A stretch of DNA of 64,000 bases from Squalus acanthias (Eukaryota): positions 62,001 to 126,000 of the forward strand of contig JASTWF010000329.1 of NCBI GenBank assembly GCA_030390025.1, read 5' to 3'. The translations under genes and the position numbers were made by a program. The notes beneath the pieces were generated by a model, which worked only from the letters and a program-made list of their open reading frames with translations, had not been told where the DNA came from and searched no databases. This document shows positions 1 to 64,000 of this stretch, piece by piece (within the stretch, counting starts at the first letter, position 1; every line of letters begins with the position of its first letter).

Positions 1-999
1 TGGTCATGGGACCGGTTTATGCGTCGCCATATTGGAGGAGGAAAGACAAATTGTTTCCATCAGTAATGGGGCGCGTGAGCGGTTACAAGATGGAAAATGT
101 GAATGGTTAAAAGACGGAAAATAAAAGGAAATTAAAAGACAGAGCAAAGTAATATCAGTAAGGAATGATGAGTATTCTTTGATGGTTGGGTCCTGTGAGT
201 GATAACAGCAAGCAGAAGAAGATTGGAGTGTTCGGTCTTTTTATGAGATTTCAGGAAGTGGATGGCTTCTTTTTCCGTGGAAGGGCTGAAGACTGTGGAC
301 AAGGACTATGACTTTACATGGTTCGACAACATCAAATGATATGAGTTAATGGATTGCCAATAGGACTGGCGTAGAACTGGTATTTAATTGTTTTGTTGGG
401 AAGGTTTCAGGTTTTCTGTTTGAAAGCAGTTTACTTGAAGCTTAATTGATTTTCTGATAAGGACTGTGGGAATTTGCACATGGTGATGTATTGGTGGTTA
501 TGTAGGAATTTACTTTGAGGTTATTGTCTAGTGTCTCGATCGAACGAACGAACGCTTGAATGAACGAACGAACAATTGAATGAATGATCGAATGATCGAA
601 CGAACAATGCCAGTAGGACTGGCGTAAAACGGGTTTTTTCTTGGTTTATTGGAATAAGTGTTATCTGTAGCATTTAATTGGATTATGATGGTGCTATGTG
701 TTTGTACACTGGTGTTGAAATACTTTTTGTTTTATGTGGAGTTAACTTTGAGATTTATTATTTTAAATCTAAAAAGTTGTGTGGTATTGTTTAAGGGTAT
801 TTGTACTGTAAACATTATTGATTATTTGTAAAATTAATCATTGCATTTATATTAACTATAAGGCTGTTTTTAAGGCTTTATTTGTTACTGTGATGGATGA
901 ATGTAATGGATTTACTATGTAATGGATTTACTATGTAATTGTTGAGTTGTACAGGTATTATTGTATTTGAATAAAAATATCTTGTTCACACTGGAGGAG

Positions 1000-1350
1000 C
1001 CTAGTGCGCAGGCGCAGTGCCCGCCCGTAGCTGGAGCATGCGCAGTGTCAGTGTGATCAGAGCCATGCGAGTGCAGGGAGCGGGCCGATTTGGGAGACGC
1101 GGTTTTTGATCCGATTACAAATCAGCAGGGCGCAGGGAGGTAACGTACCCGGCGGGTGAGCTTCATAAACACCTGGTGTAGGCCGCAAGCCCGGTATGAG
1201 AACCTACAGGTTCCGTGTTTGCAACTCGGAGGCTTTTTCCCGGCAATAGGCCCGGGTTAACAGCCGCCATCTTTGTAAAGGAAGGCTGCGAGTTTGTGAG
1301 TCGCCATCTTCATTGAGTAGTAGAGCGCATGCGCGGCCATCTTTGTAAAG
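1000..1350 (+). promoter_or_regulatory. CpG-rich promoter of ZNF-A1 with NRF1-like and YY1-like motifs
   Basis: tgcgcaggcgca 1005-1016 and gcgcatgcgc 1325-1334 (NRF1 consensus TGCGCATGCGCA); gccgccatctt 1263-1273, gtcgccatctt 1300-1310, gcggccatctt 1333-1343 (YY1 consensus GCCGCCATCTTG). Confidence 0.7.
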
Positions 1351-1393
1351 GAACCACCAGTGGGCGATACTTCAGGACGTGGCTTCAGGATCT

Positions 1394-1918
1394 CAGTGAG
1401 TGAACTGAACCCAGCCAGAGTCAGCACCTTCAGGGGAGGGGAACCAGTGAGTGTAGAACTGAACCCAGCCAGAGTCAGCACCTTCAGGGGAGGAGAACCA
1501 GTGAGTGTAGAACTGAACCCAGCCAGAGTCAGCACCTTCAGGGGAGGAGAGGGAGGGGAACCAGTGAGTGTAGAACTGAACCCAGCCAGAGTCAGCACCT
1601 TCAGGGGAGGAGAGGGAGGGGAACCAGTGAGTGTAGAACTGAACCCAGCCAGAGTCAGCACCTTCAGGGGAGGAGAGGGAGGGGAACCAGTGAGTGTGGA
1701 ACTGAACCCAGCCAGACTCAGCACCTTCAGGGGAGGAGAGGGAGGGGAACCAGTGATTGTAGAACTGAACCCAGCCAGAGTCAGCACCTTCAGGGGAGGA
1801 GAGGGAGGGGAACCAGTGAGTGAAGAACTGAACCCAGCCAGAGTCAGCACCTTCAGGGGAGGAAAGGGAGGGGAACCAGTGAGTGTAGAACTGAACCCAG
1901 CCAGAGTCAGCACCTTCA
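1394..1918 (+). repeat. 63-bp minisatellite (~9 units) upstream of ZNF-A1 exon
   Basis: Unit cagtgagtgtagaactgaacccagccagagtcagcaccttcaggggaggagagggaggggaac; starts at 1499, 1562, 1625 and so on; first two units shorter. Confidence 0.95.
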
Positions 1919-2097
1919 GTGTGTTGGAGATGGTGCGATGGGTTTGGATTTTAGCACAGGGAGGAGGGAGAGTGTGTTGGATGGAGATTTACAGCTTTGG
2001 GGGAACAAGAGAGGAAAGAATGTTCCATAGAAACTAGAATTGTCTGTTCTGAATTTCTATCCTACTTAGTGATGTCTTTTGTAAACTCCTTTTACAG

Positions 2098-2967
2098 GCT
2101 GTGAGAAGGGGAGGATTTACAGACAGGAAACTCAAACCAAACATCATTTTAAGATCTGACAGAGTCACTCCATTCATCAGGACCTGAATATCATCGGCCT
2201 TTGAATGTGGAAGGAGAAATGTTTGTCTGTTTTGTCTGTGGGAAAAGATTTCAAACATCAGTGTGACTGGAAAAGCACCGAGACACACACACCCTAGTGA
2301 GAGTGTTCCAGTGCACTGACTGTGGAAAGAGCTTTAACCAGTTACACAGTCTGAAAAAACATCGCATCGTTCACAGCGGGGAGAAACCGTACACGTGTTC
2401 TGTGTGTGGGCGAGGCTTCAACTGATCGTCCAACCCGAAGAGACACAAGGACACCCGCACCACGGAGAAACCGTGGAAATGTGGGGACTGTGGGCAGGGA
2501 TTCAATTACCCATCCCAGCTGGAAGCTCATCAACGCAGTCACACTGGGGAGAGACTGTTCACGTGCTCTGAGTGTGGGAACAGATTCGCTCGGTCATCCC
2601 ACCTGCTGACACACCAGCGACTTCACAGTGGGGAGAGGCCGTTCACCTGCTCTGTGTGTGGGAAGGGATTCACTAACTCCTCCAGCCTCATGTCACACCA
2701 ACGCGTTCACACTGACAAGAGAGCTTTTAAATGTTCTGAGTGTGAGAAGAACTTTAAAAGCACAAGGGATCTTCTGACACTCCAGCGAGTTCACACTGGG
2801 GAGAGGCCGCCACCTGCTCCCTGTGTGGGAACGGTTTTACTCAGCCATCCCAGCTGCTGACACACCAGCGAGTTCACACTGGAGAGAGGTCGTTCACCTG
2901 CTCCCTGTGTGGGAAGGAATTCACTCGGTCATCCACCCTGCTGAGACACCAGCGAGTTCACAAGTGA
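2098..2967 (+). pseudogene. C2H2 zinc-finger exon ZNF-A1, disrupted
   Basis: Acceptor ccttttacag|g at 2097/2098; ATG 2219; in-frame TGA at 2264 and 2423; fingers with TGERPF-type linkers; frameshift ~2810; terminal HK-TGA 2965-2967. Confidence 0.85.
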
Positions 2968-3195
2968 CAGCAGGGGTTAGATTCTGCTGTTTTTGCTGCT
3001 GTTAATCTCATCCAGGACTGAACCATGTTCATTCTGACAGTTGGAGTTTGTTTCTGCTGATGATAATAACCCCTCTAACTGGGCTGGAGTTTAATATTTT
3101 GCTATTTCAAATAACAGTGTGTCGATATTTGATGTCTCCAAGATAAGAGGAGACTAAATAGATTTGTATCAAGCGAAGATATCGGTAACAGGTCC

Positions 3196-6100
3196 GTGTA
3201 CCTGCCCTGGGATTGTTTGATGGGACAGTGTAGAGGGAGCTTTACTCTATCTAACCCGTGCTGTACCTGCCCTGGGAGTGTTTGATGGGACAATGAAGAG
3301 GGAGCTTTACTCTGTATCTAACCCGTGCTGTACCTGCCCTGGGAGTGTTTGATGGGACAGTGTAGAGGGACCTTTACACTGTATCTAACCCGTGCTGTAC
3401 CTGCCCTGGGAGTGTTTGATGGGACAGTATAGAGGGAGCTTTACTCTATCTAACCCGTGCTGTACCTGCCCTGGGAGTGTTTGATGGGACAGTGTAGAGG
3501 GAGCTTTACTCTTATCTAACCCGTGCTGTACCTGCCCTGGGAGTGTTTGATTGGACAGTGTAGAGGGAGCTTTACTCTGTATTTAACCCGTGCTATACCT
3601 GCCCTGGCAGTGTTTGATGGGACAGTGTAGAGGGAGCTTTACTCTGTATCGAACCCGTGCTGTACCGACCCTGGGAGAGTTTGATGGGACAGCATAGAGC
3701 GAGCTTTACTCTGTATCTAACCCGTGCTGTACCTGCCCTGGGAGTGTTTGATGGGACAGTGTAGAGGGAGCTTTACTCTGTATCTAACCCGTGCTGCACC
3801 TGCCCTGTGAGTGTTTGATGGGATAGTGTCAATGGAGTTTCACTCTGCATCTCACCCGTGCTGTACCTGCCCGGGGAATGTTTGATGGGAGAGTGTAGAG
3901 GGAGCTTTACTCTGTATCTAAACCGTGCTGTACCTGCCCTGGGAGTGTCTGATGGGATAGTGTCAATGGAATTTTACTCTGTATCTAAACCATGCTGTAT
4001 GTGCCCTAAGAGTGTTTGATGGGATAACGTAGAGGGAGTTTTACTCTGTATCTAACCCGTGCTGTACCTGCGCGGGGAATGTTTGATGGGACAGTGTAGA
4101 AGGAGCTTAACACTGTATCTAACCCGTGCTGCACCTGCCCTGGGAGTGTATGATGGGACAGTGTAGAGGGAGCATTACGCTGTATCTAACCCGTGCTGTA
4201 CCGGCCCGAGGAGAGTTTGATGGGACAGTATAGAGCGACCTTTACTCTGTATGTAACCCGTGCTGTACCTACCCTGGGAGTGTTTGATGGGACAGTGTAC
4301 AGGGAGCTTTACTCTGTATCCAACCCGTGCTGTACCTGCCCTGGGAGTGTTTGATGGGACAGTGTAGAGGGAGCTTTACTCTGTATCTAACCCCGTGCTG
4401 TACCTGCCCTGGGAGAGTTTGATGGAACAGTGTGGAGCGAGCTTTACTCTGTATCTAACCCATGCTGTACCTACCCTGGGAGTGTTTGGTGGGACAATGT
4501 AGTGGGAGCTTTACTGTGTATCTAACCCATTCTGTACCTGCCCTGGGAGTGTTTGATGGGATAGTGTAAAGGGAGCTTTACTGTGTATGTAACCCGTGCT
4601 GTACCTGCCCTGGGAGTGTTTGATGGGACAGTGCAGAGGGAGCTTTACTCTGTATCTAACCCGTGCTGTACCTGCCCTGGAAGTGTTTGATGGGACAATG
4701 TAGAGGGAGCTTTACTCTGTATGTAACCTGTGCTGTACCTGCCCTGGGAGTGTTGGATGGGACAGTGCAGAGGGTGCTTTACTCTGTATCTAACCCTTGC
4801 TGTACCTGCCCTGGGAGTGATTGATGGGACAGTGTAGAGGGTGCTTTACTCTGTATCTAACCCTTGCTATACCTGCCCTGGGAGTGTTTGATGGGACAGT
4901 ATAGCGGGAGCTTTACTCTGTAACTAACCCGTGCTGTACCTGCCCTGGAAGTGTTTGATGGGACCGTGCAGAGGGAGTTTTACTCTGTAACTAACCCCTG
5001 CTGTACCATCCCTGGGAGGGTTTGATGTGAGAGTGTAGAGGGAGCTTTACTCTGTATCTAACCCGTGCTGCACCTGCCCTGTGAGTGTTTGATGGGATAG
5101 TGTCAATGGAGTTTCACTCTGTATCTCACCCGTGCTGTACCTGCCCGGGGAATGTTTGATGGGAGAGTGTAGAGGGAGCTTTACTCTCTATCTAAACCGT
5201 GCTGTACCTGCCCTGGGAGTGTCTGATGGGATAGTGTCAATGGAATTTTACTCTGTATCTAAACCATGCTGTATGTGCCCTAAGAGTGTTTGATGGGATA
5301 ACGTAGAGGGAGTTTTACTCTGTATCTAACCCGTGCTGTACCTGCGCGGGGAATGTTTGATGGGACAGTGCAGAAGGAGCTTAACACTGTATCTAACCCG
5401 TGCTGCACCTGCCCTGGGAGTGTATGATGGGACAGTGTAGAGGGAGCATTACTCTGTATCTAACCCGTGCTGTACCGGCCCGAGGAGAGTTTGATGGGAC
5501 AGTATAGAGCGACCTTTACTCTGTATGTAACCCGTGCTGTACCTACCCTGGGAGTGTTTGACGGGACAGTGTACAGGGAGCTTTACTCTGTATCTAACCC
5601 GTGCTGTACCTGCCCTGGGAGTGTTTGATGGGACAGTGTAGAGGGAGCTTTACTCTGTATCTAACCCCGTGCTGTACCTGCCCTGGGAGAGTTTGATGGA
5701 ACAGTGTGGAGCGAGCTTTACTCTGTATCTAACCCATGCTGTACCTACCCTGGGAGTGTTTGGTGGGACAATGTAGTGGGAGCTTTACTGTGTATCTAAC
5801 CCATTCTGTACCTGCCCTGGGAGTGTTTGATGGGATAGTGCAAAGGGAGCTTTACTGTGTATGTAACCCGTGCTGTACCTGCCCTGGGAGTGTTTGATGG
5901 GACAGTGCAGAGGGAGCTTTACTCTGTATCTAACCCGTGCTGTACCTGCCCTGGAAGTGTTTGATGGGACAATGTAGAGGGAGCTTTACTCTGTATGTAA
6001 CCTGTGCTGTACCTGCCCTGGGAGTGTTGGATGGGACAGTGCAGAGGGAGCTTTACTCTGTATCTAACCCTTGCTGTACCTGCCCTGGGAGTGATTGATG

Positions 6101-8640
6101 GGACAGTGTAGAGGGTGCTTTACTCTGTATCTAACCCTTGCTGTACCTGCCCTGGGAGTGTTTGATGGGACAGTGTAGAGGGTGCTTTACTCTATATCTA
6201 ACCCTTGCTGTACCTGCCCTGGGAGTGTTTGATGGGACAGTGTAGCGGGAGCTTTACTCTGTATCTAACCTGTGCTGTAGATGCCCTGGGACTGTTTGAT
6301 GGGACAGTGTAGAGGGAGCTATACTCTATATTTAACCCGTGCTGTACCTGCCCAGGCAGTGTTTGATGGGACAGTGTCGAGGGAGCTTTACTCTGTATCT
6401 GACCCGTGCTGTACCTGCCCTGGGAGTGTTTCATGGGACCGTGTAGAGGGAGTTTTACTCTGTAACTAACCCCTGCTGTACCATCCCTGGGAGGGTTTGA
6501 TGTGAGAGTGTAGAGGGAGCTTTACTCTGTATCTAACCCGTGCTGCACCTGCCCTGTGAGTGTTTGATGGGATAGTGTCAATGGAGTTTCACTCTGTATC
6601 TCACCCGTGCTGTACCTGCCCGGGGAATGTTTGATGGGAGAGTGTAGAGGGAGCTTTACTCTCTATCTAAACCGTGCTGTACCTGCCCTGGGAGTGTTTG
6701 ATGGAACAGTACAGAGCGAGCTTTACTCTGTATCTAACCCATGCTGTACCTACCCTGGGAGTGTTTGATGGAACAGCACAGAGCGAGCTTTACTCTGTAT
6801 CTAACCCATGCTGTACCTACCCTGGGAGTGTTTGATGGGATAGTGTAAAGGGAGATTTACTGTGTATGTAACCCGTGCAGTACCTGCCCTGGGAGTGTTT
6901 GATGGGACAGTGTAGAGGGTGCTTTACTCTGTATCTAACCCTTGCTGCACCTGCCCTGGGAGTGTTTGATGGGACAGTATAGCGGGAGCTTTACTCTGTA
7001 ACTAACCCGTGCTGTACCTGCCCTGGGAGTGTTTGGTGGGACAGTGCAGAGGGAGCTTTACTCTGTATCTAACACGTGCTGTACCTGCCCTAGGAATGTC
7101 AGATGGGATAATGTAGAGGGAGTTTTACTCTTTATCTAACCCGTGCTGTAGATGCCCTGGGACTGTTTGATGGGACAGTGTAGAGGAAGCTTTACTCTGT
7201 ATCTAACCCCGTGCCGTACCTGCCCTGGAAGTGTTTGATGGGACAGTGTAGAGGGAGCTTTACTCTGTATTTAACCCGTGCTGTACCTGCCCTGGGAGTG
7301 TTTGATGGGACAGTGTCGAGGGAGCTTTACTCTTTATCTAACCCGTGCTGTACCTGCCCTGCGAGTGTTTGATGGGACAGTGTAGAGGGAGCTTTACTCT
7401 GTAGCTAACCCGTGCTGTACCTGCCCTGGGAGTGTTTGCTGGGACAATGTAGAGGGAGCTTTACTCTGTATCTAACCCGTGCTGTACCTACCCTGGGAGT
7501 GTTTGGTGGGACAATGTAGCGGGAGCTTTACTCTGTATCCAAACCATGCTGTACCTGCCCTAGGAGTGTTTGATGAGACAGTATAGAGGGAGCTTTACTC
7601 TGTATCTAACCCGTGGTGTACCTGCCCTGGGTGTGTTTGATGGGATAGTGTAAAGGAAGCTTTACTCTGTATGTTGCCTGTGCTGTACCTGCCCTGGAAG
7701 TGTTTGATGGGACAGTGCAGAGGGAGCTTTACTCTGTATCGAACCTGTGCTGTACCTGCCCTCGGAGTGTTTGATGGGACAGTGTAGAGGAAGCTTTACT
7801 CGATATTTATCCCGTGCTGTACCTGCCCTGGGAGTGTTTGATGGGACAGTGTAGAGGGAGCTTTACTCTGTCTGTAACCTGTGCTGTACCTGCCCTGGGA
7901 GTGTTTGATGGGACAGTATAGAGCGTGCTTTACTCTGTATCTAACCTGTGCTGTACCTCTCCTGGGAGTGTTTGGTGGGACAGAGCAGAGGGAGCTTTAC
8001 TCTGTATCTGACCCGTGCTGTACCTGCCCTTGGAGTGCTTGATGGGACAGTGCAGAGGGAGCTTTACTCTGTCTCTAACCCCGTGCTGTACCTGCCCTGG
8101 GAGTGTTTGATGGCACAGTATAGAGCGAGCTTTACTCTGTATCTAACCCGTGCTGTACGTATCCTGGGAGTGTTTGGTGGGACAGAGCAGAGAGAGCTTT
8201 ACTCTGTATCTAACCCGTGCTGTAACTGTCCTGGGAGTGCTTGATGGGACAATGTAGAGGGAGCTTTACTCTGTATTTAACCTGTGCTGTACCTGCCCTG
8301 GCAGTGGTTGATGGGACAGTGTAGAGGGAGCCTTACTCTGTATCTAACCTGTGCTGTACCTGCCCTGGGAGTGTTTGATGGGACAGTGCAGTGGGAGCTT
8401 GACTCTGTATCTAACCCGTGCTGTACCTGCCCTGGGACTGTTTGATGAGACAGTATAGAGGGAGCTTTACTCTGTATCTAACCTGTGCTGTACCTGCCCT
8501 GGGAGTGTTTGATGGGACAGTGTCGAGGGAGCTTTACTCTGTATCTAACCCCGTGCTGTACCTGCCCTGGGAGTGTTTGGTGGGACAGTGCAGTGGGAGC
8601 TTTACTCTGTATTTAACCCGTGCTGTACCTGCCCTGGGAG
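3196..8640 (+). repeat. 67-bp satellite array (~80 units)
   Basis: Unit gggagtgtttgatgggacagtgtagagggagctttactctgtatctaacccgtgctgtacctgccct; period 67 (3341 to 3408). Confidence 0.98.
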
Positions 8641-8644
8641 TCTT

Positions 8645-9120
8645 TAAAATAAATATAAACTAAAAGACTAATGAAATGTTAATGCTTATGACTAGAGGTC
8701 TAGAATATAGAGGGGAGGAAGTTTTGCTCCAGCTGTACAAAGCCCTGGTTAGACCACATCTGGAGCACTGTGGACCGTTCTGGGCCCCGCACCTTAGAAA
8801 GAATAGATTGGCCTTGGAAGGAGTGCAGTGCAGATTCACCAGCATGTTACCAGGGCTCCAAGGGTTAAACTATTGAGAGTTTACAGAAATGAAGCTTGTA
8901 TTCCTGGATTATAGAAAGTTGAGGCTGATTTGATTGAGGTTTTGAGGATTTTGGATCAATTGCGAGGGTCGATGGAGAGAAACTCTTTCCACTGGTGGGG
9001 AGTCTGGGACGAGGGGACAGAACCTTAAAATCCGAGCCAGGCCCTTCAGGAGAGAAGCTGGAAACTCTTCTCCACACAAAGGATGGTGGAAGTGTGGAGC
9101 TCTCTCACAATAAGCAGGCG
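8645..9120 (+). mobile_element. Degraded CR1 LINE fragment (RT C-terminus)
   Basis: Translation LLQLYKALVRPHLEHCGPFWAPHLRK...LEGVQCRFTSMLPGL, typical of the CR1 ORF2 C-terminus. Confidence 0.9.
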
Positions 9121-9321
9121 ATGCTCGCTCACTGAATAACTTTGGGCCGGTTGTGGTTTCTCCCCATTGTCCCGGTGCTTGTTCCCTTGGATTGGTTCTT
9201 CATTTGTTCCCTTTGGTTTGGTTTCAGTTTCACTGCTGGACCCACCACTCAAAGCACTTTGTCTGATCTTCCCCCGGGAATGAGCAGACTCCTCCCTCAC
9301 CCCCCACACTGCACCATCTCT

Positions 9322-12300
9322 CCCCGGGGTGTGTCCACACTCTGGGCCTTGGGCCTTGCCCGGGGATTCTCAGTATGAACAGGTGGGGTGTGTTTTGAGA
9401 CAGGGTGTCCCCGCTCTCCTCCTCTTTTCCCCCGGGGTGTGTCCACACTCTGGGCCTTGGGCCTTGCCCGGGGATTCTCAGTATGAACAGGTGGGGTGTG
9501 TTTTGAGACAGGGTGTCCCCGCTCTCCTCCTCTTTTCCCCGGGGTGTGTCCACACTCTGGGCCTTGGGCCTTGCCCGGGGATTCTCAGTATGAACAGGTG
9601 GGGTGTGTTTTGAGACAGGGTGTCCCCGCTCTCCTCCTCTTTCCCCCGGGGTGTGTCCACACTCTGGGCCTTGGGCCTTGCCTGGGGATTCTCAGTATGA
9701 ACAGGTGGGGTGTGTTTTGAGACAGGGTGTCCCCGCTCTCCTCTTTTCCCCGGGGTGTGTCCACACTCTGGGCCGTGTCCACACTCTGGGCCTTGGGCCT
9801 TGCCCGGGGATTCTCAGTATGAACAGGTGAGGTATGTGTTGAGACAGGGTGTCCCCGCTCTCCTCCTCTTTTCCCCCGGGGTGTGTCCACACTCTGGGCC
9901 TTGGGCCTTGCCCGGAGATTCTCAGTATGAACAGGTGGGGTGTGTTTTGAGACAGGGTGTCCCCGCTCTCCTCCTCTTTTCCCCGGGGTGTGTCCACACT
10001 CTGGGCCTTGGGCCTTGCCCGGGGATTCTCAGTATGAACAGCTGGGGTGTGTTTTGAGACAGGGTGTCCCCGCTCTCCTCCTTTTTCCCCCGGGGTGTGT
10101 CCACACTCTGGGCCGTGTCCACACTCTGGGCCTTGGGCCTTGCCCGGGGATTCTCAGTATGAACAGGTGGGGTGTGTTTTGAGACAGGGTGTCCCCGCTC
10201 TCCTCCTCTTTTCCCCCGTGGTGTGTCCACACTCTGGGCCTTGGGCCTTGCCCGGGGATTCTCAGTATGAACAGGTGGGGTGTGTTTTGAGACAGGGTGT
10301 CCCCGCTCTCCTCCTCTTTCCCCGGGGTGTGTCCACACTCTGGGCCTTGGGCCTTGCCCGGGGATTCTCAGTATGAACAGGTGGGGTGTGTTTTGAGACA
10401 GGGTGTCCCCGCTCTCCTCCTCTTTCCCCCGGGGTGTGTCCACACTCTGGGCCTTGGGCCTTGCCTGGGGATTCTCAGTATGAACAGGTGGGGTGTGTTT
10501 TGAGACAGGGTGTCCCCGCTCTCCTCTTTTCCCCGGGGTGTGTCCACACTCTGGGCCGTGTCCACACTCTGGGCCTTGGGCCTTGCCCGGGGATTCTCAG
10601 TATGAACAGGTGAGGTATGTGTTGAGACAGGGTGTCCCCGCTCTCCTCCTCTTTTCCCCGGGGTGTGTCCACACTCTGGGCCTTGGGCCTTGCCCGGGAT
10701 TCTCAGTATGAACAGGTGGGGTGTGTTTTGAGACAGGGTGTCCCCGCTCTCCTCCTCTTTTCCCCGGGGTGTGTCCACACTCTGGGCCTTGGGCCTTGCC
10801 CGGGGATTCTCAGTATGAACAGGTGGGGTGTGTGTTGAGACAGGGTGTCTCCGCTCTCCTCCTCTTTTCCCCGGGGTGTGTCCACACTCTGGGCCTTGGG
10901 CCTTGCCCGGGGATTCTCAGTATGAACAGGTGGGGTGTGTTTTGAGACAGGGTGTCTCCGCTCTCCTCCTCTTTTCCCCGGGGTGTGTCCACACTCTGGG
11001 CCTTGGGCCTTGCCCGGGGATTCTCAGTATGAACAGGTGGGGTGTGTTTTGAGACAGGGTGTCCCCGCTCTCCTCCTCTTTTCCCCGGGGTGTGTCCACA
11101 CTCTGGGCCTTGGGCCTTGCCCGGGGATTCTCAGTATGAACAGGTGGGGTGTGTTTTGAGACAGGGTGTCCCCGCTCTCCTCCTCTTTCCCCTGGGGTGT
11201 GTCCACACTCTGGGCCTTGGGCCTTGCCCGGGGATTCTCAGTATGAACAGGTGGGGTGTGTTTTGAGACAGGGTGTCCCCGCTCTCCTCCTCTTTTCCCC
11301 GGGGTGTGTCCACACTCTGGGCCTTGGGCCTTGCCCGGGGATTCTCAGTATGAACAGGTGGGGTGTGTTTTGAGACAGGGTGTCCCCGCTCTCCTCCTCT
11401 TTCCCCGGGGTGTGTCCACACTCTGGGCCTTGGGCCTTGCCCGGGGATTCTCAGTATGAACAGGTGGGGTGTGTTTTGAGACAGGGTGTCCCCGCTCTCC
11501 TCCTCTTTTCCCCGGGGTGTGTCCACACTCTGGGCCTTGGGCCTTGCCCGGGGATTCTCAGTATGAACAGGTGGGGTGTGTTTTGAGACAGGGTGTCTCC
11601 GCTCTCCTCCTCCTTTTCCCCGGGGTGTGTCCACACTCTGGGCCTTGGGCCTTGGGCCTTGCCTGGGGATTCTCAGTATGAACAGGTGGGGTGTGTTTTG
11701 AGACAGGGTGTCCCCGCTCTCCTCCTCTTTTCCCCGGGGTGTGTCCACACTCTGGGCCTTGGCCTTGCCGGGATTCTCAGTATGAACAGGTGGGGTGTGT
11801 TTTGAGACAGGGTGTCCCCGCTCTCCTCCTCTTTCCCCGGGGTGTGTCCACACTCTGGGCCTTGGGCCTTGCCTGGGGATTCTCAGTATGAACAGGTGGG
11901 GTGTGTTTTGAGACAGGGTGTCCCCGCTCTCCTCCTCTTTCCCCGGGGTGTGTCCACACTCTGGGCCTTGGGCCTTGCCCGGGGATTCTCAGTATGAACA
12001 GGTGGGGTGTGTTTTGAGACAGGGTGTCCCCGCTCTCCTCCTCTTTCCCCGGGGTGTGTCCACACTCTGGGCCTTGGGCCTTGCCTGGGGATTCTCAGTA
12101 TGAACAGGTGGGGTGTGTTTTGAGACAGGGTGTCCCCGCTCTCCTCCTCTTTTCCCCGGGGTGTGTCCACACTCTGGGCCTTGGCCTGCGGGATTCTCAG
12201 TATGAACAGGTGGGGTGTGTTTTGAGACAGGGTGTCCCCGCTCTCCTCCTCTTTCCCCGGGGTGTGTCCACACTCTGGGCCTTGGGCCTTGCCCGGGGAT

Positions 12301-14705
12301 TCTCAGTATGAACAGGTGGGGTGTGTTTTGAGACAGGGTGTCCCCGCTCTCCTCCTCTTTCCCCGGGGTGTGTCCACACTCTGGGCCTTGGGCCTTGCCC
12401 GGGGATTCTCAGTATGAACAGGTGGGGTGTGTTTTGAGACAGGGTGTCTCCGCTCTCCTCCTCTTTTCCCCGGGGTGTGTCCACACTCTGGGCCTTGGGC
12501 CTTGCCCGGGGATTCTCAGTATGAACAGGTGGGGTGTGTTTTGAGACAGGGTGTCTCCGCTCTCCTCCTCCTTTTCCCCGGGGTGTGTCCACACTCTGGG
12601 CCTTGGGCCTTGCCCGGGGATTCTCAGTATGAACAGGTGGGGTGTGTTTTGAGACAGGGTGTCTCCGCTCTCCTCCTCTTTTCCCCGGGGTGTGTCCACA
12701 CTCTGGGCCTTGGGCCTTGCCTGGGGATTCTCAGTATGAACAGGTGGGGTGTGTTTTGAGACAGGGTGTCCCCGCTCTCCTCCTCTTTTCCCCGGGGTAT
12801 GTCCACACTCTGGGCCTTGGGCCTTGCCCGGGGATTCTCAGTATGAACAGGTGGGGTGTGTGTTGAGACAGGGTGTCTCCGCTCTCCTCCTCCTTTTCCC
12901 CGGGGTGTGTCCACACTCTGGGCCTTGGGCCTTGGGCCTTGCCTGGGGATTCTCAGTATGAACAGGTGGGGTGTGTTTTGAGACAGGGTGTCCCCGCTCT
13001 CCTCCTCTTTTCCCCGGGGTGTGTCCACACTCTGGGCCTTGCCTGGGGATTCTCAGTATGAACAGGTGGGGTGTGTTTTGAGACAGGGTGTCCCCGCTCT
13101 CCTCCTCTTTTCCCCGGGGTGTGTCCACACTCTGGGCCTTGGGCCTTGCCTGGGGATACTCAGTATGAACAGGTGGGGTGTGTGTTGAGACAGGGTGTCC
13201 CCGCTCTCCTCCTCTTTTCCCCGGGGTGTGTCCACACTCTGGGCCTTGGGCCTTGCCTGGGGATTCTCAGTATGAACAGGTGGGGTGTGTTTTGAGACAG
13301 GGTGTCCCCGCTCTCCTCCTCTTTCCCCCGGGGTGTGTCCACACTCTGGCCTTGGGCCTTGCCCGGGGATTCTCAGTATGAACAGGTGGGGTGTGTTTTG
13401 AGACAGGGTGTCCCCGCTCTCCTCCTCTTTCCCCGGGGTGTGTCCACACTCTGGGCCTTGGGCCTTGCCTGGGGATTCTCAGTATGAACAGGTGGGGTGT
13501 GTGTTGAGACAGGGTGTCTCCGCTCTCCTCCTCTTTTCCCCCGGGGTGTGTCCACACTCTGGGCCTTGGGCCTTGCCCGGGGATTCTCAGTATGAACAGG
13601 TGGGGTGTGTTTTGAGACAGGGTGTCCCCGCTCTCCTCCTCTTTTCCCCCGGGGTGTGTCCACACTCTGGGCCTTGGCCTGCCGGGATTCTCAGTATGAA
13701 CAGGTGGGGTGTGTTTTGAGACAGGGTGTCCCCGCTCTCCTCCTCTTTCCCCGGGGTGTGTCCACACTCTGGGCCTTGGGCCTTGCCCGGGGATTCTCAG
13801 TATGAACAGGTGGGGTGTGTTTTGAGACAGGGTGTCCCCGCTCTCCTCCTCTTTTCCCCCGGGGTGTGTCCACACTCTGGGCCTTGGGCCTTTCCCGGGG
13901 ATTCTCAGTATGAACAGGTGGGGTGTGTTTTGAGACAGGGTGTCTCCGCTCTCCTCCTCTTTTCCCCGGGGTGTGTCCACACTCTGGGCCTTGGGCCTTG
14001 CCCGGGGATTCTCAGTATGAACAGGTGGGGTGTGTTTTGAGACAGGGTGTCTCCGCTCTCCTCCTCTTTTCCCCGGGGTGTGTCCACACTCTGGGCCTTG
14101 GGCCTTGCCCGGGGATTCTCAGTATGAACAGGTGGGGTGTGTTTTGAGACAGGGTGTCTCCGCTCTCCTCCTCTTTTCCCCGGGGTGTGTCCACACTCTG
14201 GGCCTTGGGCCTTGCCCGGGGATTCTCAGTATGAACAGGTGGGGTGTGTTTTGAGACAGGGTGTCCCCGCTCTCCTCCTCTTTTCCCCGGGGTGTGTCCA
14301 CACTCTGGGCCTTGGGCCTTGCCCGGGGATTCTCAGTATGAACAGGTGGGGTGTGTTTTGAGACAGGGTGTCCCCGCTCTCCTCCTCTTTTCCCCGAGGT
14401 GTGTCCACACTCTGGGCCTTGGGCCTTGCCCGGGGATTCTCAGTATGAACAGGTGGGGTGTGTTTTGAGACAGGGTGTCCCCGCTCTCCTCCTCTTTTCC
14501 CCGGGGTGTGTCCACACTCTGGGCCTTGGGCCTTGCCCGGGGATTCTCAGTATGAACAGGTGGGGTGTGTTTTGAGACAGGGTGTCCCCGCTCTCCTCCT
14601 CTTTTCCCCGAGGTGTGTCCACACTCTGGGCCTTGGGCCTTGCCCGGGGATTCTCAGTATGAACAGGTGGGGTGTGTTTGGAGACAGGGTGTCTCCGCTC
14701 TCCAC
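9322..14705 (+). repeat. ~107-bp GC-rich minisatellite (~50 units)
   Basis: Unit ccccggggtgtgtccacactctgggccttgggccttgcccggggattctcagtatgaacaggtggggtgtgttttgagacagggtgtccccgctctcctcctctttt; ORF-track hits recur at 107-bp spacing. Confidence 0.98.
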
Positions 14706-15309
14706 CTTTAAAGGGACAAGGAGACGACCAGCTTGGCTGAATGGCCCTGCTTTATGACATCACTGCAGTGCCCAGCAACCAACCTCCCTGAGCCCTGCTC
14801 ATTATGGGTTGGGTTTAGCTCAGTGCTGTTACAGGAAGGGAAACAGGAGCATGATTCGCCCCGTGTGGAGCCCAGGATTAATGGGGAGAGGTACAGGATC
14901 AATTTATACCTTATTGAGTGAGAAATGTCATTGTCCCGGACACTCCCTGTCCCTCGGTATCTGTGTCGGGTAGCGGGTGATGGGTTTACTCTGTATCTAA
15001 CCCGTGCTGTACCCGACTGGAGAGTGTTTGATGCTGACACTAGGGGCTCAGCTCCATGAGCACAACATTTAACCCAAAGATGATCTGATAAACCCATCAG
15101 CTTCTCCCCTGGACACTGGTCCTGAGCGACACGGAGTGTCTCTGATATTTTGGTCGGGGTCCTTGAACAAGTTTAAACACCTCGCTCACATCTCTTACCC
15201 TGCTTTGTTCGAGTGAGAAGTGCCCCAGTTTCTCTCGTCTCTCCTCCTGGGAAAGAGAAGTTCGCCTCAGTTCAAAACTCAAACAGACGCTTCACTGCAG
15301 ACAGGTCAT

Positions 15310-15550
15310 CATGAGGAAACATTTCTTTACCCAGCGAGTTATGATGATCTGAAATGCACTGCCTGAAAGGGCGGTGGAAGCAGATTCAAGAGTAACTTTC
15401 AAAAGAGAATTGGATAAATATTTGAAGGGAAAACATTTACCGGGATATGGGGAAAGAGCAAGGGAGTGGGACTAATTGGATCGTTCTCCCAAAGAGCTGG
15501 CACAAGCATGATGGGCCGAATGGCCACCTTTTGTGCAGTTTTATTCTATG
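15310..15550 (+). mobile_element. CR1 3' end fragment
   Basis: MRKHFFTQRV-like coding end followed by atgggccgaatggcc...ttctatga 3' UTR. Confidence 0.8.
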
Positions 15551-17213
15551 AGAGGGTCCAATGAGAGGGAGGAACTGAATGAATCAGTATTTGTAGGGAA
15601 ATGGTGTTAGGGAAGTTGACGGGATTGAATGCCGATAAATCCCCAGGGCCTGATAATCTACATCCTAGGGTACTTAAGGAAATGACCCTAGAAATAGTAG
15701 ATGCATTGCTGGTCATCTACCAAAATTCTATAGACTCTGGAACAGTTCCCATGGATTGGAGGATAGCTAATGTAACCCCACTATTTAAAAAAGGTGGTAG
15801 AGAGAAAACGGGGAATGATAGGCCGGTAAGCCTGACATCGGTAGTGGGGAAAATGCTAGAGTCCATTATAAAAGATGTAATAGCAGAGCACTTGGAAAAC
15901 AGTGACAGGATCGGACAAAGTCAACATGGATTTACAAAAGGTAAATCGTGCTTGACTAATCTACTGGAATTTTTTGAGGATGTAACTGGTAGAATTGATA
16001 AGGGAGAACCAGTGGATGTGGTGTATTTGGATTTCAGAAGGCTTTCAACAAGGTCCCGCATAAGAGATTAGCGTGCAAAGTTAAAGCACATGGGATTGGG
16101 GGCAAGGTATTGACTTGGATAGAGAACTGGTTGTCAGACAGGAAGCAAAGAGTTGGAATAAACAGGTCTTTTTCCGAGTGGCAGGCAGTGACTAGTGGGG
16201 TACCGCAGGGATCAGTGCTAGGACCACAGCTATTCACAATATATATTAATGATCTAGACAAGGGAACTAGATGTAATATCTCCAAGTCTGCAGACGACAC
16301 AAAGCTGGGTGGGCGTGTGTGCTGTGAGGAGGATGCAGAGAAACTCCAGTATGATTTGGACAGGTTGGGTGATTGGGCAGATGCATGGCAGATGCAGTAT
16401 AACGTGGATAAATGCAAGGTTATCCACTTTGGTGGCAAAAACAGGAAGACAGATTATTAACTGAACAGCAATAGATTGGGAAAAGGGGAAGTGCAACGAG
16501 ACCTGGGTGTCCTTGTGCACCAGTCGCTGAAGGTAAGCATGCAGGTGCAGCAGGCAGTTAAGAAGGCAAATGGTATGTTGGCCTTCATAGCGAGAGGATT
16601 CGAGTACAGGAGCAAGGATGTCTTGCTGCAGTTGTGAAGGCCTTAGTGAGACCACACTTTGAGTATTGTGTGCAGTTTTGGTCGCCTTATCTGAGGAAGG
16701 ATGTTCTTGCCATGGAGAGAGTGCAGCGAAGATTCACCAGACTGATACCTGGGATGGCAGGAATGACGTATGAAGAGAGATTGGGTCGATTAGGCTTATA
16801 TTCGCTAGAGTTTCGAAGAATGAGAGGGGATCTCATTGAAACTTATAAAATTCTAACAGGACTAGACAGACTAGATGCAGGAAGGATGTTCCCGATGGCG
16901 GGGGAGTCCAGAACCAGGGCTCACAGTCTAAGGATAAGGGGTAAGCCATTTAGGACTGAGATGAGGAGGAATTTCTTCACTCAGAGAGTGGTGAACCTGT
17001 GGAATTCTCTACCACACAAGGCAGTTGAGGCCAATTCATTAAATATATTCAAGAAGGAGATAGATATATTTCTTAAGGCTAAAGGGATCAAGGGATATGG
17101 GGAGAAAGCAGGGACAGGGTACTGAATTTGGATGATCAGCCATGATCTCATTAAATGGCGGAGCAGGCTCGAGGGGCCGAATGGCCCACTCCTGCTCCTA
17201 TCTTCTATGTTTC
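15551..17213 (+). mobile_element. 5'-truncated CR1 LINE, RT domain with frameshifts and stops
   Basis: ORFs 15601-16071, 16110-16460 (GVPQGSVLGP, SADDTK) and 16634-17125; 3' end ggccgaatggcc...ttctatgtttct. Confidence 0.95.
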
Positions 17214-17800
17214 TCTGATTCTCTGATAACTAAAGCCTCTCATCTGTGGTATAACCTCAGTGAATCGATTCTGTGGCCCCGACATCCTTCCTAGTGGAAG
17301 ATGCCCAAAACTTGTTCTAACTGCAGCCGAACCGATGGTTTTGTTTTCTACGCCCCATTTATAAAAAACCTCGGGTAACATTTTTAAACCACTTTATAAA
17401 CTTGTCCTCCAACTTTTAAAGATTTGTGTATCTGATCTCCCTGTAGATTTTAGAGATATTAACATAACATGGCTAAAATACATTGACATCGAATGTCTGA
17501 TATAATGTGTATTGTGGGAGAGAGAAGTTTAGTCTGAGTTAGAAACTCAAACAGGCCTTTCACTGCAGACAGGTCGCCATGGCAACACTGGTAAGACAAT
17601 CCATTCACTGAATCGACATGTTGGAGTCTGTAATCAGATCAGGGGAAAGAACAGGTTCTGTCTGTTACTAACCACAATATCAGCTTAAACCAGAGTGAGT
17701 AATAGAATAGATCAGATTATAATGTGTGATGTTTATATGTGTAATTGTGAAACTATAAGAGATGACATCATTAACAGCAGGGGGCCATTTAGTGATAGAG

Positions 17801-17901
17801 AAATAAAAACAGAAAATGCTGGAGATACTCAGCAGGTCAGGCAGCATCTGTGAAGAGAGAAACAGAGTTAACGTTTCAGGTCGATGACCTTTCGTCAGAA
17901 C
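17801..17901 (-). mobile_element. Solo PLE family B terminal fragment with hammerhead motif
   Basis: Matches 46040-46134; minus strand reads gtt-CTGACGA-a-aggtc-atc-gacct-GAAA-cgtt-aac. Confidence 0.8.
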
Positions 17902-17954
17902 ATTGTGACAGAGAACATTACTGAAGAAAAGTAACTGCTGGGAACCACTGCACA

Positions 17955-18525
17955 GGGTGTTAGTGAGACCACACCTGGAGTACTGCGGACAGTTTCACTC
18001 TCCTTATTGAAGGAGGGATACACTTGCATTGGAGGCAGTTCAGAGAAGCTTCACGAGGTTGATTCTTCAGTTGAAGGGGTTGTCTTATGAGGAAAGGTTG
18101 AGCAGGTTGGGCCGATACTCATTGGCGTTTAGAAGAATGAGGTGATCTTATTGAAACATAAGATTCTGAAGGGGCTTGACAGGGTAGATGCAGGGAGCAT
18201 GTTTCCCCTCATGGGGGAATCTAGAATGAGGGGGCATAGTTTCAGAATAAGGGGTCACCAATTTAAAACGGAGATGAGGAGGAATTTCTTCTCTGAGGGT
18301 CGTGAATCTGTGGAATTCTCTACCCCAGAGAGCTGTGGAGGCTGGGTCATTGAATATATTCAAGGTGGAGATAGACAGATTTTTGAAAAACAGGGGAGTC
18401 AAGGGTTATGGGGAGCGGGCAGGAAAGTGGAGTTGAGGCCAAGATCAGATCAGCCGTGATTTCATTGAATGGTGGAGCAGACTCGAGGGGCCGAATGGCC
18501 GACTCCAGCTCCTGTTTCTTATGCA
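17955..18525 (+). mobile_element. CR1 LINE 3' fragment
   Basis: LVRPHLEYC...KILKGLDRVDAGSMFPLMGESRMRGHS...EMRRNFF plus CR1 3' UTR. Confidence 0.9.
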
Positions 18526-18608
18526 CCAGGGAAAGTGTCCTTGTAAATCACAGATCAGGGAATTTCCAGCTGTTTTTTCCTCGATTCCTGCCAAAACCCA
18601 GCAGAGAA

Positions 18609-19703
18609 GAACATAGGAAATAAGAAATAAGAGCAGGAGTAGGCCATACGGCCCCTCGAGCCTGCTCCGCCATTCAATAAGATCATGGCTGATCATCGAC
18701 CTCAACTCCACTTTCCCGCCCCATATCCATATCCCTTGATTCCCCTAGAGTCCAAAAATCTATCTATCTCAGCCTGGAATATACTCAAAGACTGAACATT
18801 CACAGCCCTCTGGGGCAGAGAATTCCAAAGATTCACAACCCTCTGAGTGAAGAAATTCCTCCTCATCTCAGTCTTAAATGGCCGTCCCCTTATCCTGAGA
18901 CTATGCCCCCTAGTTCTAGACACTCCAGCCAGGGAAACAACCTCTCAGCATTGACCCTGTCAATCCCCTTCAGAATCTTGTATGTTTCAATGAGATCACC
19001 TCTCATTCTTCTAAACTCCAGAGAGTATAGGCCCATTCTACACAATCTCTCATCATAGGACAGCCCTCTCATCCCAGGAATCAATCTAGTGAACCTTCGT
19101 TGCACTGCCTCCAAGGCATGTATATCCTTCCTTAGATAAGGAGACCAAAACTGTGCACAGTACTCCAGGTGTGGTCTCACCAAGGCCCTGTACAATTGTA
19201 GCAAGACTTCCTTACTCTTATACTCCAACCCCTTGCAATAAAGGCCAACATGCCATTTGCCTTCCTTATTGCTTGCTGTACCTGCATGCTAGCTTTCTGT
19301 GTTTCTTGCACAAGGACACCCAAATCTCTCTGAACACCAACATTTGAAAGTTTCTCACCATTTAAAAAAAATTCTGTTTTTCTATTCTTCCTACCAAAGT
19401 GAATAACCTCACATTTCCCTACATTATACTCCATCTGCCACCTTACTGCCCACTCACTTAGTCTATCTATATCCCTTTGCAGACTCTTTGTGTTCTCCTC
19501 ACAGCTTACTGTCCCACCTAGCTTTGTATCATCAGCAAACTTGGATACATTACACTCGGTCCCTTCATCTAGCTCATTGATACAGATTGTAAATAGCTGA
19601 GGCCCCAACACTGATCCTTGCGGCACCCCACTAGTTACAGCCTGCCAACCTGAAAAAGATCCGTTTATCCCCACTCTCTGTTTTCTGTCCATTAACCAAT
19701 CCT
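18609..19703 (-). mobile_element. CR1 LINE fragment, 5' end abutting satellite
   Basis: ORFs 19177-19722 (GVPQGSVLGP, FADDTK), 18890-19228 and 18702-18923, frameshifted. Confidence 0.95.
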
Positions 19704-21390
19704 CCCAGGGCAGGTACAGCACGGGTTCATTACAGAGTAAAGCTCCCTCTATACTGTCCCATCAAACACTCCCAGGGCAGGTACAGCACAGGTTAGATAC
19801 AGAGTAAAGCCCCCTCTACACTGTCCCATCAAACACTCCCAGGGCAGGTACAGCACAGGTTAGATACAGAGTAAAGCCCCCTCTACACTGTCCCATCAAA
19901 CACTCCCAGGGCAGGTACAGCACAGGTTAGATACAGAGTAAAGCTCCCTCTACACTGTCCCATCAAACACTCCCAGGGCAGGTACAGCACGGGTCAGATA
20001 CAGAGTAAAGCTCCCTCTACACTGTCCCATCAAACACTCCCAGGGCAGGTACAGCACAGGTTAGATACAGAGTAAAGCCCCCTCTACACTGTCCCATCAA
20101 ACACTCCCAGGGCAGGTACAGCACAGGTTAGATACAGAGTAAAGCTCCCTCTACACTGTCCCATCAAACACTCCCAGGGCAGGTACAGCACGGGTCAGAT
20201 ACAGAGAAAAGCCCTCTCTACACTATCCCATCAAACAGTCCCAGGTCAGATACAGCACGGGTTAGATACAGCGTAAAACTCCCTCTACACTGTCCCATCA
20301 AACACTCCCAGGGCAGTTTAGCACGGGTTAGATACAGAGTAAAGCTCCCTCTACATTGTCCCATGAAACACTCCCAGGGCAGGTACAGCACGGGTTAGAT
20401 ACAGAGTAAAGCTCCCTCTACACTGTCTCATCAAACACTACCAGGGCAGGTACAGCACAGGTTAGAGACAGAGTAAAGCTCCCTCTACATTGTCCCATCA
20501 AACACTCCCAGGGCAGGTACAGCACGGGTTAGATACAGAGTAAAGCTCCCTCTGCACTGTCCCATCAAAAACTCCCAGGGCAGGTATAGCACGGGTTAGA
20601 TACAGAGTAAAGCTCCCTCTACACTGTCCCGTCAAACACTCCCAGGGCAGGTACAGCACGGGTTAGATACAGAGTAAAGCTTACTCTGCACTGTCCTATC
20701 AAACACTCCCAGGGCAGGTACAGCACGGGTCAGATACAGAGAAAAGCCCTCTCTACACTATCCATCAAACAGTCCCAGGTCAGATACAGCACGGGTTAGA
20801 TACAGCGTAAAACTCCCTCAACACTGTCTCATCAAACACTACCAGGGCAGGTACAGCACAGGTTAGAGACAGAGTAACGCTCCCTCTACACTGTCCCATC
20901 AAACACTCCCAGGGCAGGTACAGCACGGGTTAGATACAGAGTAAAGCTCCCTCTACACTGTCCCATCAAACACTCCCAGGGCAGGTACAGCACGGGTTAG
21001 ATACAGAGTAAAGCTCCCTCTACACTGTCCAATCAAACACTCCCAGGGCAGGTACAGCACAGGTTAGATACAGAGTAAAACTCCCTCTACACTGTCCCAT
21101 CAAACACTCCCAGGGCAGGTACAGCACGGGTTAGATACAGAGTAAAACTCCCTCTACACTGTCCATCAAACACTCCCAGGGCAGGTACAGCACGGGTTAG
21201 ATACAGAGTAAAGCTCCCTCTACACTGTCCATCAAACACTCCCAGGGCAGGTACAGCACGGGTTAGATACAGAGTAAAGCTCCCTCTACACTGTCCCATC
21301 AAACACTCCCAGGGCAGGTACAGCACGGGTTAGAGACAGAGTAAAGCTCCCTCTACACTGTCCCATCAAACTCTCACAGGGCAGGTACAC
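19703..21390 (-). repeat. 67-bp satellite array (~25 units), reverse orientation
   Basis: Reverse complement of the 67-bp unit, downstream of ZNF-A2. Confidence 0.98.
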
Positions 21391-21764
21391 GGACATGTTA
21401 CCGATACCTTCGCTTGATACCAAGCACTCTGGAAGGTTTGGGGAGCTGGGGCTTGAGCACGAAAGTAACTAAAGATATGAAAACTGAAATAATCTTGATT
21501 TAGAAAAGAGAAAAGGCCCAAAAATGGAGCAGTCATTAACAGGACATCAATTAGTCTCCTCTTATCTTGGAGAAATCAAGGATTCGACCCACGGTGTGTT
21601 CGAAACAAAGTTAATCTATTTGACAGATATCAAAATATTAATCTCCAGCCCAGTTAGAGCGGTTATTAACATCAGCAGAAACAAACTCGAACTGTCAGAA
21701 TGAACGTGGTTCAGTCCTGGATGAGTTTAACAGCAGCAATAACAGCAGAATCTAAGCCCTGCAG

Positions 21765-22355
21765 TCACTTGTGAACTCGCTGGTGTTCCAGCAGGTCGGA
21801 TGACCGAGTGAATCCCTTCCCACACTCAGAGCAGGTGAACGGCCTCTCCCCAGTGTGAACTCGCTGGTGTGTCAGCAGCTGGGATGACTGAGTGAATCCC
21901 TTCCCACACTCAGAGCAGGTGAATGGCCTCTCCCCAGTGTGAACTCGCTGGTGTGTCAGCAGCTGGGATGGCTGAGTGAAACCCTTCCCACACTCAGAGC
22001 AGGTGAACGGCCACTCCCCAGTGTGAACTCGCTGGTGTGTCAGAAGATCCCTTGTGCTTTTAAAGCTCTTCTCACACTCAGAACATTTAAAAGGTCTCTT
22101 ATCAGTGTGAACGCGTTGGTGTGAAGTGAGGCTGGAGGAGTTAGTGAATCCCTTCCCACACACAGAGCAGGTGAACGGCCTCTCCCCAGTGTGAAGTCGC
22201 TGGTGTGTCAGCAGGTGGGATGAACGAGTGAATCTGTTCCCACACACAGAGCAGGTGAACAGTCTCTCCCCAGTGTGACTGCGTTGATGAGCTTCCAGCT
22301 GGGATGGGTAATTGAATCCCTGCCCACAGTCCCCACATTTCCACGGTTTCTCCGT
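21765..22355 (-). CDS. ZNF-A2: open frame of 7 C2H2 fingers (196 codons) starting at an ACG; coding status uncertain
   Basis: Uninterrupted frame (T)EKPWKCGDC...HQRVHK-stop; no ATG; upstream in-frame TGA at 22392-22394 and 22551-22553; upstream ATG 22598; acceptor at 22719/22720. Confidence 0.55.
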
Positions 22356-22876
22356 GGTGCGGGTGTCCTTGTGTCTCTCCAGGTTGGATGATCAGTTGAA
22401 GCCTCGTCCACACACAGAACACGTGTACGGTTTCTCCCCGCTGTGAACGGTGCGATGTTTTTTCAGGCTGTGTAACTGGTTAAAGCTCTTTCCACAGTCA
22501 GTGCACTGGAACACTCTCACTCGGGTGTGTGTGTCTCGGTGCTTTTCCAGTCACACTGATTTTTGAAATCTTTTCCCACAGACAAAACAGACAAACATTT
22601 CTCCTTCCACATTCAAAGGCCGATGATATTCAGGTCCTGATGAATGGAGTGACTCTGTCAGATCTTCAAATGATGTTTGGTTTGAGTTTCCTGTCTGTCA
22701 ATCCTCCCCTTCTCACAGCCTGTCAAAGGAGTTTACAAAAGACATCACTGAGTAGAGGATAGAAATTCAGAACAGACAATTCTAGTTTCTATGGAACATT
22801 CTTTCCTCTCTTGTTCCCCCAAAGCTGTAAATCTCCATCCCACACACTCTCCCTCCTCCCTGTGCTGAAATCCAAA

Positions 22877-22982
22877 ATTGAGAGGTCCCACAACACCAGG
22901 TTATAGTCCAACAGTTTTATTTGAAATCACAAGCTCTCAATTTTGTCCACCCCAGTCCAACACCGGCATCTCCGCATCATGA
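22877..22982. mobile_element. 106-bp PLE family A terminal insertion with internal inversion and 12-bp TSD
   Basis: ctgaaatccaaa at 22865-22876 and 22983-22994; single copy at the paralogous site ~35223-35234; contents match the 40083-40180 terminus. Confidence 0.9.
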
Positions 22983-23017
22983 CTGAAATCCAAACCCATC
23001 GCACCATCTCCAACACA

Positions 23018-23121
23018 CTGAAGGTGCTGACTCTGGCTGGGTTCAGTTCGACACTCACTGGTTCCCCTCCCTCTCCTCCCCTGAAGGTGCTGACTCTGGC
23101 TGGGTTCAGTTCACTCACTGG
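23018..23121 (-). repeat. 63-bp repeat, only 2 units (ZNF-A2)
   Basis: Reverse complement of the unit at 1394-1918. Confidence 0.9.
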
Positions 23122-23129
23122 GACCCTGA

Positions 23130-23530
23130 AGCCCCGCCCACTATAGCCCCCTTTACAAAGATGGCCGCGATTATCAAGTTGGTGTAAAGACCCCCCCCCC
23201 ATTGTCCTTTACAAAGATGGCTACCGTTAATCTGGGCCTGTTCCCGGGAAAAAGCCCCGGAGCTGCAAACGCGGAACCTCTAGGTTCTCATTCCAGGCTT
23301 GCGGCCCACACTAGATGTTTATGAAACCCACCCGCCGTGTGTGTTTCGTCCCTGCGCCCCGCTGATACGTAATCGGCGCAAAAACCTCTTCTCCCGACTC
23401 TGACCGCCACCAGTTCTCGCCCGGCCTTGATCACAGTCACACTGCGCATGCTCCACCCACAGCCGGCGCTGCGCCTGCGCGCTGGATTCCTCCCCCCCCC
23501 CAACAGGCGGCGCTGCGCCTGCGCGCTGGT
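23130..23530 (-). promoter_or_regulatory. CpG-rich promoter of ZNF-A2
   Basis: GC box gccccgccca 23131; YY1-like aagatggccgc ~23158 and aagatggct ~23214; NRF1-like tgcgcatgct and tgcgcctgcgc 23443-23524; homologous to 1030-1350. Confidence 0.65.
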
Positions 23531-23740
23531 CTCCTTTTCCTCCTTTCCCGGATTGTCTCGCCAGGGCAGGCGGTCGCTCAATCCGCCTGCACACACCCAA
23601 CACCGGGCGCTCTGTCCGCACTGCCATCGCTGCTCTCTGCTTCCCTGTGCAAAGGCCGCTGATATTCAGGACCTGAGCAATCAAAGCAAAGTTGGAGCCC
23701 ATGGAATAAAAGGGACAGCATGGGTGTGAGATTGGCCGAG

Positions 23741-24025
23741 AAAGAAAGACTTGCATTTATATAGCGCCTTTCACCACCACAGCCAATGAAGTACTTTTGG
23801 AGAGTAGTCACTGATGTAATGTGGGAAACGCGGCAGCCGATTTGCGGACAGCAAGCTCCCAGAAACAGCAATGTGATAATGACCAGATAATCTGTGTTTG
23901 TTATGTTGATTGAGGGATAAATATTGGCCAGGACACGGGGGAATAACTCCCCTACTCTTCATCGAAATAGTGCCTTGGGATCTTTTACGTCCACCTGAGA
24001 GAGCAGACAGGGCCTCACTTTAACG
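23741..24025 (-). mobile_element. DeuSINE-like SINE fragment (AmnSINE1/SacSINE1 type)
   Basis: Minus strand ggtggacgtaaaagatccc...gtgtcctggccaatatttatccctcaatc...gaaaggcgctatataaatgcaagtctttc resembles the Deu domain plus tail, recognised from memory. Confidence 0.75.
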
Positions 24026-24640
24026 GGCTGGAGGAAGGTACGCCGTGATGTTCCCCAGGGCTCGGTACGTGGACCACTGCTTTTCTTGATATATATTAAT
24101 GACTTGGACTTGGGTGTACAGGGCACGATTTCAAAATTTGCAGATGACACAAAACTTGGAAGTATAGTGAACAGTGAGGAGGATAGTGATAGACTTCAAG
24201 AGGACAGAGACAGGCTGGTGAAATGGGCGGACACGTGGCAGGTGAAATTTAACGCAGAAAAGTGCGAAGTCATACATTTTGGTAGAAAGACTGAGAGGAA
24301 ATATAAAATAAAGGGTACAATCCTAAAGGGGGTGCATGAACAGAGAGACCTAGGGGTATATGTGCACAAATCATTGAAGGTGGCAGAGCAGGTTGAGAAA
24401 GGGATGAGAGACTTCAGTTGCGTGGATAGACTGGAGAAACTCGGATTGTTCTCCTTGGAGCACAGAAGATTGAGAGGAGATTAGATAGAGGGGTTCAAAA
24501 TCATAAGGGGTCTGGACAGAGTAGATAGATTGAAACAATTTTTTTACAGGGCTTGACAGGGTAGATGCAGGGAGGATATTTCCCCTGGCTGGGGAGTCGA
24601 GAACCAGGGGTCACAGTCTCAGAATAAGGGGTCGGATATT

Positions 24641-24951
24641 TCACAGAATCCCCACAGTGCAGATAGAGGCCATTTCGGCCCATCGAGCCTGCACCGACAC
24701 ATATCCCACCCTATCCCCGTAACCCCACATATTTAATCCCCCTAACACTAAGGGTCAATTTATCATAGCCAAATCAACCTAACCCGCACATCTTTGGACT
24801 GTGGGAGGAAACCGGAGCACCCGGAGGAAACCCACGCAGACACGGGGAGAATGTGCAAACTCCACACAGACAGTCAGCCGAGGCCGGATTCGAACCCGGG
24901 TCCCTGGCGCTGTGAGGCAACAGTGCTAACCACTATGCCACCGTGTTGCCC
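24641..24951 (-). mobile_element. tRNA-derived V-SINE (HE1-like), near full length
   Basis: Minus strand head gggcaacacggtggcatagtggttagc (A box) ...ggttcgaatcc (B box); V-domain gtgggtttcctccgggtgctccggtttcctccc; CR1-like tail gatgggccgaaatggcct. Confidence 0.9.
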
Positions 24952-25587
24952 TGATTTAGGACTGATGAGAAATTTCTTCACTCAGAGGGTGGTGAATCTT
25001 TGGAATTCTCTACCCCAGAGGGCGGTGGAGTCTCAATCGTTGAGTATATTCAAGACAGAGATCGATAGATTTTTGGATATTAAGGGAATCAAGGGATATG
25101 GGGATAGTGCAGGAAAGTGGAGTTGAGGTAGAAGATCAGCCATGATCTTCTTGAATGGCGGAGCAGGCTCGAGGATCCAAATGGCCGACTCCTGCTCGTA
25201 TTTCTCATGTTCTTATGTAAACTGTTCCCATTGGCAGAAGGGTCGAGAACCAGAGGTCACAGATTTAAGGTGATTGGCAAAAGAACCAAAGGCGACATGA
25301 GGAAAAACTTTTTTACGCAGCGAGTGGTTAGGATCTGGAAAGCACTGCCTGAAAGGGTGGTGGAGGCAGACTCAATCATGGCTTTCAAAAGAGAATTGGT
25401 TAAGTATCTGAAAGAAAAACATTTGCAGGGCTCCGGGTAAAGGGTGGGGGAGTGGGACTAGCTGAACTGCTCTTGCAGAGAGCCGGCACAGGCTCAACGG
25501 GCCGAATGGCCTCATTCTGTGTTGTAACCATTCTATGATTCTATCAATCGAGCAACTCTGTCAGATCATGACCTGATGTTTGGCTTA

Positions 25588-26308
25588 AAAAACATAGAAA
25601 CATAGAAGATAGGAGCAGGAGTAGGCCATTCGGCCCCTCGAGCCTGCTCCGCCATTTAATGAGATCATGGCTGATCATCCAAATTCAGTACCCTGTCCCT
25701 GCTTTCTCCCCATATCCCTTTAGCCTTAAGAAATATATCTAACTCCTTCTTGAATATATTTAATGAATTGGCCTCAACTACCTTCTGTGGTAGAGAATTC
25801 CACAGGTTCACCACTCTGGGTGAAGAAATTCCTCCTCATCTCTGTCCTAAATGGCTTACCCCTTATCTTTAGACTGTGAGCCCTGGTTCTGGACTCCCCG
25901 ACCATCGGGAACATCCTTCCTGCATCTAGTCTGTCTAGTCCTGTTAGAATTTTATAAGTTTCAATGAGATCCCCTCTCATTCTTCTAAACTCCAGCGAGT
26001 ATAAGCCCAATCGTCCCAATCTCTCCTCATACGTCATTCCTGCCATCCCAGGTATCAGTCTGGTGAATCTTCGCTGCACTCCCTCCATGGCAAGAACATC
26101 CTTCCTCAGATAAGGCGACCAAAACTGCACACAATACTCAAGGTGTGGTCTCACCAAGGCCCTGTACAACTGCAGCAAGACATCCTTGCTCCTGTACTCA
26201 AATCCTCTCGCTATGAAGGTCAACATACCATTTGCCTTCTTAACCGCCTGCTGCACCTGCATGCTTACCTTCAGCGACTGGTGCACAAGGACACCCAGGT
26301 CTCGTTGC
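25588..26308 (-). mobile_element. CR1 3' fragment, same subfamily as 15551-17213
   Basis: ORF 25774-26286 nearly identical to 16520-17125; (ttctatgt)n tail. Confidence 0.95.
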
Positions 26309-26629
26309 AGGTCCCTTGAGCTTCCTGTCTGTAAACGCTCCAGGACTAACCCTGTAAACGGAGTGTAGAAAGGGGTAAGAGGGAGAAAGCTGTCTCATGT
26401 CCCCCTTTCCCAGCCCAGGGGCAGTGAAGCTGATTTTCAGGCCCAGCTGCTGCCCAGGGTGATTGAACTACCCACAAGCCCCCGCGCTCCAGCCGCTGCT
26501 GACACCACGCATGCGACACATGGCCCCGCCCACTCCCGCTCGGTCCGCACCGCGCATGCTCGGCACACACACACCCTGTGGGACTGTCAATCATCCACCC
26601 CTGCACCTGCGCGCTGGGTCCCTGAGTCC

Positions 26630-27765
26630 GTGGGGCTTTATTCCCCTTCTTCAGTCCTTTGTTCAGACCCTGGGGCCAGGGGAGACTGTGGGGCTTTAGT
26701 CCCCTTCTTCAGTCCCATGTTCAGGGCCTGGGGCCAGGGGAGACTGTGGGGCTTTATTCCCCTTCTCCAGTCCCATGTTCAGGGCCTGGGGCCAGGGGAG
26801 ACTGTGGGACTTTATTCCCCTTCTCCAGACCCTTGTTAAGACCCTGGGGCCAGGGGAGACTGTGGGACTTTATTCCCCTTCTCCAGACCCTTGTTAAGAA
26901 CCTGGAGCCAGTGTTTTACTGTGGGACTTTATTCCCCTTCTCCAGACCCTTGTTCAGGGCCTGGGGCCAGGGGAGACTGTGGGGCTTTATTCCCCTTTTC
27001 CAGACCCTTGTTCAGACCCTGGGGCCAGGGGAGACTGTGGGGCTTTATTCCCCTTCTCCAGACCCTGGGGCCAGGGGAGACTGTGGGGCTTTATTCCCCT
27101 TCTCCAGACCCTGGGGCCAGGGGAGACTGTGGGGCTTTATTCCCCTTCTCCAGACCCTGGGGCCAGGGGAGACTGTGGGGCTTTATTCCCCTTCTCCAGT
27201 CCCTTGTTCAGACCCTGGGGCCAGGGGAGACTGTGGGGCTTTATTCCCCTTCTCCAGACCCTTGTTCAGACCCTGGGGCCAGGGGAGACTGTGGGACTTT
27301 ATTCCCCTTCTCCAGATCCGTGTTCAGACCCTGGGGCCAGGGGAGACTGTGGGGCTTTATTCCCCTTCTCCAGTCCCTTGTTCAGACCCTGGGGCCAGAG
27401 GAGACTGTGGGACTTTATTCCCCTTCTCCAGACCCTTGTTCAGACCCTGTGGCCAGGGGAGACTGTGGGGCTTTATTCCCCTTCTCCAGACCCTTGTTCA
27501 GACCCTGGGGCCAGGGGAGACTGTGGGGCTTTATTCCCCTTCTCCAGACCCTTGTTCAGGGCGTGGAGCCAGGGGAGACTGTGGGACTTTATTCCGCTTC
27601 TCCAGACCTTTGTTCAGGCCCTGGGGCCAGGGGAGACTGTGGGGCTTTATTCCCCATCTCCAGACCCTTGTTCAGGGCCTAGAGCCAGGGGAGACTGTGG
27701 GGCTTTATTCCCCATCTCCAGACCCTTGTTCAGGGCCTAGAGCCAGGGGAGACTGTGGGGCTTTA
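26630..27765 (+). repeat. 58-bp minisatellite (~20 units, some 44-bp variants)
   Basis: Unit gggccaggggagactgtggggctttattccccttctccagacccttgttcagaccctg; period 58 (26731 to 26789). Confidence 0.95.
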
Positions 27766-27769
27766 TACT

Positions 27770-27935
27770 GTGGGTCTAGTGTAATATAAACAGAGACAGG
27801 GTCTAGTGTAATATAAACAGAGACAGGGTCAAGTGTAATACAAACAGAGACAGGGTCTAGTGTAATATAAACAGAGACAGGGTCTAGTGTAATATAAACA
27901 GAGACAGGGTCTAGTGTAATATAAACAGTGACTGG
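27770..27935 (+). repeat. 27-bp tandem repeat (~6 units)
   Basis: Unit gggtctagtgtaatataaacagagaca. Confidence 0.95.
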
Positions 27936-29094
27936 GTTCAACGTGAGACAGTTCGGGGAGTCAGGCATCATTCACCCCTAGACCTACACTGACAGGTTAA
28001 ACCCCAGACAGCTCCTTGGTAAGGATTCCTCTGGTTCCTCACCATATATGTGTCAGGATACTGAAACCCAGCTTTCTCACAGTCCACTCCTGGAGGCCCC
28101 ACTCCCTGAGCCTACAACCTTCAGCAGGGTCAGTGCTGGAGTTCCACAGCGGGAGTGATCCCAGAGTAACTGTCGGGATCGCACCCCGTGGATGTTCCGG
28201 GTCGTGTATTTTTAGTTATCCTGGTGTCTAACACGCACACATCAATAAAACAGGGAATTCCTGGAAACACGCTGCAGGTCCTTCTTTATCTGGAGATCAA
28301 ATGTCTGTTGTATAATTGTCATGTTGTATAATTGTACCAGCAGTTAACAGGCTCCTGTGAACTCCTCCCTCTGCTATTTTAATGCAGACTTTAACCAATT
28401 TAGTTTAAACGGGTTTATTTTAAATGAGCTAACACCTGCCTTAAACTGGTAGACTCAGGACTGTCTCACACACACATATTAAATCCTCGTGGAATAATTA
28501 CCAGTCATTTTTAGACTGGAAACTTAACCCTGCCGTTTCACTTTCAGTCAGGAACAGATCGCAGTTTGACACCAATCTCTGATTTGACAGCACGTTTCCA
28601 GCATTCACCGTTGTTCTTCCTGACTCTAAACACAGTTGTAAAGGAGCCTTCTGTTCCGTGCCCAGGAGCTCTGACCCATGGGAGAGAGCGGCTGGGACAC
28701 ATTCCTTACAGGCCTCAAGATTAACCTGCACGGGGACATTGCTGTCAGTGAAGAGAGACGAGAAAGACCAAAGTGCCGTTTGCCCCTCTCAGTGTGGCCC
28801 TGAAGGACTGTGTCCAGGCTGAAGTTCTGTTCCCGCCGTACGATCCTCCCCCCAGATTGTCCTTTCTGAGCTCCAGCCAGGTGATGCTAAACACTCAGGT
28901 GGGAACGACAAAAATCCACAACAATGTGTTTAAAGCAAACTGATTTATCTGACATATATCCAGAATATTAAACTCCAGCCCAGTTACAGGGGTTATTAAC
29001 ATCAGCAGAAACAAACCCCAACTGTCAGTGTGAACACGATTCAGTTCAGGATGTAATTAGCGGCAGCAATAACATCAGAATCCAACCTCTGCAG

Positions 29095-30216
29095 TCACTT
29101 GTGAACTCGCTGGTGTGTCAGCAGGTTGGATGAATGAGTGAATCCCTTCCCACACACGGAGCAGGTGAACGGCCTCTCCCCAGTGTGAACTCGCTGGTGT
29201 GTCAACAGGTTGCATAACCGAGTGAATCCCTTCCCACACTTGGAGCAGGTGAACGGCCTCTCCCCAGTGTGAACTCGCTGGTGTGTCAGCAGGTCGGATG
29301 ACCGAGTGAATCCCTTCCCACACTCAGAGCAGGTGAACGGTCTCTCCCCAGTGTGAACTCGCTGGTGTTTCAGCAGGTTGGATGACTGAGTGAATCCCTT
29401 CCCACACTCAGAGCAGGTGAACGGCCTCTCCCCAGTGTGAACTCGCTGGTGTGTCAGCAGGCTGGATGACCGAGTGAATCCCTTCCCACACTCAGAGCAG
29501 GTGAACGGCATCTCCCCGGTGTGAGTGCGCTGGTGTACAGTGAGTTCAGATGATCGCCTGAACCCAGTCCCGCAATGAGAGCACCTGAACGGTCTCTCGT
29601 CATTGTGAGCACGTTGATGGGACATCAGTTCGCTGGAACTTTTATAACACTTTCCACAGACCGGGCATTTAAAAGGCCTCTCCCCGGTGTGAACTCGCTG
29701 GTGTATCAGCAGGTCGGATGACCGAGTGAATCCTGTTCCACAGTCAGAGCAGGTGAACGGCCTCTCCCCAGTGTGAACTCGCTGGTGTGTCAGCAGGCTG
29801 GATGACCGAGTGAATCCCTTCCCACACTCAGAGCAAGTGAACGGCCTCTCCCCGGTGTGAGTGCGCTGGTGTACAGTGAAGTCAGATGATCGCCTAAACC
29901 CAGTCCCGCAGTGAGAGCACCTGAACGGTCTCTTGTCAGTGTGAACACTATGATGGAGTGTCAGTTCCCTGGAACTTTTAAAGCACTTCCCGCAGTCCTG
30001 ACATTTAAAAGGTCTCTCGTCAGTGTGAACTCGCTGGTGTGTCAGCAGGTGGAATGACTGAGTGAATCCCTTCCCACACTCGGAGCAGGTGAACGGCCTC
30101 TCCCCGGTGTGACTGCGCTTGTGTCTCGACAGGCAAGAGGATCGGCTGAAGCCTCGTCCACACACAGAACATGTGTACGGTTTCTCCCCGCTCTGAACGG
30201 TGCTTTCTGCTTCCAT
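29095..30216 (-). CDS. ZNF-B: intact 13-finger C2H2 zinc-finger protein, no effector domain visible
   Basis: ATG 30216 ([16 protein letters not shown]...), 13 canonical fingers with TGERPF-type linkers, stop after HK; acceptor ttcattttacag|g at 30309/30308. Confidence 0.9.
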
Positions 30217-30595
30217 GCTCAAAGGTCCTGATGAATCGAGTGACTGTCAGATCTTGAAGTGAGGTTTGGTTTGAGTTTCCCGTCTGCAAATCCTCCCCTT
30301 CGAACAGCCTGTAAAATGAATTAGAAACAGGAAAAAGGGAGGGTGAGAGAGAACCCACAAAAACACAAAGGCAGGTTGTGAAATTGAGCTGAATGAATCT
30401 GGGAATTTGTGGGGCCGGCACGCGAAAAAAGTGACCATGAAAGCTGCCGGAATGTCGTAAAAACCCAACTGGTTCACTAATGTCCTTCAGGGAAGGGAAC
30501 CCGCCACCCGGTCTGGGCCTACACAAGACTCTGGTTTCTATGGGAGGAGAGAGCGAGGTGGGAGGGGGAGGAGTGAAGGAGAGCGACTTTATACA

Positions 30596-30745
30596 TCTGC
30601 AACTCGACTAGAACTTTGACAGCACCTCCCAAACACGCAACCTCCACCACCTAGAAGGGCAGCAGGTGCATGGGAACACCATCACCTCCCAATTCCCCTC
30701 CAAGTCACACACTATCCTGACTTGGGCATATATCGCCGTTCCTAC
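30596..30745 (+). mobile_element. Short LINE (CR1/L2-like) fragment in ZNF-B intron
   Basis: cagcacctcccaaac...gggaacaccatcacc...cctgacttgggcatatatcgccgttcct resembles a LINE ORF2 C-terminus, recognised from memory. Confidence 0.55.
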
Positions 30746-30825
30746 TCGGCGTTGCTGAGGCCTGGCGGCTCTGACTCGGGGCCTGAGACCCGCACTCGGT
30801 GTTGCTGAGGGTTCCAGCCCTGCGA

Positions 30826-31590
30826 ATGTACATGGGGATTCCAACCCTGGGACTGTACATGGGGATTCCAAATCTGGGACTGTACATGGGGATTCCAACC
30901 CTGGGACTGTACATGGGGATTCCAACCCTGGGACTGTACATGGGGATTCCAACCCTGGAACTGTAAATGTGGATCCCAACCCTGGGACTGTACATGGGGA
31001 TTCCAACCCTGGGACTGTACATGGGGATTCTAACCCTGGGACTGTACATGGGGATTCTAACGCTGGGACTGTACAAGGGGATTCTAACCCTGGGACTGCA
31101 CATGGGGATTCTAACCCTGGGACTGTACATGGGGATTCTAACCCTGGGACTGTACATGGAGATTCCAGCCCTGGGACTGTACATGGGGATTCCAACCCTG
31201 GGACTGTAGATGGGGATTCCAACCCTGGGACTGTACATGGGGATTCCAACCCTGGGACTGTACATGGGGATTCTAACCAAGACTGTACATGGGGATTCTA
31301 ACCCTGGGACTGTACATGGGGATTCTAACCCTGGGACTGTACATGGGGATTCTAACCCTGGGACTGTACATGGGGATTCCAACCCTGGGGCTGTACATGG
31401 GGATTCTAACCCTGGGACTGTACATGGGGATTCCAACCCTGGGGCTGTACATGGGGATTCAAACCCTGGGACTGTACATGGGGATTCCAACCCTGGGACT
31501 GTACATGGGGATTCCAACCCTGGGACTGTTCATGGGGATTCTAACCCTGGGACTGTACATGGGAATTTCAGCCCTGGGACTGTAAATGGG
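30826..31590 (+). repeat. 27-bp minisatellite (~28 units) in ZNF-B intron
   Basis: Unit gggactgtacatggggattc(c/t)aaccct. Confidence 0.97.
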
Positions 31591-31697
31591 GGGCCCAGCT
31601 CTGGAGTTCTTCTGTTACAATGTGTAGGATGTTTTACCAGCGCCTTCAGGAGAGATGGTGAGAAATCTGAGTGTGGAGAGTCTGAATCAAATAACTG

Positions 31698-31836
31698 TGA
31701 TGCGGAGATGCCGGTGTTGGACTGGGGTGGACAAAAATGAGAAGTCGCACAACACCAGGTTATAGTCCAACAGTTTTATTTGAAATCACAAGCTTTCGGA
31801 GCCCTGCTCCTTCGTCAGGTGAAGTGAAAAAATACC
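31698..31836 (-). mobile_element. Solo PLE family A pLTR with hammerhead motif and 11-bp TSD
   Basis: tcaaataactg at 31687-31697 and 31837-31847; homologous to 40086-40220; hammerhead motif 31786-31822 on the minus strand. Confidence 0.9.
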
Positions 31837-31894
31837 TCAAATAACTGAGACTATGGTTTATTTCCCGGCCACTAGGACCCGGTGGGGAACAGAT

Positions 31895-32230
31895 ACGGAA
31901 GCCCCGCCCACTCTTTGATCCTTATCAAGATGACCGCGCATGCGTTTTGTTACTCACTGAATCAAGATGGCGGCCGTTAGCTTGGTCTGTGACCGGGAGA
32001 AGCCCCGAAGCTGCAAACGCGGGACCTTCAGGTTATTATTTGGGGCTTGCGGCCTACACTAGTTATTTATGAAGCCTCCCCGCCCACTTGCCGTCCAATA
32101 CTCCGCTCCCTCCGTCGGCTTCTCACGAATTCATCCGGACATGATCCGCACCCACCGTCTTCCGGGATGACATGCACCGCGCATGCTCCAAACCAAGGCG
32201 GTCCCGCGCCTGCGCACTGGGTTTCTGCAG
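31895..32230 (-). promoter_or_regulatory. CpG-rich promoter of ZNF-B
   Basis: GC box 31901; perfect YY1 caagatggcggc 31963-31974; NRF1-like gcgcatgcg ~31936 and gcgcctgcgca ~32206. Confidence 0.7.
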
Positions 32231-34264
32231 TCCGTGTGCGGCACATTCTCCACCGCGGGGAATGCTGGGTAAAACCCCCGCCATTGAAAGGCTGCATTCG
32301 TGAATAGAACAGAATTTACTAGGATTGCACTGAGCACTGAACCATGATCATGCCAAGCCCGCCCCAATGACACAATCGAAGCCCAGGCTGCAAGATTCTC
32401 ATCTCAGCTTGGTGCTGTGTGAACGGGTGAGCTCCGCACCCCGGCTGCTCGCGGGGAATGCCGGTGCGGAGGGCCCGGTGCAGAAGGCCCGGTGGGAAAG
32501 GCTGTGAGATTTTCAACTCGGCTTAACTCGGTGCTGTGTGAACGGGCTGCTCCACACCCCGCTGCTCGTGGGGAATGCCGGTGCGGAGGGCCCGGTGCAG
32601 AACACTCAAGGTGGAAGACTCAGAGGAGAGTGGCCTGGGCGGGAGGCCCAGCACGGAGAACCCCAGGCGGGGGGCCCAGGGCGGGGCGGCTGGTCGGCAG
32701 AGGTGGAGTCGGGAGATGCGGTTGGTGAGCATTGCTGCACTGGTTCTGAAAGTTGTAGAATGGTTTCGGGCCTGAATGAGTTCCAGTGGCCCAGCATCTG
32801 CTCTGCCTGGCGGTAGCTGTGAAGCTTTTTCTTGGTCATGGGACCGGTTTATGCGTCGCCATATTGGTGAAGGAAAGGCAAACTGTTTCCATCTGTAATG
32901 GGGCGCGTGAGCGGTTACAAGATGGAAAATGTGAATGGTTAAAAGACGGAAAATAAAAGGAAATTAAAAGACAGAGCAAAGTAATATCAGTAAGGAATGA
33001 TGAGTATTCTTTGATGGTTGGGTCCTGTGAGCGATAACAGCAAGCAGAAGAAGATTTGAGTGTTCGGTCTTTTTACGGGATTTCAGGAAGTGGATGGCTT
33101 CTTTTTCCGTGGAAGGGCTGAAGACTGTGGACAAGGACTATGACTTTACATGGTTCGACAACATCAAATGATATTCGTTAATGGATTGCCAATAGGACTG
33201 GCGTAGAACTGGTATTTAATTGTTTTGTTGGGAAGGTTTCAGGTTTTCTGTTTGAAAGCAGTTTACTTGAAGCTTAATTGATTTTCTGATAAGGATTGTG
33301 GGAATTTGCACATGATGATGTATTGGTGGTTATGTAGGAATTTACTTTGAGGTTATTGTCTAGTGTTGGTGTGTTTGAAAAGATAAAGTAAATTAATATT
33401 GGTAATTTATTGAACGAACGGACGCTCGAGTGAACGAACGGATGAACGATTCGAACGAACGCATTCATGCATATTGGAACTTACACTCGATCGAATGAAT
33501 GATCACTTGTACAGTGATAGAACGAACGATTCGAGCAAACGCAAGCAGGCGCGCACTCAGACAAATGATACTCACGCACGCATTCAGACATACATATTGG
33601 AACTTACACTCGATCAAACGAACGACCTCATGGGGTAGTGGTCGAACGAACGATTCGAGCGAACGCAAGCGTGCACATTGGAACTTACACTCGATCGAAC
33701 AAATGATCGCGTGGTGAACGATCAAATGAACGATAATCGAGCAAACGCATGCAGGCGCGCACTTAGACAAATGATATGCACGCACGCACTCAGATACATA
33801 TTGGAATTTACGCTCGATCGAACGAATGAACGCTTGAATGAACAAACGAACAATTGAATGAATGATCGAATGAACAATGCCAGTAGGACTGGCGTAAAAC
33901 GGGTTTTTTCTTGGTTTATTGGAATAAATGTTATCTGTAGCATTTAATTGGATTATGATGGTGCTATGTGTTTGTACACTGGTGTTGAAATGGTTTTTGT
34001 TTTATGTGGAGTTAACTTTGAGATTTATTATTTCAAATCTAAAAAGTTGTGTGGTATTGTTTAAGGGTATTTGTACTGTAAACATTATTGATTATTTGTA
34101 AAATTAATCATTGCATTTATATTAACTATAAGGCTGTTTTTAAGGCTTTATTTTTTACTGTGATGGATGAATGTAATGGATTTACTATGTAATGGATTTA
34201 CTATGTAATTGATGAGTTGTACTGGTATTATTGCATTTGAATAAAAATATTACCCAGACTACAG

Positions 34265-34640
34265 GAGCCCAGTGCGCATGCGCAGTGCCCGCCCGTAGCT
34301 GGAGCATGCGCAGTGTCACTATGATCAGTGCCTTGCGAGTGCAGGGAGTGGGCAGGTTTGGGAGGCGCGGTTTTTGATCCGATTACGAATCAGCGGGGCG
34401 CAGTGAGGTAACGCGCCCGGCGGGTGAGCTTAATAAACACCTGGTGCAGGCCGCAAGCCCGGAATGAGAACCTACAGGTTCCGTGTTTGCAGCTCGGTGG
34501 CTTTTTCCCAGGAAATATGCCCGGGTTAACGGTGGCCATCTTTGTAAAGGAGCTCTGTGGGTATTTGCGTCTCCATCTTGCTTCGTCGAGCGGTAGAGCG
34601 CATGCGTGGCCATCTTTGTAAAGGAGCCGCTAGGGGGCGT
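34265..34640 (+). promoter_or_regulatory. CpG-rich promoter of ZNF-A3
   Basis: Perfect NRF1 palindrome tgcgcatgcgca 34273-34284; three ccatctt YY1-like cores 34533-34618. Confidence 0.7.
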
Positions 34641-34653
34641 GGCTGCAGGGGCC

Positions 34654-35188
34654 CAGTGAGTGAACTGAACCCAGCCAGAGTCACACCTTCAGGAGAGGGA
34701 GGGGAACCAGTGAGCGTAGAACTGAACCCAGCCAGAGTCAGCACCTTCAGGAGAGGAGAGGGAGGGGAACCAGTGAGTGTCGAACTGAACCCAGCCAGAG
34801 TCAGCACCTTCAGAGGAGGAGAGAGAGGAGAACCAGTGAGTGAACTGAACCCAGCCAGAGTCAGCACCTTCAGGGGAGGAGAGGGAGGGGAACCAGTGAG
34901 ATTCGAACTGAACCCAGCCAGAGTCAGCACCTTCAGGGGAGGAGAGGGAGGGGAACCAGTGAGTGTAGAACAGGACCCAGCCAGAGTCAGCACCTTCAGG
35001 GGAGGAGAGAGAGGGGAACCAGTGAGTGTAGAACTGAACCCAGCCAGAGTCAGCACCTTCAGGGGAGGAGAGGGAGGGGAACCAGTGAGTGTAGAACTGA
35101 ACCCAGCTAGAGTCAGCACCTTCAGGGGAGGAGAGGGAGGGGAACCAGTGAGTGTAGAACTGAACCCAGCCAGAGTCAGCACCTTCAG
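34654..35188 (+). repeat. 63-bp minisatellite (~9 units) upstream of ZNF-A3 exon
   Basis: Same unit as 1394-1918. Confidence 0.95.
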
Positions 35189-35380
35189 CAAGAAGGAAAA
35201 TGTGTTGGAGATGGTGCGATGGGTTTGGATTTCAGCACAGGGAGGAGGGAGAGTGTGTGGGACGGAGATTGACAGCTTTGGGTGAACAAGAGAGGAAAGA
35301 ATGTTCCATAGAAACTAGAATTGTCTGTTCTGAATTTATATCCTCTACTCAGTGATGTCTTTTGTAAACTCCTTTTACAG

Positions 35381-36333
35381 GCTGTGAGAAGGGGAGGATT
35401 TACAGACAGGAAACTCAAACCAAACATAATTTCAAGATCTGACGGAGTCACTCCATTGATCAGGACCTGAGTATCATCAGCCTTTGAATGTGGAAGGAGA
35501 AATGTTTGTCTGTTCTGTCTGTGGGAAAAGATTTCAAACATCAGTGTGACTGGAAAAGCACCGAGACACACACACCCGAGTGAGAGTGTTCCAGTGCACT
35601 GACTGTGGAAAGAGCTTTAACCTGTTACACAGTCTGAAAAAACATCGCACCGTTCACAGCGGGGAGAAACCGTACACGAGTTCTGTGTGTGGACAAGGCT
35701 TCAACTGATCGTCCAACCCGAAGAGACACAAGGACACCCGCACCACGGAGAAACCGTGGAAATGTGGGGACTGTGGGCAGAGATTCAATTACCCGTCCCA
35801 GCTGGAAGCTCATCAACGCAGTCACACTGGGGAGAGACTGTTCACCTGCTCTGTGTGTGGGAACAGATTCGCTCGGTCATCCCACCTGCTGACACACCAG
35901 CGACTTCACACTGGGGAGAGGCCGTTCACCTGCTCTGTGTGGGAAGGGATTCACTAACTCCTCCAGCCTCACTTCACACCAACGCGTTCACACTGATAAG
36001 AGACCTTTTAAATGTTCTGAGTGTGAAAAGAGCATTAAAAGCACAAGGGATTTTCTGACACACCAGCGAGTTCACACTGGGGAGTGGCCGTTCACCTGCT
36101 CCCTGTGTGGGAACGGTTTCACTCAGTCATCCCAGCTGCTGACACACCAGCGAGTTCACACTGGGGGGAGGCCGTTCACCTGTTCCGTATGTGGGAAGGG
36201 ATTCACTCAGCCATCCCAGCTGCTGACACACCAGCGAGTTCACACTGGGGAGAGGCCGTTCACCTGCTCCGAGTGTGGGAAGGGATTCGTTCAGTCATCC
36301 ACCCTGCTGAGACACCAGCGAGTTCACAAGTGA
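35381..36333 (+). pseudogene. C2H2 zinc-finger exon ZNF-A3, disrupted
   Basis: Acceptor 35380/35381; ATG 35502; in-frame TGA 35547 and 35706; ACG 35745; 2-bp deletion in a tg run ~35938; stop 36331-36333. Confidence 0.85.
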
Positions 36334-36716
36334 CAGCAGAGGTTGGATTCTGCTATTATTGCTGCTGTTAATCACATCCCGGACTGAACCATGTTCATTC
36401 TGACAGTTGGAGTTTGTTTCTGCTGATGTTAATAACCCCTCTAACTGGGCTGGAGTTTAATATTTTGATATGTCAAAATAGATTAACTTTGTTTCTAACA
36501 CACCGTGGGTCGAATCCTTGATTTCTCCAAGATGAGAGGAGACTAATTGATGTCCTGTTACTGACTGCTCCATTTTTGGGCCTTTTCTCTTTTCTAAATC
36601 AAGATTATTTCAGTTCTCACACCTTTGGTTACTCTCGTGCACAAGCCCCAGCTCCCCAAACCTTCCAGAGTGCCTCTCCAAGCCTTGGTATCAAGCGAAG
36701 GTATCGGTAACATGTC

Positions 36717-39700
36717 CGTGTACCTGCCCTGGGAGTGTTTGATGGGCCAGTGTAGAGGGAGCTTTACTCTGGATGTAACCCGTGCTGTACCTGCCCTGGG
36801 AGTATTTGATGGGACGGTGGAGAGGGAGATTTACTCTGTATCTAACCCGTGCTGTACCTGCCCTGGGAGTGTTTGATGGGCCAGTGTAGAGGGAGCTTTA
36901 CTCTGGATGTAACCCGTGCTGTACCTGCCCTGGGAGTATTTGATGGGACGGTGGAGAGGGAGATTTACTCTGTATCTAACCCGTGCTGTACCTGCCCTGG
37001 GAGTGTTTGATGGGACAGTGCAGAGGGAGCTTTACTCTGTATGTAACCCGCGCTGTACCTTCCCTGGGAGTGTTTGATGGGACAGTGTAGAGGGAGCTTT
37101 ACTCTGTATCTAACCGTGCTGTACCTGCCCTGGGAGTTTTTGATGGGACATTGCAGAGGGAGCTTTGCTCTGTATTTAACCCATGCTGTACCTGCCCTGG
37201 GAGTGTTTGATGGGACAGTGTAGAGGGAGCTTCAGTCTGTATCTAACCTGTGCTGTACCTACCCTGGGAGTGTTTGATTGCACAGTGTAGAGGGAGCTTT
37301 AATCTATCTAACCCGTGCTGTACCTCACCAAGGAGTGTTTAATCAGACAGTATAGAGGGAGCTTTAATCTATTTAACCCGTGCTGTACCTGCCCTGGGAG
37401 TGTTTCATGGGATAGTGTCAAAGGAGCTTTACTCTGTATGTAACCTGTGCTGTACCTGCCCTGGGAGTGTTTGATGAGACAGTGTAGAGTGAGCGTTACT
37501 CTGTATTTAACCCGTGCTGTACCTGCCCTGGGAGTGTTTGATGGGACAGTGTAGAGGGTGCTTTACTCTGTATCTAACCTGTGCTGCAACTGCCCTGGGA
37601 GTGTTTGATGGGACAAAAAAGAGGGAGCTTTACTCTGTATCTTACCCGAGCTGTACATGCCCTGGGAGTGTTTCATGGGACAGTGTAGAGGGAGCGTTGC
37701 TCTGTATTTAACCCGTGCTGTACCTGCCCTGGGAATATTTGATGGGACAGTGCAGAGGGAGCTTGACTCTGTATCTAACCCGTGCTGTACCTGCCGTGGG
37801 AGAGTTTGATGGGACAGTGTCGAGGGAGCTTTAATCTGTATCTAACCTGTGCTGTACCTGCCCTGTGAGTGTTTGATGGGACAGTGTAGAGGGAGCTTTA
37901 CTCTGTATCTAACCCGTGCTGTACCTGCCCTAGGAGTGTTTGGTGGGACAATTGAGAGGGAGCTTTACTCTGTATCTCACCCGTGCTGTACCTACCCTGG
38001 GAGTGTTTGATGGGACAGTATAAAGGGAGTTTTACTCTGTATCTAACCCGTGCTGGACCTGCCCTGGGAGTGTTTGATGGTACAGTGTAGAGGGAGCTTT
38101 ACTCTGTATCTAACCTGTGCTGTACCTGCCCCGGGAGTGTTTGATGGGACAGTGCACAGGGAGCATTACTCTGTATCTAACCCGTGCTTTACTGCCCCGG
38201 GAGTGTTTGATGGGACAGTCTAGTGCGAGCTTTACTCCGTATCTAACCCGTGCTGTACCTGTCCTGGGAGTGTTTGATGGGACAGTGTAGAGGGAGCTTT
38301 ACTCTGTATCGAACCCGTGCTGTCGCTGCCCTGGGAGTGTTTGATGGGACAGTGTAGAGGGAGCTTTACTCTGTATCTAAACCATGCTGTACCTGCCCTG
38401 GGAGTGTTTGATGGGACAGTGTAGAGGGAGCTTTACTCTGTAACTAACCCCTGCTGCACCTGCCCTGGGAGTGTTTGATGGGCCAGTGGACAGGGAGCTT
38501 TACTGTGTATCTAACCCGTGCTGCACCTGCCCTGGGAGTGTTTGAGGGGACAGTGTAGTGGGAGTTTTACTCTGTATCTAACCCGTGCTGTACCTGCCCG
38601 GGGAGTGTTTGATGGGATCGTGTCGATGGACTTTTATTCTGTATCTAACCCGTGCTGTACCTGCCCGGGGAGTTATTGATGGGATAGTTTAGAGGGAGCT
38701 TCACTCTATATCTAACCCGTGCTGTACCTGCCCTGGGAGTGCTTGATGGGACAGTGTAGAGGGTGCTTTACTCTGTATTTAACCCGTGCTGTACCTGCCC
38801 TGGGAGTGTTTGATGAGACAGTGTAGAATGAGCGTTACTCTGTATTTAACCCGTGCTGTACCTGCCCTGGGAGTGTTTGATGGGACAGTGTAGAGGGAGC
38901 TTTACTCTGTATCTAACCCGTGCTGTACCTGCCCTGGGAGTGTTTGATGGGACAGTGTAGAGGGAGCTTTACTCTGTATCTAACCCGTGCGGTACCTGCC
39001 CTGGGAGTGTTTGATGCGACAGTGTAAAGGGAGCTTTAATCTGTATCTAACCCATGCTGTACCTTCCCTGGGAGTGTTTGGTGGGACAATGTATAGGGAG
39101 CTTTACTCTGTATCTAAACCATGCTGTACCTGCCCTAGTAGTGTTTTATGAGATAGTGTAATGGTAGCTTTACTCTGTATGTAACTGCGCTGTACCTGCC
39201 CTGGGAGTGTTTGATGGGACAGTGTAGAGGGAGATTTACTCTGACTCTAACCCGTGCCGTACCTGCCCGGGGAGTGTTTGATGGGACAGTGCAGAGGGAG
39301 CTTTGCTCTGTATCTAACCTGTGCTGTACCTGCCCTGGGAGTATCTGATGGGACAGTGTAGAGGGAGCTTTACTCTGTATCTAACCCCTGCTGTACCTGC
39401 CCTGGGAGAGTTTAATGGGACAGTGTCGAAGGAGCTTTACTCTGTATTTAACCCGTGCTGTACCTGCCCTGGGAGTGTTTGATGGGACAGTGTAGAGGGA
39501 GCTTTACTCTGTATCTGACCCATGCTGTACCTTCCCTGGGTTTGATGGGACAGTGTAGAGGGAGCTTTACTCTGAATCTAACCTGTGCTGTACCTGCCCG
39601 GGGAGTGTTTGGTGGGACAATGTCGAGGGAGCTTTGCTCTGTATCGAAACCATGCTGTCCGTGGCCTAGGAGTGTTTGATGGGATAATGTAGAGGGAGTT

Positions 39701-40082
39701 TTACTCTGTATCTAACCCATGCTGGACCTGCCCTGGGAGTGTTTGATGGGACAGTATCGAGGGGCCTTTACTCTGTATCTAACCCGTGCTGCACCTGCCC
39801 TGGGAGTGTTTGCTGGGACAATGTCGAGGGAGCTTTGCTCTGTATCTAAACCATGCTGTACGTGCCCAAGGAGTGTTTATGGGATAGTGTAAAGGGAGCT
39901 TTGCTCTGTATTTAACCCATGCTGTACCTGCCCTGGGAGTGTTTGATGGGACAGTGTAGAGGGAGCTTAACTCGGTATCTAACCCATGCTGTACCTGCCC
40001 TGGGAGTGTTTGATGGGACAGTGTAGAGGGAGCTTTACTCTGTATCTAACCCGTGCTGAACCTGCCCTGGGATGTTTGATGG
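36717..40082 (+). repeat. 67-bp satellite array (left part)
   Basis: Same unit as 3196-8640; interrupted by a PLE insertion. Confidence 0.98.
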
Positions 40083-40174
40083 TCATGATGCGGAGATGCC
40101 GGTTGTTGGACTGGGGTGGACAAATTTGAGAGGTCGCACAACACCAGGTTATAGTCCAACAGTTTTATTTGAAA

Positions 40175-40216
40175 TCACAAGCTTTCGGAGCTATCGATTG
40201 CCCCTTCCTCAGGTGA
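40175..40216 (-). ncRNA. Minimal hammerhead ribozyme motif (inverted pLTR copy)
   Basis: Reverse complement of 42714-42755. Confidence 0.75.
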
Positions 40217-41786
40217 AGTAAATAGATACAGAATCGCCAAAGCATATATAGATAGAGAACAAAGCATATGTTCCTTACAATTGCAGACAACTAAATTAAA
40301 TCATCCTGACTATCTGCCGAGGTGTGTTAAAGTTAATCAGGTCAGCCAGGAAGGTACCACATCAAAGACATAGCAAGATACAACTGAGACAATGAGGTGT
40401 AGTCGCAGGGGTTCTAACGTGTCAAAAGCTGCCGTCTGTATGTAAAACGAAAAGCTTTAAAATTTTTACTTTTTTACTGGGAAAATTTTTACTTTTTTAC
40501 TGGGAACCAGCTTCTGTCGCAACACTACAGACTTCTTACAGAAACTCAGCACCCACGGACCAGTTGAACCAGGAACACTCCTCGCCACGATGGACGTATC
40601 GGCACTCTACGCCAGTATCCCCCACGATGACGGCATCGCTGCGACAGCCTCAGTACTCAACACCAACAACAGCCAATCTCCAGACGCCATCCTACAACTC
40701 ATCCGCTTCATCCTTGACCACAATGTCTTCACCTTCGACAACCATTTTTTTACCCAAACACACGGAACAGCCATGGGGACCAAATTCGCACCCCAATACG
40801 CCAACATCTTCATGCACAAGTTCGAGTAAGACTTCTTCGCTGCACAGGACCTCCAGCCAACGCTGTACACCAGATACATCGACGACATTTTCTTCCTTTG
40901 GACCCATGGCGAAGGATCACTGAAAAGACTACACGATAACATAAACAAGTTCCATCCCACCATCAAACTCACCATGGACTACTCCTCAGAATCGGTTTCA
41001 TTCCTGGACACATGAATCTCCATCAAAGACGGACACCTCAGCACTTCACTCTACCGCAAGCCCACGGACAACCTCACGATGCTCCACTTCTCCAGCTTCC
41101 ACCCTAACCATGTTAAAGAAGCCATCCCCTATGGACAAGCCCTGCGAATACACAGGATCTGCTCAGACGAGGAGGAACGCGATGGACACCTACGGACGCT
41201 GAAAAACGCCCTCGTAAGAACGGGATATGACGCTCGACTCATCGATCGACAATTCCGACGGGCCACAGCGAAAAATCGCATAGACCTCCTCAGAAGGCAA
41301 ACACGGGACACAACCAACAGGGTACCCTACGTCGTCCAGTACTTCCCCGGAGCGGAGAAACTACGCCATGTTCTTCGCAGCCTTCAACATGTCATCGATG
41401 ACGACAAACACCTCGCTAAGGCCATCCCCACGCCTCCACTACTTGCCTTCAAACAGCCGCCTAACCTCAGAAGTACCATCGTTCGCAGCAAATTACCCAG
41501 CTTTCAGGATAACAGCGACCACGACACCACACAACCCTGCCACGGCAAACTCTGCAAGACATGCCAGATCATCAACACAGATACCACCATCACACGTGAG
41601 GACACTACCCACCAGGTACATGGTACATACTCATGTGACTCGGCCAACGTTGTCTACCTCATACGTTGCAGGAAAGAATGCACCGCGGCATGGTACATCG
41701 GCGAGACCATGCAGACACTGAGACAACGTATGAACGAGCACCGCGCAACAATCGCCAGGCAGGATTGTTACCTCCCAGTCGGGGAA

Positions 41787-42210
41787 CATAGAAACATAGA
41801 AACATAGAATCTAGGAGCAGGAGTAGGCCATTCGGCCCGTCGAGCCTGCTCCACCATTCAATACGATCATGGCTGATCATCCAAATCCAGTACCCTGTCC
41901 CTGCTTTAATCCCCACAGTACACATATCCCACCCTACCCCCGTAACCCCACATATTTAATTCCCCCTAACATATCCCATCCTATCCCCATAACCCCACAT
42001 ATTTAATACCCCCCTAACACTAAGGGTCAATTTATCATAGCCAAATCAACCTAACCCGCACATTTTTGGACTGTGGGAGGAAACCGGAGCACCCGGAGGA
42101 AACCCACGCAGACACGGGGAGAATGTGCAAACTCCACACAGACAGTCACCCGAGGTCAGATTCGAACCCGGGTCCCTGGCGCTGTGAGGCACCAGTGCTA
42201 ACCACTATGA
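41787..42210 (-). mobile_element. V-SINE (HE1-like) joined to a CR1 3' end, inserted in the PLE ORF
   Basis: SINE ~41914-42209 matches 24700-24937; CR1 tail ~41787-41913 matches 25590-25710; PLE frame resumes ggggaa|cacttcagc. Confidence 0.88.
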
Positions 42211-42713
42211 CACTTCAGCAGTCAAGGACATTCAGCCTCAGATCTGCGGGTAAGCGTTCTCCAAGGCAACCTTAGAAACACACGACAACGCAAAATCATC
42301 GAGCAGAAACTGATAGCCAAGTTCCGCACTCATGAAGACGGTCTCAACCGGGATCTTGGGTTTATGTCACGATACATGACGTGATCCGGACTCGAGTCGT
42401 CGTTGGCTTGTTCACAGATGTGATTCCCAGTAAAAAAGTAAAAATTTTCCCAGTAAAAAAGTAAAAATTTTAAAGCTTTTCGTTTTACATACAGACGGCA
42501 GCTTTTGACACGTTAGAACCCCTGCGACTACACCTCATTGTCTCAGTTGTATCTTGCTATGTCTTTGATGTGGTACCTTCCTGGCTGACCTGATTAACTT
42601 TATCACACCTCGGCAGATAGTCAGGATGATTTAATTTAGTTGTCTGCAATTGTAAGGTACACATGCTTTGTTCTCTATCTATATATACTTTGGCGATTCT
42701 GTATCTATTTACT

Positions 42714-42755
42714 TCACCTGAGGAAGGGGCAATCGATAGCTCCGAAAGCTTGTGA
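42714..42755 (+). ncRNA. Minimal hammerhead ribozyme motif in PLE-A 3' pLTR
   Basis: tcac-CTGAGGA-a-ggggc-aatcgata-gctcc-GAAA-gctt-gtga: stem I tcac/gtga, stem II ggggc/gctcc, palindromic aagctt stem III, CUU cleavage triplet. Confidence 0.75.
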
Positions 42756-42803
42756 TTTCAAATAAAACTGTTGGACTATAACCTGGTGTTGTGCGACCTC
42801 TCA

Positions 42804-44487
42804 GTGTTTGATGGGACAGTGTAGATGGAGTTTTACTCTGTATCTCACCCGTGCTGTATCTGCCCTGGGAGTGTTTGATGGGACAGTGTAGAGGGAGCTT
42901 TACTCTGTATCTAACCTGTGCTGTACCTGCCCTGACAGTGTTTGATGGGACAGTGTAGAGGGAGCTTTACTCTGTATCTAACCCGTGCAGTACCTGCCCT
43001 GGGAGAGTTTGATGGGACAGTGCAGAGGAGCTTTACTCTGTATCTAACCGTGCTGTAACTGCCCTGGGAGTGTTTGATGGGACAGGTAGAGGGAGCTTTA
43101 CTCTGTATCTAACCCGTGCTGTACCTTCCTGGGAGTGTTTGATGGGACAGTGTAGAGGGAGCTTTACTCCGTATCTAACCCGTGCTGTACCTGCCCTGGG
43201 AGTGTTTGATGGGACAGTGTAGAGGGAGCTTTACTCTGCATCTAACCCGTGCTGTACCTTGCCCTGGGAGTGTTTGATGGGACAGTGTAGAGGGAGCTTT
43301 ACTCTGTATCTAACCCGTGCTGTACCTGCCCTGGGAGTGTTTGATGGGACAGTGTAGAGGGAGCTTTACTCTGTATCTAACCCGTGCTGTACCTGCCCAA
43401 GGAGTGTTTGATCAGACAGTATAGAGGGAGCTTTAATCTATCCAACCCGTGCTGTACCTGCCCTTGGAGTGTTTCATGGGATAGTGTAGAGGGAGCTTTA
43501 CTCTGTATCTAACCCGTGCTGAACCTGCCCTGGGAGTGTTTGATGGGACAGTGTAGAGGGAGCTTTACTCTGTAACCCGTGCTGTACCTGCCCTGGGAGT
43601 GTTTGATGGGACAGTGTAGATGGAGTTTTACTCTGTATCTAACCCGTGCTGTACCTGCCCTGGGAGTGTTTGATCGGACAGTATAGAGGGAGCTTTACTC
43701 TGTATCTAACCTGTGCTTTTCTGCCCCGGGAGTGTTTGATGGGACAGTTTCGTGTGAGCTTTACTCCGTATCTAGCCCGTGCTGTACCTTCCCTGGGAGT
43801 GTTTGATGCGACAGTGTAGAGGGAGCTTTATTCTGTATCTAACCCGTGCTGTACCTGCCCTGGGAGAGTTTGATGGGACGGTGTAGAGGGAGCTTTCCTC
43901 TGTATCTAACCCGTGCTGTACCTGCCCTGGGAGTATTTGATGGGACGGTGTAGAGGGAGCTTTACTCTGTATCTAACCCGTGCTGTACCTGCCCTGGGAC
44001 TGTTTGATGGGACAGTGTAGTGGGAGCTTTACACTGTATCTAACCCGTGCTGTACCTGCCCTGGGAGTGTTTGATGGGACAGTGTAGAGGGTGCTTTACT
44101 CTGTATCTAACCTGTGCTGCACCTGCCCTGGGAGTGTTTGATGGGACAGTAGAGGGAGCTTTTGTCTGTATCTAACCCGTGCTGTACCTTTACTGGGAGT
44201 GTTTGATGGGACAGTGTAGAGGGAGCTTTACTCTGTATCATACCCGTGCTGTACCTGCCCTGGGAGTGTTTGATGGGACAGTGTAGAGGGAGCTTTACTC
44301 TGGATCTATCCCGTGCTGTCCCTGCCCTGGGAGTGTTTGAAGGGACAGTGTAGAGGGAGCTTTACTCTGTATCATACCCGTGCTGTACCTGCCCTGGGAG
44401 TGTTTGATGGGACAGTGTAGAGGGAGCTTTACTCTGTATCTAACCCGTGCTGCACCTGCTCTGGGAGTGTTTGATGGGACAGTGTAA
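42804..44487 (+). repeat. 67-bp satellite array (right part)
   Basis: Continues in phase after the PLE insertion. Confidence 0.98.
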
Positions 44488-46097
44488 GTTACTGTGGACA
44501 CGCGGAACTTGCAAGTTTACTCTGATTGATGGATCAATGTAAGGTACGGTAGAGGACAGAGAATCTGCTCATCTTATATTTCTAATAAGGTATTAAAGTT
44601 GCTGACACGAGACTCTTGAACCTGCTAATTAATAAGACAAGGCATCAGCTAGAATCTTAAACCTCTTTACTGTTCTGCTCCTCTACTCCTTTTAAACAGA
44701 GTCGAGATAGGAAGAGAAAGTTCCGTGGGGCAAGAACAGGCTGAAACGAAGGGTTTACCGGGGCAGTCCTGTTTTTGTATATTGGGAAGGAGGTAGAAGC
44801 GGGCTGTGCGGGGTTGGGGAACTATGAGGTTGGCGGCCGTGGGGGGAAGATCTCCAGAGGAGATGAGGTCAGTGACGGTCTTGGACACGGTGGCTTGATG
44901 TTCAGTAGTGGGGTCATGGTCCAGGTGGAGGTAGGAGGAGGTGTCAGAGAGTTGGCGTTCAACTTCCGCTAGGTAGAGGTCGGTTCGCCAAACAACAACA
45001 GCGCCACCCTTGTCAGCAGGTTTAATGACAATGTCAGGGTTGGATCGGAGAGAATGGAGTGCTGCAAGTTCAGAGGGAGGTAGGTTGGAGTGAGTGAGGG
45101 GAGCAGAGAAATTGAGCTGGCCGATGTCACGGCGGCAGTTAGCAATGAAAAGATCAAGAGAGGGTAAGAGGCCAGAGGGAGGGGTCCAGGTGGAACGAGA
45201 ATTCTGAAAGTGGGAGAAAGGGTCAGCCGTGCAGGGGAAGACTCCTGGCCAGAGAAGTGGGCACGGAGACGGAGGCGGCGGAAAAAGAGCTCAGCATCGT
45301 GCCGAGCTCGAAATTCATTGAGATGGGGGCGTAAGGGGATGAAGCTCAGGCCTTTGCTGAGGACTGATCGTTCGGGGTCAGAGAGGGGAAGGTCAGAGGG
45401 GATAGTGAAAACGCGGCAGGGGGTGAGATTGGGAGAAGGGGGATCAGAGGAAAGTGAAGGGGAAGAAGGTTCTGGAGGGGCTTTAGTGTCCAAGAGTTGT
45501 TGAAGCTTGCGATCCTTGACATCGGAAAGGAAGAAGAAAAGTTTTTTGTTGAAGCGTCGGATGAGTCTAAGGATGAAATGGAACTGTGGACCCGGACAGC
45601 TTTGAGATAGAGTGCGTCGGTGCTGCTGAAGAGAGAGTGTTCATGTGGCGCCGCATGGCGTTGAGCGTGGATCTCAAGATGCGGCGAGAGCAGTAGTTCG
45701 AGGAACGATGAATATCTTGGAGATATTTGTAATCCTGGGTTGTACTGAAACACGAAGGGTGGAAGTTTAGTTGGAATCCACGTGGGATAAGTCGGAACCG
45801 GAGACAGTTGCTGAGGAAAGTAATGTGGCTGTGAAACCGAGTCTTGGCAGATACCTGATCAAACACGAGAAGGGAAACTGAAATCAATGAAGATGAACAA
45901 GGTTGAAGAGCCAAACGGAAATCCCGTCGAAGAGAAGAGCAGAACTTCTTCAAGGTAGGCATTCCCAGAAGAGAGGTGGCAGTGAACCAAACACTAATAC
46001 GATAGCAAAATACTGCGGATGCTGGAAATCCGAAATAACAACAGAAAACGCTGGAAAAACTCAGCAGGCCAGGCAGCATCCGTGGAGAGAGAAAGAG

Positions 46098-46134
46098 AGT
46101 TAACGTTTCAGGTCGATGACCTTTCATCAGAACT
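46098..46134 (-). ncRNA. Minimal hammerhead ribozyme motif of PLE-B
   Basis: Minus strand agtt-CTGATGA-a-aggtc-atc-gacct-GAAA-cgtt-aact; palindromic aacgtt stem III, GUU cleavage triplet. Confidence 0.8.
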
Positions 46135-46405
46135 GGGAAGAGCCGGAAATCAAATAGATTTAAGGCCAGGGTAAAGCTGGGAAAAGGGGGAGGGGATAAA
46201 GGAACAAAGGGGGAGATGAAGAGACATTAAGAGACATTAAGAGATATGCAAGGCTAGAGGTGGTGTTAATGTGACAGATTAAGGCTGAATGAAGTGTGAA
46301 ATCCACTGGCAGAATGAAGGACAGCTGCCAGCTTCTAGGAGAAAAAAAAAGGTGGGGGGGGGGGGGACAAATAAAAATAAAATATAAATGTGATTGGAGC
46401 TGAGG

Positions 46406-48148
46406 TTATGATCTAAAATTGTTGAACTCGATATTGAGTCCAGAGGGCTGTAGCGTGCCTAAACGAAAGATGAGGTGCTGTTCCTCGAGCTTACGCTGCA
46501 CTTCCATGGAACAGTGTAATAGGCCGAGGACGGTGAGGTCAGAGTGGGAGTGAAGCGGTGAATTAAAGTGACAGGCCACCGGGAGCTCGGGGTCCCCCTT
46601 ACGGACTGAACGGAGGTGTTCCGCAAAGCGGTCACCCAATCTGCGTTTGGTCTCCCCAATGTAGAGGAGTCCACATCGTGAGCAGCGAATACAGTATACT
46701 AAATTGCAGGAAGTACAAGTAAATCGCTGTTTCACCTGGAAGGGGTGTTTGGGGCCCTGGACAGTGGGAAGAGGGGAGGTATAAGGGCAGGTGTTGCATC
46801 TCCTGCGCGTGCACGGGAAGGTGCCGGGCGAAGGGGAAGGGGTGCTGGGGGTGGTAGAGGAGTAGACTAGGGTGTCGCGGAGGGAGCGGTCCCTACGGAA
46901 TGCTGAAAGGGGAGGTGAGGGGAAGATGTGTTTGGTGGTGGGATCACGCTGGAGGTGGCGGAAATGGCGGAGGATGATCCGTTGAATGTGGAGGCTGGTG
47001 GGGTGAAAGGTGAGGACAAGGGGAACCCTATCGTGGTTCTGGGAGGGAGGGGAAGGGGTGAGAGCAGAAGTGCGGGAGATAGAACGGACACGGTCAAGGG
47101 CCGTGTCGACCACGGTAGAGGGGAATCCTCGGTTGAGGAAAAAGGAAGACACGTCAGAAGCACTGGTATGGAAGGTGGCATCATCAGAGCAGATGCGGCG
47201 GAGACGGAGAAACTGGGAGAATGGAATAGAGTCCTTACAGGAGGCGGGGTGGGAGGAAGTGTAGTCCAGGTAGCTGTGGGAGTCAGTGGGCTTGTAGTGA
47301 ATGTTAGTCAATAACCTATCCCCAGAGATGGAGATGGAGAAGTCGAGGAAGGGAAGGGAAGAGTCGGAGATGGACCATGTGAAGGTGAGGGAAGGGTGGA
47401 AATTGGAAGCATAGTGAATGAAATGTTCTAGTTCAGGGCGAGAGCAGGAGACGGCACCGATACAGTCATCAATGTACCGGAAAAAGAGGTGAGGGAGGGG
47501 ACCCGAGTAGGACTGGAACAAAGAGTGTTCCACATATCCCACGAAAAGGCAGGCATAGCTAGGACCCATGCGGGTACCCATAGCAACACCTTTAATTTGG
47601 AGGAAATGGGTGGAGTCAAAGGAGAAGTTGTTCAATGTGAGAACAAGTTTAGCCAGGCGGAGGAGGGTAGTGGTGGATGGGGACTGGTTGGGCCTCTGTT
47701 CAAGGAAGAAGCGGAGCGCCCTCAGGCCATCCTGGTGGGGAATGGAGGTGTAGAGGGATTGTACGTCCATAGTGAAGAGGAGACGGTTGGGGCCGGGAAA
47801 CTGGAAACTGTTAAAATGGCGGAGGGCATCGGAAGAGTCGCAGATGTAGGTGGGAAGAGACTGGACAAGGGGAGAAAAAATAGAGTCGAGATAGGAAGAG
47901 ATAAGTTCCGTGGGGCAAGAACAGGCTGAAACGATGGGTCTACCGGGGCAGTCCTGTTTGTGGATCTTGGGAAGGAGGTAGAAGCTGGCTGTGCAGGGTT
48001 GGGGAACTATGAGGTTGGCAGCCGTGGGGGGGAAGATCTCCAGAGGAGATGAGGTCAGTGACGGTCTTGGACACGGTGGCTTGATGTTCAGTAGTGGGGT
48101 CATGGTCCAGGTGGAGGTAGGAGGAGGTGTCAGAGAGTTGGCGTTCAA
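46406..48148 (-). pseudogene. PLE-B reverse transcriptase/GIY-YIG endonuclease, long open part
   Basis: 580-aa ORF with YLLPKIHK, GRPIVS, MDVQSLYTSIP, GVAMGT, YIDD and GIY-YIG motifs; N-terminus separated by frameshifts. Confidence 0.9.
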
Positions 48149-49294
48149 CTTCCGCTAGGTAGAGGTCGGTTCGCCAAACAACAACAGCGCCACCCTTGTC
48201 AGCAGGTTTAATGACAATGTCAGGGTTGGATCGGAGAGAATGGAGTGCTGCAAGTTCAGAGGGAGGTAGGTTGGAGTGAGTGAGGGGAGCAGAGAAATTG
48301 AGCTGGCCGATGTCACGGCGGCAGTTAGCAATGAAAAGATCAAGAGAGGGTAAGAGGCCAGAGGGAGGGGTCCAGGTGGAACGAGAATTCTGAAAGCGGG
48401 AGAAAGGGTCAGCCGTGCGGGGGAAGACTCCTGGCCAGAGAAGTGGGGACGGAGGCGGCGGAAAAAGAGCTCAGCATCGTGCCGAGCTCGAAATTCATTG
48501 AGATGGGGGCGTAAGGGGATGAAGCTCAGGCCTTTGCTGAGGACTGATCGTTCGGAGTCAGAGAGGGGAAGGTCAGAGGGGATAGTGAAAACGCGGCAGG
48601 GGGTGAGATTGGGAGAAGGGGGGTCAGAGGAAAGTGAAGGGGAAGAAGGTTCTGGAGGGGCTTTAGTGTCCAAGAGTTGTTGAAGCTTGCGATCCTTGAC
48701 ATCGGAAAGGAAGAAGAAAAGTTTTTTGTTGAAGCGTCGGATGAGTCTAAGGATGAAATGGAACTGTGGACCCGGACAGCTTTGAGATAGAGTGCGTCGG
48801 TGCTGCTGAAGAGAGAGTGTTCATGTGGCGCCGCATGGCGTTGAGCGTGGATCTCAAGATGCGGCGAGAGCAGTAGTTCGAGGAACGATGAATATCTTGG
48901 AGATATTTGTAATCCTGGGTTGTACTGAAACACGAAGGGTGGAAGTTTAGTTGGAATCCACGTGGGATAAGTCGGAACCGGAGACAGTTGCTGAGGAAAG
49001 TAATGTGGCTGTGAAACCGAGTCTTGGCAGATACCTGATCAAACACGAGAAGGGAAACTGAAATCAATGAAGATGAACAAGGTTGAAGAGCCAAACGGAA
49101 ATCCCGTCGAAGAGAAGAGCAGAACTTCTTCAAGGTAGGCATTCCAAGAAGAGAGGTGGCAGTGAACCAAACACTAATACGATAGCAAAATACTGCGGAT
49201 GCTGGAAATCCGAAATAACAACAGAAAACGCTGGAAAAACTCAGCAGGCCAGGCAGCATCCGTGGAGAGAGAAAGAGAGTTAACGTTTCAGGTC

Positions 49295-49606
49295 NNNNNN
49301 NNNNNNNNNNNNNNNNNNNNNNNNNNNNNNNNNNNNNNNNNNNNNNNNNNNNNNNNNNNNNNNNNNNNNNNNNNNNNNNNNNNNNNNNNNNNNNNNNNNN
49401 NNNNNNNNNNNNNNNNNNNNNNNNNNNNNNNNNNNNNNNNNNNNNNNNNNNNNNNNNNNNNNNNNNNNNNNNNNNNNNNNNNNNNNNNNNNNNNNNNNNN
49501 NNNNNNNNNNNNNNNNNNNNNNNNNNNNNNNNNNNNNNNNNNNNNNNNNNNNNNNNNNNNNNNNNNNNNNNNNNNNNNNNNNNNNNNNNNNNNNNNNNNN
49601 NNNNNN
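49295..49606. other. Assembly gap (312 N)
   Basis: Run of n. Confidence 1.
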
Positions 49607-49890
49607 GACGGAGGGAGCGGAGTATTGGACGGCAAGTGGGCGGGGAGGCTTCATAAATAACTAGTATAGGCCGCAAGCCCCAAATAATAACCTGAAGGTC
49701 CCGCGTTTGCAGCTTCGGGGCTTCTCCCGGTCACAGACCAGGCTAACGGCCGCCATCTTGATTCAGTGAGTAACAAAACGCATGCGCGGTCATCTTGATA
49801 TGACTCAAAGAGTGGGCGGGGCTTCCGTATCTGTTCCCCACCGGGTCCTTGTGCCCGGGTCAGTAAACCTTTGACTCAGTTATTTGAGGT
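49607..49890 (+). promoter_or_regulatory. Promoter/5' region of a ZNF-B paralog (inverted duplicate of ~31835-32116)
   Basis: Near-identical reverse complement; YY1 gccgccatcttg 49749-49760; GC box ~49814. Confidence 0.8.
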
Positions 49891-49901
49891 ATTTTTTCAC
49901 T

Positions 49902-49938
49902 TCACCTGACGAAGGAGCAGGGCTCCGAAAGCTTGTGA
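49902..49938 (+). ncRNA. Minimal hammerhead ribozyme motif in the pLTR hit by Tx1
   Basis: tcac-CTGACGA-a-ggagc-agg-gctcc-GAAA-gctt-gtga. Confidence 0.8.
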
Positions 49939-50055
49939 TTTCAAATAAAACTGCTGGACTATAACCTGGTGTTGATCTTTTTGGTTGCACAAATCAGGTT
50001 GGACAAATCAAAATTTACTGTAAATCAATTAAAACTTGAAATGAAACTTAATAAA

Positions 50056-53000
50056 TCAAATTAAAATTTGAAAGTCCGGGGTGACGATGCACTCCAGTCC
50101 CCGCGGCGCCCACCGGTCGCGGAAAAACTCAAGCGTGCCGGCGGACACCGCGTGCTCCATCTCCAGGGCCACCCGGGCGCGAACATGGCCGCGGAAGAGA
50201 GGCAGGCAATCGGGCCGAACGACCCCCTCGACCGCCCGCTGCCTGGACCAATTAATGGCTTTCTTGGCCAGGCCCAGGAGCAGTCCTACGAGGAGGTCCT
50301 CCGACCTACCCGCTCCCCTCCGCACCGGGTGACCGTAGATCAGGAGCGTGGGACTGAAGTGCAACCAGAAATTGAGGAGCAGCCCCTTCAAATAATGAAA
50401 GAGGGGCTGCAACCTCTCACATTCAACATAAATGTGATAAACGGACTCCTCCAGGCCGCAAAAATGGCAAGCAGCCTGGGAGTCCGTAAACCTACTTAAA
50501 ATCCTATTGCACGGGACTGCTCCGTGCAACACCCTCCAGGCCAAGTCCCCAATAGAACAAGGGAAGACTCCCGCGTAGAGAGCCTTCCAATGGGGACCTT
50601 CGCCTCCGCCGGACGGCAGGATGGTACGCCAAGGCGTGTCCGGACGGCAGACGAAGATGGCAAAGTGGAGAGTGTGCAGGAGCAGCCCGTACAGGAAACG
50701 CCTCCGTGCGGATTGAAAGGGCACGGAGGGCATTTCTCCGAGAAGGCTCAAGTGGTGAGGCGGCGGCTCCCGAGGGAGGATTCGGGGCCGGGCGCCGATA
50801 AGGAATTCCGTCCGAACGGGGGTCAGTTCGGACGGGATCGCCCCACGTGCTTGAGCCTCCTCGACACACCTAGTGGAGACGGGGCCCAGTGCCACTTTTA
50901 GCGACTCGATGGCTTTGACCGCGAGCCGGACGTTGACCCAGGACATGCGCCTCGCCAACTCCTCCGGCGCCATCCAGCCCGCTCCTCCGCCATCGAGCAG
51001 GTCCCCGACTCTGGTCACCTTACCGGGCACAGCCCTGCCCTCCGCCAGCCAGCCGAACCCGCGGTCGTGGAGGTGCGGATTCCTGAACAGCGGCTCCCGA
51101 AGGACGGCCGCCGCTCCTGACGGGGGAGAACTGCGCTCGGAGGCGACGCTGTTCCAAACCCATAGCAGTTCCTGGTAGAAGACAGGCAGCTCCCGCAGGC
51201 TGGCACGCGTGCCACCCACTCTCACAAACAGGAGCTGCGTGTCGTAATTGAGGCCGTGCAGCTGGCGGAAGAAATACGTCGCCAGCGCACGCCACCTAGG
51301 AGGATTCTCCACGTACAGGTATCTCTGCAGCGTCTGAAGACGGAAAGTCGCCGCCTGGGTGCGAAGGCACACCAGCGCCTGACCGCCCTCCCTAAGCGGG
51401 AGACTCAAAACCGTGGCAGAGACCCAGTGCTTCCTTTTGTCCCAGAAGAAGTCGACGAGCTTCTTCTGCATCTTGGCGACAAACGCAGGGGGAGGGATCA
51501 AAGTGACCAACCGGTACCACAACATGGCGGCCACCAGCTGGTTTATGACCAGCGCTCGACCCCTGTAGGACAACACTCGGAGCAGTCCTGTCCAGCGCCC
51601 TAGGCGAGCGGTGACTTTGGCCTCCAGCTCCAGCCAGTTCGCCGGCCAGGCGTCCTCGGCCGGGCTGAGGTAGACTCCCAGGTAGAGGAGGTGCGTGGTG
51701 CTCCAGGCGAAAGGCCCGAACTCCTCCGGCAGGGAGTCCACCTGCCATGGGCCCACCAGGAGTCCAGAACATTTCTCCCAGTTGATCTTGGCGGAGGATG
51801 CGTCCGAGTAAATCTGCTGGCATTCTCGCATCCTCCGCAAGTCGACGGGATCCGTGACCGCGAGGAGCACGTCATCGGCGTAAGCCGAGAGGACCACCTC
51901 CACGCCCGGCCCTTGCAGAGCCAGTCCCGTCAACCTCTTCCGCAAGAGGCGCAGGAAAGGCTCCACGCAAACGGCGTATAACTGACCGGACATGGGGCAT
52001 CCCTGACGCACCCCCCTCCCGAAGCGAAGGGGCGCCGTCAAAGACCCGTTAACTTTAATCAGACACTCCGCGGCGGCGTACAGAAGTCGGATCCGGGCGA
52101 CGAAATGCGTCCCGAACCCGAATGCGCGCAGAGTCCCGAAAAGATACTCGTGATCCACCCTGTCGAACGCCTTCTCCTGATCCAGGGAAAGGAAGGCGAC
52201 CGACAGACCAGCCCTCTGGGAATGGTGGACCAGGTCCCGGACCAGATGGATGTTATCGTGGATACTCCGGCCCGGGACCGTGTAGGACTGGTCGGGGTGG
52301 ATCATGCGGGCCAGCACGGTGCCAAGGCGAGCAGACATAGCCCTGGCGAAAATTTTGTAGTCCGTGCTGAGGAGGGAGACCGGGCGCCAGTTCTTAAGTA
52401 GGCGGAGATCGCCCTTCTTGGGCAGCAGGACGATGACCGCCCTGCGCCAAGAGAGGGGCATCTCCCCGGTCGCCAGACTTTCCCCCAGGACCCGCGCGTA
52501 GTCGTCCCCCAAGACGTCCCAGAACGCCCTGTGGAACTCCACGGTCAGCCCGTCCAGCCCCGGGGACTTGCCCCTCGAGAGCTGGCGCAGGGCGCCGGTC
52601 AGCTCCGCCAGGCTTAGCGGAGCTTCTAAATTCTCGGCGCCCTCCGGGCCGACCTTCGGCAGGTCCTCCCACAAAACTCTGCGCGCATCCTCGCTGGACG
52701 GATCCGAAGAGAACAGAGCCCCGTAATAGGCCCGGGCCTCCGCGCTGATGCCCTCCGGATCCGAGACCAGAGATCCGTCGTCGGCCAGCAGCCCCAAGAG
52801 CTGCTTACGGACCCCCCGTCTTTTTTCCAGCGAGTAGAAGAAGGGGGAGCCGCGGTCCAGGTCCCGCAGGAGCTGGATCCGCGACCTCACGTACGCGCCT
52901 CGGGACCCGACCAGCTGCAGGTCCTTCAGCACGCCCTTCTTCTCTTCGTACACCTTCCGCAGGGCCGGGTCCTCGACGACTTGACCGAGACGGGACTCCA

Positions 53001-53955
53001 GGTCGAGCACTTCTTTCTCCAATCGCCCGACCCGGGCCTCCCGTCTCTTGGTCGACCCCTTCGCGTACTCCTGACAGAAGACGCGGACGTGAGCCTTGCC
53101 CACGTCCCACCATAGCCTCAAGGAGGGGAAGCCTCCCCGCTTCCTTCTCCAGTCGGCCCAGAACCGGCGAAACGAATCCCGGAACCGCGCGTCCTCCAGC
53201 AGCAGGTTGTTAAAATGCCAGTACGCGGAACCCCCCCGCGCGCGCAGCGGAGCGAGCTCCGCCCACACCAGGTGGTGGTCCGTGCACGGCACCGGCCGCA
53301 TGGAAGCCGCCGGAACGCAGGAGACGTACGCCCGGGAAATGTAAAGGCGGTCGATTCTGGACCTTCCTCCTCCAGACCTCACGCTCGTGAAGGCGCTGGA
53401 GTCGGGATGGAGATTTCGCCAGACGTCCACCAAGTCGAAGGACCCGACCAGGTCCCGCAACTTCTCCATCGCCGCCGGGCTTCGCGGGGGACCCGACCGG
53501 TCCCGCGCCTCGAGGGTACAATTGAAATCCCCCCCGAGGATGACGCACTCGCCCACGTCGATGGAGCCCAGAAGAGCGGACACTTCTCCGAAGAAGCGCA
53601 CTTGCTGCGCACCGGTCCGGGGGGCGTACACGTTCACTAAATGGAGTGGCACGCCTCCCAGGCGAACAGTGACCTGGAGCAAGCGGCCCGGCACGTGCTC
53701 CTTGACCCTCAAGATCTCCGGCTGAAAATGCGGGGCCAGCAAGACAGCCACCCCGCAGGAATTGTTGGAGAGGTGACTCATGCTGACCCCTCCTTGCCAC
53801 TCCAGGAGCCACGTGGCCTCGTCTCCCGGAACGGTGTGGGTTTCTTGCAGGAAGCACACCGCATATTTCCCGTCCCGAAGGACCGAGAAGTTATTGAATC
53901 TACGGCGCGCCTCCCTGCTGCCGTTGATGTTGAGGCTGGCTATGGTTATCTTCAT
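50056..53955 (-). CDS. Tx1 ORF2: APE endonuclease + RT + C-terminal zinc motif
   Basis: SLNING, FLQETH, GGDFN, SRIDR, TDH; KSPGLDG, DQEKAFDRV, GVRQGCPMS, YADD; CHFCGLEESVYHIYVEC. Confidence 0.97.
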   Translation of the reverse strand: MKITIASLNINGSREARRRFNNFSVLRDGKYAVCFLQETHTVPGDEATWLLEWQGGVSMSHLSNNSCGVAVLLAPHFQPEILRVKEHVPGRLLQVTVRLGGVPLHLVNVYAPRTGAQQVRFFGEVSALLGSIDVGECVILGGDFNCTLEARDRSGPPRSPAAMEKLRDLVGSFDLVDVWRNLHPDSSAFTSVRSGGGRSRIDRLYISRAYVSCVPAASMRPVPCTDHHLVWAELAPLRARGGSAYWHFNNLLLEDARFRDSFRRFWADWRRKRGGFPSLRLWWDVGKAHVRVFCQEYAKGSTKRREARVGRLEKEVLDLESRLGQVVEDPALRKVYEEKKGVLKDLQLVGSRGAYVRSRIQLLRDLDRGSPFFYSLEKRRGVRKQLLGLLADDGSLVSDPEGISAEARAYYGALFSSDPSSEDARRVLWEDLPKVGPEGAENLEAPLSLAELTGALRQLSRGKSPGLDGLTVEFHRAFWDVLGDDYARVLGESLATGEMPLSWRRAVIVLLPKKGDLRLLKNWRPVSLLSTDYKIFARAMSARLGTVLARMIHPDQSYTVPGRSIHDNIHLVRDLVHHSQRAGLSVAFLSLDQEKAFDRVDHEYLFGTLRAFGFGTHFVARIRLLYAAAECLIKVNGSLTAPLRFGRGVRQGCPMSGQLYAVCVEPFLRLLRKRLTGLALQGPGVEVVLSAYADDVLLAVTDPVDLRRMRECQQIYSDASSAKINWEKCSGLLVGPWQVDSLPEEFGPFAWSTTHLLYLGVYLSPAEDAWPANWLELEAKVTARLGRWTGLLRVLSYRGRALVINQLVAAMLWYRLVTLIPPPAFVAKMQKKLVDFFWDKRKHWVSATVLSLPLREGGQALVCLRTQAATFRLQTLQRYLYVENPPRWRALATYFFRQLHGLNYDTQLLFVRVGGTRASLRELPVFYQELLWVWNSVASERSSPPSGAAAVLREPLFRNPHLHDRGFGWLAEGRAVPGKVTRVGDLLDGGGAGWMAPEELARRMSWVNVRLAVKAIESLKVALGPVSTRCVEEAQARGAIPSELTPVRTEFLIGARPRILPREPPPHHLSLLGEMPSVPFQSARRRFLYGLLLHTLHFAIFVCRPDTPWRTILPSGGGEGPHWKALYAGVFPCSIGDLAWRVLHGAVPCNRILSRFTDSQAACHFCGLEESVYHIYVECERLQPLFHYLKGLLLNFWLHFSPTLLIYGHPVRRGAGRSEDLLVGLLLGLAKKAINWSRQRAVEGVVRPDCLPLFRGHVRARVALEMEHAVSAGTLEFFRDRWAPRGLECIVTPDFQILI

Positions 53956-53980
53956 CTCAGAAGCATAGTGCAACCTCTAC

Positions 53981-56131
53981 CTAACGGAGGGGAGGGAGCG
54001 CGGTCACTGACGACCGCCACTCCCTCAGCAGCCCAGTGTGGAAGCTCTTGAGCCGACGCAGCTCGAGCCGGCCAACGTCCTTGTCCGCGCCCATGATTTT
54101 AACGGCGGCGCGGACGGACACGACGAGCAGCGCCAGCTCCGACCACTTGTCGAGGGCCAGCCGGATCTTCTTGTGACGACCCTGGCTCACGGCCATAAAA
54201 TCCCGGAGTTCCCCTACGGGGATGAGGGGAGAGTCGGTGAAGGGCACGAGGGCGTCCATCGCCTCGCTGCCGATGGACTCCAAATCGTCCTCGTTGCCCA
54301 ACACCGAGTCCCCGTCCTCCTCCGGGAGGTCGTCACCGGCGGCCGACCCGTCCGTCACACAGGGTGCAGCGAACGGCTCGGCCGCACCGGCCGGCCCCGC
54401 CTCCGTCACGATCCCACCCCCAGGATCGGTGGCAGAGGAGTCCACCCTGGGCTCCTTCAGGGGCGCCGGGCCGGGAGGCGGCGGCGGCGGTTCGGGGCCC
54501 CCCCCCGCCTCAGGCGCCGGGGCGACCGGAGAAACCGGGGAGAAAATAATCCCAAATTCCTCCAGCACGTCCGGCGCCAACAACAGAGACGGAATCAGGG
54601 GGCTTTCCGCCTCCCCGCCACCAACCTCCAACCCAGCGGGCTGGGGATTGCTACACTCCTCCACCAGGTCGAGCAGTCCCTGGGAGATGTCTGGGTTATA
54701 AAAGGCGGGCTCGGCTTCAGCCTCTTTGGCCTCGCCCGCCCCAGTCCCCAGGACGCCCGACCCGGCGAGGAGCAACGGTTCCAGAACTACATTTCCCTCC
54801 GCGGGTTGTTCCGCGCCCCCCCCCACGGGCAGGGTCTCTTCCCCATCCCCGGGAGGCACAGGTCGGACAGACTCGGCTGTCTCACCCTCCCGAGGGACAG
54901 ACAACCCCTGCCGATCGCGCGCGACGATGACGGTGGTGGGGTGGGGCGCAGCACCCGCGGCGGGCGACTGCCCCCCTTTTGCGGAGGGACCTTCCTCCTC
55001 GCAGTCCTCCTGCTGGGGGCGGAGCTTTCTTTTTAACGTATTGGGGCCCGGAGAGGGGGAGGCCTCCATGTCTGCTGGGGCCTCCCTCTCTGCCCCCTTC
55101 CGACGACTGGGTTTCTTGGGCCCCTCGGGCCCGAGCCCGGCCGCAGGTCTTGATTCAGCTGCCTCAGCAGTTGCGGTCACGGGCCCGGGCACGAGGACCC
55201 CCCCAGTCTCATGCGTCCCGACCAACTCCGCGATATACTCGGGCGTGAGTTCGGTCAACTCCAATGTTTCCTCCGTGAGGGGATCCGCCCTTAGATGTTT
55301 ATTTTTCCTACGCGCCTTCCTTCCCCCCGGACGCTCTCCCTCCTCCCCGCCGGAGGCCGTGGTGGTGTTGGCCTCCGATTTCGACCGCGCATCCGTCGCC
55401 GTCGACGCGCGGACAGTATCAGGGGGAGGGGGGGCGGCGGCGCCAACCCTGGCCGCGCCAGGTGTCGTGGTGGCCTTGGAGGCGGGGCAGTTTTTGCGGA
55501 CGTGCCCCACCTCCTTACAGGCGTAGCACCGCACGCCGTCCGAGGTCCAGAAGACGCGGTGGGCGGTCCCCCCGTGGAGCACCGTGAACGCGCCGTCCGC
55601 GTCCTCCTCCCGCGCCAGCCGGACGAAAAGCTGGCGCCGGAAGGAGAAGACGTGCCGAAGGCTGGCTTCCCGGAAGCCGAGCGGGATGGGTGTGATCCCC
55701 GACCTCACCTCCCCCAGTTGACGTAGGTGGGGGAGGAGGAGCTCACCCGGAACAAAGGGCGGGACGTTGGAAACCACAATCCTTTGCGCGGTGGCCTCAA
55801 GGGGGTCCACCGGCAGGAAGGTCCCGCCCACGGTGAGCCCCTTCTCGATGGCCAGGGACACCGCCCGCTCCGACCCCAGGAAGAACACAGCCTTGCCGTA
55901 CATTTTAGAGGCGGCGACGATGGCTGAAGGGCCGACAACCCCAGCCATGGCTTTAACGCACGCCTCTATAGTCATGTTGGGGTGAGTGTAGCTCCTGACC
56001 CCATTCTTCCTCGTAAGGAGGGTAAAAGGTGACGGGGTAACAGGAGGACTCGTGGCTGCGGCCGTGGCCGCGGCTGCCACGCTCGCATACGTCCTCGCTG
56101 CCCCCGCCACCGACGAAGATGTACTCGCCAT
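53981..56131 (-). CDS. Tx1 ORF1: nucleic-acid-binding protein with CCHC knuckle and long low-complexity tail
   Basis: RIVVSNVPPFVP, HVFSFRRQ and CYACKEVGHVRKNC motifs typical of Tx1 ORF1; first ATG 56131. Confidence 0.93.
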   Translation of the reverse strand: MASTSSSVAGAARTYASVAAAATAAATSPPVTPSPFTLLTRKNGVRSYTHPNMTIEACVKAMAGVVGPSAIVAASKMYGKAVFFLGSERAVSLAIEKGLTVGGTFLPVDPLEATAQRIVVSNVPPFVPGELLLPHLRQLGEVRSGITPIPLGFREASLRHVFSFRRQLFVRLAREEDADGAFTVLHGGTAHRVFWTSDGVRCYACKEVGHVRKNCPASKATTTPGAARVGAAAPPPPDTVRASTATDARSKSEANTTTASGGEEGERPGGRKARRKNKHLRADPLTEETLELTELTPEYIAELVGTHETGGVLVPGPVTATAEAAESRPAAGLGPEGPKKPSRRKGAEREAPADMEASPSPGPNTLKRKLRPQQEDCEEEGPSAKGGQSPAAGAAPHPTTVIVARDRQGLSVPREGETAESVRPVPPGDGEETLPVGGGAEQPAEGNVVLEPLLLAGSGVLGTGAGEAKEAEAEPAFYNPDISQGLLDLVEECSNPQPAGLEVGGGEAESPLIPSLLLAPDVLEEFGIIFSPVSPVAPAPEAGGGPEPPPPPPGPAPLKEPRVDSSATDPGGGIVTEAGPAGAAEPFAAPCVTDGSAAGDDLPEEDGDSVLGNEDDLESIGSEAMDALVPFTDSPLIPVGELRDFMAVSQGRHKKIRLALDKWSELALLVVSVRAAVKIMGADKDVGRLELRRLKSFHTGLLREWRSSVTALPPLR

Positions 56132-57103
56132 AATGGAGGGTTCTTTAAGGGCTACACTCACCCCAAGTCACAGGCCTGAAGGTGTTAATGGCCTCGGTTT
56201 TTTTTTTTGTTTTCCCCTGAGCAGAGGGAGCTCTTAAATTGAAGGCACACCTCTCCCTTTAGTTGATTGAATTGGGAGAGGGGCCTTCTCCCCTCTGCTC
56301 AATGGGTACTTAATTAAAATAGATTGAGGTGCCTCTTAGAGAGAGAGGCAGAGAGAGACAAGAGACAAAGAGAGAGAGAGAGAGGGGGGTGGGAAGGAGG
56401 GAAGCCGCAAGGGCAGGGTCGCCACTCAGGATGGTGGGTGGGTGGGTGTTGGCAGGGGGGTGCACTCTCCGATGTAATACAAGTCTTTGGTGGTGGTCTT
56501 CTGGTGGGGGGAGAAGATGTCTTCACCTGGGATAGCTGGAGATGCCCAGGCTCAGTCCTGCACCAGGTCTTAACGATGCCCAATTGGATTAAATTAATTG
56601 GGGAACTTCACCTAGGCAGCTCCAGCTGTCCCAGGTCAGGCAATGGGAAAGGGGTGTTTAATATGGTGTGTGCGGCCTAGCTTTTACAGAAGCCACACAC
56701 ACACACGCCCCTTGGATGTTCCGGCCTTCTTCTTGTCTTCTTTCCTCCCCCCACCTACAAAACAAAGTCTCTGGGAGAGTGCCCCAGAATCACACCCACC
56801 TGTAGCTGATATTCTTTCCTTCCTTCCTCCTTCCAAACAGATGATGTTTTGTTGTTTTCTCCCCTCTCTCCCTCTCCTAAAATGGAGGCCAATTGAGGAG
56901 GCAGTGTGGAAAGGCCTCTCCTCTGTTGTTAATGGCCTTGGCCTTCCTTTCCTTCTTTTCCTTCTCCTCTCCTGTCCTCTCTCTCCAGGCACCTCAGTTG
57001 TGGATGTGTTGGTTGTTGGTGGTGGTCTGTTGGCTGGTCTCCTTCTCCTTCTCCTCTTCCTGCTCACAGAGACCACCACTCTGCTGCTGCTGCTGCTCAC
57101 CAC

Positions 57104-57149
57104 AAGCTCGTGATTTCAAATAAAGCTGTTGGACTATAACCTGGTGTTG
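57104..57149. repeat. 46-bp copy of the Penelope target sequence between the two Tx1 copies
   Basis: aagctcgtgatttcaaataaagctgttggactataacctggtgttg versus 49929-49974, 3 mismatches. Confidence 0.92.
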
Positions 57150-57217
57150 ATCTTTTTGGTTTGACAGAACGCAAATTTACTGTAAATCAATTAAAACTTG
57201 AAATGAAACTTAATAAA

Positions 57218-60200
57218 TCAAATTAAAATTTGAAAGTCCGGGGTGATGATGCACTCCAGTCCCCGCGGCGCCCACCGGTCGCGGAAAAACTCAAGCGTGC
57301 CGGCGGATACCGCGTGCTCCATCTCCAGGGCCACCCGGGCGCGAACATGGCCGCGGAAGAGAGGCAGGCAATCGGGCCGAACGACCCCCTCGACCGCCCG
57401 CTGCCTGGACCAATTAATGGCTTTCTTGGCCAGGCCCAGGAGCAGTCCTACGAGGAGGTCCTCTGACCTACCCGCTCCCCTCCGCACCGGGTGACCGTAG
57501 ATCAGGAGCGTGGGGCTGAAGTGCAACCAGAAATTGAGGAGCAGCCCCTTCAAATAATGAAAGAGGGGCTGCAACCTCTCACATTCAACATAAATGTGAT
57601 AAACGGACTCCTCCAGGCCGCAAAAATGGCAAGCAGCCTGGGAGTCCGTAAACCTACTTAAAATCCTATTGCACGGGACTGCTCCGTGCAACACCCTCCA
57701 GGCCAAGTCCCCAATAGAACAAGGGAAGACTCCCGCGTAGAGAGCCTTCCAATGGGGACCTTCGCCTCCGCCGGACGGCAGGATGGTACGCCAAGGCGTG
57801 TCCGGACGGCAGACGAAGATGGCAAAGTGGAGAGTGTGCAGGAGCAGCCCGTACAGGAAACGCCTCCGTGCGGATTGAAAGGGCACGGAGGGCATTTCTC
57901 CGAGAAGGCTCAAGTGGTGAGGCGGCGGCTCCCGAGGGAGGATTCGGGGCCGGGCGCCGATAAGGAATTCCGTCCGAACGGGGGTCAGTTCGGACGGGAT
58001 CGCCCCACGTGCTTGAGCCTCCTCGACACACCTAGTGGAGACGGGGCCCAGTGCCACTTTTAGCGACTCGATGGCTTTGACCGCGAGCCGGACGTTGACC
58101 CAAGACATGCGCCTCGCCAACTCCTCCGGCGCCATCCAGCCCGCTCCTCCGCCATCGAGCAGGTCCCCGACTCTGGTCACCTTACCGGGCACAGCCCTGC
58201 CCTCCGCCAGCCAGCCGAACCCGCGGTCGTGGAGGTGCGGATTCCTGAACAGCGGCTCCCGAAGGACGGCCGCCGCTCCTGACGGGGGAGAACTGCGCTC
58301 GGAGGCGACGCTGTTCCAAACCCATAGCAGTTCCTGGTAGAAGACAGGCAGCTCCCGCAGGCTGGCACGCGTGCCACCCACTCTCACAAACAGGAGCTGC
58401 GTGTCGTAATTGAGGCCGTGCAGCTGGCGGAAGAAATACGTCGCCAGCACACGCCACCTAGGAGGATTCTCCACGTACAGGTATCTCTGCAGCGTCTGAA
58501 GACGGAAAGTCGCCGCCTGGGTGCGAAGGCACACCAGCGCCTGACCGCCCTCCCTAAGCGGGAGACTCAAAACCGCGGCAGAGACCCAGTGCTTCCTTTT
58601 GTCCCAGAAGAAGTCGACGAGCTTCTTCTGCATCTTGGCGACAAACGCAGGGGGAGGGATCAAAGTGACCAACCGGTACCACAACATGGCGGCCACCAGC
58701 TGGTTTATGACCAGCGCTCGACCCCTGTAGGACAACACTCGGAGCAGTCCTGTCCAGCGCCCTAGGCGAGCGGTGACTTTGGCCTCCAGCTCTTGCCAGT
58801 TCGCCGGCCAGGCGTCCTCGGCCGGGCTGAGGTAGACTCCCAGGTAGAGGAGGTGCGTGGTGCTCCAGGCGAAAGGCCCGAACTCCTCCGGCAGGGAGTC
58901 CACCTGCCATGGGCCCACCAGGAGTCCAGAACATTTCTCCCAGTTGATCTTGGCGGAGGATGCGTCCGAGTAAATCTGCTGGCATTCTCGCATCCTCCGC
59001 AAGTCGACGGGATCCGTGACCGCGAGGAGCACGTCATCGGCGTAAGCCGAGAGGACCACCTCCACGCCCGGCCCTTGCAGAGCCAGTCCCGTCAACCTCT
59101 TCCGCAAGAGGCGCAGGAAAGGCTCCACGCAAACGGCGTATAACTGACCGGACATGGGGCATCCCTGACGCACCCCCCTCCCGAAGCGAAGGGGCGCCGT
59201 CAAAGACCCGTTAACTTTAATGAGACACTCCGCGGCGGCGTACAGAAGTCGGATCCGGGCGACGAAATGCGTCCCGAACCCGAATGCGCGCAGAGTCCCG
59301 AAAAGATACTCGTGATCCACCCTGTCGAACGCCTTCTCCTGATCCAGGGAAAGGAAGGCGACCGACAGACCAGCCCTCTGGGAATGGTGGACCAGGTCCC
59401 GGACCAGATGGATGTTATCGTGGATACTCCGGCCCGGGACCGTGTAGGACTGGTCGGGGTGGATCATGCGGGCCAGCACGGTGCCAAGGCGAGCAGACAT
59501 AGCCCTGGCGAAAATTTTGTAGTCCGTGCTGAGGAGGGAGACCGGGCGCCAGTTCTTAAGTAGGCGGAGATCGCCCTTCTTGGGCAGCAGGACGATGACC
59601 GCCCTGCGCCAAGAGAGGGGCATCTCCCCGGTCGCCAGACTTTCCCCCAGGACCCGCGCGTAGTCATCCCCCAAGACGTCCCAGAATGCCCTGTGGAACT
59701 CCACGGTCAGCCCGTCCAGCCCCGGGGACTTGCCCCTCGAGAGCTGGCGCAGGGCGCCGGTCAGCTCCGCCAGGCTTAGCGGAGCTTCTAAATTCTCGGC
59801 GCCCTCCGGGCCGACCTTCGGCAGGTCCTCCCACAAAACTCTGCGCGCATCCTCGCTGGACGGATCCGAAGAGAACAGAGCCCCGTAATAGGCCCGGGCC
59901 TCCGCGCTGATGCCCTCCGGATCCGAGACCAGAGATCCGTCGTCGGCCAGCAGCCCCAAGAGCTGCTTACGGACCCCCCGTCTTTTTTCCAGCGAGTAGA
60001 AGAAGGGGGAGCCGCGGTCCAGGTCCCGCAGGAACTGGATCCGCGACCTCACGTACGCGCCTCGGGACCCGACCAGCTGCAGGTCCTTCAGCGCGCCCTT
60101 CTTCTCTTCGTACACCTTCCGCAGGGCCGGGTCCTCGACGACTTGACCGAGACGGGACTCCAGGTCGAGCACTTCTTTCTCCAATCGCCCGACCCGGGCC

Positions 60201-61117
60201 TCCCGCCTCTTGGTCGACCCCTTCGCGTACTCCTGACAGAAGACGCGGACGTGAGCCTTGCCCACGTCCCACCATAGCCTCAAGGAGGGGAAGCCTCCCC
60301 GCTTCCTTCTCCAGTCGGCCCAGAACCGGCGAAACGAATCCCGGAACCGCGCGTCCTCCAGCAGCAGGTTGTTAAAATGCCAGTACGCGGACCCCCCCCG
60401 CGCGCGCAGCGGAGCGAGCTCCGCCCACACCAGGTGGTGGTCCGTGCACGGCACCGGCCGCATGGAAGCCGCCGGAACGCAGGAGACGTACGCCCGGGAA
60501 ATGTAAAGGCGGTCGATTCTGGACCTTCCTCCTCCAGACCTCACGCTCGTGAAGGCGCTGGAGTCGGGATGGAGATTTCGCCAGACGTCCACCAAGTCGA
60601 AGGACCCGACCAGGTCCCGCAACTTCTCCATCGCCGCCGGGCTTCGCGGGGGACCCGACCGGTCCCGCGCCTCGAGGGTACAATTGAAATCCCCCCCGAG
60701 GATGACGCACTCGCCCACGTCGATGGAGCCCAGAAGAGCGGACACTTCTCCGAAGAAGCGCACTTGCTGCGCACCGGTCCGGGGGGCGTACACGTTCACT
60801 AAATGGAGCGGCACGCCTCCCAGGCGAACAGTGACCTGGAGCAAGCGGCCCGGCACGTGCTCCTTGACCCTCAAGATCTCCGGCTGAAAATGCGGGGCCA
60901 GCAAGACAGCCACCCCGCAGGAATTGTTGGAGAGGTGACTCATGCTGACCCCTCCTTGCCACTCCAGGAGCCACGTGGCCTCGTCTCCCGGAACGGTGTG
61001 GGTTTCTTGCAGGAAGCACACCGCATATTTCCCGTCCCGAAGGACCGAGAAGTTATTGAATCTACGGCGCGCCTCCCTGCTGCCGTTGATGTTGAGGCTG
61101 GCTATGGTTATCTTCAT
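57218..61117 (-). CDS. Tx1 ORF2 (copy 2)
   Basis: Same motifs as copy 1; only a handful of amino-acid differences. Confidence 0.97.
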   Translation of the reverse strand: MKITIASLNINGSREARRRFNNFSVLRDGKYAVCFLQETHTVPGDEATWLLEWQGGVSMSHLSNNSCGVAVLLAPHFQPEILRVKEHVPGRLLQVTVRLGGVPLHLVNVYAPRTGAQQVRFFGEVSALLGSIDVGECVILGGDFNCTLEARDRSGPPRSPAAMEKLRDLVGSFDLVDVWRNLHPDSSAFTSVRSGGGRSRIDRLYISRAYVSCVPAASMRPVPCTDHHLVWAELAPLRARGGSAYWHFNNLLLEDARFRDSFRRFWADWRRKRGGFPSLRLWWDVGKAHVRVFCQEYAKGSTKRREARVGRLEKEVLDLESRLGQVVEDPALRKVYEEKKGALKDLQLVGSRGAYVRSRIQFLRDLDRGSPFFYSLEKRRGVRKQLLGLLADDGSLVSDPEGISAEARAYYGALFSSDPSSEDARRVLWEDLPKVGPEGAENLEAPLSLAELTGALRQLSRGKSPGLDGLTVEFHRAFWDVLGDDYARVLGESLATGEMPLSWRRAVIVLLPKKGDLRLLKNWRPVSLLSTDYKIFARAMSARLGTVLARMIHPDQSYTVPGRSIHDNIHLVRDLVHHSQRAGLSVAFLSLDQEKAFDRVDHEYLFGTLRAFGFGTHFVARIRLLYAAAECLIKVNGSLTAPLRFGRGVRQGCPMSGQLYAVCVEPFLRLLRKRLTGLALQGPGVEVVLSAYADDVLLAVTDPVDLRRMRECQQIYSDASSAKINWEKCSGLLVGPWQVDSLPEEFGPFAWSTTHLLYLGVYLSPAEDAWPANWQELEAKVTARLGRWTGLLRVLSYRGRALVINQLVAAMLWYRLVTLIPPPAFVAKMQKKLVDFFWDKRKHWVSAAVLSLPLREGGQALVCLRTQAATFRLQTLQRYLYVENPPRWRVLATYFFRQLHGLNYDTQLLFVRVGGTRASLRELPVFYQELLWVWNSVASERSSPPSGAAAVLREPLFRNPHLHDRGFGWLAEGRAVPGKVTRVGDLLDGGGAGWMAPEELARRMSWVNVRLAVKAIESLKVALGPVSTRCVEEAQARGAIPSELTPVRTEFLIGARPRILPREPPPHHLSLLGEMPSVPFQSARRRFLYGLLLHTLHFAIFVCRPDTPWRTILPSGGGEGPHWKALYAGVFPCSIGDLAWRVLHGAVPCNRILSRFTDSQAACHFCGLEESVYHIYVECERLQPLFHYLKGLLLNFWLHFSPTLLIYGHPVRRGAGRSEDLLVGLLLGLAKKAINWSRQRAVEGVVRPDCLPLFRGHVRARVALEMEHAVSAGTLEFFRDRWAPRGLECIITPDFQILI

Positions 61118-61142
61118 CTCAGAAGCATAGTGCAACCTCTAC

Positions 61143-63293
61143 CTAACGGAGGGGAGGGAGGGCGGTCACTGACGACCGCCACTCCCTCAGCAGCCCAGTG
61201 TGGAACGTCTTGAGCCGACGCAGCTCGAGCCGGCCAACGTCCTTGTCCGCGCCCATGATTTTAACGGCGGCGCGGACGGACACGACGAGCAGCGTCAGCT
61301 CCGACCACTTGTCGAGGGCCAGCCGGATCTTCTTGTGACGACCCTGGCTCATGGCCATAAAATCCCGGAGTTCCCCTACGGGGATGAGGGGAGAGTCGGT
61401 GAAGGGCACGAGGGCGTCCATCGCCTCGCTGCCGATGGACTCCAAATCGTCCTCGATGCCCCCCACCGAGTCCCCGTCCTCCTCCGGGAGGTCGTCACCG
61501 GCGGCCAACCCGTCCGTCACACAGGGTGCAGCGAACGGCTCGGCCGCACCGGCCGGCCCCGCCTCCGTCACGATCCCACCCCCAGGATCGGTGGCAGAGG
61601 AGTCCACCCTGGGCTCCTTCAGGGGCGCCGGGCCGGGAGGCGGCGGCGGCGGTTCGGGGCCCCCCCCCGCCTCAGGCGCCGGGGCGACCGGAGAAACCGG
61701 GGAGAAAATAATCCCAAATTCCTCCAGCACGTCCGGCGCCAACAACAGAGACGGAGTCAGGGGGCTTTCCGTCTCCCCGCCACCAACCTCCGACCCAGCG
61801 GGCTGGGGATTGCTACACTCCTCCACCAGGTCGAGCAGTCCCTGGGAGATATCTGGGTTATAAAAGGCGGGCTCGGCTTCAGCCTCTTTGGCCTCGCCCG
61901 CCCCAGTCCCCAGGACGCCCGACCCGGCGAGGAGCAACGGTTCAGGTTCTACATTTTCTTCCGCGGGTTGTTCCGCGCCCCCCCCCACGGGCAGGGTCTC
62001 TTCCCCATCCCCGGGAGGCACAGGTCGGACAGACTCGGCTGTCTCACCCTCCCGAGGGACAGACGACCCCTGCCGATCGCGCGCGACGATGACGGTGGTG
62101 GGGTGGGGCGCAGCACCCGCGGCGGGCGACTGCCCCCCTTTTGCGGAGGGACCTTCCTCCTCGCAGTCCTCCTGCTGGGGGCGGAGCTTTCTTTTTAACG
62201 TATTGGGGCCCGGAGAGGGGGAGGCCTCCATGTCTGCTGGGGCCTCCCTCTCTGCCCCCTTCCGACGACTGGGTTTCTTGGGCCCCTCGGGCCCGAGCCC
62301 GGCCGCAGGTCTTGATTCAGCTGCCTCAGCAGTTGCGGTCACGGTCACGGGCCCGGGCACGAGGACCCCCCCAGTCTCATGCGTCCCGACCAACTCCGCG
62401 ATATACTCGGGCGTGAGTTCGGCCAATTCAGATGTTTCCTCCGCGAGGGGATCCGCCCTTATGTGTTTATTTTTCCTACGCGCCTTCCTTCCCCCCGGAC
62501 GCTCTCCCTCCTCCCCGCCGGAGGCCGTGGTGGTGTTGGCCTCCGATTCCGACCGCGCATCCGTCGCCGTGCGGACAGCATCAGGGGGAGGGGGGGTGGC
62601 GGCGCCAACCCTGGCCGCGCCAGGTGTCGTGGCGGCCTTGGAGGCGGGGCAGTTTTTGCGGACGTGCCCCACCTCCTTACAGGCGTAGCACCGCACGCCG
62701 TCCGAGGTCCAGAAGACGCGGTGGGCGGTCCCCCCGTGGAGCACCGTGAACGCGCCGTCCGCGTCCTCCTCCCGCGCCAGCCGGACGAAAAGCTGGCGCC
62801 GGAAGGAGAAGACGTGCCGAAGGCTGGCTTCCCGGAAGCCGAGCGGGATGGGTGTGATCCCCGACCTCACCTCCCCCAGTTGACGTAGGTGGGGGAGGAG
62901 GAGCTCACCCGGAACAAAGGGCGGGACGTTGGAAACCACAATCCTTTGCGCGGTGGCCTCAAGGGGGTCCACCGGCAGGAAGGTCCCGCCCACGGTGAGC
63001 CCCTTCTCGATGGCCAGGGACACCGCCCGCTCCGACCCCAGGAAGAACACAGCCTTGCCGTACATTTTAGAGGCGGCGACGATGGCTGAAGGGCCGACAA
63101 CCCCAGCCATGGCTTTTACACACGCCTCTATAGTCATGTTGGGGTGAGTGTAGCTCTTGACCCCATTCTTCCTCGTAAGGAGGGTAAAAGGTGACGGGGT
63201 AACAGGAGGACTCGTGGCTGCGGCCGTGGCCGCGGCTGCCACGCTTGCGTACGTCCTCGCTGCCCCCGCCACCGACGAAGATGTACTCGCCAT
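61143..63293 (-). CDS. Tx1 ORF1 (copy 2)
   Basis: Same CCHC knuckle; compensating in-frame indels relative to copy 1. Confidence 0.93.
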   Translation of the reverse strand: MASTSSSVAGAARTYASVAAAATAAATSPPVTPSPFTLLTRKNGVKSYTHPNMTIEACVKAMAGVVGPSAIVAASKMYGKAVFFLGSERAVSLAIEKGLTVGGTFLPVDPLEATAQRIVVSNVPPFVPGELLLPHLRQLGEVRSGITPIPLGFREASLRHVFSFRRQLFVRLAREEDADGAFTVLHGGTAHRVFWTSDGVRCYACKEVGHVRKNCPASKAATTPGAARVGAATPPPPDAVRTATDARSESEANTTTASGGEEGERPGGRKARRKNKHIRADPLAEETSELAELTPEYIAELVGTHETGGVLVPGPVTVTATAEAAESRPAAGLGPEGPKKPSRRKGAEREAPADMEASPSPGPNTLKRKLRPQQEDCEEEGPSAKGGQSPAAGAAPHPTTVIVARDRQGSSVPREGETAESVRPVPPGDGEETLPVGGGAEQPAEENVEPEPLLLAGSGVLGTGAGEAKEAEAEPAFYNPDISQGLLDLVEECSNPQPAGSEVGGGETESPLTPSLLLAPDVLEEFGIIFSPVSPVAPAPEAGGGPEPPPPPPGPAPLKEPRVDSSATDPGGGIVTEAGPAGAAEPFAAPCVTDGLAAGDDLPEEDGDSVGGIEDDLESIGSEAMDALVPFTDSPLIPVGELRDFMAMSQGRHKKIRLALDKWSELTLLVVSVRAAVKIMGADKDVGRLELRRLKTFHTGLLREWRSSVTALPPLR

Positions 63294-64000
63294 AATGGAG
63301 GGTTCTTTAAGGGCTACACTCACCCCAAGTCACAGGCCTGAAGGTGTTAATGGCCTCGGTTTTTTTTTTGTTTTCCCCCGAGCAGAGGGAGCTCTTAAAT
63401 TGAAGGCACACCTCTCCCTTTAGTTGATTGAATTGGGAGAGGGGCCTTCTCCCCTCTGCTCAATGGGTACTTAATTAAAATAGATTGAGGTGCCTCTTAG
63501 AGAGAGAGGCAGAGAGAGACAAGAGACAAAGAGAGAGAGAGAGAGGGGGGTGGGAAGGAGGGAAGCCGCAAGGGCAGGGTCGCCACTCAGGATGGTGGGT
63601 GGGTGGGTGTTGGCAGGGGGGTGCACTCTCCGATGTAATACAAGTCTTTGGTGGTGGTCTTCTGGTGGGGGGAGAAGATGTCTTCACCTGGGATAGCTGG
63701 AGATGCCCAGGCTCAGTCCTGCACCAGGTCTTAACGATGCCCAATTGGATTAAATTAATTGGGGAACTTCACCTAGGCAGCTCCAGCTGTCCCAGGTCAG
63801 GCAATGGGAAAGGGGTGTTTAATATGGTGTGTGCGGCCTAGCTTTTACAGAAGCCACACACACACACGCCCCTTGGATGTTCCGGCCTTCTTCTTGTCTT
63901 CTTTCCTCCCCCCACCTACAAAACAAAGTCTCTGGGAGAGTGCCCCAGAATCACACCCACCTGTAGCTGATATTCTTTCCTTCCTTCCTCCTTCCAAACA

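Follow-up and report, generated by a model that had tools for sequence, protein, structure and literature searches.

Within a 64,000-nucleotide stretch of the genome of the shark Squalus acanthias (the window, to which all coordinates refer), two adjacent copies of a LINE are each joined, through their 3' ends, to the terminal part of a Penelope-like element (PLE). An initial annotation of this DNA had read the arrangement as a Tx1 retrotransposon that is site-specific for the PLE end, and had cautioned that two adjacent junctions might not be independent events. The locus raises the question of whether the integration machinery of the LINE repeatedly chooses this position, or whether a single insertion has simply been inherited through duplication. 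It raises a further question about the opposite side of the element, where a short copy of the target separates one LINE from the next. Here, we compare the junctions in the window with those of other copies in the genome and suggest that the LINE transcript itself may carry a copy of its own target.

The LINE array and its Penelope-like target

The LINE is 7.1 kb long and of Tx1 type, and two members of a three-copy head-to-tail array lie inside the window, both on the minus strand. Copy 1 (7129 bp; 49975..57103) is the downstream-most member of the array, and its 5' end, gtggtgagcagcag..., joins a short spacer at 57103/57104. Copy 2 (57150..64000) extends 264 bp beyond the end of the window, and copy 3 lies beyond it, the array ending at the window-equivalent position ~71480. 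Copies 1 and 2 are 98.7% identical over 6917 bp. In copy 1, an ORF1 of 726 aa (53981..56161, minus strand), an open frame with a CCHC zinc knuckle (zf-CCHC, 21.5 bits; Pfam cutoff 20.8), precedes an ORF2 of 1305 aa (50056..53973, minus strand) that encodes an APE-type endonuclease, a reverse transcriptase and a C-terminal zinc-binding region. The corresponding frames of copy 2 (ORF2, 57218-61135; ORF1, 61143-63323; minus strand) are both open and of equal length. In the ORF2 of both copies, Pfam recognizes Exo_endo_phos at residues 12-233 (1.7e-11) followed by RVT_1 at 518-767 (8.3e-38); zf-RVT scores 24.5 bits, under its cutoff of 27.5. The alignment of ORF2 with the Xenopus Tx1 149-kDa protein scores 1238 bits, with 651 of 1299 residues identical (50% over 99% of the length), and that with human L1 ORF2p, the best of the solved L1 ORF2p, 281 bits. 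This pairwise similarity to the Tx1L prototype would place the LINE in the Tx1 clade of the L1-group non-LTR retrotransposons; the family is young and its copies apparently intact. ORF2 relatives with 52-57% identity are present in the genomes of sea turtles.

The characters of the target, namely a frame with reverse transcriptase and GIY-YIG domains, tandem or inverted ends and an optional tail, are those of a Penelope-like element, and we assign it to that group on its sequence features. One PLE copy (40127..42803, plus strand) retains an ORF remnant at 40500-41795 (GIY-YIG), identified by tblastn and Pfam, and lies between inverted copies of its 3' end; these arms (40127-40524 and 42409-42803) are 97.7% identical, and each contains an empty target, at 40138/40139 and 42791/42792, respectively. 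The GIY-YIG score of the frame 41016-41807 (20.5 bits) is below the Pfam cutoff. A second PLE family, represented by an open 582-aa frame (46406..48154, minus strand), adjoins the occupied target; its reverse transcriptase and GIY-YIG domains likewise score below the Pfam cutoffs (RVT_1, 24.9 bits; GIY-YIG, 19.9 bits), their order fits that of a PLE, and the frame shares 34% identity with the 40500-41795 remnant. There is also a partial tandem PLE repeat (44694-46114 with 47878-49294).

The occupied PLE end contains a predicted minimal hammerhead (49902-49938, plus strand) composed of CTGACGA (49906-49912) ... GAAAGCTT/G, where the slash denotes the predicted cut at 49934/49935. In an alignment of 19 PLE ends, the CUGANGA and GAAA boxes are invariant and 95.9% of the cells in helices I and II are paired; two pairs are changed on both sides (7 cells), a covariation score that none of 500 shuffles reached. 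The Rfam hammerhead models gave no match at the gathering score in the window, and none at E values up to 10 in 49600-50060 or 31650-32200. The earlier description of the target as hammerhead-bearing is upheld by a motif recognized by eye and by its covariation, and finds no counterpart in the Rfam search; motif and covariation together point to a minimal type I hammerhead such as occurs in PLEs. The ribozyme cannot process the LINE RNA, a role that we considered and ruled out, because ribozyme and LINE occupy opposite strands.

On the plus strand, both LINE junctions in the window read ...ggactataacctggtgttg/atctttttgg, at 49974/49975 and 57149/57150, the 3' end of copy 1 (...accaaaaagat) meeting caacacc at the former. 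The initial annotation was therefore correct in stating that both 3' ends join one identical PLE base, and its estimate of ~40 bp between this base and the hammerhead cut is matched by a measured 40 nt from 49934/49935. The orientation of the LINE is antisense to that of the PLE, and the insertion base lies 12-13 nt from the short form of the PLE 3' terminus, or 52 nt from it when the optional tail is present. The uninterrupted sites that had been reported were also recovered, the motif being found at 22891, 31750 and 40139 (plus strand) and at 42773-42791 (minus strand). Every one of them shares at least 12 further bases, tgaga[a/g]gtc[g/c]ca, across the junction, so that the latter falls within the repeat rather than at its edge. 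Among these sites, an empty target in a short PLE end occupies 22873..22935 (plus strand; insertion base 22890/22891). Another belongs to a true empty paralogue of the occupied locus (31529..32116, plus strand; insertion base 31749/31750), as the annotation had proposed: its PLE terminus (31698-31749, including the tail) runs without a break into the remaining PLE end, the PLE terminal fragment downstream of copy 1 (49607..49974, plus strand, PLE sense) is 96.2% identical to 31750-32116 over 368 nt, and the DNA past the far end of the array (flank L092) matches 31529-31795 at 99.6% over 267 nt.

Junctions across the genome

A probe consisting of the last 200 nt of the element detected at least 982 candidates in the genome, of which the best 40 were scored (98-100% identical) and 30 loci were read; a 5' probe detected at least 1093, and again 30 loci were read. 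These loci are the best-scoring, youngest copies, and the candidate counts are lower bounds. At 29 of the 30 loci, the LINE 3' end (...aaaaaga[t/g]) joins gtcgca/caacaccagg at the identical PLE base, a regularity that excludes chance. Beyond this base, 14 loci continue into the antisense hammerhead with correlated subfamily variants (e.g., AATTTT...GGTAAGT), 12 reach the next LINE after 46-54 nt, three end in short or inverted PLE fragments, and one (L004) is off-target. The 3' flanks vary by PLE subfamily and are situated on different contigs, and the DNA beyond the PLE is unique and unrelated among the loci; dispersed copies keep one junction within several PLE subfamilies. On the 5' side, the target sequence is found upstream in 30 of 30 loci, 16 of them lying behind a PLE terminus with differing unique flanks and 14 behind the 3' end of another LINE. 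The short junction windows lacked the expected junction in 2 of 13 and 6 of 16 cases; four of the six are truncated copies and the others are L010 and L011. All 40 of the scored empty sites (out of at least 344 candidates) run uninterrupted across the position.

Five of the 30 3'-end loci are 5'-truncated copies, with the truncation within ~1 kb of the 3' end. Their target-site duplications measure 2, 5-7, 12-14, 16 and 16 nt and all begin at the insertion base; one of these copies duplicates a rare local variant. The truncated copy L004 is in non-PLE DNA, at accaGCA/CAACACCtGG, where 12 of 13 bases are common with the target, which suggests that the recognition core may be as short as GCA/CAACACC.GG. 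As read from the junctions, the 3' ends show that the initial nick is made, and reverse transcription begins, at gtcgca/caacaccagg (in LINE orientation, antisense to the PLE). The truncated copies similarly show second-strand joining a few bases downstream, which yields the duplications of 2-16 nt, with microhomology at the joints.

Two explanations other than targeting by the LINE must be weighed against these observations. If a single ancestral insertion into a PLE end had been spread by segmental or tandem duplication, the junction would be inherited and not targeted; the window copies are indeed adjacent members of one array with mutual identities of 98.7-99.6%, and duplication does act in this region, as the occupied locus has a paralogue in the window. 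That paralogue, however, is empty, and the 3'-terminal block of copy 1 differs from that of copies 2 and 3, so that at least two of the array insertions were independent; the early caution about adjacent junctions holds insofar as they belong to one array, but it does not extend to these two insertions. The junctions are spread over many contigs, their unique flanks are unrelated and the PLE subfamilies differ, which excludes the descent of all copies from one duplicated insertion, an outcome that the annotation had itself envisaged, and truncated copies carry their own duplications of differing lengths, one insertion being outside any PLE. Inheritance by duplication is, in our judgment, extremely improbable. 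The alternative that the PLE machinery copies composite units of PLE plus LINE, or that a PLE inserts beside the LINE 3' end, draws on the fact that PLE ends are far commoner than the LINE in the four contig runs searched, and that PLE copies are often 5'-truncated and inverted, with short ends that could in principle carry passengers. But the PLE ends that lack a LINE are contiguous across the site in all 40 scored hits, the 3' flanks vary with PLE subfamily, and the off-target insertion has no PLE around it. In addition, the LINEs are truncated from their own 5' ends and their duplications begin at the site, as is characteristic of target-primed reverse transcription carried out by the LINE itself. 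We regard the PLE-driven explanation as very improbable.

The reading of the initial annotation, that a Tx1 LINE is site-specific for the PLE end, is consequently supported by 29 of 30 3' junctions and by all 30 5' contexts. We are highly confident that these copies represent a young Tx1-clade LINE family, probably still active, with an integration machinery specific for a single site within the 3'-terminal PLE module. This specificity may stem from the endonuclease itself or from RNA-target pairing.

A target-derived repeat at the 5' end

Full-length copies repeat 46-54 nt of the target on their 5' side (11-12 nt in one subfamily). In the window, this repeat is the 46-nt spacer between copies 2 and 1 (57104..57149, minus strand). 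It reproduces target sequence from the right-hand side of the insertion base, and we interpret it as copy 1's leader. Three of 45 positions distinguish it from the local target lying downstream of copy 1; all three array spacers have the C variant, where both the local target and the empty paralogue carry T. When the 5' spacer was compared with the element's own 3' flank in 18 elements, the two were identical in two cases, differed at 1-2 positions in 10, and at 3-8 in five; in the remaining one, L042, the spacer exceeds the local target in length. A 706-nt contig in run X10, a run of uncertain kind, spans LINE 5' UTR, spacer and LINE 3' end; bridging contigs with fewer than 31 letters on one side were excluded from the count. 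We rejected the possibility that the 46 nt belong to the LINE as a 3' tail that it has in common with a SINE-like partner, as the PLE continues for hundreds of bases with subfamily-specific variants.

These repeats could also be ordinary long target-site duplications, generated by a second nick near AAGCTT. The spacers of L016 and L030 do match the local target exactly, that of L016 including the rare AAAATT variant, and the ten elements that differ at only 1-2 positions could owe this to some ageing. Yet L005, L008 and L012, with 3' ends at least 99% identical to that of copy 1, already differ at 1-2 positions, and the five elements that differ at 3-8 of 45 positions are harder to reconcile with a duplication of the local sequence, as are the three window spacers, which match neither the local target nor the empty paralogue. 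The L042 spacer is 46 nt long, yet the local target to the right of its insertion base extends only 19 nt. No duplication exceeds 16 nt in the five truncated copies, and the variant spectrum of the spacers (C 35, T 11, A 5, G 1) is unlike that of the occupied targets (C 3, T 9, A 5, G 1; Fisher p = 2.7e-4). On this evidence from junctions, truncations, variant spectra and spacer comparisons, a simple long duplication was dropped for most copies, and as a general account we consider it unlikely.

Since the spacer is usually unlike the local target, the 5' repeat of 46-54 nt is probably an RNA-borne leader. The exact matches in L016 and L030 indicate that long duplications, gene conversion or unequal exchange also occur and that the leader model is incomplete. 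Strict inheritance of a leader would, moreover, be expected to make the spacer or junction type track the lineage of the element; when 30 copies were placed on a tree by 1.3 kb of their 5' sequence (no support values), no clean link of this kind emerged.

In the mechanism that we propose, the 5' end of the full-length RNA would carry a leader of 46-54 nt (11-12 nt in the one subfamily) that reproduces the target on the right-hand side of the nick. This leader would probably anneal the end of the cDNA to the target, producing a seamless 5' junction, and would restore an intact target upstream of each full-length insertion. Because the upstream target would be rebuilt in this way, new copies could accumulate head to tail, as in the three-copy array seen here. 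The multicopy and conserved PLE end may itself provide a safe harbour. On balance, we incline towards the view that a copy of its own target, built into the transcript, seals the 5' junction, rebuilds the landing pad and so allows arrays to extend themselves despite the destruction of PLE ends.

Comparison with known systems and significance

The prototype of the clade, Tx1L of Xenopus laevis, is described as having a specific insertion site within Tx1D, a piggyBac-type DNA transposon (PMC4494074, PMC1919474). The shark LINE resembles it in having two ORFs of nearly equal sizes (ORF2 of 1305 aa here and 1308 aa in Tx1L, 50% identical from end to end), and also an APE-type endonuclease and a single site within another multicopy transposon. 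It differs in that its target is a retroelement, the hammerhead-bearing 3' end of a PLE, entered in antisense, and in that its full-length copies probably begin with a target-derived leader and occur in head-to-tail arrays. Related preferences are described in crocodilians, where Tx1-Mar inserts into Mariner-N4, Tx1-9_AMi into Harbinger, and Tx1-8_Crp and Tx1-4_AMi target LTR retrotransposons (Kojima 2015, PMC4494074). In common with the shark element, these Tx1-clade LINEs favour a defined position within other transposable elements, among them retrotransposons (PMC4494074); the same source discusses the flank-dependent transcription of SINEU elements, which are thought to be mobilised by these crocodilian families. 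Its main text includes no PLE target, and the word "Penelope" occurs there 0 times. The novelty tentatively suggested by the annotation accordingly stands in part: we found no PLE target in print, but Tx1 families that target transposons were already published (PMC4494074). The PLE end is an added target for the Tx1 clade, in which transposon targeting itself (piggyBac, Mariner, Harbinger and LTR retrotransposons) was already known.

The rDNA-specific LINEs R1 and R2 likewise have 3' junctions fixed precisely to a single base of a multicopy target; R2 uses a restriction-like endonuclease and has a ribozyme at its own 5' end. In the shark system, by contrast, the ribozyme is that of the target and is on the opposite strand. 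It has been proposed for R1 and R2 that target sequence co-transcribed with the element aids integration (PMC4494074); by analogy, read-through of the downstream caacacc into the LINE RNA may guide precise priming. The target has a counterpart in the Anolis PLE PAc, of the Penelope/Poseidon type, which has a hammerhead in its terminal repeat, 3' ends set by internal reverse-transcription start sites, and an optional tail of 30-40 nt, and for which both DNA strands are cut and extended (PMC11167929). The short and long termini of the shark PLE similarly differ by ~40 nt, and its inverted ends also fit this description; the main text of that report, however, describes no LINE inserted in the PLE end.

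With these results, Penelope-like elements join the list of Tx1-clade targets. The family offers a natural data set for base-precise integration by an APE-type LINE: about a thousand young, mostly full-length copies, together with many empty sites, truncated copies with readable duplications and one informative off-target site. Both the recognition core GCA/CAACACC.GG and the target-derived leader are directly testable, and LINEs of such precision are attractive models for inserting DNA at chosen sites. If the leader reading is true, this would be a vertebrate APE-type LINE, apparently intact, that achieves an R2-like precision at both of its junctions, and its target would be the best-conserved module of a competing retroelement, the stretch that separates the hammerhead from the start sites of PLE reverse transcription. 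One retroelement family here systematically disrupts the 3' module on which the reverse transcription of another depends.

Tx1-type LINE copies at a fixed base of a repeat

Two copies of a 7.1-kb LINE lie on the minus strand of the window, copy 1 at 49975-57103 and copy 2 from 57150 past the window end at 64000, with 98.7% identity between them across 6917 bp. In both, ORF1 (726 aa, with a CCHC knuckle) is open, as is ORF2 (1305 aa), which carries an APE-type endonuclease, a reverse transcriptase and a weak zf-RVT match. Xenopus Tx1 is the prototype of the Tx1 clade, and ORF2 is 50% identical to its 149-kDa protein (651/1299 residues, 1238 bits); human L1 ORF2p scores 281 bits. Judged by pairwise similarity to the Xenopus prototype, the LINE is thus of Tx1 type. 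The top partial protein matches to ORF2 bear elasmobranch names, and hundreds of relatives at 52-57% identity appear in the match list under sea-turtle annotations.

As the initial annotation had claimed, both 3' ends (...accaaaaagat) join caacaccaggttatagtcc, at 49974/49975 and 57149/57150. Four uninterrupted copies of this motif in the window have at least 12 additional bases in common across the junction, so that the LINE junction is internal to a repeat. Beyond the window a third LINE copy follows, and the array then ends in the terminus of a Penelope-like element (PLE) and unique DNA. Its far flank matches window 31529-31795 (99.6% over 267 nt) and its near flank, 49607-49974, matches 31750-32116 (96.2%). 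Because both flanks match one locus around 31529-32116, the empty site proposed there is indeed a true paralogue of the occupied one; the duplicate origin of the two loci is also supported by a 27-bp tandem repeat at 30809-31591, adjoining the empty paralogue, that recurs beside the far end of the array (L092, 389-449). The initial annotation had cautioned that two adjacent junctions may not be independent events; the 3'-terminal block of copy 1 is unlike that of copies 2 and 3, which indicates at least two independent insertions.

The Penelope-like target and its predicted hammerhead

The target elements were identified as Penelope-like by two frames, one on the minus strand with RT then GIY-YIG (46406-48154) and one on the plus strand with GIY-YIG (41016-41807), all with Pfam scores under the cutoffs; the frames are 34% identical and represent two families. 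The plus-strand PLE has its 3' end at both sides, in inverted orientation (40127-40524 and 42409-42803, 97.7% identical), and hence the PLE-sense strand of the repeat is known. On that strand the order is CUGANGA, a 5-bp helix II and GAAAGCUU|G, the predicted hammerhead cut. The insertion base is 40 nt from this cut, in agreement with the distance first proposed, and the PLE terminus lies 12-13 nt past the insertion base, or 52 nt with a tail. Rfam called no hammerhead in the window or at the two PLE ends searched. Neither hammerhead box varies across 19 PLE ends, and 95.9% of helix cells are paired, with compensatory changes in two helix pairs and a loop II of variable length. LINE and PLE run in opposite senses, and the predicted ribozyme is therefore not part of LINE RNA.

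This layout agrees with the published picture of PLEs, in which the terminal repeat bears a hammerhead, internal RT start sites set the 3' ends and a 30-40-nt tail is optional (PMC11167929). Both strands are reported to be cleaved and extended (PMC11167929), and priming of PLE cDNA by both DNA strands would be expected to give inverted pairs of 3' ends. Compact inverted pairs, with their ends outward and symmetric about a point in or near the hammerhead, occur at L069 (G000:C174), L073 (G000:C15), L008, L011 and L009, all loci of the same assembly.

A 1.4-kb direct repeat (44694-46114 and 47878-49294, 98.5% identical, period 3184 bp) forms a partial tandem of the PLE with the open RT/GIY-YIG frame. 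Between this PLE body and the insertion-bearing PLE end lies a 312-base run of N (49295-49606), so the 46406-48154 frame and the occupied end are not joined by continuous sequence. Long arrays of a ~67-bp satellite occupy 3197-8645, 19702-21389, 36719-40082 and 42803-44486; two start immediately outside PLE termini (40082/40127 and 42803), an arrangement that hints at a link between the satellite and PLE ends.

Junctions across the assembly

The 3.7-Gb assembly (3882 contigs) was searched with the last 200 nt of copy 1, which gave 982 first-look candidates; the best 40, all 98-100% identical, were scored and returned 30 loci. This genome-wide comparison of 3' flanks, which the initial annotation had proposed, revealed the same PLE junction in 29 of the 30. 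The flank runs on into the antisense hammerhead in 14, with variants correlated across the site and beyond that define distinct PLE subfamilies; in 12 it reaches another LINE copy's 5' end after 46-54 nt, in three it consists of short or inverted PLE fragments, and one (L004) lies outside any PLE. A 5' probe (first 250 nt of the 5' UTR; 1093 candidates, 30 loci) found unique DNA, PLE terminus, gtcgca, spacer and LINE, in that order, at 16 loci, and LINE 3' end, spacer and LINE at 14; the unique 5' flanks are not alike from locus to locus. Empty targets are common (344 candidates, the site being spanned in 40/40 of those scored). Among contigs from four other runs the PLE segment is at much higher depth than the LINE, and one 706-nt contig (run X10) joins LINE 5' UTR, spacer and LINE 3' end. 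The reality of this site-specific LINE family is well supported.

Among the 30 loci retrieved with the 3' probe, five hold copies whose truncation point is no more than about 1 kb from the 3' end. Their target duplications start at the insertion base and span 2 nt (L022), 5-7 nt (L009), 12-14 nt (L023) and, in L014, where a rare local variant was duplicated, 16 nt; that of L004, also 16 nt, is of non-PLE DNA, accaGCA|CAACACCtGG, a site with 12/13 bases in common with the PLE target. These sequences point to a short recognition core. Microhomology at the truncated joints is 2-5 nt. Truncations and duplications together are the hallmark of target-primed reverse transcription by the LINE itself. 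L004 and L009, independent truncations, have the same element start about 298 nt from the 3' end, where the element reads cctgg and could pair with target cc[a/t]gg; the shared start is consistent with microhomology-guided 5' joining.

A probable target-derived leader

On their 5' side, full-length copies bear a spacer that repeats the target sequence found rightward of the site; it ends at aagctt|gtggtgagcag or at aagctttcggagc|tgctgac... and in one LINE subfamily is just 11-12 nt. If each insertion generated the spacer afresh by duplication, spacer and local 3' flank would be expected to be identical. They are so in two of 18 elements (L030, and L016 with a rare variant); 1-2 of 45 positions differ in ten, among them three copies with 3' ends at least 99% identical to copy 1's, and 3-8 differ in five. 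In L042 the target extends just 19 nt rightward from the insertion base. Variants are distributed differently among 52 spacers than among 18 occupied targets (Fisher p = 2.7e-4, for loci picked by similarity to copy 1 and not fully independent), and in the window array all three spacers carry a C where the local target and empty paralogue carry T. From these mismatches, spectra and the array contrast, our reading is that the spacer travels in LINE RNA as a leader. It would be inherited and now and then replaced via long duplication, conversion or unequal exchange, and could enter the RNA by a start upstream of the site or by read-through from a copy upstream in the array. In a tree of the 5' region (no support values) copies do not group by spacer type, which counts against strict inheritance. 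An RNA-borne leader would rebuild gtcgca|caacacc upstream of every full-length copy, and this restored target would explain the frequent head-to-tail arrays.

Counting rightward from the insertion base, position 24 (ccaacag[N]ttt) is hypervariable in target and spacer, with all four bases across all loci, and the ~20 nt around it are nearly invariant. After the spacer, the LINE 5' end reads ctgacgaaggag(cag), an inverted copy of the target's hammerhead core present at the 5' junction of most full-length copies (e.g. L040, L047, L051, L058); it may go back to an ancestor that inserted into an inverted PLE pair.

The main text of one survey gives the piggyBac-type Tx1D transposon as target of Tx1L, U2 genes for Keno, microsatellites for Kibi and Koshi, and Mariner, Harbinger and LTR retrotransposons for crocodilian Tx1 families, and a figure legend also names U5, 5S and satellite targets (PMC4494074). 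Tx1-like repeats are reported from cartilaginous fishes, with no target given in the text consulted (PMC8455134). Searches of full-text papers yielded no PLE-directed Tx1 element, a negative that Repbase Reports, Repbase or Dfam entries, or the PMC4494074 figure and supplements, may qualify. The novelty suggested at the outset therefore holds in that literature for the PLE target, but not for the aiming of Tx1 elements at other transposons, which was already known (PMC4494074). The PLE is a new target class for a known kind of site-specific Tx1 LINE, and the proposed target-derived leader is of interest in itself.

What the first reader, a model, noticed from the sequence alone, without database searches (positions are those of the whole stretch)
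57095..57160. 46-bp target copy between tandem Tx1 elements: long TSD or an element that carries its own landing site
Seen: the spacer matches 49929-49974 but with 3 mismatches in 46 bp, visibly more than the two ORF2 copies differ. It stops at the aagct(t/c) palindrome of the hammerhead. Inference: a fresh TSD should be identical, so the spacer may be part of the element's 5' end, captured from another pLTR. Each insertion would then regenerate a target and build head-to-tail arrays. Unequal recombination between insertions at different pLTRs is an alternative.
Basis: partly seen in the sequence, partly recalled or inferred. Interest (0 to 1): 0.75.

Follow-up and report, generated by a model that had tools for sequence, protein, structure and literature searches.

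The report
LINE head copies its landing site
The 46 letters between two head-to-tail Tx1-type jumping genes come from a different copy of their landing site than the one they sit in, so they were probably brought along on the element's front end, a habit already described for an insect R2 element and seen here in another retrotransposon group.

Summary
Observation confirmed. The spacer 57104-57149 matches the 3' flank 49929-49974 at 43 of 46 bases and lies between two intact Tx1-clade copies (ORF2 50% identical to Xenopus TX1) in a Penelope-like hammerhead tail. A plain target-site duplication (TSD) is unlikely. Two mismatches are private to the spacer and one to the flank. The spacer's G57125 is the allele of abundant free tails in three public runs (organisms A, B, C), whereas the flank has A. 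Three chance changes have P about 0.001-0.01 at ORF2 rates (0.06 at 2%). A head-to-tail junction also assembles in organism B. Best reading (0.55): an old duplication became the element's inherited 5' extension, travels in the RNA and pairs with the target during second-strand priming. My read-depth test of this was favourable in one run and inconclusive in another. No genome was held, so other junctions were not read. Recombination between insertions remains open (0.22). The mechanism has precedent: earwig R2 carries 22 bp of downstream target with three substitutions. Arrays need no carried copy, since R1 builds them on ordinary TSDs. The scan noted this before on another piece of this genome (e1-7851855). 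New variant of a known kind.

The parts
57104..57149 (-). 46-bp spacer: copy of the target sequence downstream of the nick site, at the 5' end of Tx1 copy 1 and the 3' end of copy 2. It carries G57125 (allele of abundant free tails) and C57109 (minority allele, makes a CpG).
49929..49974 (-). 3' flank of copy 1: the same 46 bp in the host tail, A-type, with one private letter (49954)
49902..49938 (+). Minimal hammerhead motif of the host Penelope-like repeat (stem I TCAC/GTGA, core, 5-bp stem II, AAGCTT palindrome). Predicted cut between 49934 and 49935 (inferred from the fold and recalled hammerhead numbering).
   Evidence: fold; architecture as in PMC4209133; Rfam found no hammerhead hit
49607..49974 (+). 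Host Penelope-like terminal repeat, cut by a 312-N gap on its left (49295-49606). It differs at 14 of 368 columns from the empty sister copy at 31750-32116.
49975..57103 (-). Tx1 copy 1, full length: 5' leader 56135-57103, ORF1 53981-56134 (zinc knuckle), ORF2 50056-53970 (endonuclease, RT, zf-RVT), 3' UTR with a duplicated 14-mer before the terminal 12-mer
57150..64000 (-). Tx1 copy 2: both ORFs open (ORF2 57218-61132, ORF1 61143-63296), with a different 3' tail. Its 5' end lies outside the window, expected near 64264 from the 7162-bp period.
31698..31835 (+). Empty target: upstream half, nick site between 31749 and 31750, the 46-mer and the hammerhead, without a Tx1
40086..42803 (+). Decayed Penelope-like element (RT fragment, GIY-YIG) with inverted terminal arms. 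It holds two more empty tail copies (40139-40184, 42746-42791) and ties the tail to Penelope-like elements.

Best explanation
The spacer is an inherited 5' extension of the Tx1 element. Steps: (1) shown: the element inserts antisense at one base of a Penelope-like tail. (2) Inferred: an ancestral insertion into a G-type tail left a long duplication at its 5' side. (3) Inferred: transcripts start in or upstream of that duplication, so the RNA carries it. (4) Inferred by analogy with R2: after target-primed reverse transcription the cDNA end pairs with the target's top strand and primes the second strand, which writes the inherited letters into the new 5' junction while the 3' flank keeps the local letters. 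At this locus the inherited part reaches at least to 57129, so the true local duplication is at most 20 bp if 49954 predates the insertion. (5) Inferred: upstream half plus spacer rebuilds the nick site, and copy 2, from another source lineage, inserted there.
For: The spacer lacks both alleles that mark the local flank (A49950, shared with 4 of 4 other window tails; C49954, private). The host repeat is 14 of 368 diverged from its sister, far more than the element copies, so C49954 probably predates the insertion (inference). G57125 is not listed as a variant at the 4% threshold in X1, X4 or X13 although depth there is tens of times the element's, with loose ends running into the hammerhead and into the upstream target half. 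It is therefore an allele of abundant free tails, not an error or a new mutation. C57109 is rare in laid tails: non-T depth is 78,016 of 691,197 in X1, 34.9 of 942.3 in X4 and 0 of 657.4 in X13. In X1 it matches the depth implied just left of the spacer (83,534), and no T-bearing X1 contig has the site more than 15 columns from its end. T to C here creates a CpG, an unlikely fresh change (established mutation bias). ORF2 dS 0.0101 against dN 0.0024 (Fisher p 0.0035) says most copy differences arose in active lineages, so decay since insertion is small; P(3 or more of 46) is 0.0015-0.011. The two copies have different 3' tails, so they are not a fresh local duplication. Precedent: earwig R2.
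Against: No second 5' junction was read as sequence in this genome (no genome held). In X4 the same arithmetic gives 16.9 left of the spacer against 34.9 non-T, so C57109 cannot be tied to the element head there. The only contig that spans the junction (X4 record 18) appears to carry T at 57109, read from its from_end value of 46. Summed contig depths in X1 swing more than tenfold between neighbouring bins, so the match may be chance, and only about 55 in 100 of X1 was read. Copy 1's leader differs from the majority at 57004, 57030 and 57033 in X1 and X4. If local divergence is 2%, P(3 or more of 46) rises to 0.064. No RNA evidence: X21 laid 0 reads. Divergence between the copies is uneven (5' UTR 1 of 704, ORF1 36 of 2148, Fisher p 0.0007), which also fits recombination.
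Confidence: 0.55

Rival explanations
1. Recombination or array turnover. Spacer and flank were each ordinary duplications at two different tails. Unequal or ectopic exchange inside the 7-kb element (or an assembly mis-join through it) brought a 5' side from a G-type tail together with a 3' side in an A-type tail.
For: It explains all three mismatches. Divergence between the copies is patchy. The X4 tandem junction is one contig with its own linked 3'-end haplotype at depth 6.26 of 14.4, as expected of an amplified array unit. An N gap lies 320 bases from the flank.
Against: It does not explain why the rare C57109 depth tracks element-level depth in X1. It still needs a 46-bp cut stagger, whereas APE-type LINEs mostly give 10-20 bp (PMC6895275).
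Confidence: 0.22
2. The spacer came with copy 2 or with the pair. Read-through RNA from a source locus carried its 3' flank, or a two-copy array transcript was inserted as one unit into the A-type tail.
For: R1 transcripts often carry downstream target at their 3' end (PMC2718515). Tandem junctions exist as templates (X4 record 18).
Against: 3' target sequence in the RNA normally anneals and is not copied when priming is at the nick (inference from the same paper's model). A pair needs a cDNA of 14 kb or more. The spacer ends exactly at the element's first base with no extra local duplication.
Confidence: 0.12
3. Ordinary long TSD. Copy 1 made a 46-bp duplication, copy 2 inserted into the rebuilt site, and three later mutations or errors fell in the two copies of the 46-mer.
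For: Tandem insertions separated by a TSD are known for R1 and SINEU-3. Staggers up to 126 bp exist in R9. The case was picked after the fact, and at 2-4% local divergence P is 0.06-0.28.
Against: One change hits exactly the allele of an abundant tail family and another creates a CpG. P is 0.0015-0.011 at ORF2-based rates.
Confidence: 0.08

Closest known systems
R2 of the earwig Forficula auricularia (Eickbush et al. 2013, PMC3774820; passages read)
   Same: [quoted passage not shown] The paper explains it as junction variation carried in the RNA and propagated through a cDNA-target heteroduplex.
   Different: 22 bp against 46 bp. R2 targets 28S rDNA and (recalled) uses a restriction-like endonuclease; its RNA 5' end is made by its own HDV-like ribozyme. 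Here the element is an APE-type Tx1, the target is another retroelement's tail, no ribozyme was found on the element's strand and the transcript start is unknown.
R1 of Drosophila: tandem arrays and ISR junctions (Stage and Eickbush 2009, PMC2718515; passages read)
   Same: Head-to-tail arrays at one site, separated by target sequence and built by insertion into the 5' duplication. Melanogaster-type R1 RNAs carry 28S tags at the 5' end.
   Different: The R1 spacer is a 14-bp TSD, and its carried tags come from upstream of the site, not downstream.
Tx1L of Xenopus (in Tx1D) and crocodilian Tx1-Mar / SINEU (Kojima 2015, PMC4494074; passages and section 20 read)
   Same: Same clade: ORF2 is 650 of 1297 residues identical to the Xenopus TX1 149-kDa protein. 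They target other mobile elements. Tandem SINEU-3 copies sandwich a TSD, and SINEU-2B carries a 5' extension derived from its Mariner target.
   Different: Their targets are piggyBac, Mariner, Harbinger or LTR elements. A Penelope-like target did not appear in my searches. In the passages read, the target-derived 5' extension is reported for a SINE subfamily and is only weakly similar to the target.
R9 of rotifers (126-bp stagger, as cited in PMC6895275; primary paper not read)
   Same: A long direct repeat of target sequence on both sides of a site-specific LINE.
   Different: There it is described as a true duplication from a distant second cut; here the two repeats disagree at family-diagnostic letters.

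Membership tests
Tx1 clade LINE | ORF1 with zinc knuckle; ORF2 with APE-type endonuclease, RT and C-terminal zinc motif | tested here: met
   Pfam zf-CCHC (E 2e-4); Exo_endo_phos, RVT_1, zf-RVT
Tx1 clade LINE | ORF2 closest to Tx1-type proteins | tested here: met
   50% identity over 1297 residues to Xenopus TX1 149 kDa; it ranks third of 22 hits. No tree was built.
Tx1 clade LINE | Insertion at one fixed base of a repeated target | tested here: inconclusive
   2 of 2 3' junctions in the window and 2 listed X4 contigs (records 18, 19) join at the same base. No genome-wide count; earlier scan notes claim it but were not checked.
Ordinary target-site duplication | The two repeats are identical at insertion, including the local target's alleles | tested here: not met
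   43 of 46; the spacer lacks A49950 and C49954 and has a common foreign allele. Later mutation is improbable but not excluded.
Propagated 5' target duplication (earwig R2 type) | The 5' copy is of target sequence downstream of the nick and differs from the local target | tested here: met
Propagated 5' target duplication (earwig R2 type) | The same substitutions recur at independent 5' junctions | tested here: inconclusive
   Depth fits in X1, not in X4; the X4 spanning contig seems to have T57109; X13 has no contig across the junction
Propagated 5' target duplication (earwig R2 type) | The RNA template includes the target copy | not testable with these tools
Penelope-like terminal repeat with minimal hammerhead | Minimal hammerhead with palindromic helix III beside an RT + GIY-YIG frame | tested here: met
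   Fold; GIY-YIG at 41079-41804, E 5e-4, below Pfam's cut-off; description in PMC4209133. Rfam gave no hammerhead hit.
Penelope-like terminal repeat with minimal hammerhead | Self-cleavage at the predicted site | not testable with these tools
   Only a hint: one X1 contig joins 57149 back to 57110, the base after the predicted cut

The most novel reading that the evidence does not exclude
The family has adopted the Penelope tail as a working 5' module. The carried 46 nt is used at every insertion to pair with the displaced target strand and prime the second strand. This would make insertions precise and mostly full length (5' and 3' depths are similar in X4) and would keep a full-length landing site at the head of every copy, feeding arrays in several related species. 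It would be a natural APE-type LINE model, with built-in marker bases, for how the 5' end is joined and where the second strand is cut.
Probability: 0.3. Interest if true: 0.62.

Novelty: new variant of a known kind. Interest (0 to 1): 0.4.

Why it matters
Second-strand cleavage and 5' joining are the least understood steps of LINE insertion (PMC6895275). Here the target is polymorphic and very abundant. If the head copy is inherited, each insertion is a natural marker cross: the point where inherited letters give way to local letters maps the second cut and the heteroduplex, across many copies, from existing assemblies. It would also extend the earwig-R2 type of propagated target copy to an APE-type vertebrate LINE, and it warns that apparent long TSDs can be part of the element.

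Tried and rejected
No whole genome is held for this window, so copy 2's 5' junction and other copies could not be read. An exact-pattern scan for the element-head/spacer junction in metagenome contigs found 0 matches. A protein-profile scan of metagenome contigs kept 80 of 290 relatives (24-52% identity). None of the 80 matched the tail or the junction queries, and none showed a direct repeat more than 4 kb apart, so they give no comparison. Viral contigs held no relative. The raw RNA run X21 laid 0 reads, which is no test. Of 23 listed runs only 4 were laid. Rfam gave only 8 weak snoZ6 hits elsewhere in the window. The promoter scan is bacterial-type and uninformative. The + strand ORF 56643-57113 has no Pfam hit and was dismissed. 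The idea that the spacer acts as a hammerhead substrate half was tried by co-folding: spacer -12.0 and flank -13.0 kcal/mol, so no advantage. It lies on the strand opposite the Tx1 RNA and is not pursued. Assembly error as the source of G57125 was rejected; C57109 was supported only by summed non-T depth. Whether A-type tails are rare in the runs or are hidden by the laying method could not be decided; the argument needs only that G-type tails are abundant. Look-ups of earlier findings by sequence and among relatives returned nothing. Supplements were not read; junction alignments in the supplements of PMC4494074 could hold a Tx1 precedent.

Full report
Setting. The right end of the window holds two head-to-tail copies of a LINE on the minus strand, period 7162 bases. 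Both have open ORF1 and ORF2. Pfam finds a zinc knuckle in ORF1 and endonuclease, RT and zf-RVT in ORF2. ORF2 is 650 of 1297 residues identical to the Xenopus TX1 149-kDa protein. The most similar hit by identity is a Heterodontus protein (74% over 69% of the query), so the host is probably a cartilaginous fish (inference). Copy 1's 3' end joins a repeat whose empty sister lies at 31698-32116. The same tail occurs in both inverted arms of a decayed element with an RT fragment and a weak GIY-YIG hit at 40086-42803. The tail folds as a minimal hammerhead with a palindromic helix III, the form described for Penelope-like terminal repeats (PMC4209133, passages read). Rfam did not detect it.

Observation. 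The spacer 57104-57149 matches 49929-49974 at 43 of 46 bases. Its left edge is the hammerhead palindrome. A search allowing 10 substitutions found 6 copies of the 46-mer in the window. Against the 4 that are neither spacer nor flank, the spacer has two private letters (C57109, G57125) and the flank one (C49954). Two of the 4 are arms of one insertion. The element copies differ at 17 of 3915 bases in ORF2, 36 of 2148 in ORF1 and 1 of 704 in the part of the 5' UTR that both show.

Is it a TSD that decayed? ORF2 differences are biased to silent sites (dS 0.0101, dN 0.0024, Fisher p 0.0035), so most arose while the source lineages were active and decay in place is small. P(3 or more of 46) is 0.0015 at twice dN and 0.011 at dS. 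The host repeat differs from its sister at 14 of 368 columns, so C49954 probably predates the insertion, and a true 46-bp duplication would have copied it (inference). Against this: the case was chosen after the fact, and copy 1's leader departs from the majority of laid contigs at 57004, 57030 and 57033. At 2% local divergence P is 0.064 and at 4% it is 0.28.

Outside data. Twenty of 23 listed runs hold the stretch or part of it. I laid 4 of them on 56900-57450: X1 (organism A, about 55 in 100 read, possibly the source sample), X4 (organism B), X13 (organism C) and raw RNA X21, which laid 0 reads. Depth over the spacer is tens of times the element's in the three contig runs. Loose ends run left into a hammerhead and right into the upstream target half, so these are mostly free tails. 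Position 57125 is not listed as variant at the 4% threshold in any of them: G is the allele of an abundant tail family, while the window's other tails have A. I could not tell whether A-type tails are rare in these runs or missed by the laying. Either way the spacer's G is not a new mutation or an error.

Does the variant travel? At 57109 most laid depth has T. Non-T depth is 78,016 of 691,197 in X1, 34.9 of 942.3 in X4 and 0 of 657.4 in X13. In X1 this equals, within 10%, the depth implied for the 14 element bases left of the spacer (83,534), and no T-bearing contig has the site more than 15 columns from its end. That fits C on most element heads, but summed contig depths vary more than tenfold between bins. 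In X4 the same sum gives 16.9, which does not match 34.9. X4 record 18 (160 bases, depth 6.26) spans 57064-57230, so the head-to-tail junction exists in organism B; it makes up 6.26 of the 14.4 depth at 57150. Its from_end value implies T at 57109. C there forms a CpG, so T may be decay of an inherited C, but it may equally be a plain copy of a local target. X13 has no contig across the junction. The test is suggestive, not decisive.

The copies are not a local duplicate. Their 3' tails differ just before the shared terminal 12-mer: copy 1 has a duplicated 14-mer, copy 2 another sequence, and X4 record 18 a third. Divergence is uneven along the element (5' UTR against ORF1, Fisher p 0.0007). 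This may reflect selection or exchange between copies, and it keeps the recombination rival alive.

Mechanism. Best reading (0.55): an ancestral duplication became an inherited 5' extension. It is transcribed with the element; the cDNA end pairs with the target's top strand and primes the second strand; the 5' repeat gets inherited letters and the 3' flank keeps local ones. The upstream half plus the repeat rebuilds the nick site for the next copy. The anatomy and the allele mismatch are shown. Transcription through the spacer, the pairing step and the order of insertion are inferred. Rivals: recombination or mis-join (0.22), read-through or pair transfer (0.12), plain TSD (0.08).

What is known. 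In earwig R2 all 5' junctions carry 22 bp of target from downstream of the site, with three substitutions, and the authors explain this by propagation in the RNA through a heteroduplex (PMC3774820, passages read; lead from e1-7940689). R1 arrays are separated by the 14-bp TSD and arise by insertion into it, and some R1 RNAs carry target tags (PMC2718515, passages read). Tandem SINEU-3 copies sandwich a TSD and SINEU-2B has a target-derived 5' extension (PMC4494074, passages and section 20). APE-type LINEs mostly give 10-20 bp duplications and R9 gives 126 bp (PMC6895275, passages). Passages of PMC4640811, PMC3747384, PMC7650587 and PMC11167929 were read and add nothing on this point. In eight searches no listing or passage that I read described a Tx1 with a Penelope-like target or a Tx1 with an inherited downstream-target head. 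The library lacks most subscription papers and Repbase, and I read no supplements.

Earlier scan notes. The targeting was noted many times in this genome, and a carried 54-nt target copy was reported on another piece (e1-7851855). These are unchecked AI notes; I could not test their counts, and the length differs from the 46 seen here. One note starts 265 letters beyond the window, where the period puts copy 2's 5' end.

Verdict. Real, probably not a plain TSD, and most likely an inherited target copy. It works like the earwig R2 junction; membership of that kind is met for anatomy and open for recurrence and RNA content. New variant of a known kind, interest 0.4.

Noticed in passing
window 22869-22976: A tail-only inverted structure: the 46-mer ends at the same palindrome and then turns into the reverse complement of the upstream target half. 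The palindrome is thus also a breakpoint in a rearrangement with no Tx1 nearby.
   Followed up: partly
window 57110-57149 (run X1): One contig (depth 27.3) joins 57149 back to 57110 with 5 letters between, a tandem of the 40-bp tail that restarts at the base after the predicted hammerhead cut.
   Followed up: no
window 49987-50010 and 57162-57172: A short hypervariable segment 12 bases from the element's 3' end; three versions seen (copy 1, copy 2, X4 record 18). The last base before the target also varies (57150 A>C in 43% of X1 depth).
   Followed up: partly
window 57192 (runs X4, X13): A sister subfamily shares the ORF2 end but has another 3' extension that does not run into this tail within the letters shown; it may use another target.
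   Followed up: no
window 44694-49294: A second Penelope-like family in partial tandem (44694-46114 repeats 47878-49294 at 98.5%) with an open RT + GIY-YIG frame at 46406-48148, directly left of the N gap.
   Followed up: no
window 3163-8645, 19700-21420, 36700-40082, 42803-44486: Arrays of a repeat of about 67 bp; two of them flank the Penelope-like element at 40086-42803.
   Followed up: no
window 29095-30222 and related repeats near 2300-2960, 21770-22530, 35650-36330: Multi-finger C2H2 zinc-finger frames in duplicated blocks.
   Followed up: no
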